DNA of 64,000 nt from Candidatus Kerfeldbacteria bacterium (GCA_043799405.1 JAZDNT010000001.1:25752-89751), one strand, 5' to 3'. Shown: positions 1 to 64,000, counted from the stretch's first letter. Notes: generated from the letters alone by a model not told the origin. Program-made: numbers and translations.

Positions 1-2
1 TC

Positions 3-704
3 GATGTTACGAAGTTCAAAAGCGACTATACTTCGCAGGCGGTCAAGGACAAGGTGAACCAGCAGCTGCAGAGCGGGGAAGCGGCAAAGGTGGATTCCAC
101 CCCGACGTTCTTCCTTCAGGGCGTTTCGGTTTCTCCCGCAGCATCGCTCGATGCGTTCAAGCCATTGATCGAGGATGCGCTTAAAAAAGCGCCGATCGCG
201 GAGTCATCGAACGAACCTGTGCATATCCATGCGAACATCCGCGTCGTCGTCGAGGGAACGCCGATCGATTTCTCGTTAGATCGTTACCAGAAGAACGCAG
301 AAGGAGGCGAGCTCAATCCGGACATACACTTCCATAACAAGAACGGCGACGTCATCCATATCCACAAGGCAGGCATCACGGTCAGTGACCTGTTCGGAAC
401 GTTTAGTATGAGCCTCGGACAGGATTGCATAACGCTCGATACGAGTACGACGAAGTGCGCGACAGGCTCTAATAAGCTCAGGATGTACGTCAACGGTACG
501 GAAAACAGTAGCTCCGGCAGTTACGCTATCGGCGACCTCGACCGGATCCTCGTGATCTTCGGGTCGGAGGATGAGTCGGTGGTCCAAAAACAGATCAAGG
601 CCGTTCCCGATACGGCATGCATCTATTCCCGTACGTGCCCCGAGCGCGGTTCTCCGCCTCCAGAAGAGTGCACTGGCGGATCAGGGACGAACAACTGTCA
701 GTAA
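3..704 (+). CDS. DsbA-like thioredoxin-fold protein (5' partial) with an extra His/Cys-rich C-terminal domain
   Basis: The frame is open from base 3 (DVTKFKSDYTSQAVKDKVNQQLQSGEAAKVDSTPTFFLQG), which resembles the C-terminal part of DsbA-type oxidoreductases. About 170 aa follow with HIHANI, HFHNKNGDVIHIH and a Cys-rich tail. Confidence 0.6.
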   Translation, partial: DVTKFKSDYTSQAVKDKVNQQLQSGEAAKVDSTPTFFLQGVSVSPAASLDAFKPLIEDALKKAPIAESSNEPVHIHANIRVVVEGTPIDFSLDRYQKNAEGGELNPDIHFHNKNGDVIHIHKAGITVSDLFGTFSMSLGQDCITLDTSTTKCATGSNKLRMYVNGTENSSSGSYAIGDLDRILVIFGSEDESVVQKQIKAVPDTACIYSRTCPERGSPPPEECTGGSGTNNCQ

Positions 705-720
705 AAAAAAGAGGAATTGA

Positions 721-1290
721 ATGGGCATTGCCCCAGAACTCGTCGTTCTCGTCAATGAGCAGAATGAGCCTATCGGTACTGCCCTGAAAGCGGATGTTCA
801 TACTGACCGTACGCCCCTTCACAGGGGATTTTCGGTGTTCGTTTTTCATCCGAAGGGGGAACTTTTATTGCAGCAGCGCGCCAGAACGAAGAAGACATGG
901 CCGCTCGTCTGGTCGAACAGCTGCTGCGGCCATCCTGCTCCCGGCGAAGAAACCGTCGACGCGGCAAAGAGGAGACTTATGGATGAACTGTCGGTCGATG
1001 CTGGGGACGTAAAAGTATTGCTCCCGAACTACCGATACAGTTCTGAGAGGGATGGCGTCGTTGAGAACGAGATGTGCCCTGTACTCGTTGCGCGGTATAG
1101 CGGAGCAGTCGTTCCAGATCCCGATGAAGTCGAGAACACCACGTGGATGCCGTGGAATGATTTTTTGAAGAAGATCAGTTCCGGTGACGGGAGTTTTTCG
1201 CCATGGTGCATTGAAGAAGCCCGCCTCTTGGATTCATCGCAGGAGTTTCGCCGATGGATGAGCGCTGACCAGCGCGGCTCTTCTGGATGA
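721..1290 (+). CDS. idi: isopentenyl-diphosphate delta-isomerase, type 1 (Nudix)
   Basis: HRGFSVFVF..LLLQQRA..K..WP..WSNSCCGHP..GE matches the type-1 IDI signature. Confidence 0.85.
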   Translation: MGIAPELVVLVNEQNEPIGTALKADVHTDRTPLHRGFSVFVFHPKGELLLQQRARTKKTWPLVWSNSCCGHPAPGEETVDAAKRRLMDELSVDAGDVKVLLPNYRYSSERDGVVENEMCPVLVARYSGAVVPDPDEVENTTWMPWNDFLKKISSGDGSFSPWCIEEARLLDSSQEFRRWMSADQRGSSG

Positions 1291-1365
1291 CGCGATGATC
1301 GTATTGGAAAAACAGACGCATAATGGTATCATTGGCATCGACGATTACTATTAACATGAGGCACT

Positions 1366-1827
1366 ATGAAACATAGAACCGCTCTCATCGCTTCGCTCGT
1401 ATTCACTGGTTTCGGACTGTTGCTGTCCGGGTACCTTTCGTACTATACGCTGTTCGCATCAGGTTGCCATAAAGGGTTCCTTCCGTTTCTGAACTGCGGG
1501 AGCAATCCGGTTAACTTCTGGGGAGTACCACAGTGCGTTGTCGGATTCGTGATGTACTTCGTCGTCGCAGTGCTTGCGGTCGCTGGTCTCTACGTTGCAT
1601 CGAAAAAGAACATCATCAAGTGGCTTCTCGGTTTTGGCATCTTAGGCAGCCTGTTTTCGGCGTCGCTTTCCGTGTACGAACTGTGGTTCCAGGATCCGCA
1701 CCCGACGAAGCTTCCAGCGTGCGTCTATGGCTTTTTCTTCTACCTTGGCATTCTCATCGTGAACGCATTGGCACTTCGGTCATCAACGGTCCAGTCACCG
1801 GAACCGCCGCCACCGAACCAGCTCTAG
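1366..1827 (+). CDS. VKOR-like small membrane protein
   Basis: Four predicted TM segments. The loop Cys pair CHKGFLPFLNC followed by WGVPQCVVGFVMY resembles the bacterial VKOR loop. The usual CxxC is replaced by ACVYG. Confidence 0.45.
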   Translation: MKHRTALIASLVFTGFGLLLSGYLSYYTLFASGCHKGFLPFLNCGSNPVNFWGVPQCVVGFVMYFVVAVLAVAGLYVASKKNIIKWLLGFGILGSLFSASLSVYELWFQDPHPTKLPACVYGFFFYLGILIVNALALRSSTVQSPEPPPPNQL

Positions 1828-1909
1828 GGCAGAACGGGCCAGAAGAACGTACGTCATTGCAATGAACGAGCGTGCTCTGGTGAAAGGATAATGAAAGAAG
1901 GGTGTAGTA

Positions 1910-2473
1910 ATGGATGATGGCGCTGTACAGCCCGAGCCGAACGATGAAGCGCTCGTCGCACAGGTGCTCGACGGAGAAGTGGAAATTTTTGGCATTCTTG
2001 TAAGACGATACGAGCAGAAGCTACGACGGTACGGAAGGCGCTTCATGGCAGGTCGGGAAGACATCGAAGATATCGTCCAAGAGGTATTCCTTAAAGCGTA
2101 CGAGAACCTCCGAAGCTTCGACATCAAACGCCGCTTCTCTCCATGGATCTACCGCATCGCGCATAACACCTTCATTAATGAGATGAGACGCGCATCGCGT
2201 CATCCTACCATCACGCTCGATACCGACATCCTATTCCCTCATAAGAGCATGCCGTCTCCCGCAGACGACCACGAAAGGACTGAAACGAAGGAAATGATGC
2301 AGCGCGGACTCGACCAGCTTGATTTCAAGTATCGAGAACCGCTCATTCTGTTCTACTTTGAGGAAATGAGCTACGCAGCGATCGCAGAAGTACTTCGAAT
2401 CCCTGTATCGACCGTTGGTGTCCGTATCAGCAGGGCGCGGGTTGCCCTTAAACGCATTCTCAACACCGGATAA
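1910..2473 (+). CDS. ECF-type RNA polymerase sigma-70 family factor
   Basis: Region 2 (DIVQEVFLKAYENLRSF..SPWIYRIAHNTFINEMRR) and region 4 (MSYAAIAEVLRIPVSTVGVRISRAR). Confidence 0.85.
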   Translation: MDDGAVQPEPNDEALVAQVLDGEVEIFGILVRRYEQKLRRYGRRFMAGREDIEDIVQEVFLKAYENLRSFDIKRRFSPWIYRIAHNTFINEMRRASRHPTITLDTDILFPHKSMPSPADDHERTETKEMMQRGLDQLDFKYREPLILFYFEEMSYAAIAEVLRIPVSTVGVRISRARVALKRILNTG

Positions 2474-2480
2474 ACACTCT

Positions 2481-3224
2481 ATGGAAACCTCGCCTATCGA
2501 AAACAAGGTCTTAAGTGATATCAGGAGCAAACGTATTGCCATGCGTTCGCGGAGATCGATCGTTCGTAGAAACGCGATGTTCGGAGTCGCACTTGGTGCC
2601 TTTGCCGTACTCCTTCTCCTGTTCGGCAGCTTCGTCGCGTACTCATTGCACAGGACGGGGATTCTCTACCTTCCTGCGTGTGGTACGAAGGCGCTGTCGT
2701 ACATGCTGCACCCCTTCTCGTGGTTCAACGGCGTTTTGTTTGCGATGTTCAACCTGCTCGGGATCGCCTTTGCCGTGTTCCTCGGGAGAAAGACCGCTAT
2801 ATACCGCGCACCGCTCATATACGTGCTTTTCGCGACCGCGGTTGTCGTGATCGGTGGCGGGTTCCTCATTTTTCTCACACCCCTGAACCGCGTTGTAGGC
2901 TCGATCGCGAATAAGCATCAGATTCCGATCATTGCGCCGCTATTTCAAAAAGCAACGAGCACCATCGAAACACATACGACACCGGGTCTCGTCCGGAATG
3001 TTCAAAGCGGCAGCTTCGAACTCGTAACGTTCTCGAAAAAGGTCGTCGAAGTTCGAACGACACCGTTAACGACGTTCCTTCATGGGTTCGTACCGAAAAA
3101 CAATGATGTTGTCATCGTTGTCGGTACAACCAAGGACGGTGTTATTGAAGCTGACGTTATCCATGAATACCCTGGTAAGCTAACGCCCGAGGAAATCTCC
3201 GAACTTACACAGGTTCAACAGTAG
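2481..3224 (+). CDS. membrane protein downstream of the ECF sigma (possible anti-sigma)
   Basis: ATG at 2481 lies 8 nt after the sigma stop. There are several TM helices after a short cytoplasmic N-terminus. The call rests on position only. Confidence 0.4.
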   Translation: METSPIENKVLSDIRSKRIAMRSRRSIVRRNAMFGVALGAFAVLLLLFGSFVAYSLHRTGILYLPACGTKALSYMLHPFSWFNGVLFAMFNLLGIAFAVFLGRKTAIYRAPLIYVLFATAVVVIGGGFLIFLTPLNRVVGSIANKHQIPIIAPLFQKATSTIETHTTPGLVRNVQSGSFELVTFSKKVVEVRTTPLTTFLHGFVPKNNDVVIVVGTTKDGVIEADVIHEYPGKLTPEEISELTQVQQ

Positions 3225-3386
3225 AATATTCGCCTGATCCCTAGGAGTTCTGCTCTACCCTGAAGTACTGCGCAGATACCGGTGTATTAAAGAGCGAAAG
3301 GAGGTTATGCCTTCTTAGCTCGTTCAACCCGAATGTTTAACCCGGACCCTCGAACCTCTTGGGCGTTTTGGGTATATATCGCGGTA

Positions 3387-3415
3387 TTGTAGGATAAAAA
3401 AACAGGCGGTATGAT
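3387..3415 (+). promoter_or_regulatory. sigma70-like promoter (TTGTAG-17-TATGAT)
   Basis: Hexamers with a 17-nt spacer, ~40 nt upstream of the 3453 ORF. Confidence 0.4.
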
Positions 3416-3452
3416 ATAGCTACATTACTATTCTCTTAAGGTAAATACGTCT

Positions 3453-3581
3453 ATGGCGAAAAAGAGGGTCAAACCCGTGTACCGTAGCGCGGTAAGCGGA
3501 CGGTTCGTATCAAAGGGTTACCTAAAAGGTCACCCGACGAAGACCGTCACCGAGCATGTCAAAAAGGGAAAGAAGAAGTGA
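3453..3581 (+). CDS. 42-aa basic protein (MAKKRVKPVYRSAVSGRFVSKGYLKGHPTKTVTEHVKKGKKK)
   Basis: Below the ORF-track cutoff. The YRSAxSGRFVSKxYxKxHPxxTV pattern resembles a recurrent small bacterial protein, recalled from memory. Its stop overlaps the next start (GTGA). Confidence 0.5.
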   Translation: MAKKRVKPVYRSAVSGRFVSKGYLKGHPTKTVTEHVKKGKKK

Positions 3582-3886
3582 AGGGTAAGCGGTTTCTCTA
3601 TCTCGCGCTCTCGACGTTCCTCGGGATCATTTTGAGTTACGGTATCCACGCAGTCGTCGAACTCATGTACCTCAATTGGGCGGAAAAAACGAACCATCTG
3701 CTAACGTGGACGATGCACTTCGGCGTCGGTGCGTGTGCGCTTTCACCGTACGTACAGTATGGATTATTTATTGCTGGCGTAGTTGGAGGTTTTTTAATCG
3801 GCCGCGTGTGGTGGCGGATCGTCTACGTTGAGCATCGGCACTGGATGCGAAAGGAGGATCGCGAAACCAGGCCGAGAGACGTATAG
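3578..3886 (+). CDS. small membrane protein (3 TM)
   Basis: GTG start overlapping the upstream stop; hydrophobic helices; no family recognised. Confidence 0.5.
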   Translation: MKGKRFLYLALSTFLGIILSYGIHAVVELMYLNWAEKTNHLLTWTMHFGVGACALSPYVQYGLFIAGVVGGFLIGRVWWRIVYVEHRHWMRKEDRETRPRDV

Positions 3887-3919
3887 CGTGTCTCCCGACC
3901 CGGCGTTGGCGTTCTCGAA

Positions 3920-4219
3920 CTAGACGGGCGCGAGCGATTCGATACCCGGAAGGACCTTCTCCTCGAACCGTCGTCGGTTCTCCGGAAACTCCTCTGTGAG
4001 ACTGATCGCGACTTCGCAGCCACCCGCGTCCCCACTCCGCTCGAATGAGCTCAGGAACCGTTCGTCCACTGTGGACATCGAGATCCCGTAGCCGATCATG
4101 TTGCGGAGCTCGCGGACCCGTCTGGTCGCTTTGGGCTTGAAGCGGATCTTCAGCGTCCCCTTCTTGGCGGTCGCCTCGTCGAGCACTGCCTTGAACGGTG
4201 CATCCCCCTTGTCACCCAC
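3920..4219 (-). CDS. hypothetical protein
   Basis: GTG start preceded by AAGGAGGTG with an 8-nt spacer on the minus strand; no family recognised. Confidence 0.55.
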   Translation of the reverse strand: MGDKGDAPFKAVLDEATAKKGTLKIRFKPKATRRVRELRNMIGYGISMSTVDERFLSSFERSGDAGGCEVAISLTEEFPENRRRFEEKVLPGIESLAPV

Positions 4220-4328
4220 TTCTTCTTCACCTCCTTAGAATCCCGGTACAACTGGTTGGAACCTATCGTATCTAACATGCACCGTCAAGCGCTACAGCTT
4301 TGTTATTGAATTTTGATATACTTTACGT

Positions 4329-4868
4329 ATGACATCGGTAACCGCACTCCTCGGGGATATAACAACGCAGCAGGTTGAGGCGATCGTGAACGCCGCGAAC
4401 GAGTCGTTGCTCGGTGGAGGTGGCGTCGACGGCGCTATTCACGCTGCAGCTGGTCCCGTTCTTCTCGAAGAATGCAGGAAGCTCGGCGGATGTAAGACCG
4501 GCGAGGCGAAGATCACGAACGCTTACCGTCTTCTGGCTGATTACATCATCCATACCGTTGGTCCGATATACTCGGTGAAGAAGGAGAAGGTGCCTGAATT
4601 CCTCGCACAGTGTTACCGGAGCTGTCTTGAGGTCGCACAATCACACCTCATTCGAACGATAGCATTCCCCTCGATCTCAACGGGCGCCTACGGGTACCCC
4701 ATTGAAGAGGCGGCGCCGATCGCCGTCGCAACGGTGAGTGCTTGGATCGCGGAGCATCCGGATACCCTCGATGAGGTGCGGTTCGTCCTTTTTAACGATG
4801 AAGACTTGAAGATATATTCAGCGGTTCTACACGAAAAAACGGAAAAGACGGTCAATGGCGTATCGTAA
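4329..4868 (+). CDS. macro-domain protein (O-acetyl-ADP-ribose deacetylase, YmdB-like)
   Basis: GDITTQQVEAIVNAAN..LLGGGGVDGAIHAAAG and FPSISTGAYGYP. Confidence 0.9.
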   Translation: MTSVTALLGDITTQQVEAIVNAANESLLGGGGVDGAIHAAAGPVLLEECRKLGGCKTGEAKITNAYRLLADYIIHTVGPIYSVKKEKVPEFLAQCYRSCLEVAQSHLIRTIAFPSISTGAYGYPIEEAAPIAVATVSAWIAEHPDTLDEVRFVLFNDEDLKIYSAVLHEKTEKTVNGVS

Positions 4869-5739
4869 AGCGACGATAAGCTCATCGAACATTCGGGCTT
4901 TTCGTAAGGTTGTGTATGCATTCTCACGTACGCATCATCGTGATTTCCCGTGGCGCCGGACAACGGAATCATACCGCATCCTCGTATCCGAGGTCATGCT
5001 CCAGCAGACGCAAGCCGAGAGGGTCATTAAAAAGTATCGACAGTTCGTCAAGCAATTTCCTTCAATCAGAGCATTAGCGCGCGCGTCGTTGAAGGAAGTG
5101 CTACTCGTTTGGCAAGGGCTAGGATATAACCGTAGGGCGTTAGCATTGAAAAAGATCGCGCACGAAGTTGTTGCCCGATATGGCGGAAAGATCCCTTCGA
5201 ACATTGCCGGCCTCACTTCCCTTTCTGGAATTGGTACGTACACTGCTGGGGCGGTACTTGTGTTTGCATACAATCGACCTGTGATCATGATTGAAACGAA
5301 CATCCGTTCGGTCTTCCTGCATCATTTTTTCCGGACTGACCGCAATGTCGAAGACCGGATGATACTTCCCATTATCGAAGCAACGCTCGATCGCCGGAAT
5401 CCGAGACGATGGTACGGAGCGCTCATGGACTACGGTTCGTACTTAAAGAAGGTGAATAAAAACCCGTCGCGCCGCAGCGCTCATTATACACGTCAGCCGA
5501 AGTTCATCGGTTCCAGACGGCAGATCCGGGGACGGATCATATCAACGCTCATTAGCAATCGCTCGCTAACCGTTTCGGAACTTGGAAAAGAGGTAGGAAA
5601 AGAGATTGGATGTACGCAAAAAACTATATATGCAATAGTTCAGCAGCTTATAGACGAGGGGATTGTATCAATGCGAAGGACGAAATACACGATTGCATCG
5701 GAAGTCAAGGAACGAAAATCAGCTCGTTCAAGACGATAG
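4855..5739 (+). CDS. HhH-GPD DNA glycosylase (MutY/EndoIII-like, no Fe-S Cys cluster) with a C-terminal winged-helix-like tail
   Basis: FPWRRT..YRILVSEVMLQQTQ..V...Y..F...FP, GLGYNRRA, GIGTYTAGAV. No CX6CX2CX5C motif is seen. Confidence 0.75.
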   Translation: MAYRKATISSSNIRAFRKVVYAFSRTHHRDFPWRRTTESYRILVSEVMLQQTQAERVIKKYRQFVKQFPSIRALARASLKEVLLVWQGLGYNRRALALKKIAHEVVARYGGKIPSNIAGLTSLSGIGTYTAGAVLVFAYNRPVIMIETNIRSVFLHHFFRTDRNVEDRMILPIIEATLDRRNPRRWYGALMDYGSYLKKVNKNPSRRSAHYTRQPKFIGSRRQIRGRIISTLISNRSLTVSELGKEVGKEIGCTQKTIYAIVQQLIDEGIVSMRRTKYTIASEVKERKSARSRR

Positions 5740-5856
5740 TATTTCATTTTTTTCGCGTTTATAAAAGCAATTGATGGGGTACGAATGGTCATACCCTTGA
5801 CTTTTTTATCATTTGTGATATCATGCTTTCTTCGGATTATAACGTAGGCTCGTTTT

Positions 5857-6050
5857 CCTGGGGGTGATTGACTTGGTGTGTCGACAACGACAGGATGTCG
5901 TAAGGGTCAAGAACCCGTGCTCATGAGCACCGACAACGTCACCCGCACACTCGGCCACACCCCTGGGATTCTATCCCGGGAGCGGACGATCGCAGATCGC
6001 GTACTGGGCACTCCTGCCAGCACGTTCGATCGCTCGTCTTGCTCCCGGGG
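5857..6050 (+). ncRNA. candidate structured RNA / leader of unknown class
   Basis: About 190 nt of GC-rich non-coding sequence downstream of TTGACT-16-TATCAT (5797-5824). A 10-bp closing stem pairs 5857-5866 with 5958-5967. There are several perfect hairpins, including GTGCTCATGAGCAC at 5917-5930. Confidence 0.25.
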
Positions 6051-6117
6051 TTCCTTTTTGTTGTACGTGGATATGGTATAGTCAATGAGGAGAGAATAAT
6101 CATTAATACAAGATGCA

Positions 6118-6357
6118 ATGATCGGACGAGAAGCGTTAAAAACAATGATAACGCTCGCGACGACCGCGTTCGGGCTTGTCGCAGCGCTCGCCTGGAACTC
6201 GGCAATCATCGAACTCTTCAAGAAAATATTCGGGCAGGCTACGGGGATCATCGGACTGTTCTGCTACGCGGTCATCGTAACGATAATCGCCGTGCTCGTA
6301 ACGGGCAAGCTCGGAAAAATGGCCGAGAGGGTCGCGTCTAAAGACGAGACAAAGTAG
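6118..6357 (+). CDS. small 2-TM protein (DUF5654-like)
   Basis: TLATTAFGLVAALAWNSAIIELFKKIFG pattern, recalled family resemblance. Confidence 0.55.
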   Translation: MIGREALKTMITLATTAFGLVAALAWNSAIIELFKKIFGQATGIIGLFCYAVIVTIIAVLVTGKLGKMAERVASKDETK

Positions 6358-6394
6358 TAGGCGTGTTACAGCACAGTGAACGGTCTAACGCAGC

Positions 6395-7048
6395 TTACTC
6401 AAGCCAGCGCGCCGATGTTGTCTTTTTGCGTACAAAAAACTTTGTTACGAGGTAGCCGAACGCAAAACCGCCGATGTGCGCAAAGTATGCGACACCGCCC
6501 TGGTACCCGATCGAACCGGCGCCTGATATGAATTGGAACACGATCCAGTAGATGAGCATCGCTTTAGCCGGGATCGCCGTGACACCCCAGATGCCCCAGA
6601 GGACATCAATGCGTTCGTTCGGGAACAGGACGAGGTACCCGCCCATAGTGCCGGCGATAGCGCCTGAGGCCCCGAGGTTCAGAACCGTCGAGTGGGGATC
6701 GATTACGATCTGAAGCGCAGATCCTATAGCACCAGCAGCAATGTAGAAGAGGAGAAAGCGGAACCTGCCGAGGCGCTCCTCCATATTATCCCCGAAGATA
6801 TAGAGGAACAGCATGTTGCCGATGAGGTGCATAAATCCGCCATGCAGGAACATGGCCGTCAGAACAGTGAAGAGGTTCTGTCCGTGAACAATGTCGTTCG
6901 GTATGAACGAGTATCGCCCAAGGAACGCGTCGAGGTCGGTACTTCCTAGCGTTAGCATGTATGCGAACACTGCGACGTTCGCCGCAATGAGGAAGTACGT
7001 TATGAACGGCCGTTTGCCAGACGGCGTATGGTCGCGGAGCGGTATCAT
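6395..7048 (-). CDS. rhomboid family intramembrane serine protease
   Basis: FLHGGFMHLIGNMLFLYIFG, GASGAIAG and the AHIGG motif. Confidence 0.9.
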   Translation of the reverse strand: MIPLRDHTPSGKRPFITYFLIAANVAVFAYMLTLGSTDLDAFLGRYSFIPNDIVHGQNLFTVLTAMFLHGGFMHLIGNMLFLYIFGDNMEERLGRFRFLLFYIAAGAIGSALQIVIDPHSTVLNLGASGAIAGTMGGYLVLFPNERIDVLWGIWGVTAIPAKAMLIYWIVFQFISGAGSIGYQGGVAYFAHIGGFAFGYLVTKFFVRKKTTSARWLE

Positions 7049-7090
7049 GGCATGACGAGCGCTACGGCTGGTGTAGGTATTCGCGAACGT

Positions 7091-7312
7091 CTAACGCCGT
7101 GAACCACGTTTCTCTTTCCTGCCGGGGTGTGTCATCTCGTGGAGTTTTTTCGTTTCCCGCCGAATGCATGACGTACAAGCAGAAACGCGCTTTCCGTTCA
7201 GTGCGAGGGTTTGAATGTTGACGTGCTGGCGGTTCGCCGTCGCGATGTTGGAGTGACTTCGGGAGTTTGAGTTGAGCGGCGTGCGGCCGCAGATGGTGCA
7301 TGCTCGTGCCAT
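7091..7312 (-). CDS. rpmB: 50S ribosomal protein L28
   Basis: MARACTICGRTPLNSNSRSHSNIATANRQHVNIQ; the start is taken at the internal ATG of the 7091..7390 ORF. Confidence 0.85.
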   Translation of the reverse strand: MARACTICGRTPLNSNSRSHSNIATANRQHVNIQTLALNGKRVSACTSCIRRETKKLHEMTHPGRKEKRGSRR

Positions 7313-7400
7313 AGTACTATGCATTACGAGTGAGTGAGAGTGTTGCGATAAACGCTGAAGGAGTGTAGCATACGAGTACCATGTACGCAAGGATCACCGT

Positions 7401-8066
7401 ATGGTCTTCGGAATCGATTCGATAGTTACACAGTTTCCCGTGTTCATCGCGGGGGTCGTTGCCCTGATCATTTCGATCGGGTTCCACGAGTTCAGTCACG
7501 TTTTTGTCGCCCATTCGCTCGGGGATCCGACCGGCAAGAACGCCGGGCGACTTACCCTTAATCCGCTCAAGCATCTCGACCCCGTCGGGACGCTCCTTAT
7601 TTTGGTCGGGGCGTTCATCGGATGGGGAAAACCGGCGCCCTTCAGTCCCGAGAACCTGCGGTATAAAAGGTACGGATCGGCGATCGTCGCTCTCGGCGGG
7701 CCGCTCATGAACCTATTGCTCCTCGTAATGGGGAGCATTGCGCTACGGATTTCGTTCGGGGTCCTTGGCGCGAGCAATCTCCTTACGGTTTTTCTCCAGT
7801 TATTCGTCATAATGAACGCATCGCTTCTGCTGTTTAACCTTATCCCGCTACCGCCGCTCGACGGATCCTGGCTTCTCCTTGCGCTGCTTCCTCGGTCAGC
7901 AGACTCGCTCCGTGAATTCTTAGGCCGCTACGGCTGGTTCATCCTTCTCGGCGTCATTTTCGCAGATTTCATGTTTCATATTCCGATTATTTCGCCGTAC
8001 CTCTACCGCGGCGTGCTGTTCCTCATGAACGTATTCGGTATCATTCCGTATCTTGGTACCGTTTGA
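7401..8066 (+). CDS. site-2 protease family (M50) zinc metalloprotease
   Basis: HEFSHVFVAHSLGD (HExxH) in a TM helix, NLIPLPPLDG motif. Confidence 0.85.
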   Translation: MVFGIDSIVTQFPVFIAGVVALIISIGFHEFSHVFVAHSLGDPTGKNAGRLTLNPLKHLDPVGTLLILVGAFIGWGKPAPFSPENLRYKRYGSAIVALGGPLMNLLLLVMGSIALRISFGVLGASNLLTVFLQLFVIMNASLLLFNLIPLPPLDGSWLLLALLPRSADSLREFLGRYGWFILLGVIFADFMFHIPIISPYLYRGVLFLMNVFGIIPYLGTV

Positions 8067-8191
8067 CATCCTGGAGCATTATTGGTACACTGTCCTGTGT
8101 TCTACGCTCCCTCTCACTGACAGTAGTGAGTATTTTTTAGAACGCAGCAATTCTGCCAGCGTAACGAAAGTAACGAACAAGTAAGCAATCT

Positions 8192-8620
8192 ATGCCATCG
8201 ATAAGCCAACTCGTCCGTCACGGAAGGCATCATGACCAGACGAAATCAAAGACACCGGCGCTCCAGTCAGTATTGAACGCGCTCAAGCGGAGACGCACCG
8301 AACTACCGAAAGGCAGTCCGTTCAAGCGCGGCGTGTGCGTTAAGGTAACGACGACCACTCCCAAGAAACCGAACTCGGCGCTCCGCAAGATTGCCCGTGT
8401 TCGCCTTTCGAACGGGCAGGAGGTCACCGCCTACATTCCCGGCATCGGGCATAACCTGCAGGAGCACTCGATAGTGCTGATCCGAGGCGGCCGCGTAAAG
8501 GATCTCCCTGGCGTCCGGTACCATATCGTTCGGGGCGTGTACGATACGCAGGGGGTCAGCGAGCGTAGGCAGGGAAGAAGCCTCTACGGCGCAAAGCAGC
8601 CAAGCGAGGCAAAGGGGTAG
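8192..8620 (+). CDS. rpsL: 30S ribosomal protein S12
   Basis: [10 protein letters not shown] and [23 protein letters not shown]. Confidence 0.97.
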
Positions 8621-8621
8621 T

Positions 8622-9086
8622 ATGCGCGGAAAGCAAGCACCAAAACGCGAGATAGCACCTGATTCAAGGCACTCATCGACGCTGATCGCAAAGTTCATCA
8701 ACCTCATCATGCAGCGTGGAAAGAAGTCTGTTGCGCAGGCAATCGTCTACGGCGCGTTCGATATTATACGAGAGAAGAGCAAGCAGGATCCGCTCTCGAT
8801 CTTCGATGCAGCGATGAAGAACGTTGCGCCGATACTCGAGGTGAAATCAAAGCGTGTCGGCGGTGCGAATTACCAGGTTCCGATCGAGGTTCGCGGAGAG
8901 CGACGGATCGGTCTCGCAATGCGCTGGATCATCGGCGCAGCTATGAACAAGAAGGGCAAGCCCATGAAGGTAAAGCTCGCGGCCGAGCTTATGGAAGCGA
9001 GCATGAACCAGGGCGACGCGGTCAAGAAGCGCGCCGACGTGCACCGTATGGCAGAGGCGAATCGCGCCTTCGCCCATTTTGCTTAG
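8622..9086 (+). CDS. rpsG: 30S ribosomal protein S7
   Basis: GKKS.A..IVY.A, VGGANYQVPIEV, ANRAFAHFA C-terminus. Confidence 0.97.
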   Translation: MRGKQAPKREIAPDSRHSSTLIAKFINLIMQRGKKSVAQAIVYGAFDIIREKSKQDPLSIFDAAMKNVAPILEVKSKRVGGANYQVPIEVRGERRIGLAMRWIIGAAMNKKGKPMKVKLAAELMEASMNQGDAVKKRADVHRMAEANRAFAHFA

Positions 9087-9155
9087 ACGATTATGGAATC
9101 AATTGCGTTGTATTCGAAAGTGGTTGATCCGAAGCAGGTATGGCTTCGGCGGACA

Positions 9156-9182
9156 AGCCGCGCCTTCGCGCATTTCGCGTGA
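9156..9182 (+). pseudogene. ghost copy of the rpsG 3' end (SRAFAHFA*)
   Basis: agc cgc gcc ttc gcg cat ttc gcg tga at 9156-9182 compared with the real aat cgc gcc ttc gcc cat ttt gct tag at 9060-9086. Confidence 0.7.
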
Positions 9183-9184
9183 GT

Positions 9185-9715
9185 ATGGGCGAAAAATTAA
9201 ATCCTGAACCGAATCCTGGAGTCTCTCGCAAAAAAGATGAGGATTTTTTGTCGACGATTAATGCCGAATTTGAAAAAGGTGATACCGCAAAGAACGATCG
9301 CGAAAGGTACAGTGAAGAGATTGATGTTCTGTGTCATAGATACTCCGACCTCGTTCGGATGAGAAATGAGATCGAAGCCTCAAAAGGGAAAGCGATGACC
9401 TACCTCGATACACTTTCGCTGCCGGATGAATCAAGACGCGAGCAGGATATCTTGGAGCTTTCACGGAGGTCTGAACGTATTGTTGATGATGCTATCAATC
9501 ATCTTACTACACACTATAAAATCCTCAATATATTATTGCTCGAAACGCCCGATGATGCTCGAAGAAGTCTCATCAACTTGACGGCCGAGGACGTACGTTC
9601 CGCGAGCGATGAACTCTTGTCACGATACAAGGACATGCAAGACCTTCACGAACAAATAGTAAAGGCTGTGAATCAGTACCGCGATCTTGCACAACAGGCG
9701 TCCCGAAAGCAATAA
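9185..9715 (+). CDS. orphan helical/coiled-coil protein inserted between rpsG and fusA
   Basis: ATG lies 3 nt after the ghost stop. 176 aa, charged and helical, with lower GC than its neighbours. No family recognised. Confidence 0.6.
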   Translation: MGEKLNPEPNPGVSRKKDEDFLSTINAEFEKGDTAKNDRERYSEEIDVLCHRYSDLVRMRNEIEASKGKAMTYLDTLSLPDESRREQDILELSRRSERIVDDAINHLTTHYKILNILLLETPDDARRSLINLTAEDVRSASDELLSRYKDMQDLHEQIVKAVNQYRDLAQQASRKQ

Positions 9716-9752
9716 ATCATTATTCACATTTCAACGTAAGCTCTATACCATC

Positions 9753-9839
9753 ATGCCCAGAGAATACTCGCTCGAAAAGACGCGCAACACCCCGCACCAG
9801 TCGCTGCGCTCCGATGCGGGGCAAGTCGGAATAATGTAA
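9753..9839 (+). pseudogene. ghost copy of the fusA 5' end ([12 protein letters not shown]...DAG...)
   Basis: The first 12 codons are identical in protein to real fusA (9846) but with GC-richer synonymous codons. The copy then degenerates and stops after 28 codons. Confidence 0.75.
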
Positions 9840-9845
9840 TATCTT

Positions 9846-11936
9846 ATGCCAAGAGAATACTCATTAGAAAAGACAAGAAATATTGGAATCCTTGCGCACA
9901 GAGACGCCGGAAAGACGACGGTTTCCGAGCGCATCCTCTTCTATACGGGAAAGAAGCACAAGATCGGCGAGGTTCATGAAGGCGAGGCAGAAATGGACTG
10001 GATGGAACAGGAGAAAGAGCGCGGTATCACCATTACCGCCGCTGCTACGACCTGTTTCTGGAAGGACCATCGTATCAACATCATCGATACGCCTGGTCAC
10101 ATCGACTTTACCGTCGAGGTACAGCGAAGTCTTCGGGTTCTCGACGGCGGCGTTGTCGTGTTCGACGGCGTTGCAGGCGTTGAGCCTCAGTCAGAGACAG
10201 TCTGGCATCAGGCTGAAAAGTTCAAGGTGCCGGTGATCTGCTTCGTAAATAAGATGGACCGGATGGGTGCGGACTTTTACAACGACCTCGCGTCGATCCA
10301 TGAACGGCTGACTACCGATGCTCACCCGCTGCAGCTCCCGATCGGCGCGGCTGAGACCTTTATGGGCATCGTTGATTTATTCGAGCGTAAAGCCGAGATC
10401 TACAAGGATGATCTCGGCAAAGAAATCGAGACTACCGAAGTTCCTAAGAACATGAAGGAGAAGGTCGAGCACTACCGGCATAAGCTCATTGAGGCGATAT
10501 GCGAACAGGATGATAAGCTCCTCGAGCAGTACCTTGCCGGAAAAGAACCTTCTATTCCAGAACTGAAAGTAGTGCTGCGGAAGGCCGTGATCGAGAACAA
10601 GCTCATTCCAGTACTCTGCGGATCAGCGCTCAAGAACAAAGGCGTTCAGTTCCTCCTTGATGCCGTGAACGACTACTTGCCGAGCCCGATTGAAATCCCG
10701 CCGGTAAAGGGAAAAGATCCGAAGACCGAAGCAGAGGTCATAAGAAAGGCATCTGACGAAGAACCGTTCACTGCGCTCGCATTCAAGATCGCGGCTGATC
10801 CTTTTGTCGGCAAGCTCGCGTTCTTCCGCGTCTACTCCGGAACGATCAAAGCAGGTTCGTACGTGCTGAATGCTTCGACCGGGAACAAGGAGCGGATCGG
10901 ACGTATCGTTCGGTTGCACGCGAACCATCGCGAAGAGGTGCAGGAGGTGTTCGCAGGTGAGATCGCCGCCGCAGTGGGTTTAAAGAGTACAACGACCGGT
11001 AATACGCTCTGCGATCCCGACCATCCGGTTGTCCTCGAATCTATAACGTTCCCTGATCCGGTCATCCACATCGCGATTGAACCGAAGACGAAGCAGGATC
11101 AGGAGAAGATGGGCTTTGCGCTTGCACGTCTCGCGGAGGAAGATCCGACCTTCCGTGTGAGGAGCGACGAGGAAACCGCGCAGACGATCATTTCTGGCAT
11201 GGGCGAACTGCACCTCGAGATCATCGTGGATCGCATGAAGCGGGAGTTCAAGGTCGAGGCGAACGTCGGAAGACCACAGGTCGCATACCGTGAGACGATC
11301 ACGATCCCAGCGGAAGCAGAAGGAAAGTACATCAGACAGAGCGGTGGTCGTGGTCAGTACGGACACTGCTGGCTGAAGCTCGTTCCCCAGGAACATGGGA
11401 AGGGGTACGAGTTCGTCGACGATGTCAAGGGCGGCGTCATTCCAAAGGAGTACATTCAGCCGATCAATAAAGGGATACAGGAAGCGATGGACAAGGGCGT
11501 CGTTGCCGGGTACCCGATGGTGGATGTTCAGGCCACTGTCTACGACGGAACGTACCACGAGGTCGACTCATCGGAAGCAGCGTTCAAGATCGCCGCATCG
11601 ATAGCATTTCAATTAGCCGCCAAGAAAGCGAAGCCTGTGCTGTTAGAACCGATAATGAAAGTCGAGGTTGTTACACCCGAATTGTCCATGGGCGATGTTT
11701 TAGGAGACCTGAACTCGAAGCGCGCCTCGATCAAGGAAATGCGCGATAGGGCGCAGTCGAAGATCATCGATGCAGACGTACCGCTCGCTGAAATGTTCGG
11801 ATACGCTACCGCGCTCAGGTCGATGACGCAGGGTCGCGCGTCATACACGATGGAATACAGCCGCTACGAGCAGGTTCCGAGGCACGTTGCCGATGAAATC
11901 ATTGAGAAGAGCGGTAAGGCGGAAAAGGCGCGATAG
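9846..11936 (+). CDS. fusA: elongation factor G
   Basis: [22 protein letters not shown]; full length, 696 aa. Confidence 0.97.
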
Positions 11937-12077
11937 TCTTCCACAGCGGGTGGGGAAAAATCAGGAACAGTACGCTTGTGAGAAGCGGAGCACGTGCGTC
12001 TATGGTCATTTTTTACCTAACATTAGGCAAATAATTACTTCATGAAATTATTTAAACAGAAAAGAAAGCACAACGTC

Positions 12078-12106
12078 TTGCATTTAGCCGAAAATGTTTG
12101 TATAAT
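12078..12106 (+). promoter_or_regulatory. sigma70-like promoter (TTGCAT-17-TATAAT) upstream of tuf
   Basis: Near-consensus hexamers with a 17-nt spacer in the AT-rich fusA-tuf spacer. Confidence 0.55.
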
Positions 12107-12182
12107 CTATTGTGCTGCAGCAATACAGTGAATTAATGATACGTTATACATCATAGCAATTTCATAAGTAAAGGAATCACAT

Positions 12183-13367
12183 ATGGCAGGAAAATTCGAA
12201 CGCACGAAACCGCACGTGAACGTCGGTACCATCGGTCACGTTGACCACGGAAAGACCACGCTCACTGCAGCGATACTGAAGACGCTCGCCGCGAAAGGTT
12301 TCGCAGCCCAGACAAAGGGCGTCGATGACATTGACAACGCCCCTGAAGAGAAGGCGCGCGGCATTACCATTGCGACCGCGCACGTCGAGTACGAGTCTGA
12401 AAAACGTCACTACGCGCACGTCGACTGTCCCGGTCACGCTGACTATGTGAAGAACATGATCACCGGCGCCGCACAGATGGACGGCGCGATCCTCGTCGTT
12501 TCGGCGGTCGATGGTCCGATGCCGCAGACCCGCGAGCACATCCTGCTCGCAAAGCAGGTTGGCGTTCCGTACATCGTCGTCTACCTCAACAAGGTGGACA
12601 TGGTCGACGATAAGGAACTCATCGATCTCGTCGAGGTCGAGATTCGTGATCTCCTCAAGAAGTACGAGTTCCCCGGCGATAAGACCCCGATCATCCGCGG
12701 TTCGGCGCTGAAAGCCCTCGAAGGAGACGCAGAAGCGGCTAATTCGATCATGGAGCTCGTAAAGACGCTCGATGAGTACATTCCCGAACCGAAGCGTGAA
12801 ACCGACAAGCCGTTCCTCATGCCGATCGAGGACATCTTCTCGATCGAGGGACGCGGTACGGTCGTTACTGGCCGTATCGAGCGCGGAATGATAAAGCTCA
12901 ACGAAGAGGTTGAGATCGTTGGCATACGCGATACGTCGAAGACCGTCGTTACTGGTATAGAAATGTTCAATAAACAGCTGGACGAGGGTCGTGCTGGCGA
13001 CAACGCCGGTTTGCTCTTGCGCGGAACCAAAAAGGACGACGTTGAGCGCGGACAGGTGCTCGCAAAACCGGGGAGCATAACCCCGCACTCCGAGTTCGAT
13101 GCGAACGTCTACGTCCTCACGAAGGAAGAGGGAGGTCGTCACACCCCGTTCTTCAAAGGCTACAAACCGCAGTTCTACGTCCGGACCACGGATGTTACTG
13201 GTGAGGTCGAACTGCCTGCCGGTACCGAGATGGTCATGCCTGGTGATACCGTTGACCTCAAGATAAAGCTCATCGCTCCGGTCGCGCTCGAAGAGAAGTT
13301 CCGATTCGCCATCCGTGAAGGCGGACATACCGTCGGCGCGGGAGTGGTAACGAAGATTAACAAGTAA
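12183..13367 (+). CDS. tuf: elongation factor Tu
   Basis: [22 protein letters not shown]. Confidence 0.98.
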
Positions 13368-13401
13368 CGATACCCACCTCACCACAACACTCGCTCTTTC
13401 T

Positions 13402-13761
13402 ATGGCAGAACAGGAAATAAAGACGGCACCGAAAGCCCCAACCGAAGAAGAAGAAGTTCACCAACGTGTCCGTATCAAGATTCGCGCGTACGATCATAAG
13501 GTGATCGACCAGTCGACGAAGACGATTCTTGATACTGCCGAGCGGACAGGAGCGACCGTCAAAGGCCCGGTCCCTCTTCCAACGGAGAAGTCGAAGTTCA
13601 CGGTGATCCGATCCCCGTTCGTCCATAAGAACTCACGGGAGCAGTATGAGATGCGGGTGCACAAGCGCCTGATCGATATCATCGATCCGACCCCGAAGAC
13701 GGTCGAGGCGCTCACGAACCTGAGCCTGCCAGCGGGCGTTGACATCGAGATAAAGATGTAG
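13402..13761 (+). CDS. rpsJ: 30S ribosomal protein S10 (about 20-aa N-terminal extension)
   Basis: [15 protein letters not shown]...KGPVPLPT...RSPFVHK.SREQYE.R.H.RLIDI. Confidence 0.95.
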
Positions 13762-13978
13762 TAGGGTATGTGGGACTCAGGTTAACGAGTCGTGTGCGAT
13801 TACAATTTGACCGACTGCAAGTAGGTTCTCAGGCTGATAATACTGGATTCTGGTCCGCGTTAAGCCTGAGATAACGATTTGTCAGATCCCGCATGAGACG
13901 CGAGATTCGAAAACGCGCTCCGGAATTCTGGCAGCGTGAACGGATCTCGCGTTTTATCGTGGTACTGATTATCAATAC

Positions 13979-14590
13979 ATGCATTTCACCATAGCGAAAA
14001 AGATCGGGATGACGAGGCGATTTCGCGATGACGGGACAGTCGTTCCGGTTACCGTGCTGCTGGCTGGTCCGTGTACGGTAACGCAGGTCAAGACGAAGGA
14101 AAAAGACGGTTACTCCGCTGTTCAGCTTGGTTTTGGTACTACAAAACGCTCCAAAAAACCACAGGTAAAGTCGTGGGAAAAGCTCGGTACGTTCGCCACG
14201 GTCGCTGAGTTTAGGGTACCGGAAGGAGAGAAGGCAGAACGTGGGACCGTGATCGATGCATCCTCGTTTTCGCCCGGCGAGATCGTCAGAGCGACCGGTA
14301 CATCGAAGGGACGCGGATTCCAGGGCGTCGTCAGGCGTCATCACTTCGCAGGAGGTCCCGCAAGTCACGGACATAAAGATAATCTCCGCATGCCGGGTTC
14401 AATTGGTGCGACCTTTCCGCAGCATGTGCCGAAAGGTACGCGCATGGCCGGAAGGATGGGCGGAGCGCGCATATCAGTTAAAAACCTCGAGGTGATCGAG
14501 GTGGTTCCTGATCAGCACCTCCTCCTCGTAAAGGGTGCCGTTCCCGGACCACGCAACGGATACATTTTTATACAGACTAGTACAAAATGA
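13979..14590 (+). CDS. rplC: 50S ribosomal protein L3
   Basis: KKIGMTRRF, TSKGRGFQGVVRRH.F. Confidence 0.95.
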   Translation: MHFTIAKKIGMTRRFRDDGTVVPVTVLLAGPCTVTQVKTKEKDGYSAVQLGFGTTKRSKKPQVKSWEKLGTFATVAEFRVPEGEKAERGTVIDASSFSPGEIVRATGTSKGRGFQGVVRRHHFAGGPASHGHKDNLRMPGSIGATFPQHVPKGTRMAGRMGGARISVKNLEVIEVVPDQHLLLVKGAVPGPRNGYIFIQTSTK

Positions 14591-15243
14591 CCACGCCGGA
14601 AGTTACGCTATACAACACGGAAGGCAAGGAGATCGGTACGCGAACGTTGCCGGACAGGATTTTCGGCGTTGCCGCTGATCCGTCGTTCGTCGAACGCGCC
14701 GTTGTCGCCCAGCGGGCGAACTCGCGCGTCGCGATCGCTCATACTAAGACGCGCAGTGAAGTGCGCGGAGGCGGCAAGAAACCGTGGAAACAGAAGGGAA
14801 CCGGCCGCGCACGCCACGGATCGATCCGCTCTCCGATATGGCGCGGCGGCGGCGTTACGTTCGGTCCGAGGAAAGACAGGAACTTCTCGCTGAAGATAAA
14901 TCGCAAGGAGCGGCAGAAGGCCCTCTTCATGGCACTATCGGACAAAATTTTAGAGAAACGTCTCATACTCGTCGATGCGCTGAATTTTCCTGATATCAAG
15001 ACGAAGAAGTTCGTAACAACGCTCAAGAAACTTCCTATCGAGAATACGGTCCTTGTCGTTCTACCGGAAAAGGATGTTGCACTCGAAAAGTCCGCACGGA
15101 ACGTTGCGGGCGTTACCGTGATTCAGGGTAACAGTCTTAATGTGATCGATGTGCTGAACCACCGCTGCATCGTTATGCCGGAAAAGGCGATCGGCGTGAT
15201 TGAAAAGACCTACACGACCGGCAGTAAGAAGGAAAAGGGTTAA
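14587..15243 (+). CDS. rplD: 50S ribosomal protein L4
   Basis: GGGKKPWKQKGTGRARHGSIRSPIWRGGGV. Confidence 0.95.
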   Translation: MTTPEVTLYNTEGKEIGTRTLPDRIFGVAADPSFVERAVVAQRANSRVAIAHTKTRSEVRGGGKKPWKQKGTGRARHGSIRSPIWRGGGVTFGPRKDRNFSLKINRKERQKALFMALSDKILEKRLILVDALNFPDIKTKKFVTTLKKLPIENTVLVVLPEKDVALEKSARNVAGVTVIQGNSLNVIDVLNHRCIVMPEKAIGVIEKTYTTGSKKEKG

Positions 15244-15246
15244 CGT

Positions 15247-15771
15247 ATGGGACTGTTTGACAGGTTTAAATCGAAGAAGGAAAGCATCGGCAAAGACAAG
15301 AAGCCGAAGCATGTCCTTTTGAGGTCCTCAAAGCAGAGGGCTGATGAAGAAAAGCGCCGGCAGTTCGCTGCCGTACCTGCCGCTGGCGTTGCTCACAAAC
15401 CTGCCGAGAGCAAGGAACAGCCATCGAGGCACAAGGAAGACAAGAAACCTGCCGAGCAGAAGACAGCCCAGAAGCGCAAGGGTGCAACCGGCAATGCGTA
15501 CCGCATCCTGCACCACACGCACGTATCTGAAAAGGCAACGGCAGCGAGCGCGCAGAATCAGTATACTTTCGTCGTCGCAGCAGACGCGAATAAAGTCGAA
15601 GTCAAGCAGGCGATCCAGGCGCTCTACGGTGTACGGCCGTTCAAGGTCAATATTTTGAACTACAGGGGAAAGAATATCCGGTACGGACGGACGCAGGGAA
15701 GGACGAAGGACTGGAAGAAGGCGATTGTAACGCTGCTACCCGGCCAGCGGATAGATACGACAGGGGCTTAA
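15247..15771 (+). CDS. rplW: 50S ribosomal protein L23 with ~75-aa Lys-rich N-terminal extension
   Basis: The C-terminal 95 aa are L23-like ([27 protein letters not shown]). The N-terminus is low-complexity and K/E/P-rich. Confidence 0.9.
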
Positions 15772-15775
15772 ACCT

Positions 15776-16606
15776 ATGGCGGTAAAGATTTACAAACCAA
15801 CGAGTCCCGGACGCCGAAAATCATCGGTCAGCACGTTCGATGATATCACGAAGTATGAACCGACGAAGTCTCTTACCGCGATACTAAAATCTAACGCTGG
15901 CAGGAACGTGCAGGGAAAGATAACAGTACGGCACCAGGGCGCTGGGCATAAGCGTTTCTACCGGATCATCGATTTTCTCCAGGATCGGTTCGATGTACCG
16001 GCGGTCGTGCAGTCGATCGAGTATGACCCGAACCGTTCAGCCCGTATCGCGCTCCTTAAGTACCTGGACGGTGAGCAGCGCTACATACTTGCCCCGCAAG
16101 ACCTGAACGTTGGTATGACCGTCGTATCATCCCGAAAACCGGTACCGATACAGGTTGCGAACCGAACCACGCTTGAGCATGTTCCTATCGGTATGTTCGT
16201 CCATAATATCGAGCTGTCCCCGGGTAAGGGAGGGGAGATCGTGCGATCGGCCGGCACCGCAGCAACGCTCATGGGCGTCGAAGGGGAGTATGCACAGGTG
16301 CGGCTTCCATCGGGAGAGATCCGCCTCGTATCGAAACGTTCCACCGCTAGCATCGGTCAGATGGGCAACATCGACCATATGAACGTTCGTCTCGGAAAGG
16401 CGGGACGGAAACGATTCCTCGGGATCCGTCCGAGCGTCCGCGGAAAAGCAATGAATCCCGTTGATCACCCGCATGGCGGCGGTGAGGGCGTCAATCCCAT
16501 CGGCCTCAAGTACCCGAAGACGCCGTGGGGTAAACACGCCCTCGGTGTAAAGACGAGGCGAAAGTATCGACGGTCTGATCACCTCATCCTTGAGAGGAGG
16601 AAGTAA
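15776..16606 (+). CDS. rplB: 50S ribosomal protein L2
   Basis: [31 protein letters not shown]. Confidence 0.97.
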
Positions 16607-16610
16607 CACT

Positions 16611-16943
16611 ATGTCCCGAAGTTTAAAAAAAGGCCCGTTCACTGACCCGAAACTTATTAAGAAGCTCGGAAAGCTCAAGGCTGGCGATCGCACCGTTGTC
16701 AAAACGTGGTCGCGTGATTCAGTCATCACGCCGGAAATGGTTGGATACACCATCGGTGTCCACAACGGAAGGGCACACATACCGGTGTTCATTGTCGAGA
16801 ACATGGTCGGTCATCGTCTTGGAGAGTTCGCACCGACGAAGAAGTTCGTAAAGCACGGCGGTAGGATCCAGCGCGAAGCAGAGGCGGCAGCCGCCATGGC
16901 TGCCACGGCGAAGCCTGCTACCACGCCGCCTTCAACACCGTAA
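16611..16943 (+). CDS. rpsS: 30S ribosomal protein S19 (Ala/Pro-rich C-terminal tail)
   Basis: [10 protein letters not shown] at ATG 16611, [22 protein letters not shown]. Confidence 0.95.
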
Positions 16944-16946
16944 TAT

Positions 16947-17396
16947 ATGGATGTTAGAGCATCACTTCGCTACCTGCGCATCAGTCCTCGAAAGGTGAGG
17001 CTTGTCCTCGACCTTATACGGGGAAAGAACGTCGTTACTGCGCGACAGCAGCTTGAGAACTTACCGAAGCGCTCATCGCTGCCGATCCTAAAGCTTCTCT
17101 CATCAGCCGAGGCGAACGCGCAGAATAACTTCAAGCTTGATTCGAAAACAATGTTTATTAAAAGCGCGTTCGCAGACGAGGGCCCAAAGCTTAAACGTTT
17201 TATTCCGCGCGCTATGGGGAGGGCGACGCCCGTACTGAAGAGGATGTCGCATGTTACCATCATTCTTGGCGAGAAACCGAAACTTCCGACAACGGCGCCA
17301 GCCAAGACCAAGGTAGAAAAAGCGCAGAAACCTTCACAGCATCCGACGAAACGTCCTGATGTAAAAGCTAAAACTTCAAAGGAGAGAGCGAAGTAG
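16947..17396 (+). CDS. rplV: 50S ribosomal protein L22 (basic C-terminal tail)
   Basis: RISPRKVRLVLDLIRGK, RFIPRAMGRATPVLKR.SH. Confidence 0.95.
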   Translation: MDVRASLRYLRISPRKVRLVLDLIRGKNVVTARQQLENLPKRSSLPILKLLSSAEANAQNNFKLDSKTMFIKSAFADEGPKLKRFIPRAMGRATPVLKRMSHVTIILGEKPKLPTTAPAKTKVEKAQKPSQHPTKRPDVKAKTSKERAK

Positions 17397-17397
17397 T

Positions 17398-18063
17398 ATG
17401 GGCCAAAAAGTACATCCAACAGCGTTTCGGCTCGGTGTTAATAAACCATGGAACTCGAAGTGGTTCTCGCGTCAGAATTACAGCGGATTGTTACGCGAGG
17501 ATATCGAGATCCGCAAGCACCTCAGGACGAAACTGCAGGAATCCGGTCTATCCGCGATCGACATCGAGCGCTCGATGAACGGTGTATCGATCACAGTACA
17601 CACGTCTCGGCCGGGAATGGTCATCGGCCGTGGCGGATCTGGCGTTGAGCAGCTGAAACGGGAACTCACGCGTATCATCGGAAAGGGAAAGCGCAAAGTC
17701 GACGTCAAGGTAAATATCCAGGAGGTCCAAAATCCTGACCAGAACGCACAGGTCATCGTCAACAGTGTCATCGATCAGATCCAGAAACGGCTTCCCTTCC
17801 GTCGCGTCATAAAGCACACCGTCGAACAGATCATGCGTTCCGGAGCACAGGGCGCGAAGGTCATGCTGTCCGGCCGTCTCAATGGAGCGGAGATCGCACG
17901 GTCAGAAAAACTCTCGAGCGGGAAGATACCTTTACAGACATTGAGAGCTGATATCGACTATGCGCGCGGTGCTGCTCATACGACCTACGGCGCGATCGGC
18001 GTGAAGGTGTGGGTGTACCGTGGTGAGGTTTTTACAAAGAAAGAGCAGGAGGCTTCGAAGTAA
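17398..18063 (+). CDS. rpsC: 30S ribosomal protein S3
   Basis: MGQKVHP..FRLG, KH domain, GRLNGAEIAR.E. Confidence 0.97.
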   Translation: MGQKVHPTAFRLGVNKPWNSKWFSRQNYSGLLREDIEIRKHLRTKLQESGLSAIDIERSMNGVSITVHTSRPGMVIGRGGSGVEQLKRELTRIIGKGKRKVDVKVNIQEVQNPDQNAQVIVNSVIDQIQKRLPFRRVIKHTVEQIMRSGAQGAKVMLSGRLNGAEIARSEKLSSGKIPLQTLRADIDYARGAAHTTYGAIGVKVWVYRGEVFTKKEQEASK

Positions 18064-18066
18064 CGT

Positions 18067-18480
18067 ATGTTAGTACCGAAGAAGGTAAAGCATCGGAAGC
18101 ACCAGCGCGGGGTCTTAAGCGGAAAGGCGACCCAGAAGACCAAGCTGAATTTCGGGACCGTAGGCCTCCGCGCTATCGAGACTCGGTGGCTCACCGCACG
18201 TCAGATTGAGGCGGCTCGACGCGCAATGACCCGTTTCGTACAGCGGGGCGGAAAGATCTGGATAAGGATATTCCCTGACAAACCTGTGACGTTTAAAGGC
18301 CTTGAAGTCGGTATGGGTGGAGGAAAGGGCGCTGTCGATCACTTCGTCGCACCCGTCAAGGCAGGCACAATACTGTTTGAAATGGACGGTGTCGCAGAAG
18401 CGACCGCTCGAGAGGCCTTGAGGCTCGCTGCATACAAACTTCCCGTTAAGACGAAGATTGTAGTAAAGGGAAACGAATAG
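18067..18480 (+). CDS. rplP: 50S ribosomal protein L16
   Basis: [30 protein letters not shown]. Confidence 0.97.
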
Positions 18481-18481
18481 C

Positions 18482-18703
18482 ATGCCAAAGCAACGCGAAC
18501 AACGCCAGGAACTAGCATCGAAAGGTCACCAGGAGCTTACACTGATGCTCGCTGCCGCGCGGGAAGAACTGCGGAGCCTCAGGTTCCGGATCGCATCGAA
18601 CCAGCACAAGGACATCCGTGAGGTCCGCGACGTTCGAAAGCGTATCGCACGAATCCTAACTATTCTTTCACATCGTCCAAGGAAACCGGAGATCAAGCAA
18701 TAA
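18482..18703 (+). CDS. rpmC: 50S ribosomal protein L29
   Basis: Position and the LRSLRFRIASNQHKDIREVRDVRKRIARI pattern. Confidence 0.9.
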   Translation: MPKQREQRQELASKGHQELTLMLAAAREELRSLRFRIASNQHKDIREVRDVRKRIARILTILSHRPRKPEIKQ

Positions 18704-18709
18704 TATTCT

Positions 18710-18988
18710 ATGACATCTCACAATCGCAGCACAAAGAGGAAATTCATCGGGACCGTCGTCTCTGACAAGATGGACAAGACCGTCGTGGTCCGCATCGATC
18801 GCGTCAAGACGCACCGGCGTTACCGGAAGCAGTACCGGGTCAGCCTACGGCTCAAGGCTCACGACGAGAAGAACGCGTTCCACGTCGGTGATCGTGTGAT
18901 TGTTGTCGAGTCGCGGCCCCTGTCTCGCGATAAGATGTGGCGTGTCGTTGCCAAGGCCGCCGGCAGTGTCGAGGAGAAGCCGTCATGA
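18710..18988 (+). CDS. rpsQ: 30S ribosomal protein S17
   Basis: [14 protein letters not shown]....K.H..Y.K; [12 protein letters not shown]. Confidence 0.95.
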
Positions 18989-19356
18989 TCCAGCTCCGCA
19001 CCATGCTCGTATCGGCCGATAACTCCGGCGCTCGGAAGCTCCAGTGCATCAGGGCGCTCGGCGGCCACCGTCGTCGGTATGCGCGGCTAGGCGATGTTAT
19101 TACGGTTTCAATCAAGGATGCAGCACCTCGTGCAGCCGTACGTAAGGGCGAAGTCGCCCATGCTGTTGTAGTCCGACAGCGCAAAGAGTACAAGCGTCAG
19201 GACGGTTCTGCGATCCGCTTTGACGACAATGCGTGCGTTCTCATCGATCGAAAGACGAAAGAACCGCGCGCGACGCGCATCTTCGGACCCATAGCTCGAG
19301 AGCTCAAGGCGAAAGGTTTTACGAAGATCATCTCTCTAGCACCAGAGGTGCTATGA
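18985..19356 (+). CDS. rplN: 50S ribosomal protein L14
   Basis: [18 protein letters not shown]; the ATGA overlaps the rpsQ stop. Confidence 0.95.
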
Positions 19357-19670
19357 AGTACCGGATGAGGATTAAGAAAGACGATACGGTGCAGATCATG
19401 ACGGGCAAGGACCGCGGAAAGCGCGGTAAGGTGCTGCAGGTTTTTCCGGAGCTCAATCGGATCGTCGTCGAGAATCTCAACATTATGACGAAGAACGTGC
19501 GCGCACGACGCGAACGCGAGAAGGGTCAGAAGATACAGTTCGCCGCCCCGGTCAACTATTCGAATGTGCAACTGGTTTGCGGCAAGTGCAGCAAGGTGAC
19601 AAGACCCGCCGTAAAGAACGTCAACGGAAAGAAGACGAGAGTATGCGCTAAGTGCCATGAGGTGCTATGA
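19353..19670 (+). CDS. rplX: 50S ribosomal protein L24 with C-terminal CxxC...CxxC ribbon
   Basis: [26 protein letters not shown] motif; tail CGKCSKV...CAKCHEV. Confidence 0.92.
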
Positions 19671-20224
19671 CGAACATCAAGAACTATACCGAACGGTATA
19701 CATCCATCGCTGTGCCTGCGCTCAAGAACATGACGGGCAGAACGAACACCCATGCAATCCCTCGGGTTGTGAAGGTCGTTGTGAACGTCGGAGTCGGCAA
19801 GGCTGCGCATGATCAGAAGGAACTAGACGTGGTCGTCCGATCGATCGAACGCATTACAGGACAGAAGCCTGTCCTTACGAAAGCGCGAAAGTCGATTTCT
19901 TCCTTTAAGATTCGTGAGGGAATGCCAATCGGCGTCATGGTAACATTGCGCGGAGATCGGATGCGCCACTTCGTCGAGAAGCTGGTGCACGCCGCGCTCC
20001 CTCGTGTCCGTGATTTTCGAGGCATTGCCGGACAATCGTTCGGCAAGAGCGGCGTCTACACGCTCGGTTTAAAGGAACACATCGTTTTCCCGGAGATCGC
20101 GAGCGACAATGTCGATTCGATACACGGCGTCGCTGTCACGATCGTAACGACGGCACGGACACCGGAAGAAGGTAAGCTTCTGCTCACGAGTCTCGGGTTC
20201 CCTTTTCAAGAAACAACGAAGTGA
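19667..20224 (+). CDS. rplE: 50S ribosomal protein L5
   Basis: VVVNVGVG, FKIREGMPIG..VTLRG.RM..F..KL. Confidence 0.96.
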   Translation: MTNIKNYTERYTSIAVPALKNMTGRTNTHAIPRVVKVVVNVGVGKAAHDQKELDVVVRSIERITGQKPVLTKARKSISSFKIREGMPIGVMVTLRGDRMRHFVEKLVHAALPRVRDFRGIAGQSFGKSGVYTLGLKEHIVFPEIASDNVDSIHGVAVTIVTTARTPEEGKLLLTSLGFPFQETTK

Positions 20225-20230
20225 GGATCT

Positions 20231-20416
20231 ATGGCAACAGCCGCACAGTACGCAAAATCACTTAAAAAAGCCAAGTATTCGACACGCATCGTCAATCGAT
20301 GCTGGCGATGTGGACGCCGTCACGGGTACATGCGTCGTTTCAAGTTGTGCCGGATATGTTTTCGTGAACTTGTGAACCGTGGCGATGTCCCGGGCATCCG
20401 TAAATCCAGCTGGTAG
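20231..20416 (+). CDS. rpsN: 30S ribosomal protein S14, short Zn-ribbon type (61 aa)
   Basis: NRCWRCGR..GYMRRF.LCRICFRE. Confidence 0.95.
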   Translation: MATAAQYAKSLKKAKYSTRIVNRCWRCGRRHGYMRRFKLCRICFRELVNRGDVPGIRKSSW

Positions 20417-20426
20417 GAATACTCGT

Positions 20427-20825
20427 ATGATGCTTTCAACAGACCCAATTGCAGATATGCTCTCGCGGATCCGTAACAGTATCCTTACGAAATCTCGTAG
20501 TGTAACTGTTCCGTATTCTCGGTCGAAGTACGCGGTCCTGAAGGTGCTTTCCGATGCAGGTTGGTTAGGAGGTATTGAACTGCAAGGACAACCTCCGCGA
20601 ACGATTTCTGTTACGATCAAGTACGACGAACAGGGCTCTAGCGTCATTCGTTCGATTAAGAGAATCAGCGTTCCCGGCCGTCGTATGTACGTCGGAAGGA
20701 CAGAACTTCCCATCGTCGTGAACAACTTTGGAATCGCTGTCATTTCAACTTCACAGGGCATGATGAGCAACCGCGAAGCTCGCCGTCGTAAGCTGGGTGG
20801 CGAGGTAATGTGTGAGGTATTCTGA
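20427..20825 (+). CDS. rpsH: 30S ribosomal protein S8
   Basis: DPIADMLSRIRN at ATG 20427; GGEVMCEVF C-terminus. Confidence 0.95.
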   Translation: MMLSTDPIADMLSRIRNSILTKSRSVTVPYSRSKYAVLKVLSDAGWLGGIELQGQPPRTISVTIKYDEQGSSVIRSIKRISVPGRRMYVGRTELPIVVNNFGIAVISTSQGMMSNREARRRKLGGEVMCEVF

Positions 20826-20826
20826 T

Positions 20827-21378
20827 ATGTCACGTGTTGGAAAAAAACCCGTACCGATCCCAGCAGGTGTCACCGTAACGATTGATAGCGGACGATGCAC
20901 AGTGAAGGGCCCGAAGGGAGAATTGAGCATAGCACTGCATCGTAACGTCGTTGTTAATGTGACGGATAGCGCCGTGAACGTAAACGTCGCGAATACCGAT
21001 GAGAAGCGCGATCGCGCTCTCTGGGGTCTCTACCGAATGCTCATTTCGAACTGTATCGATGGCGTACAGCGTGGTTTTAGTAAACAGCTCGAGGTTAAGG
21101 GAGTCGGGTACCGTGCATCGGTTGAAGGAAAGGACCTCGTTCTCAACCTTGGGTTTTCGCATCCTATCCGTTTCCCGATACCCGGCGGAATTGCGGTTAC
21201 CGTAGAAAAGAATATCATTACCGTGCAAGGAATAGACAAGCAGCACGTCGGTGAAATCGCAGCGATGATACGTCAGCTGCGCAAGCCAGAACCGTACAAG
21301 GGCAAGGGCATCCGGTACGTTGGTGAGTATGTCCGGCAGAAAGCCGGAAAAGTAGTAAAGACCGCAGGAGCGAAATAA
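20827..21378 (+). CDS. rplF: 50S ribosomal protein L6
   Basis: [15 protein letters not shown]; KGVGYRA; [11 protein letters not shown]. Confidence 0.96.
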
Positions 21379-21379
21379 G

Positions 21380-21736
21380 ATGCAACGACACGATTCAAGA
21401 ATACGACGCCAGCGTCGACATAACCGTATTCGCGCGAGGGTCAAGGGTACGGCAGAACGTCCCCGGCTGTGTGTGTATAGGAGCCTGAAGCACCTGACCG
21501 CGCAGGTCATTGATGATGTCGCCGGTAAGACGCTTGCCGCAGCGTCCGATAAGGACGTTAGCAAGAAGCAATCCACTGCTACAGTAGTGATCGCAGCGGA
21601 GATCGGAACGCTGATCGCAAAACGCGCTAAAGACGCAGGAATTACGAGCGTTGTATTCGACCGCGGAGGACACGCTTACCACGGGCAGGTAAAGGCGCTT
21701 GCTGACGCAGCACGTACAGCAGGATTACAATTTTAA
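21380..21736 (+). CDS. rplR: 50S ribosomal protein L18
   Basis: [20 protein letters not shown]; [22 protein letters not shown]. Confidence 0.95.
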
Positions 21737-21742
21737 TAACAT

Positions 21743-22270
21743 ATGTCTAGACTACCACAACGTCGTGCCGGGGGAAGACGCAGGGGAGACAATGCCCCGC
21801 GCGAAGAGAAAGAGTTTCAGCAGAAGGTGATCGATATTCGTCGCGTTGCCCGTGTCGTCGCAGGCGGTAAGCGCATGCGGTTCCGTGCATTGATCGCCAT
21901 CGGGGACGGGAAGGGCAGGATTGGAATCGGTATCGGGAAAGGGCTCGATGTAACGAGCGCTATAAGCAAGGGCGCAACCATCGCCCGTAAGAAGCTCGTG
22001 TCGATTCCGATCGTCGAAGAAACGATTCCCCATACTATCCGGGTGAAGTCGGGTGCAGCACTTGTTCTTCTGAAACCTGCACCAAAGGGAAGCGGTGTTA
22101 TCGCCGGCGGTCCGGTCAGGTCGCTCATGGAACTTGCTGGCGTTCGGAACGTCATTGCGAAGATGTTGGGCTCTTCGAACAAGATCAACAATGTGTACGC
22201 CGTCATGGATGCGTTCGGATTGCTTCAAACCCGTGAACAGCTTAAACGCAAGCTGCGAGGAGGAACGTAA
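21743..22270 (+). CDS. rpsE: 30S ribosomal protein S5
   Basis: V.DIRRVARVVAGGKRMRFRALIAIGDG.GR.G.G.GK. Confidence 0.96.
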   Translation: MSRLPQRRAGGRRRGDNAPREEKEFQQKVIDIRRVARVVAGGKRMRFRALIAIGDGKGRIGIGIGKGLDVTSAISKGATIARKKLVSIPIVEETIPHTIRVKSGAALVLLKPAPKGSGVIAGGPVRSLMELAGVRNVIAKMLGSSNKINNVYAVMDAFGLLQTREQLKRKLRGGT

Positions 22271-22755
22271 TGCCTCTCTCTCTTCATACACTAACTGCTA
22301 AGCCCGGCTCGCGCCGGCAACGGAGGCGTGTCGGCAGAGGTAACGGCTCTCGAGGTTCCTACAGTGGCCGCGGCGCAAAGGGACAGCGCTCACGAACCGG
22401 TGGCCGTCGGGGCCTCATACGACGGAGCCTTCGCTCGCTGATGGAACGGGTGCCGAAGCAGCGTGGCTTCAAAGCACAGGCTGAAAAGTGTGCAATTGTA
22501 AGCGTTTCAAACCTTGAACGGACGTGTATGGCAAATGAAACAGTAACTCCGGCTTCGCTCATTGAGAAGCATCTTATCGAAACACCAGGTCGTGGAATAA
22601 AAGTACTCGGCGGGAGCGCGCTTACGAAACCAATCACAGTCTACGCGCATGCGTTTTCCCGATCTGCAAAGGAATCGATCGAGAAAGCTGGCGGGAAAGC
22701 TGTGCTTCTCGAAGGCAGAAAACGAGATGAGAGCGCTAACGCAAAACGTAAGTAA
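22270..22755 (+). CDS. rplO: 50S ribosomal protein L15 (follows rpsE directly; no rpmD)
   Basis: RVGRGNGSRGSYSGRGAKGQ.SR.G. Confidence 0.93.
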   Translation: MPLSLHTLTAKPGSRRQRRRVGRGNGSRGSYSGRGAKGQRSRTGGRRGLIRRSLRSLMERVPKQRGFKAQAEKCAIVSVSNLERTCMANETVTPASLIEKHLIETPGRGIKVLGGSALTKPITVYAHAFSRSAKESIEKAGGKAVLLEGRKRDESANAKRK

Positions 22756-22771
22756 TATTCACGGAGGATAG

Positions 22772-24046
22772 GTGTTAGAGAAACTCACACAAATATGGCG
22801 CGTTCGTGACCTTCGCATGAAGGTGCTTTTCGTACTGGTGATGCTTTTCATTTTTCGAGTGGTCGCGCATATCCCGATACCCGGCGTTGACATCGTTGCG
22901 TTACGGAATTTTTTCAACTCGAACCAGCTCTTCGGCCTCTTGAACGTGTTTTCAGGCGGTGGGTATGATTCGTTCTCGTTGGTCATGCTCGGTGTTGGTC
23001 CCTACATCACGTCATCGATTATTTTCCAGCTCTTGACGATGATCATACCAGCGCTCGAACGGCTCCAGAAGGAGGGGGAGCAGGGGCAGCAGCGCATCAA
23101 CCAGTGGCAGCGACTCCTTACCGTTCCGCTCGCCGCACTCCAGGCATTCGCCACTATCACACTGCTACGACAGCAGGGAAGGGGGATCGTCCCCGAATTG
23201 TCGAGGTTTGACCTCGCCGCCGCGATCATCGCAATAACGGCGGGTACGATCTTCCTTATGTGGATCGGCGAGCTCATAAGTGAGAAAAAGATCGGTAATG
23301 GGATATCCCTGATAATCTTCGCCGGTATCGTCGCGCGGATCCCGACAACCCTTCAGCAGACGGTGACCGTCTTTGACCCTACGAAAACGTTCACGTACCT
23401 CCTCATTCTCGCCGTATTTCTCTTGACCATTGCAGCGATCGTTTTCATTACCGAGGCACAACGGAACATACCGGTGTCGTATGCACGGAGGATTCGTGGT
23501 AATAGGGTGTTCGGTGGCGTTGACACGCACCTGCCTCTTCGCGTGAACCAGGCCGGAGTGATCCCGATCATTTTTGCGGTCTCGCTTGTCGTCTTTCCGC
23601 CGCTCATAGCTCAGTTTTTTCAGCATTCTCAGTACGGATGGCTTGCGGCGATTGCCGTCAAAACGATCGCGCTGTTCCAGAACCCATTGTTCTACGCAGC
23701 GATCTACTTTTTCCTTGTCGTAGCTTTTACGTACTTCTATACCTCGGTCGTATTCCATCCGCAGCAGATAGCCGAGAACCTCCAGAAGCAGGGCGGTTTC
23801 ATACCCGGCATTCGACCGGGACAGAATACCGCTGACTACCTCAGTTACGTTTCGAACCGCATCATGCTTGCAGGCGCCCTGTTCCTCGGTACCATTGCGA
23901 TACTACCGAACATCATGGAGCAATTATCGAACATTAAAACGCTCGTGATCGGGGGTACCAGCCTACTCATCGTCGTTGCAGTCGTTATCGAAACCGTCAA
24001 GCAGATCGACGCACAGCTTGTGATGCGCGACTATGAAGGGTTTTAA
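22772..24046 (+). CDS. secY: preprotein translocase subunit SecY
   Basis: 10-TM protein, FSGGGYDSFSLVMLGVGPYITSSIIFQLL, GTIFLMWIGE.I. Confidence 0.96.
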   Translation: MLEKLTQIWRVRDLRMKVLFVLVMLFIFRVVAHIPIPGVDIVALRNFFNSNQLFGLLNVFSGGGYDSFSLVMLGVGPYITSSIIFQLLTMIIPALERLQKEGEQGQQRINQWQRLLTVPLAALQAFATITLLRQQGRGIVPELSRFDLAAAIIAITAGTIFLMWIGELISEKKIGNGISLIIFAGIVARIPTTLQQTVTVFDPTKTFTYLLILAVFLLTIAAIVFITEAQRNIPVSYARRIRGNRVFGGVDTHLPLRVNQAGVIPIIFAVSLVVFPPLIAQFFQHSQYGWLAAIAVKTIALFQNPLFYAAIYFFLVVAFTYFYTSVVFHPQQIAENLQKQGGFIPGIRPGQNTADYLSYVSNRIMLAGALFLGTIAILPNIMEQLSNIKTLVIGGTSLLIVVAVVIETVKQIDAQLVMRDYEGF

Positions 24047-24051
24047 AAAAA

Positions 24052-24160
24052 CATTTGACATGTGACATTTGACTGTTGATTTGTTGGCTTGTGTAATTCG
24101 TCTGGTCAAAGGTCAATCGTCAAATGTCAAAAGTCATATGTCAAACGTCAGACGTCATCG
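24052..24160. repeat. inverted pair of heptad arrays: about 5x (T)TTGACA then 8x GTCAAAN
   Basis: Left arm 24054-24088: tttgaca tgtgaca tttgact gttgatt tgttggc. Right arm 24105-24160: gtcaaag gtcaatc gtcaaat gtcaaaa gtcatat gtcaaac gtcagac gtcatcg. The right arm overlaps the adk start. Confidence 0.8.
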
Positions 24161-24800
24161 AACACCGCTTCGGATCGCCATCCTCGGGCCGCAGGGTTCT
24201 GGCAAAGGAACCCAGGCAGAGCTACTGTCCCGGAGGTTTCGCATACCGCACATCTCGACCGGGGACATCTTTCGGGATCATATGAAGCGCCGGACGCCTA
24301 TCGGCCACAAGGTGAAGAAGCTCGTCGACGCTGGAACTCTAGTGCCGGAGACGCTGGTATTGAGGGTCGTGAGGGAACGCCTGAACAAGCCTGACTGTAA
24401 AAATGGCTTTATTTTTGACGGTTTCCCTCGGACGATCCCACAGGCACGGTTTCTCTCAGCATTGTTCGATGATGAGTATCTCGTCATCGTTCTGGAACTC
24501 TCAGATCGAGAGGCAATCCAACGGTTGAGCGGTAGGCGACTAGGACCGGACGGAACCATCTACCATGTAAAGTACAGACCGGCGCCGAAATCGATCAGGA
24601 AATTTCTTGTCATCCGTGATGACGAAAAGCCCGCAGCAGTGAAGCACAGGCTCCGCCAGTATCGAGCACTGACCGTTCCGCTCGTGCAATGGTATGAGAA
24701 ACGGGGGATGCTGGTACGAATCGATGCACAACCTTCCATTGCTACGATCGCAAAAAAAATCTCCCGGGTCGTCTCTCGTCGATTGGCCGCTTCTACATGA
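24138..24800 (+). CDS. adk: adenylate kinase
   Basis: RIAILGPQGSGKGTQA..L, GFIFDGFPRT. The start is taken at ATG 24138, inside the heptad array. Confidence 0.9.
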   Translation: MSNVRRHRTPLRIAILGPQGSGKGTQAELLSRRFRIPHISTGDIFRDHMKRRTPIGHKVKKLVDAGTLVPETLVLRVVRERLNKPDCKNGFIFDGFPRTIPQARFLSALFDDEYLVIVLELSDREAIQRLSGRRLGPDGTIYHVKYRPAPKSIRKFLVIRDDEKPAAVKHRLRQYRALTVPLVQWYEKRGMLVRIDAQPSIATIAKKISRVVSRRLAAST

Positions 24801-25564
24801 AGGGATTTACAGCGCTCACAAAAAGCGAGCTTGATGCGCTTTCGGTCAGTGGAAGCGTTCTATCGCGTGCGCTTAAAGCTGTGGTGAACGCGGTAAGAGC
24901 CGGAGTTTCAACAAAGGAACTCGATCTCATCGCTGATCATGAAATAAAGAGCGCAGGCGCGGTCCCTTCATTTTTAGGATACAATGGGTACCCCGCGAGT
25001 CTCTGCGTGTCCATTAACGATGAGGTGGTCCACGGGATTCCTAAAAAGGAACGAGTTCTTCATGACGGTGATGTCGTCGGGCTTGATCTCGGCGCATCGT
25101 ACAAAGGCATCCATACAGATATGGCAACGACTGTATACGTTGGTAAACATATTTTTCCCGACGTCCTGCGACTGCTCACAACGACGCGCAATGCCCTTGA
25201 TGCTGCGTTAGCAATGCTACGTCCCGGTATCACGACCGGCGATATCGGTTCGGCCGTACAGCATATCGTTGAATCAGACGGATTCAGCGTTGTACGCGAA
25301 CTCGTTGGCCATGGCGTTGGACGGAGCATACACGAGGAACCGGCGATACCGAACTTTGGTAGTGCTGGGAGCGGAGAGCGGATCGTCGAGGGAATGGTTC
25401 TTGCGATTGAACCGATGGTGACCGAGGGCGGCTACGCGGTTGTCACTGATAGTGACGGGTGGACAGTACGGACGAAGGATGGGACACGCGCAGCGCATGA
25501 AGAGCGTACGGTTTTAGTTAGCAGGAACGGTTGCCGAATAGTAACTCCATGGAACCATGGGTAA
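24797..25564 (+). CDS. map: type I methionine aminopeptidase
   Basis: VHGIP, D.G..Y.G.H.D...T, HG.G...HE.P, EPM. Confidence 0.95.
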   Translation: MKGFTALTKSELDALSVSGSVLSRALKAVVNAVRAGVSTKELDLIADHEIKSAGAVPSFLGYNGYPASLCVSINDEVVHGIPKKERVLHDGDVVGLDLGASYKGIHTDMATTVYVGKHIFPDVLRLLTTTRNALDAALAMLRPGITTGDIGSAVQHIVESDGFSVVRELVGHGVGRSIHEEPAIPNFGSAGSGERIVEGMVLAIEPMVTEGGYAVVTDSDGWTVRTKDGTRAAHEERTVLVSRNGCRIVTPWNHG

Positions 25565-25958
25565 ATTACTTGCACTCGACTATGGAACGAGGCGTGTCGG
25601 AATCGCAATAAGCGATGAGACCCACTCGCATGTTTTTATCCGCAAAACGATCGATTTAGGGAGTACAAAGAAGCTTACAGTTGCGCTTACGGAATTGGTG
25701 CGCGTTGAGGATGTTGAAAAGTTGGTGTTCGGCTTACCGCTGTCGCTCGACGGATCAGAAGGACCTCAGGCAGCTTCGATCAGGGCTGTTGCTACTAGGA
25801 TCTCCAGTACACTGCGTATCCCAGTAGAGTTCGAGGATGAACGGTACACCTCATCGTACGCCGATCGTTTTAAGGGTAGCTCGGGAGATCGTGACAGCAT
25901 TGCAGCGGCAGCGATCCTCGAGTCGTACCTCGAACGTACAGCTCGGAGGACACCATGA
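25557..25958 (+). CDS. ruvX: putative pre-16S rRNA nuclease / Holliday junction resolvase YqgF
   Basis: LLALDYGTRRVGIAISD; GLPLSLDGSEG; DERYTS. Confidence 0.88.
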   Translation: MGKLLALDYGTRRVGIAISDETHSHVFIRKTIDLGSTKKLTVALTELVRVEDVEKLVFGLPLSLDGSEGPQAASIRAVATRISSTLRIPVEFEDERYTSSYADRFKGSSGDRDSIAAAAILESYLERTARRTP

Positions 25959-27052
25959 GCGCGCTGCTGTTTGGATTCATCATTACCGTGATCGCAACGG
26001 TTATCGTGAGGCGCATTGCGCTGCGGTACAACATCGTCGATCAACCAGAGGTAGCGCCGGAGCGGAAGGTTCATACTCGCGCAACGCCACTCCTCGGAGG
26101 AATAGCGATCTTCGTTGGATTCTTCGTAACTGTCGCGATACTGAGCCAGTCTTCCGGGGTTGTGACAGGCGTCGGAGTGCTTCCAAAGTACCTCTGGGGT
26201 TTGTTAATTGGTAGTAGTATCCTTATGATCGGCGGGTACCTTGACGATCGATACCGGCTTTCGCCCGGCGTCCAGATTCTGTTCCCGCTCGCTGCGACGC
26301 TTGTGATCATCGGCAGCGGTATCGGCGTTCGCTTCATCACGAACCCGTTCGGAGGCGTCATCCGTCTTGATACGGTCAATGTCGGTCTCTTTTCATGGCA
26401 CGGCGTGACTTATCACCTTACGTTGTGGGCTGATATCTTCACGTTCGTCTGGATCCTTGGCATGACGTATACGACGAAGTTCCTCGACGGGCTTGATGGG
26501 TTAGTGTCGGGCATAACCGCCATCGGCAGCATCATCGTCTATGTTCTTTCGGTCCGTCCTCCTGTCATGCAGAACGATACTGCCAACCTTGCCATAATTC
26601 TTGCAGGAGTGTGCCTCGGATTCCTGATCTTTAACTGGCATCCGGCTCGGATCTTCCTCGGTGAAGGCGGTTCACTCCTGACAGGATTCCTTCTCGGTTC
26701 GCTCGCGATCATCTCCGGAGGAAAGATAGCGACTGCGCTCTTGATCATGGGAATCCCCATCCTCGACGTTGCGTGGGTCATCATCAGGCGTGTATTCATT
26801 GAGCATCGCTCGCCGTTCCGTACGTCCGACAGGAAACACCTGCACTTTCGGTTGCTTGATGTCGGGTTCTCTCACCGTGGGTCTGTTGTGTTTCTCTATG
26901 CGCTCACGGCGATTTTCGGCGCAACGACACTGTTTTTCCACGGCATACAGAAGCTTATCGCGTTGCTCTGCCTCGTTGCTGTAATGGTTATCCTGGGGAT
27001 CTTCTTAGTTCTCGCCGTTCGGCGTAGAAACGCCTCAAGTACCACGCTATGA
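25955..27052 (+). CDS. glycosyltransferase family 4 polyprenyl-phosphate HexNAc-1-P transferase (WecA/MraY family)
   Basis: About 10 TM segments, KVHTRATPLLGG, TKFLDGLDGL, IFLGEGGS. Confidence 0.8.
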   Translation: MSALLFGFIITVIATVIVRRIALRYNIVDQPEVAPERKVHTRATPLLGGIAIFVGFFVTVAILSQSSGVVTGVGVLPKYLWGLLIGSSILMIGGYLDDRYRLSPGVQILFPLAATLVIIGSGIGVRFITNPFGGVIRLDTVNVGLFSWHGVTYHLTLWADIFTFVWILGMTYTTKFLDGLDGLVSGITAIGSIIVYVLSVRPPVMQNDTANLAIILAGVCLGFLIFNWHPARIFLGEGGSLLTGFLLGSLAIISGGKIATALLIMGIPILDVAWVIIRRVFIEHRSPFRTSDRKHLHFRLLDVGFSHRGSVVFLYALTAIFGATTLFFHGIQKLIALLCLVAVMVILGIFLVLAVRRRNASSTTL

Positions 27053-27555
27053 GAAAAGGATTCCTTCTCTTCGTCTTTATCGCAATCTTCGTTTTAGCGG
27101 CGCTCATAGGCTTTTCCGGCATCGACCTTCGGACTGAAATAAAGCAACTCTTTAACCGAAACACGCAGCCGCAAAGCTCGACAGCAACGGTCATTTTTCC
27201 TACGGTAACGGTACGTGCAGAGGTTGCCCGGACACCGGAAGAACAATCGCGGGGTCTTTCAGGACGAGCGTCTCTTGCAGATGGTACGGGCATGCTGTTC
27301 GTGTACGATACGCCCGGCATCCATCAGTTTTGGATGAATGGGATGAAGTTCCCGCTTGATTTTATCTGGATCAATAACGGCATCGTCATCGGTTTTACCG
27401 AGAAGGTTCCGGTCCCGTCCGGAACGTCTCCGATACTAAAACCACCAAGCCCCGTAACCCATGTTCTCGAGGTACCATCGGGTTTCGTATTAACACATCG
27501 GATTATTACCGGCGCGAACGTGACGCTCACGTTTGACGAAAAAACCGGCGGGTGA
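27049..27555 (+). CDS. DUF192-like secreted/anchored protein
   Basis: N-terminal TM, RGLSGR..L....GMLFVY......FWM.GM.FPLD.IWI. Confidence 0.7.
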   Translation: MRKGFLLFVFIAIFVLAALIGFSGIDLRTEIKQLFNRNTQPQSSTATVIFPTVTVRAEVARTPEEQSRGLSGRASLADGTGMLFVYDTPGIHQFWMNGMKFPLDFIWINNGIVIGFTEKVPVPSGTSPILKPPSPVTHVLEVPSGFVLTHRIITGANVTLTFDEKTGG

Positions 27556-27587
27556 TACACTGCACCTCTAGAAAAAAGAACGATCCT

Positions 27588-27902
27588 ATGTTTGCAGTAA
27601 TCGAAATCGGCGGAAAGCAGTACAACGTCCGTGAGGGCATGCTTCTTAACGTAGAAAAACTCGGGGGGAAATCCGGCGATACGGTCACCATTGACCGCGT
27701 TCTTCTGACGTCAGACGGGGAAACCTCGCACATCGGCCAGCCGTACGTATCGAACGCGGTCGTACAAGCTACGATCGTGCGCGAGTTTCGCGACAAGAAG
27801 ACGACCGTATTAAAGTATAAATCGAAGGTACGCTACCGGAAGAAGTTCGGACATCGCCAGACGCTGACGCAGTTGAAGGTGACCTCGATTTCTGCGTCGT
27901 AA
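27588..27902 (+). CDS. rplU: 50S ribosomal protein L21
   Basis: MFAVIEIGGKQY.V..G; KYK.K.RYRKK.GHRQ. Confidence 0.93.
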   Translation: MFAVIEIGGKQYNVREGMLLNVEKLGGKSGDTVTIDRVLLTSDGETSHIGQPYVSNAVVQATIVREFRDKKTTVLKYKSKVRYRKKFGHRQTLTQLKVTSISAS

Positions 27903-27915
27903 TCGGGAGTATCCG

Positions 27916-28515
27916 CTATACTCGAAGACGGCCTTTGAGCGCGTTGGCGACGGTCACTTCGTCAGCGTATTCGAGCGTTGCGCCCATCGGCAGCCCCTTA
28001 CCGAGACGGCTTACGGTTACATGCGTCGGCTCGATGATCTTTCGCAAATGGAGCGCCGTCGTCTCTCCTTCCATGTCGGGATTTGTCGCAATGATGACCT
28101 CCCTGATCTTTTCCTTTCGTATCCGCGCAACGAGCGGCGCGATGTTCAGCGTATCCGGCGTTTGCCCCTCGATAGGGTTCAGTACGCCGCCGAGCACGTG
28201 GTACCGTCCGTGGAACTCGCCGCTCTGCTCGATTACGGCAACGTCGGTCGTTTCCGCGACGACGCAGAGGATTGAACGGTCACGGTTGTGATCCCGGTCA
28301 ATGCGACACGGCGAGGATTCGTCGATCATTCCGCATACCTCGCACCGTACAACAGCGGTCGGGAGAGCGCTAATCATGGCTGATAGCCGTTCAAGATCCT
28401 TCGGTGACTGGCGGATGAGGTAAAAGGCATACCGTTGTGCGCTCTTTTCCCCGACACCGGGAAATTTACGAAACGTTTCGACGAGATCACGCAACGGGCG
28501 AGGAAGTCCGCTCAT
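27916..28515 (-). CDS. recR: recombination protein RecR
   Basis: FPGVGEKSAQR, the C..C....C..C Zn finger, a Toprim region (ATNPDMEGETTA). Confidence 0.95.
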   Translation of the reverse strand: MSGLPRPLRDLVETFRKFPGVGEKSAQRYAFYLIRQSPKDLERLSAMISALPTAVVRCEVCGMIDESSPCRIDRDHNRDRSILCVVAETTDVAVIEQSGEFHGRYHVLGGVLNPIEGQTPDTLNIAPLVARIRKEKIREVIIATNPDMEGETTALHLRKIIEPTHVTVSRLGKGLPMGATLEYADEVTVANALKGRLRV

Positions 28516-28522
28516 TTGTTAG

Positions 28523-28822
28523 TTAGGTAATGCTCGGCAGGTTTAAGCCGGGCGTGTTCTTGAGCGTTTGCGCCATTTCCGTCTGCGATTTCTTTACCGC
28601 ATCATTCACCGCGGAAATAATGTGCTTTTGGAGCTGTTCGCGTCCTTCTGTCCGCAGGCTGTCCGGATCGATCTCGATGCCGATGAGCTGCTGGTTCCCG
28701 TCCATAACGACCTGTACATGACCATTGTCGGACGATGCATGGACCGTCACTTCCCGGAGCTTACTTTGTATCGTCTTCGCTTTATCGCGGAGGTCTTTGT
28801 ACTGCTTCAGTTTTTCGAACAT
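28523..28822 (-). CDS. YbaB/EbfC nucleoid-associated protein
   Basis: MFEKLKQYKDLRDKAKTIQSKL...G.V.V.MDG.Q....I.IDP, directly upstream of recR. Confidence 0.85.
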   Translation of the reverse strand: MFEKLKQYKDLRDKAKTIQSKLREVTVHASSDNGHVQVVMDGNQQLIGIEIDPDSLRTEGREQLQKHIISAVNDAVKKSQTEMAQTLKNTPGLNLPSIT

Positions 28823-28999
28823 AGTAGTGTGGTTCAATGGTAAGTGCAGCAATCAGTATAGCATGCGGCGGGGACGCACGGGAGAGCATGCGGCGCGACC
28901 TTGACTATCGAGGCACCTCGGAATAGGGTTGAGCCAGTAACGGTTCCGGTTGTCGTTCGTCCCACATCAATCCACGATCTGCGGGGGAGGTGAATACCG

Positions 29000-29443
29000 A
29001 TGGAGCTCAAGGAGTTGCTGCCCGTGGTAACGCAGTGGTTCGGTACCGACTGTTCCGCGCAGAAGTGGCGCAGCGCGGTCGGCATTCCGTTCAGCGTTCC
29101 GCTGACCCTTGGCGGACGCGCGGTGCCCATGCTCGTTGAGACGCTTCGCGCGATGTTGGGCGTACTCAACATCCTCACGGTCAATGAGCGTGAGTGCGTG
29201 TCTCGGTCGTTCGAGCGGTGCCTCATCGAGGTCGTCAGCGCGACGGAGTTGCCGCCGAGCAGCTGGATCGAGGTGCAGCTGTTCATCGTCTCATCGTCGC
29301 AGGTCGTCATCGGCATCTTCCACGAGGGTACGGAGCGCATTCCGCAGGTGGAAGACGTTGGACAGTACGGCGAAGCCATCGGTATCGGGAAAGGGCTCTG
29401 CGTCGAGCTGTTCCGTATGCCGGAGCTGCCTGCATGCGCGTGA
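29000..29443 (+). CDS. hypothetical protein (GC-rich orphan between ybaB and dnaB)
   Basis: GGAGGTG sits 7 nt before the ATG. The composition is balanced, whereas the overlapping frames are Arg/Ser junk. No family recognised. Confidence 0.55.
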   Translation: MELKELLPVVTQWFGTDCSAQKWRSAVGIPFSVPLTLGGRAVPMLVETLRAMLGVLNILTVNERECVSRSFERCLIEVVSATELPPSSWIEVQLFIVSSSQVVIGIFHEGTERIPQVEDVGQYGEAIGIGKGLCVELFRMPELPACA

Positions 29444-29527
29444 GTCAACCCGCGTTCATGGGGGTGATCATTCGAAGGAGGGTCGTACCGATCGGTGCGG
29501 CCCCCCTTCTTCGTATAGTTGCGTAAT

Positions 29528-30880
29528 CTAGAACGGTACGTTCTGTACGTTCTTTTCGAGACTCCTGAAGCTCGTTTTTGCCTCGTCGAAGAACGTCTGG
29601 ATCTGACCGGTCGGTCCGTTCCTGTGTTTTGCAATGATGATGTCGGCGATGTGTTTCCTGTTCGTATCGGGACGGTAGATCTCCTCGCGGTAGATGAAGA
29701 GGACGACGTCCGCATCCTGCTCGATCGATCCTGATTCACGAAGGTCCGAGAGCTTCGGGATCGGAGGAGAACGCATTTCGGTCGCGCGCGACAGCTGCGA
29801 AATCGCGAGCACCGGGACGTTCAGTTCTTTCGAGAGGCCTTTGAGTCCGCGGGTGATCTCTGCTATCTGCAGTACACGATTTTCAACATCAGCGTTCCCT
29901 TCCATGAGCTGGAGGTAATCGACGATGATGAGGCCGAGACCGTGCTCAGACTGCAAACGGCGCGCCTTCGTCCGCATCTCAAGGACGGTTGCTATTGCGG
30001 AGTCGTCGATGAAGATTGGAGCCTCGGAAAGGACGCCCATGGCATGTCCGATACGGCTGAAATCCTCATCCTCGGAGAGCTTGCCTGTCCGCATCTTCCA
30101 GAGATCGACCCTGGCTTCCGCGACGAGAAGGCGGTCGACGAGCTGCTCTTTTGACATTTCGAGCGAAAAGATGCCAACGGGAACCTTTTCCCGGATCGCG
30201 ACGCTGCGGGCGATGTCGAGCGCAAGCGACGTCTTTCCGACCGACGGACGGGCAGCCAGGATGATAAGGTCGCCTCGCTGCAGCCCTGCCAGGATATTAT
30301 CGAGGTCAGGAAGTCCGGTCGTGAGCCCCCTGAGCTTTCCTGACTCCCGGTGTAGCTCGTCGATACGGTCGAATGCTTCGGTAAGAACCGACTTTAGTGG
30401 GATGAACTGCTGCCGGAGGTACTTCTGCGAAACGTTGAATACCGACTGTTCAGCGCGGTCGAGGACCGATTCGACGTCGTCGGTCTCCTTGTACCCGAGC
30501 TCCATGATCTCCGAAGCGCAGTGCAGGAGACGGCGGAGCGTTGCTTTGTGCTGTACGATGCGCGCATAGGTCACGACGTTCGATGAGCTCGGTACAGCAT
30601 TCGTGAGCGATGCTAAATAGCTCCTGCCGCCGATTGATTCTAATGTTCCGTGCGCTTTTAGGACGTTCGTTAGCGAGACGACATCGACTGGTTCACGTTT
30701 CTCGTAGAGCTCGACGATCGCATCGTATATTTTATTGTGCGCATCCTTATAGAAATCATCCGCGCGGATGATGTCTGCGACACGGATGATCGCGTCCTTA
30801 TCGATAAGGAGGGATCCGAGGACCGACTGTTCCGCTTCGATGTTTTGCGGCGGGATCTTTTCCAGGCTGTCTTTCGGCAT
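29528..30880 (-). CDS. dnaB: replicative DNA helicase DnaB
   Basis: PPQNIEAEQSVLGSLL, GDLIILAARPSVGKTS, IIVDYLQLM, ISQLSR. Confidence 0.97.
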   Translation of the reverse strand: MPKDSLEKIPPQNIEAEQSVLGSLLIDKDAIIRVADIIRADDFYKDAHNKIYDAIVELYEKREPVDVVSLTNVLKAHGTLESIGGRSYLASLTNAVPSSSNVVTYARIVQHKATLRRLLHCASEIMELGYKETDDVESVLDRAEQSVFNVSQKYLRQQFIPLKSVLTEAFDRIDELHRESGKLRGLTTGLPDLDNILAGLQRGDLIILAARPSVGKTSLALDIARSVAIREKVPVGIFSLEMSKEQLVDRLLVAEARVDLWKMRTGKLSEDEDFSRIGHAMGVLSEAPIFIDDSAIATVLEMRTKARRLQSEHGLGLIIVDYLQLMEGNADVENRVLQIAEITRGLKGLSKELNVPVLAISQLSRATEMRSPPIPKLSDLRESGSIEQDADVVLFIYREEIYRPDTNRKHIADIIIAKHRNGPTGQIQTFFDEAKTSFRSLEKNVQNVPF

Positions 30881-31128
30881 AGGTGTAGGTATTCTACGCG
30901 TCGATCAGCCGAACCGGCAAGTGCCGAATCACACAGGTTGTCCCCAGATTATTCGGAGGGAAAACCCTAGCGGTTTTCCCTTCCGATGCCTCCCTTTCCG
31001 TATACGGTGTCGCGCTTTGTTGCTCGCCTAGGGTACCGACCGGCAAAGCCGGTCACCCTGATACTCGCAACTTCAGACGCGACGTATCCTTCTTGAATAG
31101 AGTGGTTGTTAGCGTTATACTGTCGGGC

Positions 31129-31668
31129 ATGCCGACAACAGCATTCCCAACGGAGTACGTCGTCGTCGACGTAGAAACGACTGGGTTCAAACCAGAGGAG
31201 GGGCACGTCATCATCGAAGTCGCGGCCCAGAGGATCCATGGAAGCGACACCGTTGACCAGTACACCTCGCTCGTAACTGCTGACCGGCCGCTCCATCCGG
31301 ATAACGTGAAGTTCAACGGCATTGATGATAATTTGCTATTGAGAGAAGGGAAGAGCCCCTTGGACGTATTTCCTATCCTTCGGGAGTTCTTGCAGAACTC
31401 TGTCCTCATCGGTCACAATGTCCCGTTCGACATCGGATTCATGAACGCTCATTTCAAGAAGCACCAACTAGCGCTTCTCGATAATCAAACGCTCGATACG
31501 CTCGACCTTTCGCGCCGCTACCTTATTCTGCCGAGCTACTCGCTCGAATCGGTCGCGCGCTACCTAAAGGTTCCGCAGTCGGTCGCGCACCGCGCACTCG
31601 CTGATGTCGAAACAACGCGACTTGTATTCCTAAAGCTCGTTGAACGGGCGGCGAAGGTGGGGAGATAG
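31129..31668 (+). CDS. DnaQ-family 3'-5' exonuclease (Pol III epsilon-like)
   Basis: YVVVDVETTG (ExoI), IGHNVPFDIGF (ExoII), HRALADVETT (ExoIII). The start is ATG 31129 or an upstream alternative codon at 31093. Confidence 0.85.
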   Translation: MPTTAFPTEYVVVDVETTGFKPEEGHVIIEVAAQRIHGSDTVDQYTSLVTADRPLHPDNVKFNGIDDNLLLREGKSPLDVFPILREFLQNSVLIGHNVPFDIGFMNAHFKKHQLALLDNQTLDTLDLSRRYLILPSYSLESVARYLKVPQSVAHRALADVETTRLVFLKLVERAAKVGR

Positions 31669-31705
31669 TGCAAAACGAAAAGACCCTATTTATACTCGCG
31701 GGGCC

Positions 31706-32326
31706 TCATCGCGATGGGGTAGACAGGGCGTGGCGCCTGAACCGTTCCTTGCGCCGTTTTGAACAGAATACGGCGACGGTAAGGTGCGCAAACAGGAACA
31801 CGATCGGTGACACGTATGCGATCGGCCGCGCGTGCCGGTAGGCGACGTTCACGGTGCTGATGGCATACGCGAGCGTCCAGAGCTTCCACGGCAGCGCCGT
31901 TTCCGTGGTCGGATCCTTCCAGACACGGACGTACAGGGTGCGGTACACGATGAGGATTGTGGCGATGAGGATGAGATTCGCGAATGCGGCGTTGTGGAAG
32001 ACGAGCCACACCACTCCACTCACGGCTCCGGCTGCGAGGTAGGCGATCTCGTCCTTGGTCAGCTTCTCAAATCGCCCGATCTTCAGAATGTACACAAAGG
32101 TCGCGGTGGCGGCGACCATCATGGCGTAGTACTGGAGCGTGATGATCCAGTTTGACGTTGCCGCCTGGTAGGTGAAGGTAAGGAGTATCGCGAGAGCCGC
32201 CGATACGCCTATGACGGACACGAGCGGTTTCGACGTGCCGCGGGATGCCTGCACGCTGTACAGGAAGTAGGCGGTCGCGTGGATGCACGCCGCCGCCACA
32301 CCAAGTGCGAGCGATACGTGATCCAC
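31706..32326 (-). CDS. multi-pass membrane protein, unknown family
   Basis: Six to seven hydrophobic helices; no motif recognised. Confidence 0.55.
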   Translation of the reverse strand: MDHVSLALGVAAACIHATAYFLYSVQASRGTSKPLVSVIGVSAALAILLTFTYQAATSNWIITLQYYAMMVAATATFVYILKIGRFEKLTKDEIAYLAAGAVSGVVWLVFHNAAFANLILIATILIVYRTLYVRVWKDPTTETALPWKLWTLAYAISTVNVAYRHARPIAYVSPIVFLFAHLTVAVFCSKRRKERFRRHALSTPSR

Positions 32327-32466
32327 GGATCACCTCCGGAAAGCGGATGTCAACGAACTGCGGGAACGGACGGAATACCGTACCTTACTGAAAGGTATAA
32401 CAAAAGTCAAATACGATGTGTTTCATGTTGACCGGTCGCTGAAAAAGTGTAATTGTTCCGTTACGT

Positions 32467-32542
32467 GGGCCGCTAACTCAATTGGTAGAGTATCAGCCTT
32501 TTAAGCTGAGAGTTCCGGGTTCGAGTCCCGGGCGGCCTACCA
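32467..32542 (+). tRNA. tRNA-Lys (anticodon UUU), CCA encoded
   Basis: The cloverleaf folds by hand: acceptor GGGCCGC/GCGGCCT (G1:U72), anticodon loop CUUUUAA, T arm CCGGG-TTCGAGT-CCCGG, then ACCA. Confidence 0.93.
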
Positions 32543-32596
32543 TCCACATTTTTTATCGAGGGACCGGGAGGGTTCGCCAAGAGAATTTAGTATCGG
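32537..32596 (+). repeat. cassette-leader repeat R, copy 1 (starts in the tRNA 3' end)
   Basis: ctaccatccacattttttatcgagggaccgggagggttcgccaagagaatttagtatcgg, about 85% identical by eye to 33682-33741. Confidence 0.8.
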
Positions 32597-32604
32597 AGCG
32601 ATCC

Positions 32605-33048
32605 ATTATAGATAAAGTCACAAATAATCTAGTATTGGAACTTCACGTTCCCGACTTTAACAAGGCGCGGGAGTTCTACAAAATATTCGGTTTTAATCAG
32701 ATTAAATACGACCCAACATCAGGCGGTGGGAGCGATCTAGGATACATGATCTTAAAAAGAGAAGACGGCCTAGGAGAAACACATCTCAACTTCTATGGCG
32801 ATAAGGACAAAGTGTCTCAACACGCTCACTTTAGGGACTTCGCGGCATCAACTCCCCGGGGATATGCGGTAGAAATAACAATTCCTGTTTCGGATGTTCA
32901 TAAACTCTGGAATGACACGAAAGATTTATTGGATGCTTCACAGATTTCCCAACCATTGACTCTTAAACGTTGGGGAAAGGAAGATTTTAGAGTAGTCGAT
33001 CCATTCGGATTCTACGTTCGCTTTACTGAAATAGTCGACTGGTATTGA
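32605..33048 (+). CDS. glyoxalase/bleomycin-resistance (VOC) superfamily protein
   Basis: LELHVPDFNKAREFYKIFGF matches the beta1-alpha1 pattern. The track ORF starts inside the tRNA, so the real start is uncertain: ATT 32605 after a GGAG, or TTG 32635. Confidence 0.55.
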   Translation: MIDKVTNNLVLELHVPDFNKAREFYKIFGFNQIKYDPTSGGGSDLGYMILKREDGLGETHLNFYGDKDKVSQHAHFRDFAASTPRGYAVEITIPVSDVHKLWNDTKDLLDASQISQPLTLKRWGKEDFRVVDPFGFYVRFTEIVDWY

Positions 33049-33083
33049 ACCCGGGCGGCTCGCCAATAGAACTATTTATCAGG
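33049..33083 (+). repeat. partial R repeat, copy 3
   Basis: acccgggcggctcgccaatagaactatttatcagg aligns to the distal half of R (gaccgggagggttcgccaagagaatttagtatcgg). Confidence 0.6.
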
Positions 33084-33103
33084 CATAACCCGACTACTTA
33101 ACC

Positions 33104-33589
33104 ATGGATCGTTTTACCGACGCAATTCGTAAATCCATTAGCGACCAAAACTGGTTTGCTGCGTTATTTTTATCACTTTGCATGCCAGATATCTGTGGCT
33201 CCTTGGAAACTCCCGATGAGCAAGTTGGCCCTCGATACAAAAGGTGGTTTGGGGCTAATTTAGCGACATCATATTCTTCAATGTTTTCTGCAGAAGATTG
33301 TTATTCCTTTCGTTGTAGTTGTCTGCACCAAGGCCTTGATACACACCAGCGAATGTCCCATGAACGAATACATTTCATTACCCCGCCTCCCCGGGGCAAT
33401 GTGGTACATTGCAATATGTTTAATAACGTTCTTCAGCTGCAAATTGATATTTTCTGTGAAGATGTTGCCATGGCTGTTGATTCTTGGTATGAAGCTGTGA
33501 AAAATAATCCAGAAATCCAAGCAAGGGTCGAGGCGTTAATTAAGATATACGGCCCCGAGTCACTCCAACCATTTATTGCCTTCCAGTAG
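33104..33589 (+). CDS. hypothetical protein (cassette 2)
   Basis: 161-aa ORF in AT-richer sequence than the flanks; no family recognised. Confidence 0.55.
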   Translation: MDRFTDAIRKSISDQNWFAALFLSLCMPDICGSLETPDEQVGPRYKRWFGANLATSYSSMFSAEDCYSFRCSCLHQGLDTHQRMSHERIHFITPPPRGNVVHCNMFNNVLQLQIDIFCEDVAMAVDSWYEAVKNNPEIQARVEALIKIYGPESLQPFIAFQ

Positions 33590-33591
33590 CA

Positions 33592-33741
33592 CCCCGACCG
33601 AGAGGTATCAAATCACCCATAGGAAATAGCGCAAAAAAGCCTTACAATGCCCCTACAGTCCAGGTGCTAGACCAGCGCGGGCTACCATCAACACTTTTTA
33701 TCGAGGGACCGGGAGAGCCCGCCAAGAGAACTAGGTATCGG
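33592..33741 (+). repeat. composite junction: L repeat copy 1 (ends in the tRNA-like gcgggctacca) fused to R repeat copy 2
   Basis: L at 33592-33687 matches 34492-34588. R at 33682-33741 matches 32537-32596. Confidence 0.8.
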
Positions 33742-33776
33742 GTGACCCGAGTACTAGTATAAAAGCGAATGCTCAT

Positions 33777-34421
33777 ATGTTTGACGCTATCGTAGTATTC
33801 GGCGGGGGAATAAGCCCCGACGGATCACTTGAAGAAAATTCACGTGTTCGAGTCAAAAAAGCGATTCGATTGTGGAACGACAAGCTTGCTCCGGTCATAG
33901 TCATGTCAGGAGCTTGGGCGTCTTCGAGTGTTATGATGCCGTTACGAACCGAGGCTGCGGCTATGGCAGAACTTGCTGAACAGCTCGGTTGTCCATCAAG
34001 TTGCATACTTAAGGAAGAGCAGTCAAAAGAAACGATTGGAAACGCATACTTTGTCAAAACACTTTTTGCCATCCCAAGAAAATGGCGAAGTCTTGTTATC
34101 GTTGCAGCAGATTACCATATTCCTCGAACACGTCAGATATGCCATAAAGTTTTCGGTCCAGATTATCATCTCACTTTCGAAAGTGCGCCATTGCCAATGA
34201 CAATTGATGAGCGAAAAGAACGCGACATCGGCGAATTAGCTCGTTTATCAATATTCAATGAATGGATCGATGCGCAACCTGGTGATCACCGAGCGATTTG
34301 GGGGGTCTTAAGTACCATACATCCGGCATACTCGAAACATCCGAAGTATTCTCGAGAAGATATAGTCCGCTTAATCGCGGAGCGAATCGTGAAGTTACGC
34401 GCCGAGAGAATCGGGTCCTGA
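33777..34421 (+). CDS. DUF218/YdcF(ElyC)-like protein (cassette 3)
   Basis: IVVFGGGI..DGS....S..R...A..L......P.I..SG; E..SKETIGNA; LVIVAADYHIPR. Confidence 0.7.
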   Translation: MFDAIVVFGGGISPDGSLEENSRVRVKKAIRLWNDKLAPVIVMSGAWASSSVMMPLRTEAAAMAELAEQLGCPSSCILKEEQSKETIGNAYFVKTLFAIPRKWRSLVIVAADYHIPRTRQICHKVFGPDYHLTFESAPLPMTIDERKERDIGELARLSIFNEWIDAQPGDHRAIWGVLSTIHPAYSKHPKYSREDIVRLIAERIVKLRAERIGS

Positions 34422-34491
34422 CCTCACCGCACATAGAGGTTTTTTAAGCGATCTACCTGCCTCAAATCGTCTCCGTAAAAAACCCAAAAGA

Positions 34492-34588
34492 CCCCGACCG
34501 AGAGGCGTCAAATCGAGCTATAGGAAATAGCGCGAAAAAGCCTTATAATACCCCTACAGTCCAGTTCCCAGACCGGGGCGGGCTACCA
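34492..34588 (+). repeat. L repeat copy 2 (terminal; ends in ggcgggctacca)
   Basis: ccccgaccgagaggcgtcaaatcgagctataggaaatagcgcgaaaaagccttataatacccctacagtccag...gggctacca. Confidence 0.8.
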
Positions 34589-34623
34589 AACAGCGCAGCG
34601 ACCATATATACGTCGTCTTTATT

Positions 34624-34646
34624 TTCGCGAAAATTCGCGATATACT
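34624..34646 (+). promoter_or_regulatory. two TTCGCGA palindromic half-sites 10 nt apart abutting a TATACT -10 box (candidate metalloregulator operator)
   Basis: ttcgcgaaaattcgcgatatact lies 9 nt upstream of the Nramp ATG. Confidence 0.35.
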
Positions 34647-34654
34647 GACAACGC

Positions 34655-35917
34655 ATGTTCCACCTAAAAAAAATATTCAAGAAAATCGGTCCCGGCGTGA
34701 TAACCGGCGCTTCGGACGATGACCCCTCGGGTATAGCCACGTACTCGCAGACAGGGGCCAGGTTCGGGTACCAGATGCTCTGGCTTGCGCTCGTATCGAC
34801 GCCGCTCATGATGGCAGTGCAGGAGATGTCGGCGCGGCTCGGCATGGTGACCGGACGGGGCCTTGCGGGCATCCTAAAGAAGCACACGTCGGCAAAGGTC
34901 GTGTTCGTGCTCGCAAGTCTCCTCTTCCTCGTGAACACCATTAACATCGGGGCAGACCTCGGCGCAATGGCGGAGGCGTCGCGTCTCGTGCTGAACGGGC
35001 CAGGATGGCTCTACCTCATACTGTTCACGGCCGCGATCGTCCTACTAGAGATCTTCGTGAGCTACAGGAAGTACGTGAACGTACTGCGGTGGCTGACGTT
35101 CGTGCTGTTCGCGTACGTCGCTGCGGCTTTCTTCGTTCAGCAGAACTGGTGGGAAATAATAACAAGTACGATCATCCCTTCGTTCAGTTTGAACAAGGAG
35201 ATGTGGCTGATGATCGTTGCAGTGCTCGGGACCACTATATCACCCTACTGTTTCTTCTGGGAAGCCTCCGAAGAGGTCGAGGATGAGATCGCCGAAGGGC
35301 GTACGACGATCAAGAAACGCACGGGGGCGACGAAGAAGGAGATACGGTCAATGCGCGAAGAGACGGTCGTTGGGATGAGCTACTCGAACATCGTCATGTT
35401 CTTCATCATCATCACGACGGCCGCAACCCTTCATCGCGCCGGCATCACGTCGATCGGGAACGCGAGCCAAGCCGCAGAAGCGCTCCGCCCTCTCGCCGGT
35501 AACCTGACCTTTATGCTTTTTACAGTAGGCATCATCGGTACTGGCTTGCTCGCGATCCCGATACTCGCGGGATCGGCTTCGTATGCGATCGCAGAAGTGT
35601 TCGGATGGAAGGAAGGACTATCGAAGCAGTACCGTCAGGCGCACGCGTTCTACCTCGCCATAGCCGCTTCCGTTATCCTCGGGCTCATCGTGAACGTCAT
35701 CGGCATTCCTCCGATGCAGTTCCTCATCTACGCCGCGGTCCTCAACGGCCTGCTCGCTCCCGTTATCATCTGGTTCATTCTCCGATTGTCTGACCGCCGC
35801 GACGTTGTCGGCGTCCATACGAGTACGCCATGGGTCCGCTTCTTCGGATGGTTCGCCTTTTGCGTCATGTCGCTGTCTGCGTGTATCCTTGTGTATCAGT
35901 CACTCTTCGTCGTATGA
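34655..35917 (+). CDS. Nramp-family divalent metal transporter
   Basis: GPGVITGASDDDPSGIATYSQTGARFGYQMLW, about 11 TM segments. Confidence 0.85.
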   Translation: MFHLKKIFKKIGPGVITGASDDDPSGIATYSQTGARFGYQMLWLALVSTPLMMAVQEMSARLGMVTGRGLAGILKKHTSAKVVFVLASLLFLVNTINIGADLGAMAEASRLVLNGPGWLYLILFTAAIVLLEIFVSYRKYVNVLRWLTFVLFAYVAAAFFVQQNWWEIITSTIIPSFSLNKEMWLMIVAVLGTTISPYCFFWEASEEVEDEIAEGRTTIKKRTGATKKEIRSMREETVVGMSYSNIVMFFIIITTAATLHRAGITSIGNASQAAEALRPLAGNLTFMLFTVGIIGTGLLAIPILAGSASYAIAEVFGWKEGLSKQYRQAHAFYLAIAASVILGLIVNVIGIPPMQFLIYAAVLNGLLAPVIIWFILRLSDRRDVVGVHTSTPWVRFFGWFAFCVMSLSACILVYQSLFVV

Positions 35918-38652
35918 ACAAGGAACGATCAATCCAGCCACCAGCTACTGTCCAGTGGCACTCGATGACCGTCGAGCAGACGCTTCAGAAACTCCAGGTA
36001 TCGTTATCCGGACTACGGACTGAAACCGTTCCCGAACGCCGAAAACTGTTCGGCCGCAACGATCTTCCCCAACAGCGCCGTCGTTCTTCGATCGTCATAC
36101 TGCTCAATCAGTTCCGGAGCCCGCTTGTCCTTGTGCTCTTCGCTGCCGCCGCAATATCGTTCTGGTTCCGCGCCGCCGCCGACGGCTGGATCATCCTGTT
36201 CATCATCGCATTCAATGGGATAGTCGGCTTCTACCAGGAGCGGCGCGCCGGACACGCGATGGAGCGATTGCAGTCCCTGACACCCCAGCACGTCCATGTT
36301 CTCCGCGACGGCGAGGAACAGGAGATCCTTGCGGACCAGCTTGTCGTCGGTGATATCGTTAAGCTTGAGGTCGGCTCGATCGTACCGGCAGACGGAAGGA
36401 TCGTCGAATCGGTCAACATGAAGATCAATGAAGCTGTGTTCACCGGCGAATCGGTGCCTGCACAGAAGCACTGCGATCCGCTTCCTGAATCTACGGAGCT
36501 CACTGACCGGAGGAACTGCGCGTGGAGGGGAACAACCATCGCCGGAGGGCGCGGAATTCTCGTTGTCGCGGCAGTAGGCACTGCAACCCGGTTCGGTGAG
36601 ATCGTCAGGGAAGTCGCAGACATCGGTACGCAGGAAACGCCGTTCCAGAAGAAGATCGGTGAGTTCGCCCGACGGCTCGCGTTCGTAATAGTTATTCTAT
36701 CGCTGGGCGTGTTCATTGTCAGCGTGATGCGCGGTATCCATTTCGAACGGGCGCTGCTCCTCGGGGTCAGCCTCGTTGTTTCTCTCATCCCGGAGGGATT
36801 GCCGGTTGTCATCACGCTGACGTTCGCCTGGGGCATGTGGGAGATGGCGAAACGCCGCGCGCTCATACGAAAGCTCTACGCCGTGGAAACGCTCGGTTCC
36901 GTCACCGTGATCGCAACGGATAAGACCGGGACCCTTACCTTCGGGGAAATGATGGTTGAACGAATAGTCATTGACGGGCGGACGATCTCCGTGACCGGAG
37001 AAGGATACAGGAAGAGCGGCGACTTTTTCGAGTCAGAAAAACGGATTGCACCGATCGAGGACCCTGTGCTGAAGAGGCTCCTTGAAATCGGCATACTCAA
37101 TAACGACAGCAGGATAACCCACGATGAAAAGGGACGCGAGCGCTGGATAGGCGATCCCACCGAGACCTGCCTCATTGTTCTTGGTGAGAAAGCCGGGTTC
37201 AGACACGCTGATCTCGATCTTGCCTTTCCGCGCGTCGGGGAGTTCCCGTTCGATTTTTCACTGAAGTACATGGTCACCTTCCATACGACCCCGGAAGGAA
37301 AGACGCTGATCGCGGTCAAGGGCGCCCCACGGCAGATCCTGCAGCTCTGTACGAGAAAAATGGTACCGCACGGCATCGAGGCGTTCACCGACCGTGATCG
37401 TGAAGAGATCCGAAATGAGTTCGAGGCCATGGCAGCGACGTCGCTTCGAGGCCTTGCCTTCGCATACGCTGAGGTTGAAGGAAAGTGGGAACTCATCACC
37501 CACCAGAATCTGCATGAACATTTGGTGTACCTCGGCCTCGTCGGTATTCGGGACACGATCCGGCCGGAAGCGCGTGAAACCGTCTCATCGGCTCGTGCCG
37601 CAGGCATTCAGGTGGTCATGCTGACCGGCGATTACCACGAAACAGCGATAAACGTCGCGAAGGAGATAGGCCTTCTCGGACAGAACGAGCATGAGGAGAG
37701 GGTGCTTGATGGGAAAAACATCGATGCCCTGAACGATGAACAGCTGCGAATGCGTCTCCGTCAGACCGTCGTCTACAGCAGGGTATCGCCCGAACAGAAG
37801 CTCCGTATCGCACAGCAGTTCAAGGCGAGCGGCGAAATTATCGCAATGACCGGCGACGGGATCAATGACGTACCTGCCCTTTCCGAAGCGAACATCGGGG
37901 TTGCCATCGGGGTAACGAGCACCGACGCGGCAAAAGAGGCGGCGGAAATGGTCATTACTGACGGCAACCTTTCGAGCATCGTGTCCGCGATCGAGGAGGG
38001 CAGGGCGATATTCAGGAACATCCAGCGCGTGCTCATCTTCCTCCTCGCATCGAACTTCGGCGAACTGATCCTTATTTGTCTCGCGATCTTCCTCGGATTC
38101 CCGCTTCCTCTTCTCCCGATCCATATAATGTGGTTGAATGTCATAACCGATCCGTTCCTCGGTATCGCGCTTGCACGTGAACCGAAAGGTCCCGAAATCA
38201 TGCGGGAACCGCCGAGGCCGCCGAAAATGCCGGTCATCGATAAGGCACGGTGGGGAAGGATCGCGCTCAATGGCATTACGATCGGGTTCGTATCATTTAT
38301 TGTGTTCATCATCATGCTGGCCCGGAACCGCCCCGAACAAGAGCTCTACGCCGTTACACTGACCGCGGTCGCGCTCGGAGAGTGGACCGTTGCGTATACG
38401 AGCAGGTCTTCGCGGCGTAGCACCTTCTCGCGCTTTTTCGCCAACAAGTTCATCGTACCCGTTACCATCGTCGTCATCGCAATGCAGGTATCCATTCTTT
38501 CGGTTCCTTCTCTTTCTACCGCGTTCCATCTTGATCGGATCGGATTGATTGATTGGTTGCTTGCGGGAAGCGTCGCCGTCGCTGTTCTCATCGTCGAAGA
38601 GATTAGAAAAATGGTTTCCCGCCGAAAACCACATTACAGAACCGTCGTATGA
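35914..38652 (+). CDS. cation-transporting P-type ATPase (type II, Ca2+/Mg2+-like)
   Basis: TGES, PEGLP, DKTGTLT, MLTGD, TGDGINDVPAL. ATG 35914 overlaps the Nramp stop (ATGA). Confidence 0.92.
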   Translation: MNKERSIQPPATVQWHSMTVEQTLQKLQVSLSGLRTETVPERRKLFGRNDLPQQRRRSSIVILLNQFRSPLVLVLFAAAAISFWFRAAADGWIILFIIAFNGIVGFYQERRAGHAMERLQSLTPQHVHVLRDGEEQEILADQLVVGDIVKLEVGSIVPADGRIVESVNMKINEAVFTGESVPAQKHCDPLPESTELTDRRNCAWRGTTIAGGRGILVVAAVGTATRFGEIVREVADIGTQETPFQKKIGEFARRLAFVIVILSLGVFIVSVMRGIHFERALLLGVSLVVSLIPEGLPVVITLTFAWGMWEMAKRRALIRKLYAVETLGSVTVIATDKTGTLTFGEMMVERIVIDGRTISVTGEGYRKSGDFFESEKRIAPIEDPVLKRLLEIGILNNDSRITHDEKGRERWIGDPTETCLIVLGEKAGFRHADLDLAFPRVGEFPFDFSLKYMVTFHTTPEGKTLIAVKGAPRQILQLCTRKMVPHGIEAFTDRDREEIRNEFEAMAATSLRGLAFAYAEVEGKWELITHQNLHEHLVYLGLVGIRDTIRPEARETVSSARAAGIQVVMLTGDYHETAINVAKEIGLLGQNEHEERVLDGKNIDALNDEQLRMRLRQTVVYSRVSPEQKLRIAQQFKASGEIIAMTGDGINDVPALSEANIGVAIGVTSTDAAKEAAEMVITDGNLSSIVSAIEEGRAIFRNIQRVLIFLLASNFGELILICLAIFLGFPLPLLPIHIMWLNVITDPFLGIALAREPKGPEIMREPPRPPKMPVIDKARWGRIALNGITIGFVSFIVFIIMLARNRPEQELYAVTLTAVALGEWTVAYTSRSSRRSTFSRFFANKFIVPVTIVVIAMQVSILSVPSLSTAFHLDRIGLIDWLLAGSVAVAVLIVEEIRKMVSRRKPHYRTVV

Positions 38653-39251
38653 TCCAACGAATAGCCGTTTTCATGCTCTATTGTGCCCAGCTCGGTCTTT
38701 TCATTTTTGAGCTCGTTGCGAAGTATGATACTCATGGGCGGCAGGTAGCGCTCGCTATTACCAATGTGGTGTCAGTTGCCCTCTTCATCGTCGTGCAGTA
38801 CATTGTCCGCCGGCGGTACGGCATCGTGATCCACTGGATCGTTCTGCTCATCATTTCAGCGAGCGTCTGGCTCGATGCAATGGGCAACTTCTTGCACTTC
38901 TACGGTTCTATCTGGTGGTGGGATAGGTTGACGCACGCGGTGGGGGGACTTGCGGTCACGACCGGGTTTTTCGTCGTGACGATCTCACTGTGGCGCGCGG
39001 GGAGAATGAGGGTATCATGGTTCGTCGTCAACCTCTACGCATTCTGCTTAGCGCAGACCCTCGGAGCCCTGTACGAGGTTTCGGAATGGATTGGTGACAC
39101 TCTGTTCGTCACGCACCGTATTGGAAACGGTTTCGATACGCCGCGTGACCTTTTCTTCAACATGCTCGGTGGTCTTATTGCGTTAGCCGTCGCATACCTT
39201 TGGCGCATGCGATACCGGGCAGTTAATACGCATGCTGAGACTCGGCACTAG
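38649..39251 (+). CDS. membrane protein, unknown family
   Basis: Five to six TM segments; start overlaps the ATPase stop. Confidence 0.55.
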   Translation: MIQRIAVFMLYCAQLGLFIFELVAKYDTHGRQVALAITNVVSVALFIVVQYIVRRRYGIVIHWIVLLIISASVWLDAMGNFLHFYGSIWWWDRLTHAVGGLAVTTGFFVVTISLWRAGRMRVSWFVVNLYAFCLAQTLGALYEVSEWIGDTLFVTHRIGNGFDTPRDLFFNMLGGLIALAVAYLWRMRYRAVNTHAETRH

Positions 39252-40896
39252 ATCCATCATCGCGTTTGTCGTCATGGTGCTCGCAGTTTCTGCGGTGCTC
39301 ATGATCGTTCCAGCTGTCCGGGAATCACAGACGTCGGACGAAGCGACGTACGTCGTATCAGGCTTGAGTTACTGGAAGACCGGCGATTTCCGTCTGAATG
39401 TCGAACATCCGCCCCTGCTCAAGGAGCTTCTGTCCCTGCCTGCGTTCGTACGCGGTGCGCGGTTTTTTGCTAACGCGTCTGATTGGAACGGTGCGAGCCA
39501 GTGGGACGTCGCCCCAAAGGTGCTCTACGGGAACAGTACCCCCGGATCACAGCTGTTGACCGATGCACGTTTTGTTAATGTGCTCCTTGCACTCATCCTC
39601 ATTGTCGTTACGTCATGGTGGTCGTTCAAGACGTGGGGGAAGTGGGGAGGACTAGTAACGCTCATTATCGTCGCGTTCGAGCCGAACCTTCTCGCCCACG
39701 GCCACCTAGCAACGACCGATGTCGGCTACGCGCTCGGCGTTATCGGTAGCCTAGTAACGTTCGGATTTTTCCTTGAGCGCCCCGTTGTACTGCGGATGGT
39801 CGTTGCAGCTGCGGTATTTTCGTTCGCCCTCCTTACGAGGTTCAATGCCCTATTGCTCATTGTTCTGTTGCCGATACAATACTTTGTTACGGTTCAACGC
39901 TCGAGAGGTTCTGTTCGACTTGATCGGCGTACGCTCATGAAGACCGTTTTAGTCTTTTTTCTGATGAGCGTTGTTGTTGTGTGGGCATGTTACGGCTTCG
40001 AAGTGCGCTCCCTCGATCGAGTTCAGGACAGTTCAGCGCGCGAACAGCTGGAGCTCTTCGGAGCATTCGGACGATTCCTCGAGCGTATTCCGCTTCCGGC
40101 AGCGTCGTACATGAGCGGGACGCTGTGGCAACTTGAGCACAGCGTGAGCGGTCAGATCGCGTACCTGTTCGGGAACGTACGGATGGGAGGATGGTGGTAC
40201 TACTACCCGACAGCGATCGTGATAAAAATGACCCTCGGCGCTCTTGCGCTCGTGCTGATTGCGCTCTTTATCCGAAAATCATCACCTTCTAAGGATGATA
40301 CGCGTCGGGTATTCACCGGTACGTTCATTGCCGTGCCAGCAACGGTATTGATGGCATCGGCGATGATAACTCACCTCGACATCGGCGTACGGTACGCGCT
40401 CCCCGTCATTTGTATGCTCGTTGTTACTGCAGGAGCTTCGGTAACCATTCGCATGCGGGCTCAAGCACGCATTGTCATTGTCGTAGCGTTGCTCTGCTTC
40501 CATATAGCTTCTGTTGTAAGGGCGTTCCCTCACTTCATTCCGTATGCGAACGAAGCATTCGGCGGGTCGCAGAAACTATCAAAGTACCTCGTTGATTCTA
40601 ACCTTGATTGGGGTCAGGACCTGGATCTTCTGCGGCAGTACTTCGAAAAAAACAACATCAGCGACTATCGACTCAGCCCGTTCTCAAACGTGCCGCTCTG
40701 GGCATACGGACTACAGGGAACTGCAGCTCCATCCGATGGCGAGCTCGCGTTTCAGCCGTACAGCGGAGTTGTTGCGATCGGAGTCACCGAACTAATGTAT
40801 AATGCCGGGCGCTATCAATGGTTAGCTCGATCGAAACCCACCGCAATTATCGGTCACTCGATTAATGTCTATGATTTTCGGGATTTTTCACGCTGA
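39232..40896 (+). CDS. ArnT/PMT-like (GT39/GT83-type) lipid-carrier-dependent glycosyltransferase
   Basis: Multi-TM N-terminal half with SDEATYV..G..Y......F.....HPPL.K. Confidence 0.65.
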   Translation: MLRLGTRSIIAFVVMVLAVSAVLMIVPAVRESQTSDEATYVVSGLSYWKTGDFRLNVEHPPLLKELLSLPAFVRGARFFANASDWNGASQWDVAPKVLYGNSTPGSQLLTDARFVNVLLALILIVVTSWWSFKTWGKWGGLVTLIIVAFEPNLLAHGHLATTDVGYALGVIGSLVTFGFFLERPVVLRMVVAAAVFSFALLTRFNALLLIVLLPIQYFVTVQRSRGSVRLDRRTLMKTVLVFFLMSVVVVWACYGFEVRSLDRVQDSSAREQLELFGAFGRFLERIPLPAASYMSGTLWQLEHSVSGQIAYLFGNVRMGGWWYYYPTAIVIKMTLGALALVLIALFIRKSSPSKDDTRRVFTGTFIAVPATVLMASAMITHLDIGVRYALPVICMLVVTAGASVTIRMRAQARIVIVVALLCFHIASVVRAFPHFIPYANEAFGGSQKLSKYLVDSNLDWGQDLDLLRQYFEKNNISDYRLSPFSNVPLWAYGLQGTAAPSDGELAFQPYSGVVAIGVTELMYNAGRYQWLARSKPTAIIGHSINVYDFRDFSR

Positions 40897-40929
40897 CGTC
40901 AGCGCGTAGTCGTGGTATACTAGAGCGGT

Positions 40930-42093
40930 ATGAAACTGCGTTCTATTCGTTCGGTATCGGTGCGGGGAAAGCGCGTGCTCGTACGCGCCGAGTTGAACGT
41001 TGCTCGCGATGCGAGCGGTAGGATCGTCGATGATTCACGCTTGCGCTCAGTAGTTCCGACAATTAAATTCTTAAGGAACAAGGGCGCTCGTATCATCATA
41101 GCGACGCACCTAGGGCGTCCAAATGGCAGGGTCGTTCGATCATTGAGTACGCGGTCGTTAGTAAGACCGCTTGCTCGCGCCCTGAACGCTCCGGTTATTG
41201 TTGCTCCTGATTCTGTAGGGAAGCGCGTTCGTACGCTTGTGGACTCTATGAAACCGAAAGACGTTGTTCTGCTAGAGAACGTTCGTTTCCATCCAGGAGA
41301 GGAACAAGACGATCATTCGTACGCACACCAGTTGTCTATACTTGCGGATATATTCGTCCTTGAGTGTTTCGGAACGGCACACCGGAAACATGCGTCGGTT
41401 ATTGGTGTTGGCCGGTACCTTCCGAGCTATGCCGGATTTGAATTCATGCAAGAGGTACAGGAACTTTCGCGGCTATTGGTACGACCGCGGCGTCCGCTCG
41501 TTGCGCTCCTTGGGGGCGCGAAGATCTCAACGAAGATCGGCCTCATTGAGAACCTACTAAAACATGTCGATGCGCTGTTGCTTGGCGGCGCTTTGGCAAA
41601 TACCATCCTCAAGTCTCAGGGGATCCAGATCGGCGCATCGTTGAATGAACCCGGCATGGTTCGTCAGGTTCGACTGATGAACCTTACAGACGTCAGGTTT
41701 CATATACCCGTTGACGTCGTTGTGCATCGTAAAAGTTTCCGGCCGATCGTTCGCGCTGTTGGCGGTGTGAAGAGGGGAGAATCGATACTTGATATCGGTC
41801 CGGACACCGTTACCCTCTTTTCTAAGATCGTTCGTGAAGCGAAGACGATCGTCTGGAACGGGCCTATGGGTATGTTTGAACGGCGTCCGTTCGATCGCGG
41901 CACGTGCCGCATCGCTGAAGCGGTTGGAAGGGCAAGAGCGTACACTGTTGTCGGTGGGGGCGAGACCGTCGAAGCACTCAAGCGTTCAAAGGTTGAGAAA
42001 AGAATTGATTTCATTTCGACCGGTGGAGGCGCGATGATGGAGTTCCTTGAGGGGAAGCACCTTCCCGGTGTTGAACTTGTAAGGGAGTACTGA
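40930..42093 (+). CDS. pgk: phosphoglycerate kinase
   Basis: GKRVLVRAELNV; HLGRP; LENVRFH.GEE; GGGA. Confidence 0.95.
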   Translation: MKLRSIRSVSVRGKRVLVRAELNVARDASGRIVDDSRLRSVVPTIKFLRNKGARIIIATHLGRPNGRVVRSLSTRSLVRPLARALNAPVIVAPDSVGKRVRTLVDSMKPKDVVLLENVRFHPGEEQDDHSYAHQLSILADIFVLECFGTAHRKHASVIGVGRYLPSYAGFEFMQEVQELSRLLVRPRRPLVALLGGAKISTKIGLIENLLKHVDALLLGGALANTILKSQGIQIGASLNEPGMVRQVRLMNLTDVRFHIPVDVVVHRKSFRPIVRAVGGVKRGESILDIGPDTVTLFSKIVREAKTIVWNGPMGMFERRPFDRGTCRIAEAVGRARAYTVVGGGETVEALKRSKVEKRIDFISTGGGAMMEFLEGKHLPGVELVREY

Positions 42094-43355
42094 TGAAAAC
42101 AGCAACTATTCGTCATATAGCAGCACAGGAAATCCTCGATTCGAGGGGTGAGCCGACCATCCGTACGACCGTTGAACTAAAGAACGGTATGCGTGCGTCT
42201 GCAACGGTACCCGCTGGCGTATCGACTGGCTCGCACGAGGCGCACGAGAAGCGCGACGGCGGCGTTCGTTACGGCGGCAAGGGTGTACTTCGCGCTGTCC
42301 GGAACGTTACAACCGTGATCAGTAAGATGCTCTCTGGTGTTCCGATAGGCGATCAGCGCGGAATTGACGATCGGCTCATCGCGCTTGATCCTAAGCCGCA
42401 TCGCGACAGGATCGGAGCGAACGCCCTCCTCGGTGTTTCTCTTGCCTGCGCACGCGCAGGAAGCATTGCATCAGAAACCCCGCTCTACGTATACCTTCGA
42501 GAACAATTCTCTTTTCCAAAACCATCAACGTTCCCGAAACCGATGTGCAATATTCTCAATGGAGGACGACACTCTGACAACGGTATTTCGTTCCAGGAGT
42601 ACTTGGTCATTGCGGACGGAAGGACGATCCGAGAACAGCTTGAACGGGTATGGCGGGTCATTCGTGCCGTGAAAAGCGAACTCGTTACTCGTGGTGACAG
42701 GACGCTTGTCGGCGATGAAGGAGGGTTTGCGCCGCTGCTATCCTCGAACGAAGAAGGGCTTCGACTTCTCACAAAAGCGATCCGTCGCGCAGGCCTCCGT
42801 ATAGGAAAGGACGTTTCGCTGGCGCTCGACATCGCGGCGAGTGAATGGTACAGTGCGTCTCGTTCTAGCTACTTCATGAAGCCGGAAAAGAAAGCGTACA
42901 GCGGAACGGCACTCGCGCGATACTACCAGCGGCTCGCGACGAAGTATAACCTTCGATCGATTGAAGATCCGTTCGCGGAGGATGACTGGGATAACTGGAC
43001 GCTGCTTACGGAAAAACTCGGACGCTCTCTACTGCTGATCGGAGATGACCTCTTTGTAACGCAGAAGAGCCGTCTTGCACAAGGCGTTCATGTCCACGCG
43101 GCGAACGCGATTCTCATAAAACCGAATCAGGTCGGAACGCTCACCGAGACCATGGAAACGATTCAAAAAGCACGCGCATCGCATTACACGTACGTGATCT
43201 CGCACCGTTCAGGAGAGACCTGCGACGATTTCATCGCTGATCTTGCCGTAGCGGTCGGGAGCCCGTTCCTAAAAGCAGGTTCTCTCGCGAGAGGCGAACG
43301 ACTTGCTAAGTATAATAGGTTGCTCGTTATTGCGGAGGAGATTGGAATACTATGA
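42093..43355 (+). CDS. eno: enolase
   Basis: I.A.EILDSRG.PT; STG..EA.E.RDG; IKPNQVGTLTET; SHRSGET.D. Confidence 0.96.
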   Translation: MKTATIRHIAAQEILDSRGEPTIRTTVELKNGMRASATVPAGVSTGSHEAHEKRDGGVRYGGKGVLRAVRNVTTVISKMLSGVPIGDQRGIDDRLIALDPKPHRDRIGANALLGVSLACARAGSIASETPLYVYLREQFSFPKPSTFPKPMCNILNGGRHSDNGISFQEYLVIADGRTIREQLERVWRVIRAVKSELVTRGDRTLVGDEGGFAPLLSSNEEGLRLLTKAIRRAGLRIGKDVSLALDIAASEWYSASRSSYFMKPEKKAYSGTALARYYQRLATKYNLRSIEDPFAEDDWDNWTLLTEKLGRSLLLIGDDLFVTQKSRLAQGVHVHAANAILIKPNQVGTLTETMETIQKARASHYTYVISHRSGETCDDFIADLAVAVGSPFLKAGSLARGERLAKYNRLLVIAEEIGIL

Positions 43356-44914
43356 GCCCTCGAGCAACAACGCCGCTGGTGCTGACGATATTCGACGGAT
43401 GGGGAATTGCCCCGGCAGGCCCCGGGAACGCTATTACACTTGCTAAGACCCCCATTATTACCGCGCTTCAGAAGAAGTACCCATCTACCACGCTTGTTAG
43501 CAATGGAAAGGCAGTCGGTTTACCGACCAATCAAGAGGGTAACTCAGAAGCAGGTCATATGAATATCGGCGCCGGAAGGGCAGTTGAGCAGGACGCCGTA
43601 CGAATATCACGGAATATTTCCCAGGGTCGCTTCTTCAAGAACGCAGCTTTTCTCGCTGCACTGCACCACGCGAATAAGTACCGTTCCCAGCTGCACCTCA
43701 TCGGGCTCCTTACGACCGATCAGAGCGGACACGCCGATCCCGATCACATTATCGCTCTTCTCACAATGGCGCATGAGCACAAGGTGCGTTCGATCGTGCT
43801 TCACCTTTTCACGGACGGCAGGGATTCGCCGCCATCATCGGGGATACATTTACTCCGCAACATCGAAAGGCAGCTTCCGCCGGGGGCACGCATCGGTACT
43901 ATAATCGGCCGGTTCTACGCAATGGATCGCAAGAAGGTATGGGACCGGATACAACGTTCGTACGATACGCTTGTGAGCGGAGATGGGCGTCAGGCAGAGA
44001 CTGCTGAGACCGCGATACTCGAAGCGTATGAGCGAGGAGAGACCGATGAGTTCATTCAGCCGACCGTTATCGGACCGCGGACGAAGAGCCGCATTCGTTC
44101 GAACGATTCAATAATATATTTCAACCTTCGGTCCGACCGTGCGCGTGAACTGACAAAAACGTTCGTACAGAAAGATTTCACCACGCTCAATCCGGGATCG
44201 TTTAAGAGGAAGAAGGTTCCCCGGAACGTTTTGTTCGTTGCAATGACCGACTTCGGTCCCGATCTCGGTGAGATATACACGGCGTTTCCTTCGGTCGATC
44301 TCTACAACACGCTTCCTATGGTGCTGCGCAGGTACAAACAGCTCTTTATAGCTGAGAGCGAAAAATATGCGCACGTAACGTTTTTCTTCAATGGTGGCTA
44401 CTCGCAGCCTGTCGCAGGCGAGGACCGTATTCTTGTGCCGTCTCCTGATGTCATGTCGTATGACCAGGCTCCATTGATGAGCGCGAAAAAAATTACCGAC
44501 ATTATCGTTACTGACCTCAAGCAGAAAAAACACGACATCATCGTAATGAATTTTGCGAACCCCGACATGCTTGGCCATACCGGGAACCTTAAAGCGACGA
44601 TTACCGCGATCGAAACCATCGATTCGTGCGTTGGCAGGATACGAGACGCCGTTTCCGAAAGGGGAGGAACACTGATTCTGACCGCTGATCACGGTAATGC
44701 CGAAGATATGATATCAGCGGACGGAAAGAGCATTGATACCGAACACTCGAGGAACCCTGTTCCCTTTACCATCGTTACGCCGAAGCCGCTAGCCATCAAA
44801 CTACGATCGGATGGGATACTCGCTGATGTTGCACCGACCGTTCTCGACCTCCTCGACATCCAAAAGCCGATCGCTATGACCGGTACGAGCTTGCTTCACG
44901 GCTATGCCGACTAA
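43352..44914 (+). CDS. gpmI: 2,3-bisphosphoglycerate-independent phosphoglycerate mutase, copy 1 (more divergent)
   Basis: ILDGWG; GNSEAGHMNIGAGR; HLFTDGRD; ADHGNAE. Confidence 0.9.
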   Translation: MSPRATTPLVLTIFDGWGIAPAGPGNAITLAKTPIITALQKKYPSTTLVSNGKAVGLPTNQEGNSEAGHMNIGAGRAVEQDAVRISRNISQGRFFKNAAFLAALHHANKYRSQLHLIGLLTTDQSGHADPDHIIALLTMAHEHKVRSIVLHLFTDGRDSPPSSGIHLLRNIERQLPPGARIGTIIGRFYAMDRKKVWDRIQRSYDTLVSGDGRQAETAETAILEAYERGETDEFIQPTVIGPRTKSRIRSNDSIIYFNLRSDRARELTKTFVQKDFTTLNPGSFKRKKVPRNVLFVAMTDFGPDLGEIYTAFPSVDLYNTLPMVLRRYKQLFIAESEKYAHVTFFFNGGYSQPVAGEDRILVPSPDVMSYDQAPLMSAKKITDIIVTDLKQKKHDIIVMNFANPDMLGHTGNLKATITAIETIDSCVGRIRDAVSERGGTLILTADHGNAEDMISADGKSIDTEHSRNPVPFTIVTPKPLAIKLRSDGILADVAPTVLDLLDIQKPIAMTGTSLLHGYAD

Positions 44915-46481
44915 CTACCGCCCTCTCGTTCTCGTCGTGCTCGATGGTTGGGGCGTAGCGCCGAAGAACCGTGGTAACGCGATCATGTTGGCAAAAACAC
45001 CGACGTGGGACCGTTTGCTGCAGACGTATCCTTCGGTAACGCTTCAGGCGTCGGGCGAATCCGTCGGTCTCCCCTGGGGCGAGATGGGAAACTCCGAGGT
45101 CGGGCACATGAACATCGGAGCAGGGAAGATCATTTTTCGTGACCTTCCGAGGGTTAACCACGCTATTATCGATGGTACATTTTTCGATCGACCCGCGTTC
45201 ATTCAGGCAACTGATCACGTTCGAAAGACGAAGGGAAACCTCCACATCGTCGGGCTCATGAGTACCGGCGGCATCCACAGTTTCAATGAGCATTCGTACG
45301 CCCTTCTCGAATTCGCCGCAAAGGAAAAGATCAAGAACGTCTTCATGCACGTCATCCTCGATGGACGCGACACGCCCCATAACAGCGGCGAAGCGTTCGT
45401 ATCGAAGCTTGAAGGAAAACTGAAGGAGATGAAGTTCGGGAGGATCGCGACAATTGCCGGTCGTTTCTGGGCAATGGACCGTGATAACCACTGGGATCGC
45501 ATTCAGAAGGCATACCGCGCGATGGCAGAAGGCGCTGCTGATGAAACGTTCACCGATCCGATCGTTGCGGTGCGTACGTCGTACAGCCGCGGGATCTACG
45601 ATGAGGAATTCGTTCCGACGGTGATCACAAATACGGATGGCAGTCCGCGCGGCGTCGTGCAGGAGGGGGACAGTGTCATCTTCTTCAATTTTCGTTCTGA
45701 TCGTGCCCGTGAGATGACGAAAGCGTTCGTCTTGCCGGGATTCAACAAGTTCGATCGCGTGTACCTCAAAGATCTCACCTTCGTTGCCATGACCGAGTAC
45801 GAACAGAACCTTCCGGTTCTCGTTGCGTTCCCTCCTGAAGTCGTTCTGACCCCGTTCGCGAAGGTTATCAGTGACATAGGAGAGAAACAGCTGCACGTCG
45901 CAGAAACCGAGAAGTACGCCCACGTGACGTTCTTTTTCAACGGCGGCAGGGAAGAGCCCTTCCCCGGGGAGTCGCGATTACTCGTTCCGTCGCCTTCGGT
46001 TTCAAGCTATGACCAAAAACCGGACATGAGCGCGCGTGACGTAACGGAAAGGACGATAAAAGAACTCGGATCCGGGTTGTACGGATTCGTAATCGTTAAC
46101 TACGCTAATGCCGACATGGTCGGTCACACGGGGAACATTCCGGCAACGACAAAGGGTATCGAGACGATTGATGATCAGATCGACCGCCTTTCCTCAGCAG
46201 TACTGAACCTCGGCGGAGTCATGGTCATTACCGCAGATCACGGTAACGCTGAGGAGAAACTCAACCTCACCACTGGTTTCATTAACAAGGAACATACTGC
46301 GAACGCCGTTCCGTTCGTGCTCATCGGTAAGCAGTGGGAGGGGCGGGGAAGGAAATCGGCTGATCTGAGCACGGTCACCCCGAGCGGCATGCTCGCCGAT
46401 GTCGCACCGACCCTTCTTGAGCTTGAGGGACTTCCTAAACCGCCAGAAATGACGGGGAGAAGTTTCTTGAAGCTACTGTAA
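44904..46481 (+). CDS. gpmI: 2,3-bisphosphoglycerate-independent phosphoglycerate mutase, copy 2
   Basis: VLDGWG; GNSEVGHMNIGAGK; H.ILDGRDT; NYANADMVGHTG; ADHGNAE. Confidence 0.93.
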   Translation: MPTNYRPLVLVVLDGWGVAPKNRGNAIMLAKTPTWDRLLQTYPSVTLQASGESVGLPWGEMGNSEVGHMNIGAGKIIFRDLPRVNHAIIDGTFFDRPAFIQATDHVRKTKGNLHIVGLMSTGGIHSFNEHSYALLEFAAKEKIKNVFMHVILDGRDTPHNSGEAFVSKLEGKLKEMKFGRIATIAGRFWAMDRDNHWDRIQKAYRAMAEGAADETFTDPIVAVRTSYSRGIYDEEFVPTVITNTDGSPRGVVQEGDSVIFFNFRSDRAREMTKAFVLPGFNKFDRVYLKDLTFVAMTEYEQNLPVLVAFPPEVVLTPFAKVISDIGEKQLHVAETEKYAHVTFFFNGGREEPFPGESRLLVPSPSVSSYDQKPDMSARDVTERTIKELGSGLYGFVIVNYANADMVGHTGNIPATTKGIETIDDQIDRLSSAVLNLGGVMVITADHGNAEEKLNLTTGFINKEHTANAVPFVLIGKQWEGRGRKSADLSTVTPSGMLADVAPTLLELEGLPKPPEMTGRSFLKLL

Positions 46482-46517
46482 CACTACCCGATACTAGCCG
46501 GTTTTCTTTTTCGCACT

Positions 46518-47018
46518 ATGTGGGCCCTAGAAACTGCGGCAGCGCTCAAGCTCCTCTTTGTGTTTCTCGTGGGATTCATCCTGCCGATCGTCCCGCCTTT
46601 TCCCGTACGCCTCGCAGTAGTAATACCGATCGTTTCAGCATCAGTAAACCCGATTGCGGTCGTACTGGCTGCAGCGCTCGGTTCAAGCCTCGGTACGTTG
46701 CCGCTCTACGGATTGTCGATGAAGGCAAAAGATACACGGCTCGTCAAACGCTGGCTGCGTCGCGAATGGGTACGGATAACACTTCGATTCCTTGAAGGAA
46801 AGATGTTCCTTACCGTACTGCTGTTCGCACTCCTGCCGCTTCCCGATCAGCTCATGAGCGTCATCGGAGGGTTACAGCGGTACCCAGCGAGACGAATGGC
46901 GCTCGGTTTTTTCATCGGAAGGCTCCCATACTACTGCGCACTTGCATATCTCGGCAGCTCCGAGCGTGACATCATCAACGGTGCGCTTAAATCGTTCGTT
47001 GCGCTGTTCGGGATGTAA
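46518..47018 (+). CDS. small membrane protein (YqaA/DedA-like)
   Basis: Four TM segments; weak resemblance only. Confidence 0.45.
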   Translation: MWALETAAALKLLFVFLVGFILPIVPPFPVRLAVVIPIVSASVNPIAVVLAAALGSSLGTLPLYGLSMKAKDTRLVKRWLRREWVRITLRFLEGKMFLTVLLFALLPLPDQLMSVIGGLQRYPARRMALGFFIGRLPYYCALAYLGSSERDIINGALKSFVALFGM

Positions 47019-47092
47019 CGTTCTGCCCTCTATGGTTTTCGGAAACGCTGTACGTAAAGAATCCGTAACGGTATACTTAAGGAGCATACGCT

Positions 47093-48847
47093 ATGACGCA
47101 TCACTGGAAAGTACGTCCTAAAGTTCCGGACGAGATCGTCGAACGGTTCCCCGAGATCGATCCGATCCTGCTGCAGCTTTTGTATTCCCGGGGTCTTAAT
47201 GAGCAGGATAGCATCGATGAGTTTCTTGAGCCTGATTTTTCAAGGGATATGCACGACCCGTTCCTGTTCCGTGATATGCGTGCTACTGTATCGCGCATCG
47301 AAAAGGCAATACGCGACAAGGAAAAGACGGTAATCTACGGCGACTACGACGCTGACGGTGTCTGTGCAACCGCGGTACTTTCTGAGACTATCGCCGCGCT
47401 CGGCGGATCCGTCGACGTCTATATCCCATTCCGTGAAACAGAAGGGTATGGATTGAACGTACGCGCCGTAGAAGAGCTCCATACGAAAGGGACGCGGCTC
47501 ATCATAACCGTCGATTGCGGAACGACGAACGTTCGTGAGGTCGCTCGTGCTAGTGAGCTTGGCATGGACGTAATAATTACGGACCATCACGACGAACCGC
47601 TCGAGCTTCCAAAATCATACGTAATAGTAAATCCCGAACTAACCGGACAGGGCTACCCCTATCATCACCTGTCTGGAGCGGGCGTTGCGTTCAAGGTCGC
47701 GACAGCCCTTCTCCAGCATACATCATACGGCGCAAAACTCGGTTCAGCGGTCCTCTCTGTCGGTTGGGAAAAGTGGCTCCTTGATATCGTCGCCATCTCG
47801 ACGGTGACGGATATGGTTCCCATGCTCGGCGAAAATCGCGTTATCGTTCGTTACGGACTCGCCGTTCTGAAAAAGACGAAGCGTATCGGGCTCCGCGAAC
47901 TGATCGGGCGTATCCGTACGCAGATTGAAGACATTGATGAAGAGACGCTCGGATTTCAGATTGGTCCCCGCCTCAATGCTGCCGGAAGGATGAACCACGC
48001 ATCCTCAGCCTACAGGCTTCTCATGACAAGGGATGCGAAAGAAGCAAGTAAACTCGCTGAGGATCTTTCGTCGCAGAACACAGAACGCCAGCGCCTAACC
48101 GATGCTACATTTAAGGAAGCGCTTGAGCAGATCGGGGATACTCCTGCAGCGCACCTTGTCTTCGCTATCGGTACCACGTGGGCTCCTGGTATCATCGGAC
48201 TTGTTGCAGGCAAGCTCGTTGAGCGGTATAACCGGCCAGCTATCGTTTTTATAAAGTCGGGTCCGCGATACATAGGCTCAGGACGGTCGATCGATGCCTT
48301 CGATATCACAAAAGCGCTTGGAAGCGTTGCCCAGTTGCTCGATCGGTATGGCGGTCATCCTCAGGCATGCGGATTTACCCTGAAGAATAAATCAAAACCA
48401 AACATCGTCGGAGAACAGTTAGTATCGATCGCTGATAAGCAGTTACGCGGAGTCGATCTAACACCGGTCATTGATGTTGATGCCGAGGTCGTACTTGACG
48501 ATGTCAACTGGAAGCTCGTCGAGGACGTTCAGCGACTCGCTCCGTTCGGTGAGGACGCTGAACAGCCAAGATTTTTAAGCCGCGGTTTACGCGTTGTTGC
48601 CGTTGATACCGTCGGAAAAGATAGCCAGCACCTACGGCTGCATGTCTCTCATGCAACGTCAGAGGTCAAGAAGACGATCGGGTTCCGTTTCGGATCCTGG
48701 ATACAATCGATACGACCCGGAGATAGCATTGACTGCATTTTCGAGGTAGGTATGAACGAATGGAACGGTGAAAGGGAGATCGAACTAAAGATAGTCGACC
48801 TTGATCACAGCGGATCCAATCAGCACGGAAAGGAGGCGTTAGGATGA
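47093..48847 (+). CDS. recJ: single-stranded-DNA-specific exonuclease RecJ
   Basis: IYGDYDADGVCA, ITVDCG, IITDHH, GGH..A.G. Confidence 0.93.
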   Translation: MTHHWKVRPKVPDEIVERFPEIDPILLQLLYSRGLNEQDSIDEFLEPDFSRDMHDPFLFRDMRATVSRIEKAIRDKEKTVIYGDYDADGVCATAVLSETIAALGGSVDVYIPFRETEGYGLNVRAVEELHTKGTRLIITVDCGTTNVREVARASELGMDVIITDHHDEPLELPKSYVIVNPELTGQGYPYHHLSGAGVAFKVATALLQHTSYGAKLGSAVLSVGWEKWLLDIVAISTVTDMVPMLGENRVIVRYGLAVLKKTKRIGLRELIGRIRTQIEDIDEETLGFQIGPRLNAAGRMNHASSAYRLLMTRDAKEASKLAEDLSSQNTERQRLTDATFKEALEQIGDTPAAHLVFAIGTTWAPGIIGLVAGKLVERYNRPAIVFIKSGPRYIGSGRSIDAFDITKALGSVAQLLDRYGGHPQACGFTLKNKSKPNIVGEQLVSIADKQLRGVDLTPVIDVDAEVVLDDVNWKLVEDVQRLAPFGEDAEQPRFLSRGLRVVAVDTVGKDSQHLRLHVSHATSEVKKTIGFRFGSWIQSIRPGDSIDCIFEVGMNEWNGEREIELKIVDLDHSGSNQHGKEALG

Positions 48848-49257
48848 AAGCAAGAACGTTCACTATACATACTGACGGGGGAGCCCGGGGGAATCCCGGA
48901 CCGGGAGCGATCGGCGTTGTCATCCGTGAGCACGGGAAGACCCTTCAGTCGTTTGGGGCGTTCATCGGCGAACGAGTTACGAACAATCAGGCTGAGTACC
49001 GCGCAGTCGAGGAGGCACTGAAGAAGGCAAAAGAGCTTGGCGGTACCCATCTCTCGGTACACCTTGATAGTGAGCTTGTCGCGAATCAGCTTCGTCGTGA
49101 GTTCAAAATAAAAGATCGAGAGCTCAGCGTACTCTTCGTGCGCGTGTGGAACCTCATGCAAGGTTTTAAAAAAGTGACGTTTATCGTCGTACCGAGAGAA
49201 AAGAATTATGCTGCAGATGCTGAGGTTAACCGAGTACTCGACAGCGCAGGGTACTGA
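48844..49257 (+). CDS. rnhA: ribonuclease HI
   Basis: HTDGGARGNPGPGAIG; NNQAEYRAV..AL; DSELV..Q. Confidence 0.85.
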   Translation: MKARTFTIHTDGGARGNPGPGAIGVVIREHGKTLQSFGAFIGERVTNNQAEYRAVEEALKKAKELGGTHLSVHLDSELVANQLRREFKIKDRELSVLFVRVWNLMQGFKKVTFIVVPREKNYAADAEVNRVLDSAGY

Positions 49258-49271
49258 TACTAACCGGAGCC

Positions 49272-49300
49272 TTGACGAAAACGCCCTGTTTTTGTATGCT
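49272..49300 (+). promoter_or_regulatory. sigma70-like promoter (TTGACG-17-TATGCT) for rnpB
   Basis: Hexamers with a 17-nt spacer, 5-10 nt upstream of the P1 5' strand. Confidence 0.5.
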
Positions 49301-49305
49301 CATGA

Positions 49306-49850
49306 AGCTCTCAGGAGACCGGATGATCGCTCTCCTACGCTCACCTGCGGTGAGCTTCGGCGAGTTCCAGATTGATTGGGGCTTGCCCACCGAAGCTCGC
49401 TAGAGGCGAGCGTAGGGGGGAGGAAAGTCCGAACACCTCCTTTGAAAAAAGGAAACAGGGGAGTCGCTAACGGCGACCGAGCGAGCTACGTGAGCATCCG
49501 TTCGCGAATACTCACGTGACGAAGCTCAGGGATAGCGCAACAGAAACATACCGCTGCGCTCAACTTATCGGGTGCAGTAAGGGTGAAATCGTGGGGTAAG
49601 AGCCCACGGCTTGGTCGGGTGACCGATCGAGCGGGCAAGCCCTCCCCGGTGCAAGATCGAATAGGTCCCGACCGCGAAAGTGCGGCGAGACGGGTAGATC
49701 GCTAGAGGTCGTCAGCAATGGCGATCCAAGAGAGATGATCATTCAGCCTACGTCGGAGACTCCGGCTGACAAGCGTCCCATAACGGAACTTGTCCACCGA
49801 AGCCTCCGGCGCAGGTGGACAGAATTCGGCTTACAGGCCTCCTGAGGGCA
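49306..49850 (+). ncRNA. rnpB: RNase P RNA (bacterial type A core with expansions, ~545 nt)
   Basis: GGAGGAAAGTCCGAACAC (CR-I/P4), ACAGAAACATACCGC, GTAAGGGTGAAA, GGTAAGAGCCCAC and ACAGAATTCGGCTTACAG (CR-V/P4). P1 pairs CTCAGGAG with CTCCTGAG (49836-49846). Confidence 0.93.
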
Positions 49851-49860
49851 CCTATACATT

Positions 49861-51246
49861 ATGAAGAAAGCAGAGCTTGCGTTCAGTGCAGTTCTTGTTC
49901 CGCTCGACTACGCTGCGCTGGTTGCGGCGGGATTAGCTGCATACCAGATCCGATTCTCGACGATCAGCGGCTTACGTCCGGTGACCGAGGTGATTCCGTA
50001 CCACCTCTTCCTCAATATCGTCCTGGTCATCGCAGCAATGTGGATTGCGATTTTTGCCATTTCCGGACTGTACACCATTCGCGTTCAACGGCGCGCGATA
50101 GACGAAATTGCCTCGATCTTCCTTGCCTGTTCGACCGGCATTCTCTTGATCATCGTCGGGATATTTTTCCGTCGGGAACTTTTCGCTTCTCGTTTTGTCG
50201 TTCTCGCGAGCTGGGTTCTTGCTTTTGTGTTCGTCGTTGTCGAACGGCTGATCGTGCGCGTCATCCAGCACGCGGTCCTGTCACGCGGGATCGGCGTGCA
50301 TAACCTGGTCATCATCGGTAAGAACGGCGCTGCCGCTGATATCGTAGGATACATCAACACGCACCCCTCGTCAGGCTACAGGATCGTCGAGCGCTTTGAC
50401 GGCGTGGATGACGCGCTGTTCTCATCGCTCGTATCCCGTATGCAGACCGGGAGGATCGATGAGATCATCATGGCATCCCCGGGCGCCTCGAAAGAGGATA
50501 CGCTTCGGGTTCTCGATTTCTGCAACGAGTTCCACCTCATGTTCAGATATGCTGCAGACCTTTTTGATACGCAAGCATCGAACATTGACATCCAAACGCT
50601 CGCGGGAGTGCCCATAATCGAAATAAAACGCACCCGACTGGACGGATGGGGAAAGATACTGAAGCGGACTTTTGACATCATCGGTTCGAGCATACTCTTC
50701 GTGCTCCTTTCTCCCTTCCTCCTTGTCATCGGAATCATCATAAAACTTGACTCTGACGGTCCGATTATAAAATCCCTGGAACGCGTCGGCGAGGGCGGAA
50801 AAAATTTCAAATTATATAAATTCCGGTCCATGGTAAAGCACGCGGAAGCGTTGAAGGATCAGCTCATGGATAAGAACGAGCGCAACGGACCGTTGTTCAA
50901 GATGAAGAATGATCCGCGGATAACCCGTATCGGCCGGTTTCTTCGGAGGACATCGATCGATGAGCTTCCTCAGCTCATCAATGTGCTCAAGGGTGAAATG
51001 AGCCTTGTCGGCCCTCGTCCTCATGAGCCGGGTGAAGTCGCGTGCTATGAAAAGCACCATAAGAAGCTCCTTACCATCAAACCCGGCATCACCGGTATGG
51101 CACAGACGTCGGGAAGATCGAACCTAACGTTCGACGATGAAGCGCGGCTCGATACCTACTACATCGAGAACTGGTCGTTGAAGCTCGACATCCAGATTCT
51201 CTCGAAAACACCCTGGGTGGTACTGTCGATGAGGTCGGCCGTATGA
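49861..51246 (+). CDS. polyprenyl-phosphate sugar-1-phosphate transferase (WbaP/EpsB-type priming enzyme)
   Basis: N-terminal TM bundle; C-terminal KRTFDI..S, KFRSM, DELPQLINVLKGEMSLVGPRP. Confidence 0.9.
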   Translation: MKKAELAFSAVLVPLDYAALVAAGLAAYQIRFSTISGLRPVTEVIPYHLFLNIVLVIAAMWIAIFAISGLYTIRVQRRAIDEIASIFLACSTGILLIIVGIFFRRELFASRFVVLASWVLAFVFVVVERLIVRVIQHAVLSRGIGVHNLVIIGKNGAAADIVGYINTHPSSGYRIVERFDGVDDALFSSLVSRMQTGRIDEIIMASPGASKEDTLRVLDFCNEFHLMFRYAADLFDTQASNIDIQTLAGVPIIEIKRTRLDGWGKILKRTFDIIGSSILFVLLSPFLLVIGIIIKLDSDGPIIKSLERVGEGGKNFKLYKFRSMVKHAEALKDQLMDKNERNGPLFKMKNDPRITRIGRFLRRTSIDELPQLINVLKGEMSLVGPRPHEPGEVACYEKHHKKLLTIKPGITGMAQTSGRSNLTFDDEARLDTYYIENWSLKLDIQILSKTPWVVLSMRSAV

Positions 51247-51323
51247 TCCCGTTAGAGCGTCTATCCGCATCAGTCGTTATGATTTCCGATAAGCATTTAT
51301 TATCTTCTAACGCTCTAACGGGA
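51247..51323. promoter_or_regulatory. perfect 14-bp inverted repeat spanning the intergenic gap
   Basis: TCCCGTTAGAGCGT (51247-51260) pairs with ACGCTCTAACGGGA (51310-51323). The right arm ends in the first base of the next ATG. Confidence 0.6.
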
Positions 51324-52462
51324 TGATCGGACGTCGCAGGCGCATCGCGCTCATTCATGACCACCTCGGCCAGGACGGCGGTGCTGAGAGGGTGCTTGCA
51401 GTACTGCAATCGATGTACCCCGATGCGCCGACCTATACGCTTATCTACGATAAGGCAAGGGCGAACCCCGCCTTTAGGAACAAGGACATCAGAACATCGT
51501 TCCTGCAACGCATGCCGTTCGGGATCGGCCACTACCAGTGGTACCTTTCGTGGATGCCGAACGCCGTTGAACGGTACGAGCTCAATGAGTACGACCTTGT
51601 GATCTCAAGCTCCGCATCGTTCGCGCGAGGCGTCATTACGTTACCGAGGACGCTCCACATCGACTACTGCCACTCTCCGACCCGGTACCTCTGGAGCGAT
51701 ACGCACCGCTACGTCGGGGAACTTCCGTACCCCGGCGTCATGAAAGCATTCATTCCATTCATACTTACCAGGATCCGGCAGTGGGACCGTGTCGCAGCTG
51801 ATAGGGTCGACGTGTTCTTCGCAAATTCACGGAACGTTCAGCAGAGGATAACGAAGTACTACCGCCGGGACAGCATCATCGTCCATCCGCCGGTGAATAC
51901 AGACAGCTTCTCTATTGGTTCTGCGATCGGAACATACTACCTTACCGGCGGGAGACTCGTTGCGTACAAACGCTTTGACCTCACCATTCGTGCGTTCAAC
52001 CGCCTCGGCATACCATTGAAGATTTATGGTGATGGTCCTGAAGAGCAGCGTTTACGGGAGATGGCGCGCTCGAACATCGAATTTCTCGGGAGGGTTACGC
52101 ATGACGAGATGAAGAAGCTCTACCAGTCGTGCATCGCATTCGTCCATCCACAGGAAGAGGATTTCGGCATCACACCGCTCGAAGCGAACGCATCCGGCCG
52201 GCCGGTCATCGCATACGCGGCAGGCGGCGCTCTTGAGACGATCCAGAGCGGCGTAAACGGCGTCTTCTTCAATGAGCAGGAATGGGAATCGCTCGCCGAT
52301 GCCGTTATTCGGTTCAAGCCGGAAGAATTCAAACCCGAAATTGTCCGTGAACAGGCGAAACGATTCGACGTAGAACACTTTAAACAACGGTTCAGTGCAG
52401 AGGTCGAACACGCATGGCGTGCGCATGAAGAGCGCACTGCGGTTCGATCCGAACATAGTTAA
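51323..52462 (+). CDS. GT-B glycosyltransferase (GT4 family)
   Basis: Characteristic C-terminal EDFGITPLEA.A.G.PVIA motif. Confidence 0.85.
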   Translation: MIGRRRRIALIHDHLGQDGGAERVLAVLQSMYPDAPTYTLIYDKARANPAFRNKDIRTSFLQRMPFGIGHYQWYLSWMPNAVERYELNEYDLVISSSASFARGVITLPRTLHIDYCHSPTRYLWSDTHRYVGELPYPGVMKAFIPFILTRIRQWDRVAADRVDVFFANSRNVQQRITKYYRRDSIIVHPPVNTDSFSIGSAIGTYYLTGGRLVAYKRFDLTIRAFNRLGIPLKIYGDGPEEQRLREMARSNIEFLGRVTHDEMKKLYQSCIAFVHPQEEDFGITPLEANASGRPVIAYAAGGALETIQSGVNGVFFNEQEWESLADAVIRFKPEEFKPEIVREQAKRFDVEHFKQRFSAEVEHAWRAHEERTAVRSEHS

Positions 52463-52477
52463 AGGAAAGGGGATTCT

Positions 52478-53101
52478 ATGGAACTTCGCGACTCTATCTC
52501 ACTGTTCAGAAAAAGGAAGGCTCTCGCGATCGCGCTCATTGTCATCGTCATCGGCGGCGCATACGCCTGGTCTTACCTGCGGCCTGTCCATTACTCGACA
52601 TCGATTTCGTTCGCCGTCAACCGCATCAATAAAGAGCAGACGGCAGAGTATCAGTATGACGGATACTACGCGTTGCAGGCGGCCGATCTGTTCTCGCAGA
52701 CGGTCATCAGCTGGCTTCAGACCCCGTCGGTTGTCGTGAGCATCTTCGACCGCGCCGGGATTTATGTAAGCCCCGATTCACTTCGGAGCCTTCCGTCGCG
52801 GTTCAAGGCAAAGAAGTACTCTGCGCAGAACATCGTCGTTACGTACTCAACGCCGACCGAGGAAGAGGGGAAGAAGCTCGCGACAGCGCTCTCGGACGAG
52901 ATCGCATCGCGTTCGTCGACCGTCGACCGTAACGCCGACAATAAGGCGATCTTCGAGGTCGTCCCATCAAAGCCGGTCATCGTACTTGCAAAACCGAATC
53001 CACTGCTCATCGGGATCGGATCGCTCATCGTCGCCGTAACGCTCGCGTTGTTCCTCGTACCGCTCGTAGAGTACCTTTCGGTAGTCCCGCGACAGCCATA
53101 A
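52478..53101 (+). CDS. Wzz-like polysaccharide chain-length/co-polymerase protein (short)
   Basis: TM at each end, periplasmic middle, Wzz N-terminal-like YSTSISF.V. Confidence 0.5.
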   Translation: MELRDSISLFRKRKALAIALIVIVIGGAYAWSYLRPVHYSTSISFAVNRINKEQTAEYQYDGYYALQAADLFSQTVISWLQTPSVVVSIFDRAGIYVSPDSLRSLPSRFKAKKYSAQNIVVTYSTPTEEEGKKLATALSDEIASRSSTVDRNADNKAIFEVVPSKPVIVLAKPNPLLIGIGSLIVAVTLALFLVPLVEYLSVVPRQP

Positions 53102-53104
53102 GGT

Positions 53105-54241
53105 ATGCGGATCGGGATTGACGCACGATTCTTCGGACCGAGTGTCGGAACAGGGATCGGACGCTACTCGCAGCGCCTGATCGAGGAACTTGAGCTCATT
53201 GACCGTACGAACGAGTACGTAGTGTTCTTGCGTGACGAGAACATTGATTTGTACGAACCGAAAAACCCGCGTTTTTCCAAAACGCTCGCACCGTGGCGCT
53301 GGTACTCTATCAGTGAACAGCGACACTTTCCATCACTCGTACGAAAGACAGGCGTCCATTTCATGCACTACCTGCACTTCAACGTTCCGCTCTTCGCCCC
53401 GCGCCCCTTCATCGTCACCATTCATGACCTGATCCTCAGCAAGTATCCGACGGTTCGCGCATCGACCCTCGAGCCCGTACGCTACTTTTTGAAACAGCTC
53501 GCCTACCGTGTCGTCATACGTTCAGCGATCAACCGCGCTGAACGCCTTCTTACGGTCACCGAGCATACGAAGAACGATATCGTCGGGCACTTCGGGTATC
53601 CACGTGATCGCATCGTCGTTACATACGAGGGCTTTGATCAGCCGAATGTCAAGCCGTTGTCCGGTAGTGTGCTGACGCGCTACGGCGTTACCGCGCCTTT
53701 CTTCCTCTGCGTTGGTAATGCGTACCCGCACAAGAACCTCGAGCGCCTCGTTGACGCAATGATTACCTTACGAAAGCGCGGAAGGAAAGAATTGCTCGTG
53801 CTCGTCGGTCGAGACGATTTCTTCTACCGACGGCTTAAGGAGTACGTACGGTCGAAGCAGGCAGATGCATACACTGTCTTTACCGGGTACGTTGACGACG
53901 ACGTTCTCGATGCCTTCTACCGCGAAGCACGCCTCCTCGTGTTCCCATCGAAGTACGAGGGATTCGGTCTTCCGGGTCTTGAAGCGATGGCCCGCGGTAT
54001 CCCTGTCGTAGCAGCGCGCGCGTCGTGCCTGCCGGAAGTATACGGAGACGCAGCAGAATACTTTGATCCTGATCGTACCGATGACATTGCGGATACTGTT
54101 GAACGGGTCGTCAGCGATGGATCTCGGATACAAATCCTCCGTAGCGCAGGCTTACAACGGATCAAACGTTACAGCTGGCTGCGCATGGCGGAACAGACGC
54201 TTGCGGTGTACAATACCGTCGGAGCGAAGAAAAAACGATGA
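53105..54241 (+). CDS. GT-B glycosyltransferase (GT4 family)
   Basis: FPSKYEGFGLPGLEAMA.G.PVV. Confidence 0.85.
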   Translation: MRIGIDARFFGPSVGTGIGRYSQRLIEELELIDRTNEYVVFLRDENIDLYEPKNPRFSKTLAPWRWYSISEQRHFPSLVRKTGVHFMHYLHFNVPLFAPRPFIVTIHDLILSKYPTVRASTLEPVRYFLKQLAYRVVIRSAINRAERLLTVTEHTKNDIVGHFGYPRDRIVVTYEGFDQPNVKPLSGSVLTRYGVTAPFFLCVGNAYPHKNLERLVDAMITLRKRGRKELLVLVGRDDFFYRRLKEYVRSKQADAYTVFTGYVDDDVLDAFYREARLLVFPSKYEGFGLPGLEAMARGIPVVAARASCLPEVYGDAAEYFDPDRTDDIADTVERVVSDGSRIQILRSAGLQRIKRYSWLRMAEQTLAVYNTVGAKKKR

Positions 54242-56427
54242 AACAAGAGGTACAGCACGACAACCGCTTCGATGCGTTACAGGAGGTTCCGCCTCAGAAC
54301 GTTCTCGATCTGCGAAAATCAGTACACGAGGTCGAGGCTCCGGAACCGAGAAGCGTTACCCTTGAACGTTTTTGGAAAGAAAAGAGTAAGCGCATACGTC
54401 AACCATCGCCACCGAGGCGGCAACGACCAGCACTCCAAGACGTATGGGGCGGCTTTACGATGCGTACAAGAGCCGTTGTTCTTAGGATCAGGATCGGGTC
54501 GTTCCCGATCGTTGCGGCTGTACTGCTCATCGTATACGCCGCTATAGCGGGGATCGGCCAGGTCATTTCGACGAAGAATAGGATCATTGATGTTGCAAAA
54601 ACGGGATATGAAGCACTGAAGGTCGCGGGAGCTAAGGCAGAATCGCTCGACCTTGCTTCTGCACGGACTGCGTTCGAGAGCGCTTCGCAGAGTTTTGCGA
54701 CCGCTGAATCTTCTTTTACCGACATCGGTCCGGTACTGCGGTTGGTTCTGTCAGCGGTTCCCGGTACCGGCTCAAAATTGCGGAGCGGGAAATACCTCGT
54801 GACCGCCGCACGTCACCTCGCTGATGCCGGAGCCCGGTTTACGACGCTCGCAGCTCCGCTCACTACGAAAGGCGAGGGATTTTCGAGCGTCGCTGGTTTT
54901 CTTAAAAATATCGATGCGAATCGGCAGACGCTCGATGCGATCGTTACCGAGGTCACCGTTGCTTCTGATGAACTCGCGAATGTCAGATCCCAGGATCTTC
55001 CGGTAGAGTACCGCGAACCCGTAGAAAAAATGCAGTCGGCAATCCCCGGGCTCCGGGTGAGCATTTCTAACCTTGCGGACGGGATGACCGTCATGTCGCA
55101 GATGTTCGGCGTCAATAAGCCCTCCGAGTATCTCTATATATTCCAGAACTCGAACGAACTTCGGGCGACAGGCGGTTTTGCAGGAAGCTTTGCACTCATC
55201 CGCATTGACGGAGGGATCATAAAGCTCCTCGACGCGCCGAGCCGCGGAACGCTTGATGTCGATACTAACCTTACAAATACCGTAACGCCTCCTCGTCCGC
55301 TGCAGGTGATAACGCCGAGCTGGTACTTCCGTGACGCGAACTGGTACCCCGACTTTCCGACATCAGCAGAGCAGTTCATGCGGTTCTACCGGCAGGCGCG
55401 AGGGTTCACACCGGATGGTATCGTCGCATTCACGCCTGCGCTCATTGAACAGATCCTTGCCGTGACCGGTCCGATAGAGCTTCCGGAGTACAGCGTCACG
55501 ATCGACGAGACAAATTTCGTCACGACCGCGCAGGAGCAGATCGAGCAGAAGTACGACCTCCGCACGAACGATCCGAAGCAGTTCATCGTCGATCTTATTC
55601 CTACGCTCGCTGACAGGCTTTCGAAACTCGACGTTACGACCTATCCGGCGCTCCTTGCAACGCTTGCGCGAGCGACCTCGATCGGCGATCTGCAAGTCTA
55701 TAGCTCTGACGATTCGGTACAGGAAAAGATCGTTCAACTCGGCTGGTCAGGAACGATGCCGCAGCCTGACGGTGATTTTTTCGAGCTTGTGAATACGAAT
55801 ATCGGCGGCGGCAAGACCGACGGCGTCATGCGTGACGAAGTGAGCGACCATGTCGTGATCGCGACTGATGGTACGGTCACCGTTGAGGTTACGGTGACTC
55901 GTACGCACAAAGGAACGATCGGCGATCCGTTCATGGGAAACAGGAACCGCACGTACCATCGTTTCTACGTCCCGCGCGGCTCGCGTCTCGTATCAACGAC
56001 AGGATTCACAGAGCTTTCTCGTGACGTCTATCAAACGTTACCAGAAGGTTCTTCGCCGGATGAACTTCTTTCGGATACTGAGGGGCGCGTCATCATTGAC
56101 GAACGTTCCGGGACCCGCATTAACAACGAGTTCGGAAAGACCGTGTTCGGGAACTGGACAGAGCTCGATCCGGGGAATTCCGTAATATTCTCGGTGATCT
56201 ATACGCTTCCGTTCACATTCACCGGTAACCTAGAGCGCTACGACATCACTATCGGCAAACAGGCCGGTAAAACGCGCCAATCCTTCGAACTGAACGTCAC
56301 AGTACCGGATACTACGAAGGTCGTCTGGAATTCCGTTGACGGAAGCAAGAAAAAGACCAGTTCCTTTTCGTACTTCACAGATCTTGCATCATCTCAGAAG
56401 GTGTCTCTCGTTCTGCAGAAGAAGTAA
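54238..56427 (+). CDS. DUF4012-like large extracytoplasmic protein
   Basis: N-terminal TM; YLYIFQNSNELRATGGFAGSFALIRIDGG motif, recalled family resemblance. Confidence 0.7.
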   Translation: MKQEVQHDNRFDALQEVPPQNVLDLRKSVHEVEAPEPRSVTLERFWKEKSKRIRQPSPPRRQRPALQDVWGGFTMRTRAVVLRIRIGSFPIVAAVLLIVYAAIAGIGQVISTKNRIIDVAKTGYEALKVAGAKAESLDLASARTAFESASQSFATAESSFTDIGPVLRLVLSAVPGTGSKLRSGKYLVTAARHLADAGARFTTLAAPLTTKGEGFSSVAGFLKNIDANRQTLDAIVTEVTVASDELANVRSQDLPVEYREPVEKMQSAIPGLRVSISNLADGMTVMSQMFGVNKPSEYLYIFQNSNELRATGGFAGSFALIRIDGGIIKLLDAPSRGTLDVDTNLTNTVTPPRPLQVITPSWYFRDANWYPDFPTSAEQFMRFYRQARGFTPDGIVAFTPALIEQILAVTGPIELPEYSVTIDETNFVTTAQEQIEQKYDLRTNDPKQFIVDLIPTLADRLSKLDVTTYPALLATLARATSIGDLQVYSSDDSVQEKIVQLGWSGTMPQPDGDFFELVNTNIGGGKTDGVMRDEVSDHVVIATDGTVTVEVTVTRTHKGTIGDPFMGNRNRTYHRFYVPRGSRLVSTTGFTELSRDVYQTLPEGSSPDELLSDTEGRVIIDERSGTRINNEFGKTVFGNWTELDPGNSVIFSVIYTLPFTFTGNLERYDITIGKQAGKTRQSFELNVTVPDTTKVVWNSVDGSKKKTSSFSYFTDLASSQKVSLVLQKK

Positions 56428-56466
56428 TAAACACCCATTTTTCTTTGAGTATTTTTGAATAGAGAA

Positions 56467-56500
56467 ATGCCCATTTTTCGGGCATGTGGATAACTTTTTT
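56467..56500 (+). terminator. hairpin ATGCCC-atttttc-GGGCAT followed by a T-rich tract
   Basis: Lies 40 nt after the DUF4012 stop. Confidence 0.45.
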
Positions 56501-56544
56501 GCATTAGTTAGGGTAAAAATCGAAGTCATAGCGCCAATAGGCTA

Positions 56545-56573
56545 TTGACAGGGGAAGATAGGGGGTGTATCTT
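56545..56573 (+). promoter_or_regulatory. sigma70-like promoter (TTGACA-17-TATCTT) pointing into the island
   Basis: Perfect -35 box, 17-nt spacer. Confidence 0.45.
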
Positions 56574-57056
56574 TTCCTGTTCTACTGGGACATCGCGCAC
56601 ATTCAATTCCATTACAACTTGAGGAGAGAGCCCCGCCTACGCTAAAGCTTCGGCGGGTGACCGGATCAGGCCTGAGAAACCTGTTCTACCACAACCATGA
56701 TTTATCCCAAAGATGGGGTGGATCGTGCTTAAGAGCTCTTGCCTCATAAGTACGATCCACCTCGCTTTCGTTTTCGGAAATATGGAGGAGGAGGGCGATC
56801 GGCAGCGGTCATACTGAGCGGTGAAAACTGCAAAGCACGACCAAGCCGTTTCGGTCTGCTGGGCTTCGGCCCAAAAGCGGACATTCCTCACCTCCAGAAT
56901 TCCGGAAATGAGAAGATCGTCCGGAGCGTTCGCGCTGGTATGCGGTATCTATCGTATGTCGCGCGAGCGGTCCGGGAGAAGTTGTTCCGGCTCGTTCTAC
57001 ACCAAGCACACGCTTGGCCCACGTCTCGGGGGATTGAGACACCGCAGGAGCATGAG

Positions 57057-57278
57057 ATGAATTTGTTTTTCTGTCTCATCATCGATCTCGGGTGTCTGGT
57101 GATTCCCGCGTGGTTCAAGCCGATGCGTCGCGAGATCAATCGGCAGATGGATGAGCGCGATGCGTTCGCGCTTGCCGCGAGTCACGCTGTTCGTGATGAC
57201 GTCGAGAGGGCGATGGCAGATGCTCTGCCGACGTTCCGTCATCATCACGATCAGATGGTGGCGCGGTACGGCTTGTAG
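57057..57278 (+). CDS. island ORF A: 73-aa protein with N-terminal TM
   Basis: GGAG sits 6 nt before ATG 57057. The upstream part of the 56739 track ORF looks non-coding. Confidence 0.5.
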   Translation: MNLFFCLIIDLGCLVIPAWFKPMRREINRQMDERDAFALAASHAVRDDVERAMADALPTFRHHHDQMVARYGL

Positions 57279-57473
57279 TTCGTTCAATCCCTGTCCGCAA
57301 GGACAGGTCGGGAGGAAGATGACCGGATAACGGTCACGCTCCACGGGGAATGCCTAGGCACAGAAGTTTCCCCACAGTTCCGAGCCAATTCGATTGTAGC
57401 CCTTCGACTAAGCTCAGGGTCATCCTGAGCGGGGCGCTCAGAATGAGTTGGTTCAGAACTGTAATTTAAAAAC

Positions 57474-57549
57474 AATTGACATTTGACACTTAATATTTGA
57501 CGTTTAACTCTGCCGAATTTCTGTCAAATGTCACAAGTTAAAAGTCAAC
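57474..57549. repeat. second inverted heptad array (TTGAC heptads / GTCAA heptads)
   Basis: aattgac atttgac acttaat atttgac gtttaac, then a 13-nt gap, then tgtcaaa tgtcaca agttaaa agtcaac. 57496-57509 can pair with 57536-57549 (12 of 14). Confidence 0.75.
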
Positions 57550-57609
57550 TGTTCCGCGAAGCGGATAGCTCGTTACAACACGTTCAGGTCATAGGATGGT
57601 GGGAGTTCG

Positions 57610-57912
57610 GTGTGCATGAAAAACATGCGTGACGATGTCCCACCATCTGTTGCTTCCCGTTCCATTCCGCTGAAGGTGATGCGGAATATGGAGATCGTCA
57701 TGAACGAGATTTATACCGCGGCGAAGCTGATTGCTTTTGTAGCAGCGTGCTTCCACATCGGTAACGCATCTATGGTTGTCGGTTGGAAGGACGACAAGTG
57801 GATTGCGATCTGCGTTGGGACGCTGAGTGTCATCGCGTCTGCGCCGATCGCGTTCTACGCGGTCTTCCACTTCGCTCGGGCAATCATCAGTCTGACCATC
57901 TTCGCTAAGTAG
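57610..57912 (+). CDS. island ORF B: ~100-aa 2-TM protein
   Basis: GGTGGGAG upstream; start is GTG 57610 or ATG 57616. Confidence 0.55.
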   Translation: MCMKNMRDDVPPSVASRSIPLKVMRNMEIVMNEIYTAAKLIAFVAACFHIGNASMVVGWKDDKWIAICVGTLSVIASAPIAFYAVFHFARAIISLTIFAK

Positions 57913-58148
57913 GCGATCAACTCTGAATGAGGAGGTCCGCTCATGACCTGGACGTAAGTAGCTTGTTTAAACCGCACCCACAAGGTGCGTCAGGCGGAGA
58001 TGACCGTTCGTACACGGCGCTCCATCGGGGAAGAGCCTGGAACTGAATCTTCCCCTTCGCTCGAGCCCCGAAAGCGTTCGGGATTCAAGCGAGGTAGATC
58101 GTTCCACATCGAAGTTCATCCCAACATCCGACGGAGGAGGGAACACGC

Positions 58149-58439
58149 ATGAAGGGCATCGGAGCTCTGTTGATTGTCCTCGCCGTGATCTATCTGATCG
58201 GGTGGGGCGGTTATAACTGGATCGATGGGAACATGAACCCGTTCGGATCGGTAAGGACGAGCGAATCGTTCCCGTTCCTGCAGGTGATGTTCCTGGGGGT
58301 GATCTGGCTGATCGCTGGCGCGTTCGGGATCATCTACGTCCTTCTGCACGCAGTCGTGCAAAACGATGTAGGGTTCCTCCTCTGGTCCTTTATCGGCGGT
58401 GTCGCGTGCGTGGTTACGGCCATGTTGCGGAACCGCTGA
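58149..58439 (+). CDS. island ORF C: 96-aa 3-TM protein
   Basis: GGAGGAGGG sits 7 nt before the ATG. Confidence 0.6.
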   Translation: MKGIGALLIVLAVIYLIGWGGYNWIDGNMNPFGSVRTSESFPFLQVMFLGVIWLIAGAFGIIYVLLHAVVQNDVGFLLWSFIGGVACVVTAMLRNR

Positions 58440-58716
58440 CGCTAAGCTCGTTCTCGGGATACTCGTAAGAACATCGCGAGATCCCCTGGACCGAGTCGAT
58501 GAACATAGTGTTCACCGATTCAGTCCAGAACGCTCATTACAACTTGAAGGTCAGTATCTCCCCATTGATACCGCAGAAGGTTCGTCACGCACGTGGCGTG
58601 TCTCCTGCGGTATCAATCAGCTTGTTGCCAGTACTCTGCACGGCACGACTACGAACGTGGTCCATGCCTAATACCCATGACGGGTTTTGCAGATACTGCA
58701 ACGAGGAGGAGCTCAG

Positions 58717-59419
58717 ATGAAGCGTCTCACGTTGGTCACGATCGCGCTGCTCGCGCTCGTCCTGTCCTTCGCCGGCATCGCGCTGGCAGAGAACACGAAG
58801 TTCACCGCGAATTCGACCACAACGGGTTCGATCGACACGGGTCCGTTCACGGACGCCGTGAAGGCCGAGCTCGCCAAGGGTGTGAACGTCCACGTGACGC
58901 CGGTCGGACTCGGTGGGGGTCAACCGCCGGCTCGACGCGACGGACGCCAAGCTCGATCGCATGGAGGCCAACGCGGACGATCGCGGGGGACAGCAGTTCC
59001 GCGACCACGAGTCGCAGTCAGCTGCTCTCGGCCGCATCGAGAGCAAACTCGACAAGGGCAACGGCAACGTCGTCGGGTGGCTCGCACTCATCCTCGCTGG
59101 TATCGCATTGCTGGTCGCGCTTCTCAACCGGGGACGCGACGGGCGTGATGGTCGCAACAGCGACATCTGCCGGGACGAGGTCGGCGAGATGATCGCCGAC
59201 GCAATCATCGCCCACGAGGAGGGCGACGGGCACAAGACCAATGCTGGTCCGAAGGGCGACCCCGGACCCGCCGGCAAGGACGGACGCGACGGCTGCTGCC
59301 ACGAGCACGGTAAGTGCACCTGTGGTCACGCGACCAACGTCATCACCGTCAACGGCGGCACGGTGAACGTCTACAACGGCGCCACGACCGTGACGCCCTC
59401 GGCCACGGCCCAGGCCTGA
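58717..59419 (+). pseudogene. island ORF D: signal-peptide protein joined by a +1 frame change at GGTGGGGGT (58912-58920) to a coiled-coil/TM/collagen-like (G-x-y) protein
   Basis: Frame 1 reads MKRLTLVTIALLALVLSFAGIALA|ENT...VTPVGLGG. GC3-rich coding then continues only in frame 2 (VNRRLDATDAKLDRME...GPKGDPGPAGKDGRDG...). Frame 1 beyond 58920 is Arg-rich junk. Confidence 0.55.
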
Positions 59420-59623
59420 TCTTCAACCTCCGCCTACGCGCTCATAGCGCTTCGGCGGACTAGTACAGGGGAGGTGACATGGTTCTATCCCATGCGCCTC
59501 CCCTCCGATTCCGAATCCACCATACGATTGGCGGATTGAGAATAGGAATGCTCGTCGTAAAACATCGTCAACGGGTCGAAAAGACCCACTAGCAGCGGTC
59601 GTATCCTTCAGGGAGGACGGAAC

Positions 59624-59887
59624 ATGCAGTTCTGCTGCATCCGTAATGGACGGCTTCAGCGAACCAGTGGTCGATTTGGCGGCGACCAGAAGTTCGAGGT
59701 TCGGTTGTCGGACGCTCGCTGCGTCATCGCAGCAAAGCGCCATGAGGCCGACATCGTCGAGGTGTTTCTCAACGGCGTCGACAAGCCCGTGGTCGTGAAG
59801 GCCAAGCCCTTCACGGGTCCCCGGACGATCCTCGTCTGTGTCGTGCCGTCCCGCGCGACGGCACTTCTCACGCGTGCGAGGGCCTGA
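59624..59887 (+). CDS. island ORF E: 87-aa soluble protein
   Basis: GGGAGGA sits 6 nt before the ATG; no family recognised. Confidence 0.5.
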   Translation: MQFCCIRNGRLQRTSGRFGGDQKFEVRLSDARCVIAAKRHEADIVEVFLNGVDKPVVVKAKPFTGPRTILVCVVPSRATALLTRARA

Positions 59888-60212
59888 CCGATGGTTGGTG
59901 CCAGCACGACCACCCCGGATTGGGCCACGAGGGACCGATCTGGTTCCTCGACGAGCTCAAGCTCGAGGCAGCACGCCAGACCTGCTAGTAGCTCGTTCGT
60001 CGGGCAGGCAACAGCAGAGCACCGCTGTTGACCTGCCCATCGAACTTGAGTACAGTAATCCGTTACCGTGTTCAAGTTCGATAGCTCATTACAATCCATC
60101 ACCCTGTTTCCAGCGAGGGATCGAGTCCGTTGAAACAATGCGGATTCAGTTCCTCGCTGGACATCCTAAACCCCGGATCCTCAGGCAATGAGCCAAGAGG
60201 GAAGGAGCGAAC

Positions 60213-60695
60213 ATGAACAGGACGTTGGTCGCGTGGTCGTTGATTGGGCTTGCGATCGTGCTGCTTGGTCTCGTGGTTTGTTTGACCGCAGATCGCTATG
60301 TGCGGGATCGCAACGCACAGCACAACGTCGCGATCGCGGAACACGCGTTCGTAAAGTACCTTTCGGCATGGGAATACGGACGCTACCCCCACATGGGGTA
60401 TGAGATTGAGACCTACATCGATACGCCAAACCACCTGCTCCTCAATCCCTTCACTGGGAAGATGGAGCACATCGTGTTCTGGGATGGGCCCGGCACGAAA
60501 ACCGTACCTGGTCAGACATGCTACACAGTGCTTTGGCGTGCGGATTCGACAGGACACTGTATTGTCCCGCTCGAAGGATTCGCAGCCGTGGTCTGGGTTG
60601 CGGGAAACGACGACTATCGGCTCCACCTGACATACGTCGGGGAGCAGCTGTACCCACCGATACGGCAGGTTCTCGGCAGGTCGTCGACGAGGTGA
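60213..60695 (+). CDS. island ORF F: 160-aa N-terminally anchored extracytoplasmic protein
   Basis: GGAAGGAG sits 5 nt before the ATG. There is a single N-terminal TM and a Cys pair (CYTVLWRADSTGHC) near the C-terminal third. Confidence 0.6.
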   Translation: MNRTLVAWSLIGLAIVLLGLVVCLTADRYVRDRNAQHNVAIAEHAFVKYLSAWEYGRYPHMGYEIETYIDTPNHLLLNPFTGKMEHIVFWDGPGTKTVPGQTCYTVLWRADSTGHCIVPLEGFAAVVWVAGNDDYRLHLTYVGEQLYPPIRQVLGRSSTR

Positions 60696-60834
60696 CCGAC
60701 AGGATGATGGACAATGCGGGGAGGAAGTGGCAGAGTATCGCTAACTTCCTTCCCGCACCTGTTCCGAGCTGATGTTGAAAAACACCCGTTCAGAATAGGA
60801 AGCTCGTTACAAGAAGCGGTTTATATGACGGCAG

Positions 60835-61170
60835 GTGCGGCATCGCTTTTCAGCGGTGCCACATCTGTCGTCATTCCCCATGCCGCAGAAAGGTTACACC
60901 GTGCGGTGGTATCACTACATCCTCGTCGACGCCGTCCTGCTTGCAGTCATTCTCGGGACGGCGAAGATTCTCGGGTTCTGTAACACCCGGGAGCAGATGT
61001 GGACTCTCATCAGCGCCTCCTTGCTCGGGATTCTTGTCTCGTACCTCGTAACGATTGCGACATCGCGTTCGAGAAAGAGACGTCGTCCGCTCCTTCGGAT
61101 CGAACCGTGGGTTGATAAGCACGGCAATGTCCAGGAGCCGGAACGGCGCATGAACCCGGGCAGGTGGTAG
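60835..61170 (+). CDS. island ORF G: 2-TM protein (start uncertain: GTG 60835 or ATG 60880)
   Basis: Hydrophobic helices and a basic tail; no clear SD. Confidence 0.45.
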   Translation: MRHRFSAVPHLSSFPMPQKGYTVRWYHYILVDAVLLAVILGTAKILGFCNTREQMWTLISASLLGILVSYLVTIATSRSRKRRRPLLRIEPWVDKHGNVQEPERRMNPGRW

Positions 61171-61184
61171 CGCGAGGAGGACGT

Positions 61185-61361
61185 ATGAACCGGTTGTATG
61201 TGTTCATCGCGGTGATTGTGGCTATCGGCCTCATACGGTTCATTGCCGCGTGGTGGCCGAGGGAGCCGTGTCGCCGGCTGCCGGCTCGTGAACTCCGGTT
61301 GGAGTTCATGAAGGTGTCAGGGATCGGGTACATTCCCGGTTCCATCAAGCCGCAAAAGTAG
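61185..61361 (+). CDS. island ORF H: 58-aa single-TM protein
   Basis: GAGGAGGA sits 3 nt before ATG 61185. Confidence 0.5.
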   Translation: MNRLYVFIAVIVAIGLIRFIAAWWPREPCRRLPARELRLEFMKVSGIGYIPGSIKPQK

Positions 61362-61608
61362 GGGCCGCTGTATTGAAGTGGGTTGCGACGTTCGACACAA
61401 GAGCGTTGCAACCCCTTCACCCCCGAGTCTATTGGGAATACAATAGGTTCAGGAGTGGAGAGAGTAGTACCAGTTCATTACAACCCGAACTTGAGCAACT
61501 CATGGCGGTGCTGTAGAGGCTAACCTTGGCACCTGCAGCGCCGTCATGAGTACTTGATGGCAATAGAGCCCCTACAGGGATGGACAGACCTCAACAAGGA
61601 GGTGACTG

Positions 61609-61923
61609 ATGTTGGACCTCAGGAATTGGGCGCAGTTGCCGTTGTACATCTGCGACATCGTCGCGTGGCTTGGACTCGTGGGTACGATCTTTGTGGTCGT
61701 GATCGAGTTCAACACACGGCGCGATCGGTGGATGAACGATTGGGTGTCAGATTGGCTCGGCTGGCGTGAGGTAATCACGATCATGATGCTGATCGTTGTG
61801 ACTGTCCGGCTCTCGGACAAGCCGCACGACTGGCTCATGCTCGCTGCTGTTCCGGTCTTTCTGATTGGTACCTACATCCTGATCCCTCTGCTCGGGAGGA
61901 AGCAGCGGATCTATAGTTGTTGA
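61609..61923 (+). CDS. island ORF I: 104-aa 3-TM protein
   Basis: AAGGAGGTG sits 4 nt before the ATG. Confidence 0.6.
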   Translation: MLDLRNWAQLPLYICDIVAWLGLVGTIFVVVIEFNTRRDRWMNDWVSDWLGWREVITIMMLIVVTVRLSDKPHDWLMLAAVPVFLIGTYILIPLLGRKQRIYSC

Positions 61924-61999
61924 GCTATCCCCCGCAAGTCCGCCGAAGTGCCCTGCCGTGAGGCGATCACGGTAACCCCCCCGCGTAAGGACTACGCGC

Positions 62000-62449
62000 A
62001 TGAATGGAATCGAAGTTCACGAGTTTCCCCCCGATGATTCTGTCGGGGCGTACGTGCCGATGACACCAGACGAGGTCGCTCAGTGCTTTGCTGAGCTCAA
62101 CGCCTACTGTCTGGCGAGGGTTTCGACACCCAGGCGTCACCGCGGTGCCGGAAGGCCCCCGGTCACGCTGATGCTCGGGCCCGAGGATCTCGAGGATGGG
62201 TTCAGGTTCAGGAAGATCCCCGGCGAGAAGTGTTCGTCGCAGGAGTCCGCCAACGGCTGCGTCTCGGGCGAGTGCCCGAGGTGTGGGTCATGTCTCAACA
62301 AGGCAGGTATCTGCTCGATCTGCGAGGGTGACTACACCGATGGCTTCGGCCAAGGGTTCGTCGCCGCGGCGGTCACTGCCGAGTTCGGCAAGACCACCTC
62401 GGGCGGTGACGTGTTCGTCTTCTCGATGGACCACCCTCGTCTTCGGTAG
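62000..62449 (+). CDS. island ORF J: 149-aa soluble Cys-rich protein (CxxxxCxxCxxC...CxxC)
   Basis: CVSGECPRCGSCLNKAGICSICEG looks like a zinc-ribbon cluster; no family recognised. Confidence 0.55.
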   Translation: MNGIEVHEFPPDDSVGAYVPMTPDEVAQCFAELNAYCLARVSTPRRHRGAGRPPVTLMLGPEDLEDGFRFRKIPGEKCSSQESANGCVSGECPRCGSCLNKAGICSICEGDYTDGFGQGFVAAAVTAEFGKTTSGGDVFVFSMDHPRLR

Positions 62450-62762
62450 CCGCTTAAGTTCGAGCAGAAAAGGGAAGGTCGTGAATGTCAATGGGACAAC
62501 CACCTTGCATTACCGCGACCTTCCCGACCTTTCTTCTGTGACCTCATTCCGCTAAGGAGTGGGACGTAGAACAAAGGTCATTCACAATATAATGGTCTCC
62601 GGCGATCCGGCCGGAACAGATCCACACTCATCATGGCGCATGTGTTGTTCCTGAAAAGGAACAGAAACTCTCTCCTCACGCATGCAACGGTTAAGCGGGG
62701 ATACTGCGTCTGGTCGGATCATCGGGGGTCACGTTCGGCGAGACCACCTCTCCGCTTCGCGG

Positions 62763-62839
62763 TTTCCCCTCCTACCTCCCCGCCGCCAGGCGGCACCCCT
62801 CCTAAACTTAGGAGGGGGAGGGAGCGGTAGGAGGGGAAA
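62763..62839. repeat. perfect nested palindrome (three-way junction) built from CCCCTCCTA / TAGGAGGGG units
   Basis: The outer 14-bp stem pairs 62763-62776 with 62826-62839. The inner hairpins are GCCGCC-a-GGCGGC (62782-62794) and CCCCTCCTAA-ac-TTAGGAGGGG (62796-62817). Confidence 0.85.
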
Positions 62840-62931
62840 TGCCGACAGGCAATGGGGTGGTACACTCACCCTCCTCGCGACGTGAATACCTTTGAAAAAG
62901 GGGAGTTTTATGGTAGGATAGCGAACAGTTC

Positions 62932-64000
62932 ATGTTTGTTATGACAGCATTTTGGCGTAAGCTCTCATCAACGGTCACCGGCGGCGCTATCATCGTATCG
63001 AGCTCATGGTTCATCTCGAAGCTCTTAGGATTTTTACGCGAACGGCTCATCCTGTCCCGCTTCGGCGCTTCCCCTGAGACCGACGCGTATAATGCAGCGT
63101 TCGGCATTCCCGATTTCATCTATGGTACCCTCATTCTCGGTTCGCTCCTTTCGGTGTTCATCCCCGTGTTCATCCATTACCGCGAACAGAAGGGCAACGA
63201 TGAAGCGTTCCGGATTGCGAACTCGATCCTCAACATCATCGTCATAACCTTCCTTGCGTGCGGCGTCGTCCTTTTTGTGTTTGCGCCGCAGCTCATAACG
63301 CTCGTCGCTCCGGGTTTTGATGCGAAGCGAATTGACCTCGCGGTCGAGATGACAAGGATCATCTCGATCAACATCCTGCTGTTCGGAGTGTCGAACGTGC
63401 TCTCGGGCATTCTCAATGCCTCAAAACGGTTCATTGCGTTCTCTATTGCCCCGATACTCTACAACGTCGGCATTGTCGCCGGAATTCTTCTGCTCGTCCC
63501 GACGTACGGCATCCGGGGCGTTGCGGTCGGCGCCGTCATCGGCGCAGTGCTGCACGTACTCGTACAGGTTCCGTCGGTTCTGCGGACGGGTTTCAGATAT
63601 CGCGGTATCATGGACCTTAAGCACAAAGGGGTCCGCGAGATCGGTCGTCTGATCCTTCCCCGAGCGTTCGGCCAGTCCGTGACGCAGATAGCGCAGCTCG
63701 TCAACCTCATCATCGGCTCGACGCTCGTCGTCGGGAGCGTTACGGTGTTCAGGGCCGCGAACAACGTCCAAGACCTTCCCATTACGCTCATCGGTGTCAG
63801 CCTCGCGACCGTCGTTTTCCCGGTGTTCGCGGAGGCGCTCGCGCGCAACGACAGGGCGTGCTTCGTCCAGCACTTTTCGCGCGTCGTCCGGCAGATACTG
63901 TTCATGGTTATTCCTATCTCCGTGCTCTTTCTTATCCTCCGTGCGCAGGCGATCCGCGTCATCTACGGCGCCGGGCAGTTCGACTGGAACGCGACGATCC
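62932..64000 (+). CDS. murJ: lipid II flippase MurJ (3' partial; runs off the window, so absent from the ORF track)
   Basis: Hand translation gives MFVMTAFWRKL...SKLLGFLRERLILSRFGAS.ETDAYNAAF.IPDF.....LGS.LS..FIPVF and ...GIRGVAVGAVIGAVLHVLVQ.P. Confidence 0.85.
   Translation, partial: MFVMTAFWRKLSSTVTGGAIIVSSSWFISKLLGFLRERLILSRFGASPETDAYNAAFGIPDFIYGTLILGSLLSVFIPVFIHYREQKGNDEAFRIANSILNIIVITFLACGVVLFVFAPQLITLVAPGFDAKRIDLAVEMTRIISINILLFGVSNVLSGILNASKRFIAFSIAPILYNVGIVAGILLLVPTYGIRGVAVGAVIGAVLHVLVQVPSVLRTGFRYRGIMDLKHKGVREIGRLILPRAFGQSVTQIAQLVNLIIGSTLVVGSVTVFRAANNVQDLPITLIGVSLATVVFPVFAEALARNDRACFVQHFSRVVRQILFMVIPISVLFLILRAQAIRVIYGAGQFDWNATI

Follow-up and report, generated by a model that had tools for sequence, protein, structure and literature searches.

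A recurring box in a Kerfeldbacteria locus looks like the exposed core of a conserved hairpin-box-hairpin RNA module

BoxA elements act in rRNA operons and phage lambda and also outside rRNA (suhB, CRISPR arrays), and they diverge between phyla. The lambda nutR mutations boxA5 and boxA16 inactivate boxA. The gammaproteobacterial consensus is GYTCTTTAANA (PMC5725501), the rrn boxA reads UGCUCUUUAACAA, and that of lambda nutR reads CGCUCUUACACA (PMC2724277). The suhB double mutant C4T/T6C lost SuhB association (PMC5725501), and rrn operons carry a boxB hairpin, boxA, and boxC in that order, with two sets per operon and leader-trailer helices (PMC10250234). We present here a repeated box from a window of 64,000 nt, the whole stretch of DNA analyzed, of an uncultivated Candidatus Kerfeldbacteria bacterium (GCA_043799405.1, JAZDNT010000001.1:25752-89751) and compare it with these elements.

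Layout and conservation of the locus

The box lies in a DUF4012-to-murJ locus, and the same locus was found in eight fetched Kerfeldbacteria-like loci, five complete and three cut by contig ends. Its layout comprises a single conserved sigma-70 promoter, a structured leader RNA of ~480 nt, small orphan genes on the same strand, and a structured trailer RNA (Table 1). "Island," the term used in the initial annotation, is misleading, as there was no recent insertion; the locus is syntenic and occupies the same chromosomal site across the clade, across which it appears to be vertically inherited.

A TTGAC-N17-TATnnT arrangement upstream of the locus is conserved in 8 of 8 fetched relatives. RNAalifold predicted 113 pairs in the leader across eight genomes, 40 of them with compensatory changes, and no Rfam family was found for this RNA. 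The leader carries a box-like GCGCACATTC..ATTACAAC at 56594-56618, ~15-35 nt after the inferred transcription start, a block GAGGAGAGAG (56621-56630), which 6 of 8 leaders keep unchanged, and, at 56990-56999, a box GCTCGTTCTA. The invariant CUCUCUCCUCACG of the trailer (62668-62680), located within an internal loop, is exactly complementary to the leader block, a perfect 10-mer. Between the leader and the trailer, which lies upstream of murJ, are ~10 small ORFs, whose content is highly variable among relatives, a backbone of shared families being broken by unique ORFs. Soluble orphan proteins are encoded at the locus, among them a Cys-rich protein at 62000-62449.

No intrinsic terminators were found on the + strand of the spacers, and a consensus scan of the locus gave 4 sigma-70-like sites against 3.0 in shuffles, none at any box. 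Spacers without + strand terminators and promoter-like sites no commoner than in shuffles are consistent with a single transcript, and we infer that the locus is one long, highly structured operon transcript running from the 56545 promoter to the trailer.

Table 1. Features of the DUF4012-to-murJ locus (window coordinates; R1 is a covariance model of the module)
Feature	Position	Strand	Details
Sigma-70 promoter, TTGACA-N17-TATCTT	56545..56573	+	Consensus scan; conserved in relatives
Structured 5' leader RNA, ~480 nt	56581..57056	+	z = -6.1; 8-genome alignment, RNAalifold
Class 2 box AGTTCGTTCAATCC	57277..57290	+	Overlaps first ORF's stop codon; hairpin CTGTCC..GGACAG at once after
CCGAG/UUCAG hairpin, long inserted loop	57376..57468	+	Same hairpin and loop insert in L017, L019
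Class 1 box AGCTCGTTACAAC	57567..57579	+	Then hairpin 57595-57647
Post-box hairpin	57595-57647	+	After box 57567
Post-stop variant AGCTTGTTTAAACC	57961..57974	+	After mini-ORF MTWT-stop, then hairpin GCACC..GGTGC
Degenerate box AGTTCATCCCAAC	58113..58125	+	3' of hairpin 58049-58106; 23 nt before ORF at 58149
Post-stop box AGCTCGTTCTC	58445..58455	+	Hairpin immediately 3'
Module, CCGAG/UUCAG hairpin and box CGCTCATTACAAC (58531-58543)	58485..58546	+	R1 56.6 bits, seed copy
Post-box hairpin, 26-nt arms	58564..58617	+	After box 58531
Weak module, hairpin and variant box TGCTCGTCGTAAAAC (59547-59561)	59505..59564	+	R1 19.6 bits, E = 0.02
Post-stop box AGCTCGTTCGTC	59990..60001	+	Then hairpin 60002-60038
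Module, CUUGAG/UUCAAG variant hairpin and box AGCTCATTACAAT (60083-60095)	60040..60098	+	R1 49.3 bits, seed
Post-box hairpin, 21-nt arms	60109..60161	+	After box 60083
Module, CCGAG/UUCAG hairpin and box AGCTCGTTACAAG (60801-60813)	60758..60816	+	R1 55.5 bits, seed
Post-box hairpin	60825..60874	+	After box 60801
Module, CCGAG/UUCAG hairpin, 14-nt insert, box AGTTCATTACAAC (61472-61484)	61417..61487	+	R1 50.6 bits, seed
Post-box hairpin	61498..61551	+	Base CAUGGCGG/CGCCGUCAUG conserved in L013
Structured trailer RNA, conserved	62560..62760	+	Five loci; 45 pairs, 22 compensatory

The box and its flanking hairpins

All box copies listed in the initial annotation are present where it placed them, and their recurrence is real: AGCTCRTTACAAC with at most one mismatch occurs five times (57567, 58531, 60083, 60801, and 61472, + strand only) against 0.08 expected, the mean of dinucleotide shuffles, 0 of 100 of which reach five. 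The core GYTCRTTACA has six matches against 0.37 expected; five lie within the locus, and the stray one is at 21949 on the - strand. The distances reported earlier from these boxes to the next start codon agree with ours (120, 173, 117, ~66-87, and 124 nt), as does the remoteness of the first copy (438 nt). That first copy, at 56611-56618, is a half box rather than a full copy, and the element conserved near it in relatives is GCGCACATTAC(A) at 56594-56605. Three copies described as degenerate (57277, 58445, and 59990) belong to a separate second class, AGYTCGTTC. A copy at 3317, outside the locus, is probably a chance occurrence, with no covariance-model match and no unusual structure found around it (z = -1.4). 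Missing from the earlier list were TGCTCGTCGTAAAAC at 59547, a weak match (E = 0.02), the leader copy at 56990, and AGCTTGTTTAAACC at 57961. In relatives the box is confined to the + strand of the orthologous locus, with six copies in L013, two to three in L001, two in L015, and one in L018; it drifts in the most distant relatives, L019 and L020 (GCTCGTTCAAT, GTTCGATACAAC, and GCTCGTCGATAAT).

Directly 5' of the box lies a hairpin, absent from the initial annotation, with a conserved CCGAG/UUCAG core. Across 13 copies from six genomes it is 93.5% paired, against 26-43% in slid controls; its flanks covary strongly, with compensatory changes in 8 of 12 pairs, and 0 of 500 shuffles match these figures. 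A G.U pair is kept in 11 of 13 copies, and the aligned variant copy (60040..60098) has U-A in place of a C.A mismatch and, in the minimum-energy fold, a single-stranded box. The order of the module is the CCGAG/UUCAG hairpin, 0-4 nt (in most copies), GYUCRUUACAAC, 11-20 nt, a long hairpin, a ribosome-binding site, and the ORF. Matches to R1, which has the copies at 58485, 60040, 60758, and 61417 among its seed sequences, all fall on the + (sense) strand inside these loci at E < 0.1, and none were found elsewhere in the ~367 kb searched (window, flanks, and other Patescibacteria loci). The weak module at 59505..59564 sits upstream of the ORF at 59624, and its orthologue (L013 15691-15752) is also weak (17.7 bits, E = 0.065), and the orthologue of 61417..61487 (L013 17036-17093) shows compensatory changes in its stem. 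The 57376..57468 hairpin and its box are set apart by an AT-rich insertion of 95 nt, and one hairpin in L017 is not followed by a box. The box and hairpin at 57567 are orthologous to L013 13850-13930, and the hairpin at 58049-58106 is orthologous to L013 13803-13860, where the box is intact.

The stem reported after the box is present in 5 of 5 full copies, 11-20 nt downstream, with arms of ~19-26 nt. These hairpins have no U-tracts and are therefore not terminators. Between orthologous post-box hairpins the sequence is exchanged, but length and position stay the same; the distal part of 61498..61551, for example, has another sequence in L013 and still forms a hairpin. Spacers carrying them are much more stably folded than their shuffled versions (z = -7.1 to -10.8), and all spacers score from -4.6 to -10.8 except 57913-58148 (-1.7); coding controls mostly fall between z values of about -2 and +1.5, and one ORF segment of the locus reaches -4.7. 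The sense fold is stabler than the antisense fold in 33 of 42 spacers from five loci (Wilcoxon p = 8e-6). The box itself is predicted to be mostly unpaired (mean probability 0.62 versus ~0.34 for whole spacers), and its 3' half, UACAAC, is predicted unpaired at 0.9 or more in most copies. The module is a sense-strand structure at the RNA level, conserved in the lineage, with the box exposed in predicted folds, and the box looks like its single-stranded core, held in a conserved hairpin-box-hairpin arrangement, not like a promoter.

Class 2 boxes start at or within ~5 nt after several stop codons in the window (15 nt in one relative), and those at 57277, 58445, and 59990 have a hairpin immediately 3'. 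The short AGYTCGTTC pattern alone is only modestly enriched, with seven matches against 1.78 expected. The 57277 box is orthologous to L013 13152, to L019 8578, and to a copy in L017, and the 59990 box to L001 7354; the post-stop variant at 57961 is a paralogue of the module at 57277-57360.

Candidate functions of the module

The initial annotation proposed an alternative-sigma or element-specific promoter, a regulator site, or an RNA processing signal, and named the ECF sigma of the window as a conceivable reader. A separate promoter for each gene, with the box as the -10 region for an alternative or ECF sigma or an element-specific polymerase, would accord with a box upstream of each ORF, TACAAT in one copy, and an ECF-type sigma gene in the window, yet it is most improbable: where a -35 element would be expected there is instead a covarying RNA hairpin with compensatory changes, the putative -10 hexamer TACAAN ends variously in C, T, G, or A, and class 2 boxes sit at stop codons. 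As for the ECF sigma, CGT is missing from 3 of 5 copies, which have CATT instead, and no GAAC lies at -35 (16-17 nt upstream); the candidate promoter of the sigma gene itself is GAAC-N16-CGTC (1833-1856). The regulator and RNA-signal options have general support, the box being sense-strand specific, placed between covarying hairpins, and predicted single-stranded. Use of the box as a boundary for gene-unit exchange, either attC-like or by homologous recombination between repeated leaders, is very unlikely. In its favor, shared gene families are interrupted by unique ORFs, the box and hairpin at 57567 precede a different ORF in L013, neighboring units being permuted, every ORF lies on the same strand behind one promoter, and contigs end at or inside the locus in four fetched relatives. 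However, R''/R' inverted core sites (RYYYAAC/GTTRRRY) are absent, neither L013 nor L015 has an integrase or another recombinase within 10 kb, the chromosomal site is the same in every relative, with orthologous spacers showing ordinary compensatory evolution, the sense-strand folding bias indicates RNA rather than DNA, and small proteins at 46-60% flank identity may simply be too diverged for blastp. The promoter, ECF-sigma, and integron readings are not supported.

Three RNA-level explanations differ in what would recognize the box. A locus-specific RNA-binding regulator or partner RNA (e.g., the purine-rich leader block), unrelated to Nus and exerting coordinate control over the translation or stability of every cistron, seems unlikely. 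In its favor, the adjacent hairpin conserves a C.A and G.U geometry of the kind that proteins typically recognize, no other locus in the 64 kb has the module, the Cys-rich member of the soluble orphan proteins could bind nucleic acid, and RNAalifold pairs leader GCUCGUUC with GAGAGAGC; in this predicted box/leader pairing, however, no pair is changed on both sides, the locus proteins match no RNA-binding family, blastp found no protein common to all box-bearing loci, and start codons lie anywhere from 66 to 173 nt beyond the box, so that the box has no fixed relation to the ribosome-binding site. Intercistronic processing and stabilization is a possible, if doubtful, role. An endoribonuclease would cut the polycistronic RNA between the two hairpins, by an RNase Y/E-like cut in the single-stranded box or an RNase III cut in the ~20-bp stems, giving monocistronic mRNAs with the CCGAG hairpin at the 3' end and the post-box hairpin at the 5' end to block exonucleases; the box would either direct the cut or mark where a protective protein sits. 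An exposed box between two stable hairpins fits this, as do arms in the size class of RNase III substrates, judged from phage T7 early-region sites, the lack of U-tracts, and the retention of post-box hairpin length and position despite sequence replacement, which points to structural protection. Yet the 10-13 nt of conserved sequence exceed known RNase E or RNase Y preferences, the box misfits the RN|WUU type of consensus, and class 2 boxes after stop codons are left unexplained.

We tentatively favor nut-like or rrn-like NusB/S10 loading sites lying in spacers, and these spacers may also be processed; the processing explanation is compatible with, not exclusive of, this reading. NusB-S10 (NusE) would bind the box on nascent RNA and turn RNA polymerase into a termination-resistant, RNA-chaperoning complex, as in rRNA operons and lambda nut. 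With re-loading at each untranslated spacer, including right after each stop codon as the ribosome departs, the polymerase would be able to transcribe ~6 kb of RNA that is rich in hairpins and little translated, and the long flanking hairpins could double as processing or stability elements for single cistrons. The core GYUCRUUACA shares GYUC, UUA, and CA, Y degeneracy included, with the known boxA sequences (gammaproteobacterial consensus, rrn, and lambda nutR), and its invariant G and C correspond to the positions changed in the boxA5 and boxA16 oligos of lambda nutR (PMC2724277). Loading sites would also fit the order of hairpin, box, spacer, and hairpin, the box-like element near the inferred start, the complementary leader/trailer 10-mer, the enrichment of the box and its restriction to the sense strand and the locus, the covarying upstream hairpin with the sense-strand folding bias, and the predicted accessibility of the box. 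On the other side, the U at position 5 of known boxA elements is a purine here, there is one A fewer (UUACA versus UUAACA), and an ungapped 8/12 match, expected by chance at ~1e-2 with offsets allowed, is suggestive only. Nothing among the boxB elements of rrn or lambda corresponds to the conserved CCGAG/UUCAG hairpin, the box drifts in L019 and L020, and the boxless L017 hairpin also counts against loading. The spacers are G-rich and tightly folded and hence poor Rho substrates, so that a need for anti-Rho protection is not evident. To our knowledge, six or more boxA elements in one operon are unprecedented, one loading event normally being enough, and there would be at least six here. A NusB or Rho family match was found for 0 of 9 ORFs checked outside the locus.

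Comparison with known systems

Integron attC arrays likewise combine one promoter, same-strand small orphan ORFs, structured inter-ORF elements, and variable genes, whereas this locus has a fixed position and a sense-strand folding bias and lacks R/L core sites and intI. The RNase III processing hairpins of the phage T7 early region and other intercistronic stabilizer hairpins are, like those here, long, imperfect, located between cistrons of a polycistronic RNA, and free of U-tracts; T7 has no equivalent of the conserved single-stranded box or the covarying CCGAG hairpin, and cleavage is putative here. Non-rRNA boxA elements (suhB 5' UTR, CRISPR array leaders) resemble the box in that a boxA-type element protects or regulates a nonribosomal transcript and the consensus drifts between phyla, but they are single copies near the transcript 5' end, whereas the box is repeated at every intercistronic spacer. 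Lambda nutL and nutR share the succession of box, ~10-20 nt spacer, and hairpin (CGCUCUUACACA in nutR, CGCUCRUUACAAC here); they belong to a phage rather than a vertically inherited chromosomal locus, the downstream hairpins here are long (~19-26 nt arms) without a conserved loop, and no N-like protein was identified at this locus. In comparison with rrn elements (boxB hairpin, boxA, boxC; rrnTAC), this locus encodes ~10 small proteins, has at least six boxes plus post-stop variants, with a purine at position 5 and one A fewer, and has its own CCGAG/UUCAG hairpin core. Both have a hairpin directly 5' of a single-stranded GCUC.UUA.CA, more than one set per operon in long, highly structured, untranslated RNA, and complementary conserved blocks in the 5' leader and 3' trailer, and the invariant box positions of this locus are those altered in known boxA mutants.

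A conserved locus with variable gene content

A DUF4012 protein is encoded by the gene that ends at 56427, and its relatives bear the annotation Candidatus Kerfeldbacteria (Patescibacteria/CPR). DNA around homologues of 46 to 61% identity was fetched. Four of these loci (L013, L015, L019, and L020) contain, in this order, glycosyltransferase genes, DUF4012, 5.5 to 7.4 kb of small same-strand open reading frames (ORFs) with almost no Pfam matches, and MurJ, and three others (L001, L017, and L018) carry the 5′ part of the locus up to their contig ends. The initial annotation had called this region an island; the locus is conserved and syntenic among the relatives, and that word is misleading. 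A sigma-70 promoter, TTGAC-N17-TATnnT, is common to the relatives, and a separate murJ promoter, conserved by sequence inspection, lies 3′ of a trailer RNA.

Within these borders gene content varies widely: the window, L013, and L015 share a backbone of about three families, which is interrupted by ORFs without detectable homologues. The locus proteins gave no match at curated cutoffs and few weak matches in Pfam, PHROGs, NCBIfam, and PADLOC, and exact look-up of three window proteins returned no record. The box and hairpin at 57567-57646 (described below) are orthologous to L013 13841-13930, but a different ORF follows, and neighboring units are permuted. We attribute this rearrangement, without proof, to recombination between repeated leaders.

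When compared with their homologues, two genes of the locus seem to be frameshifted. The gene for a collagen-like membrane protein (58717-59419) changes frame at a GGGGG run near 58915, the L013 version being intact at 253 amino acids, and the ORF at 59624 (59624-59988) runs on in the −1 frame to a stop at 59986-59988, the L001 version being intact at 139 amino acids; assembly error, pseudogene formation, and programmed shifting are possible causes. The contigs of four fetched relatives (L001, L014, L017, and L018) stop at or inside the locus, which hints at repeats or strain-level heterogeneity on which assemblies break. L014 also contains a pair of genes resembling a diversity-generating retroelement (DGR; bAvd-family gene and reverse transcriptase, 3183-4727). 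The pair separates the RNase H and sugar-transferase genes, immediately 5′ of the syntenic block, a place where no such insertion is seen in the window.

A sense-strand RNA module with an exposed box

All copies of the recurring box reported in the initial annotation were confirmed by inspection of the sequence. With at most one mismatch allowed, the 64-kb window contains five matches to AGCTCRTTACAAC, all on the + strand and between 57567 and 61484, against a mean of 0.08 in dinucleotide-preserving shuffles, none of which (0 of 100) reached five. The 10-nt core GYTCRTTACA occurs six times (0.37 expected), five of them inside the locus, and in the relatives the box (nGYTCRTTACAWn) is restricted to the DUF4012-murJ locus and to the sense strand. 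The strong hairpin said to follow the box was likewise found: a long stem starts 11 to 20 nt past each full copy (see the table). In orthologous modules these post-box hairpins keep their position and length, with much or all of their sequence replaced.

A different hairpin lies directly 5′ of the box, with a gap of 0 to 4 nt in most copies and a loop of about 12 to about 65 nt. Its stem, 5′-CCGAG/UUCAG-3′, includes a C.A mismatch and a G.U pair, and the flanking pairs change compensatorily. In an alignment of 13 module copies from six genomes (A3), paired cells amount to 93.5%, double changes are seen in 8 of 12 pairs, and 0 of 500 column shuffles matched the observed values; when partner columns were slid as a control, pairing fell to 26 to 43%. 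The G.U pair is retained in 11 of the 13 copies, and U-A replaces the C.A mismatch in the aligned variant copy. The covariance model built from this alignment (R1) recovered its 13 seed copies, as expected, and further copies in the window, L013, L017, and L020. All matches with E < 0.1 are on the + strand and within the locus, and nothing comparable was found outside it in the ~367 kb searched (window, flanks, and other Patescibacteria loci).

Relative to shuffled sequence, the box-bearing spacers fold with z scores of −7.1 to −10.8 and all locus spacers with −4.6 to −10.8, except 57913-58148 (−1.7); most coding controls fall between about −2 and +1.5, with one locus ORF segment at −4.7. In a comparison of predicted folds for 42 spacers from five islands, 33 were more stable on the sense than on the antisense strand (p = 8e-6); part of the difference stems from the positive GC skew of the locus. 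The predicted mean unpaired probability of the box is 0.62, versus ~0.34 for whole spacers, and its 3′ half is predicted to be at least 0.9 unpaired in most copies. These results show that the module is a conserved, sense-strand, RNA-level element with an exposed box.

A shorter class 2 box, AGYTCGTTC, is associated with stop codons: in the window its start coincides with one or comes no more than about 5 nt later, and in L013 one copy starts 15 nt past the stop. A hairpin follows immediately 3′, and the same layout is present in L001, L013, L015, L017, and L019. The box copy at 3317, outside the locus, was rejected as a module: its surroundings are unstructured (z = −1.4) and give no covariance-model match. 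It is preceded by a mini-ORF (MPS*) resembling a 4-codon mini-ORF of the locus, ATG ACN TGG ACG TAA (MTWT*), which has a strong AGGAGGT ribosome-binding site. MTWT* is kept in the window and L013, yet behind different genes, and the post-stop box then comes 3′.

Two insertions were observed in and near the CCGAG hairpin. One is a loop insert of ~58 nt (GTAGCCCTTCGAYWAnCTCAGGGTCATCCTGAGCGGGGCGCTCAGAATGAG) in the window, L017, and L019, near-identical though the flanking protein is only ~50% identical, so that its conservation is far above that of its surroundings. The other is an AT-rich palindromic insert (TTGACATTTGACA ... TGTCAAATGTCA) that parts the hairpin from the box at 57567; a palindrome much like it lies in the L019 trailer region. 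The insert resembles a small mobile palindrome or an operator.

Coordinates of RNA features, boxes, and associated elements in the window and in loci fetched from relatives
Feature	Sequence	Position	Strand	Basis
Sigma-70 promoter	Window	56545-56573
Leader RNA	Window	56581-57056
Leader RNA	L001	5417-6000
Leader RNA	L013	12326-12854
Leader RNA	L015	12317-12776
Leader RNA	L017
Leader RNA	L018
Leader RNA	L019	7520-8075
Leader RNA	L020	6812-7277
Post-box stem	Window	57595-57647	+
Post-box stem	Window	58564-58617	+
Post-box stem	Window	60109-60161	+
Post-box stem	Window	60825-60874	+
Post-box stem	Window	61498-61551	+
Further module copy	Window	57548-57582	+	Covariance model
Further module copy	Window	59505-59564	+	Covariance model
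Class 2 box	Window	57277
Class 2 box	Window	58445
Class 2 box	Window	59990
Class 2 box, variant	Window	57961
Trailer RNA	Window	62560-62760
CCGC hairpin	Window	62755-62845
CCGC hairpin	L001	5625-5700
CCGC hairpin	L013	18300-18350
CCGC hairpin	L017 (leader)
Loop insert	Window	57398-57455
Loop insert	L017	~13270-13325
Loop insert	L019	~8680-8735
AT-rich palindrome	Window	57470-57553
Similar palindrome	L019	~12540-12610
Mini-ORF MTWT*	Window	57931-57958
Mini-ORF MTWT*	L013	13709-13736
Mini-ORF MPS*	Window	3288-3312

Leader and trailer RNAs

A structured leader RNA of 460 to 590 nt (roughly 480 nt in the window), with no Rfam match, is conserved in eight Kerfeldbacteria-like genomes, with compensatory changes in 40 of its 113 predicted pairs. 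Its invariant blocks include GGAGAGAG, CTGAGAA, CATGGAGG, and CACCTCCAG, and it has fixed points at which inserted lineage-specific hairpins are tolerated. The murJ promoter is preceded by a structured trailer RNA (45 pairs, 22 compensatory) that carries an invariant CUCUCUCCUCACG (62668-62680), placed in an internal loop. The trailer block CUCUCUCCUC (62668-62677) is perfectly complementary to the leader block GAGGAGAGAG (56621-56630), ~6 kb away. Each of the five complete islands has both blocks, and the trailer block does not vary among them; the leader block is invariant in six of eight leaders. The variants, in L017 and L018, read CGGGAGAGAG and GGGGAGAGAG, and their contigs stop before the trailers. 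If the long-range pairing is real, trailers of the L017/L018 type should read CUCUCUCCCG or CUCUCUCCCC, and an unchanged CUCUCUCCUC would count against it. With these complementary blocks, the wider locus is a more unusual object than the box.

A hairpin of the form CCGC..GCGGTTTCCCCTCC-loop-GGAGGGGA(AA) was found at differing leader and trailer places across genomes, which suggests a small mobile hairpin repeat.

Module, leader, and trailer are absent from Rfam 15: at the gathering threshold the window yields only RNase P RNA and one tRNA, and at E values up to 5 the region 56400-63000 yields only chance microRNA-type matches. A search of the literature on Kerfeldbacteria and Patescibacteria structured RNAs found nothing on any of the three. 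The module elements, which show clear covariation, form a structured RNA family not reported before in Rfam 15 or the searchable literature. The leader and trailer bracket a hypervariable set of small, envelope-associated proteins beside cell-wall genes (glycosyltransferases, DUF4012, and MurJ). CPR genomes are tiny; we know of no Kerfeldbacteria representative in culture, and to our knowledge gene-regulatory RNA in CPR is almost undescribed.

Readings of the box and comparison with boxA and nut sites

The initial annotation had offered an alternative-sigma or element-specific promoter, a regulator site, or an RNA processing signal, and this is partly supported: an RNA signal stands, in the form of a covarying sense-strand module, and a promoter does not. 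A sigma-70 promoter would have −35 and −10 hexamers 16 to 18 bp apart, with A at position 2 and T at position 6 of the −10 conserved. The promoter scan found no sigma-70 site at any box; position 6 of TACAAN varies, and the covarying RNA stem sits where the −35 element would be expected. The extracytoplasmic function (ECF) sigma factor, whose gene (1910-2473) was confirmed in identity, had been suggested as a reader, but three of five copies have CATT and so lack the CGT of an ECF −10 element, and there is no GAAC at the required distance of about 16 nt. The sigma gene itself has GAAC-N16-CGTC ~55 nt before it (1833-1856), a candidate ECF promoter for autoregulation, and nothing like it precedes the boxes. 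Integron attC sites were rejected: there are no R″ (RYYYAAC) or R′ (GTTRRRY) cores, no inverted partner of the box follows the hairpin, and by inspection the hairpin arms are unlike the core consensus. Moreover, the chromosomal position is fixed, the spacers evolve by ordinary compensatory changes, and no integrase or other recombinase domain was found among the genes called up to 10 kb to either side of the locus in L013 and L015. Palindromes of the REP/BIME or MITE type are disfavored by hairpin sequences that differ per copy and by a module that does not recur in the remaining 57 kb. IS200/IS605-type ends (a TTAC cleavage site 5′ of a hairpin) were rejected: the hairpins are all different, and no transposase gene was seen near the locus. 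Self-cleaving ribozymes, transfer-messenger RNA, and group II introns gave no Rfam or ARAGORN matches. An anti-Shine-Dalgarno role was rejected, with GGAGC in only 3 of ~10 ribosome-binding sites and complementarity of 4 to 5 nt. Pairing of the box with CGAGC, the 5′ arm of the adjoining hairpin, was considered as a switch; 5 bp are possible, with no convincing correlation across copies. Of the scan matches, the sole metagenome match to a conserved leader 21-mer (L012) has AT-rich, unrelated flanks, and the sole viral match to the hairpin-arm-plus-box pattern (L021) lies inside phage coding sequence and scores 12 bits with R1; both were taken as chance. The viral scan with the 21-mer gave no match.

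The gamma-proteobacterial boxA consensus is GYTCTTTAANA (PMC5725501); boxA reads UGCUCUUUAACAA in Escherichia coli rrn and CGCUCUUACACA, also given as CGCUCUUA, in lambda nutR (PMC2724277). Of the 10 defined consensus positions, GYUCRUUACAA agrees with 8, among them GYUC, UUA, and the last A; the differences are R for U at position 5 and C for A at position 9. Lambda boxA5 and boxA16 oligonucleotides with altered boxA positions have been listed (PMC2724277), and a C4T/T6C double mutation at the suhB boxA abolished SuhB association (PMC5725501). The invariant GYUC and UUA of the box coincide with the positions altered in boxA5 and boxA16 and likewise with C4T/T6C. The boxA5 and boxA16 mutations are defective. 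As modeled here, the box has the context of a boxA-type element: single stranded, adjoining a hairpin in an untranslated part of a long transcript, and on the sense strand only. It is a putative boxA/nut-like element.

As the best mechanism we tentatively propose Nus loading of the boxA type, with which processing may be combined. Loading of NusB-S10 is favored because of the likeness to boxA, the layout shared with rrn and lambda, and the use of boxA outside rRNA, its consensus drifting between phyla (PMC7665894). In rrn operons (PMC10250234), boxA comes after a boxB hairpin, each operon has two such sets, and there are leader-trailer helices; in lambda, boxA, spacer, and hairpin follow one another. 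The module shares the order of hairpin then box with rrn, and that of box, spacer, and hairpin with lambda nut. We infer a single transcript, Nus binding, and antitermination: NusB-S10 loaded at the boxes would keep RNA polymerase processive over ~6 kb of sparsely translated, hairpin-dense RNA, would reload at every untranslated spacer and right after every stop codon, and might also help the RNA to fold. Against this count the purine at position 5 and one missing A, the drift of the box in the most distant relatives, a CCGAG hairpin without counterpart in rrn or lambda, and a copy number of at least six per operon, which would be unprecedented; the spacers are also G rich and folded and therefore poor Rho substrates. 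No rRNA gene, sought as a source of a CPR boxA, was found in the window (Rfam 15) or in any fetched locus (universal probes); nor did nine candidate ORFs of the window, checked besides the sigma factor, include nusB or rho. The main rival takes the box between two stable hairpins as an intercistronic cleavage or protection site that would yield stable monocistronic mRNAs. The predicted arms of ~19 to 26 nt reach the helix length of an RNase III-type site (~20 bp or more, between cistrons), and such a role is compatible with, not exclusive of, Nus loading. Antitermination and RNA chaperoning by Nus factors are classically a device of rRNA operons and phages. If the boxA assignment is right, they would be reused many times inside a protein-coding operon, and the box would offer a first clue to what consensus boxA has in a CPR lineage; if it is wrong, the module would be a new protein- or RNase-recognition motif.

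It is conceivable, though unlikely, that the DUF4012-murJ locus of Kerfeldbacteria-like CPR is a dedicated RNA-organized expression platform. One promoter and a structured leader of ~0.5 kb would be matched by a trailer presenting CUCUCUCCUC against leader GAGGAGAGAG, and between them fast-changing small membrane-protein genes would each be docked behind a hairpin-box-hairpin module. The modules would double as an expression signal (Nus-type or for a new factor) and as homology for gain, loss, and permutation of units. Such a platform would be the counterpart of a cassette array at the RNA level, and it would follow the logic of rRNA operons.
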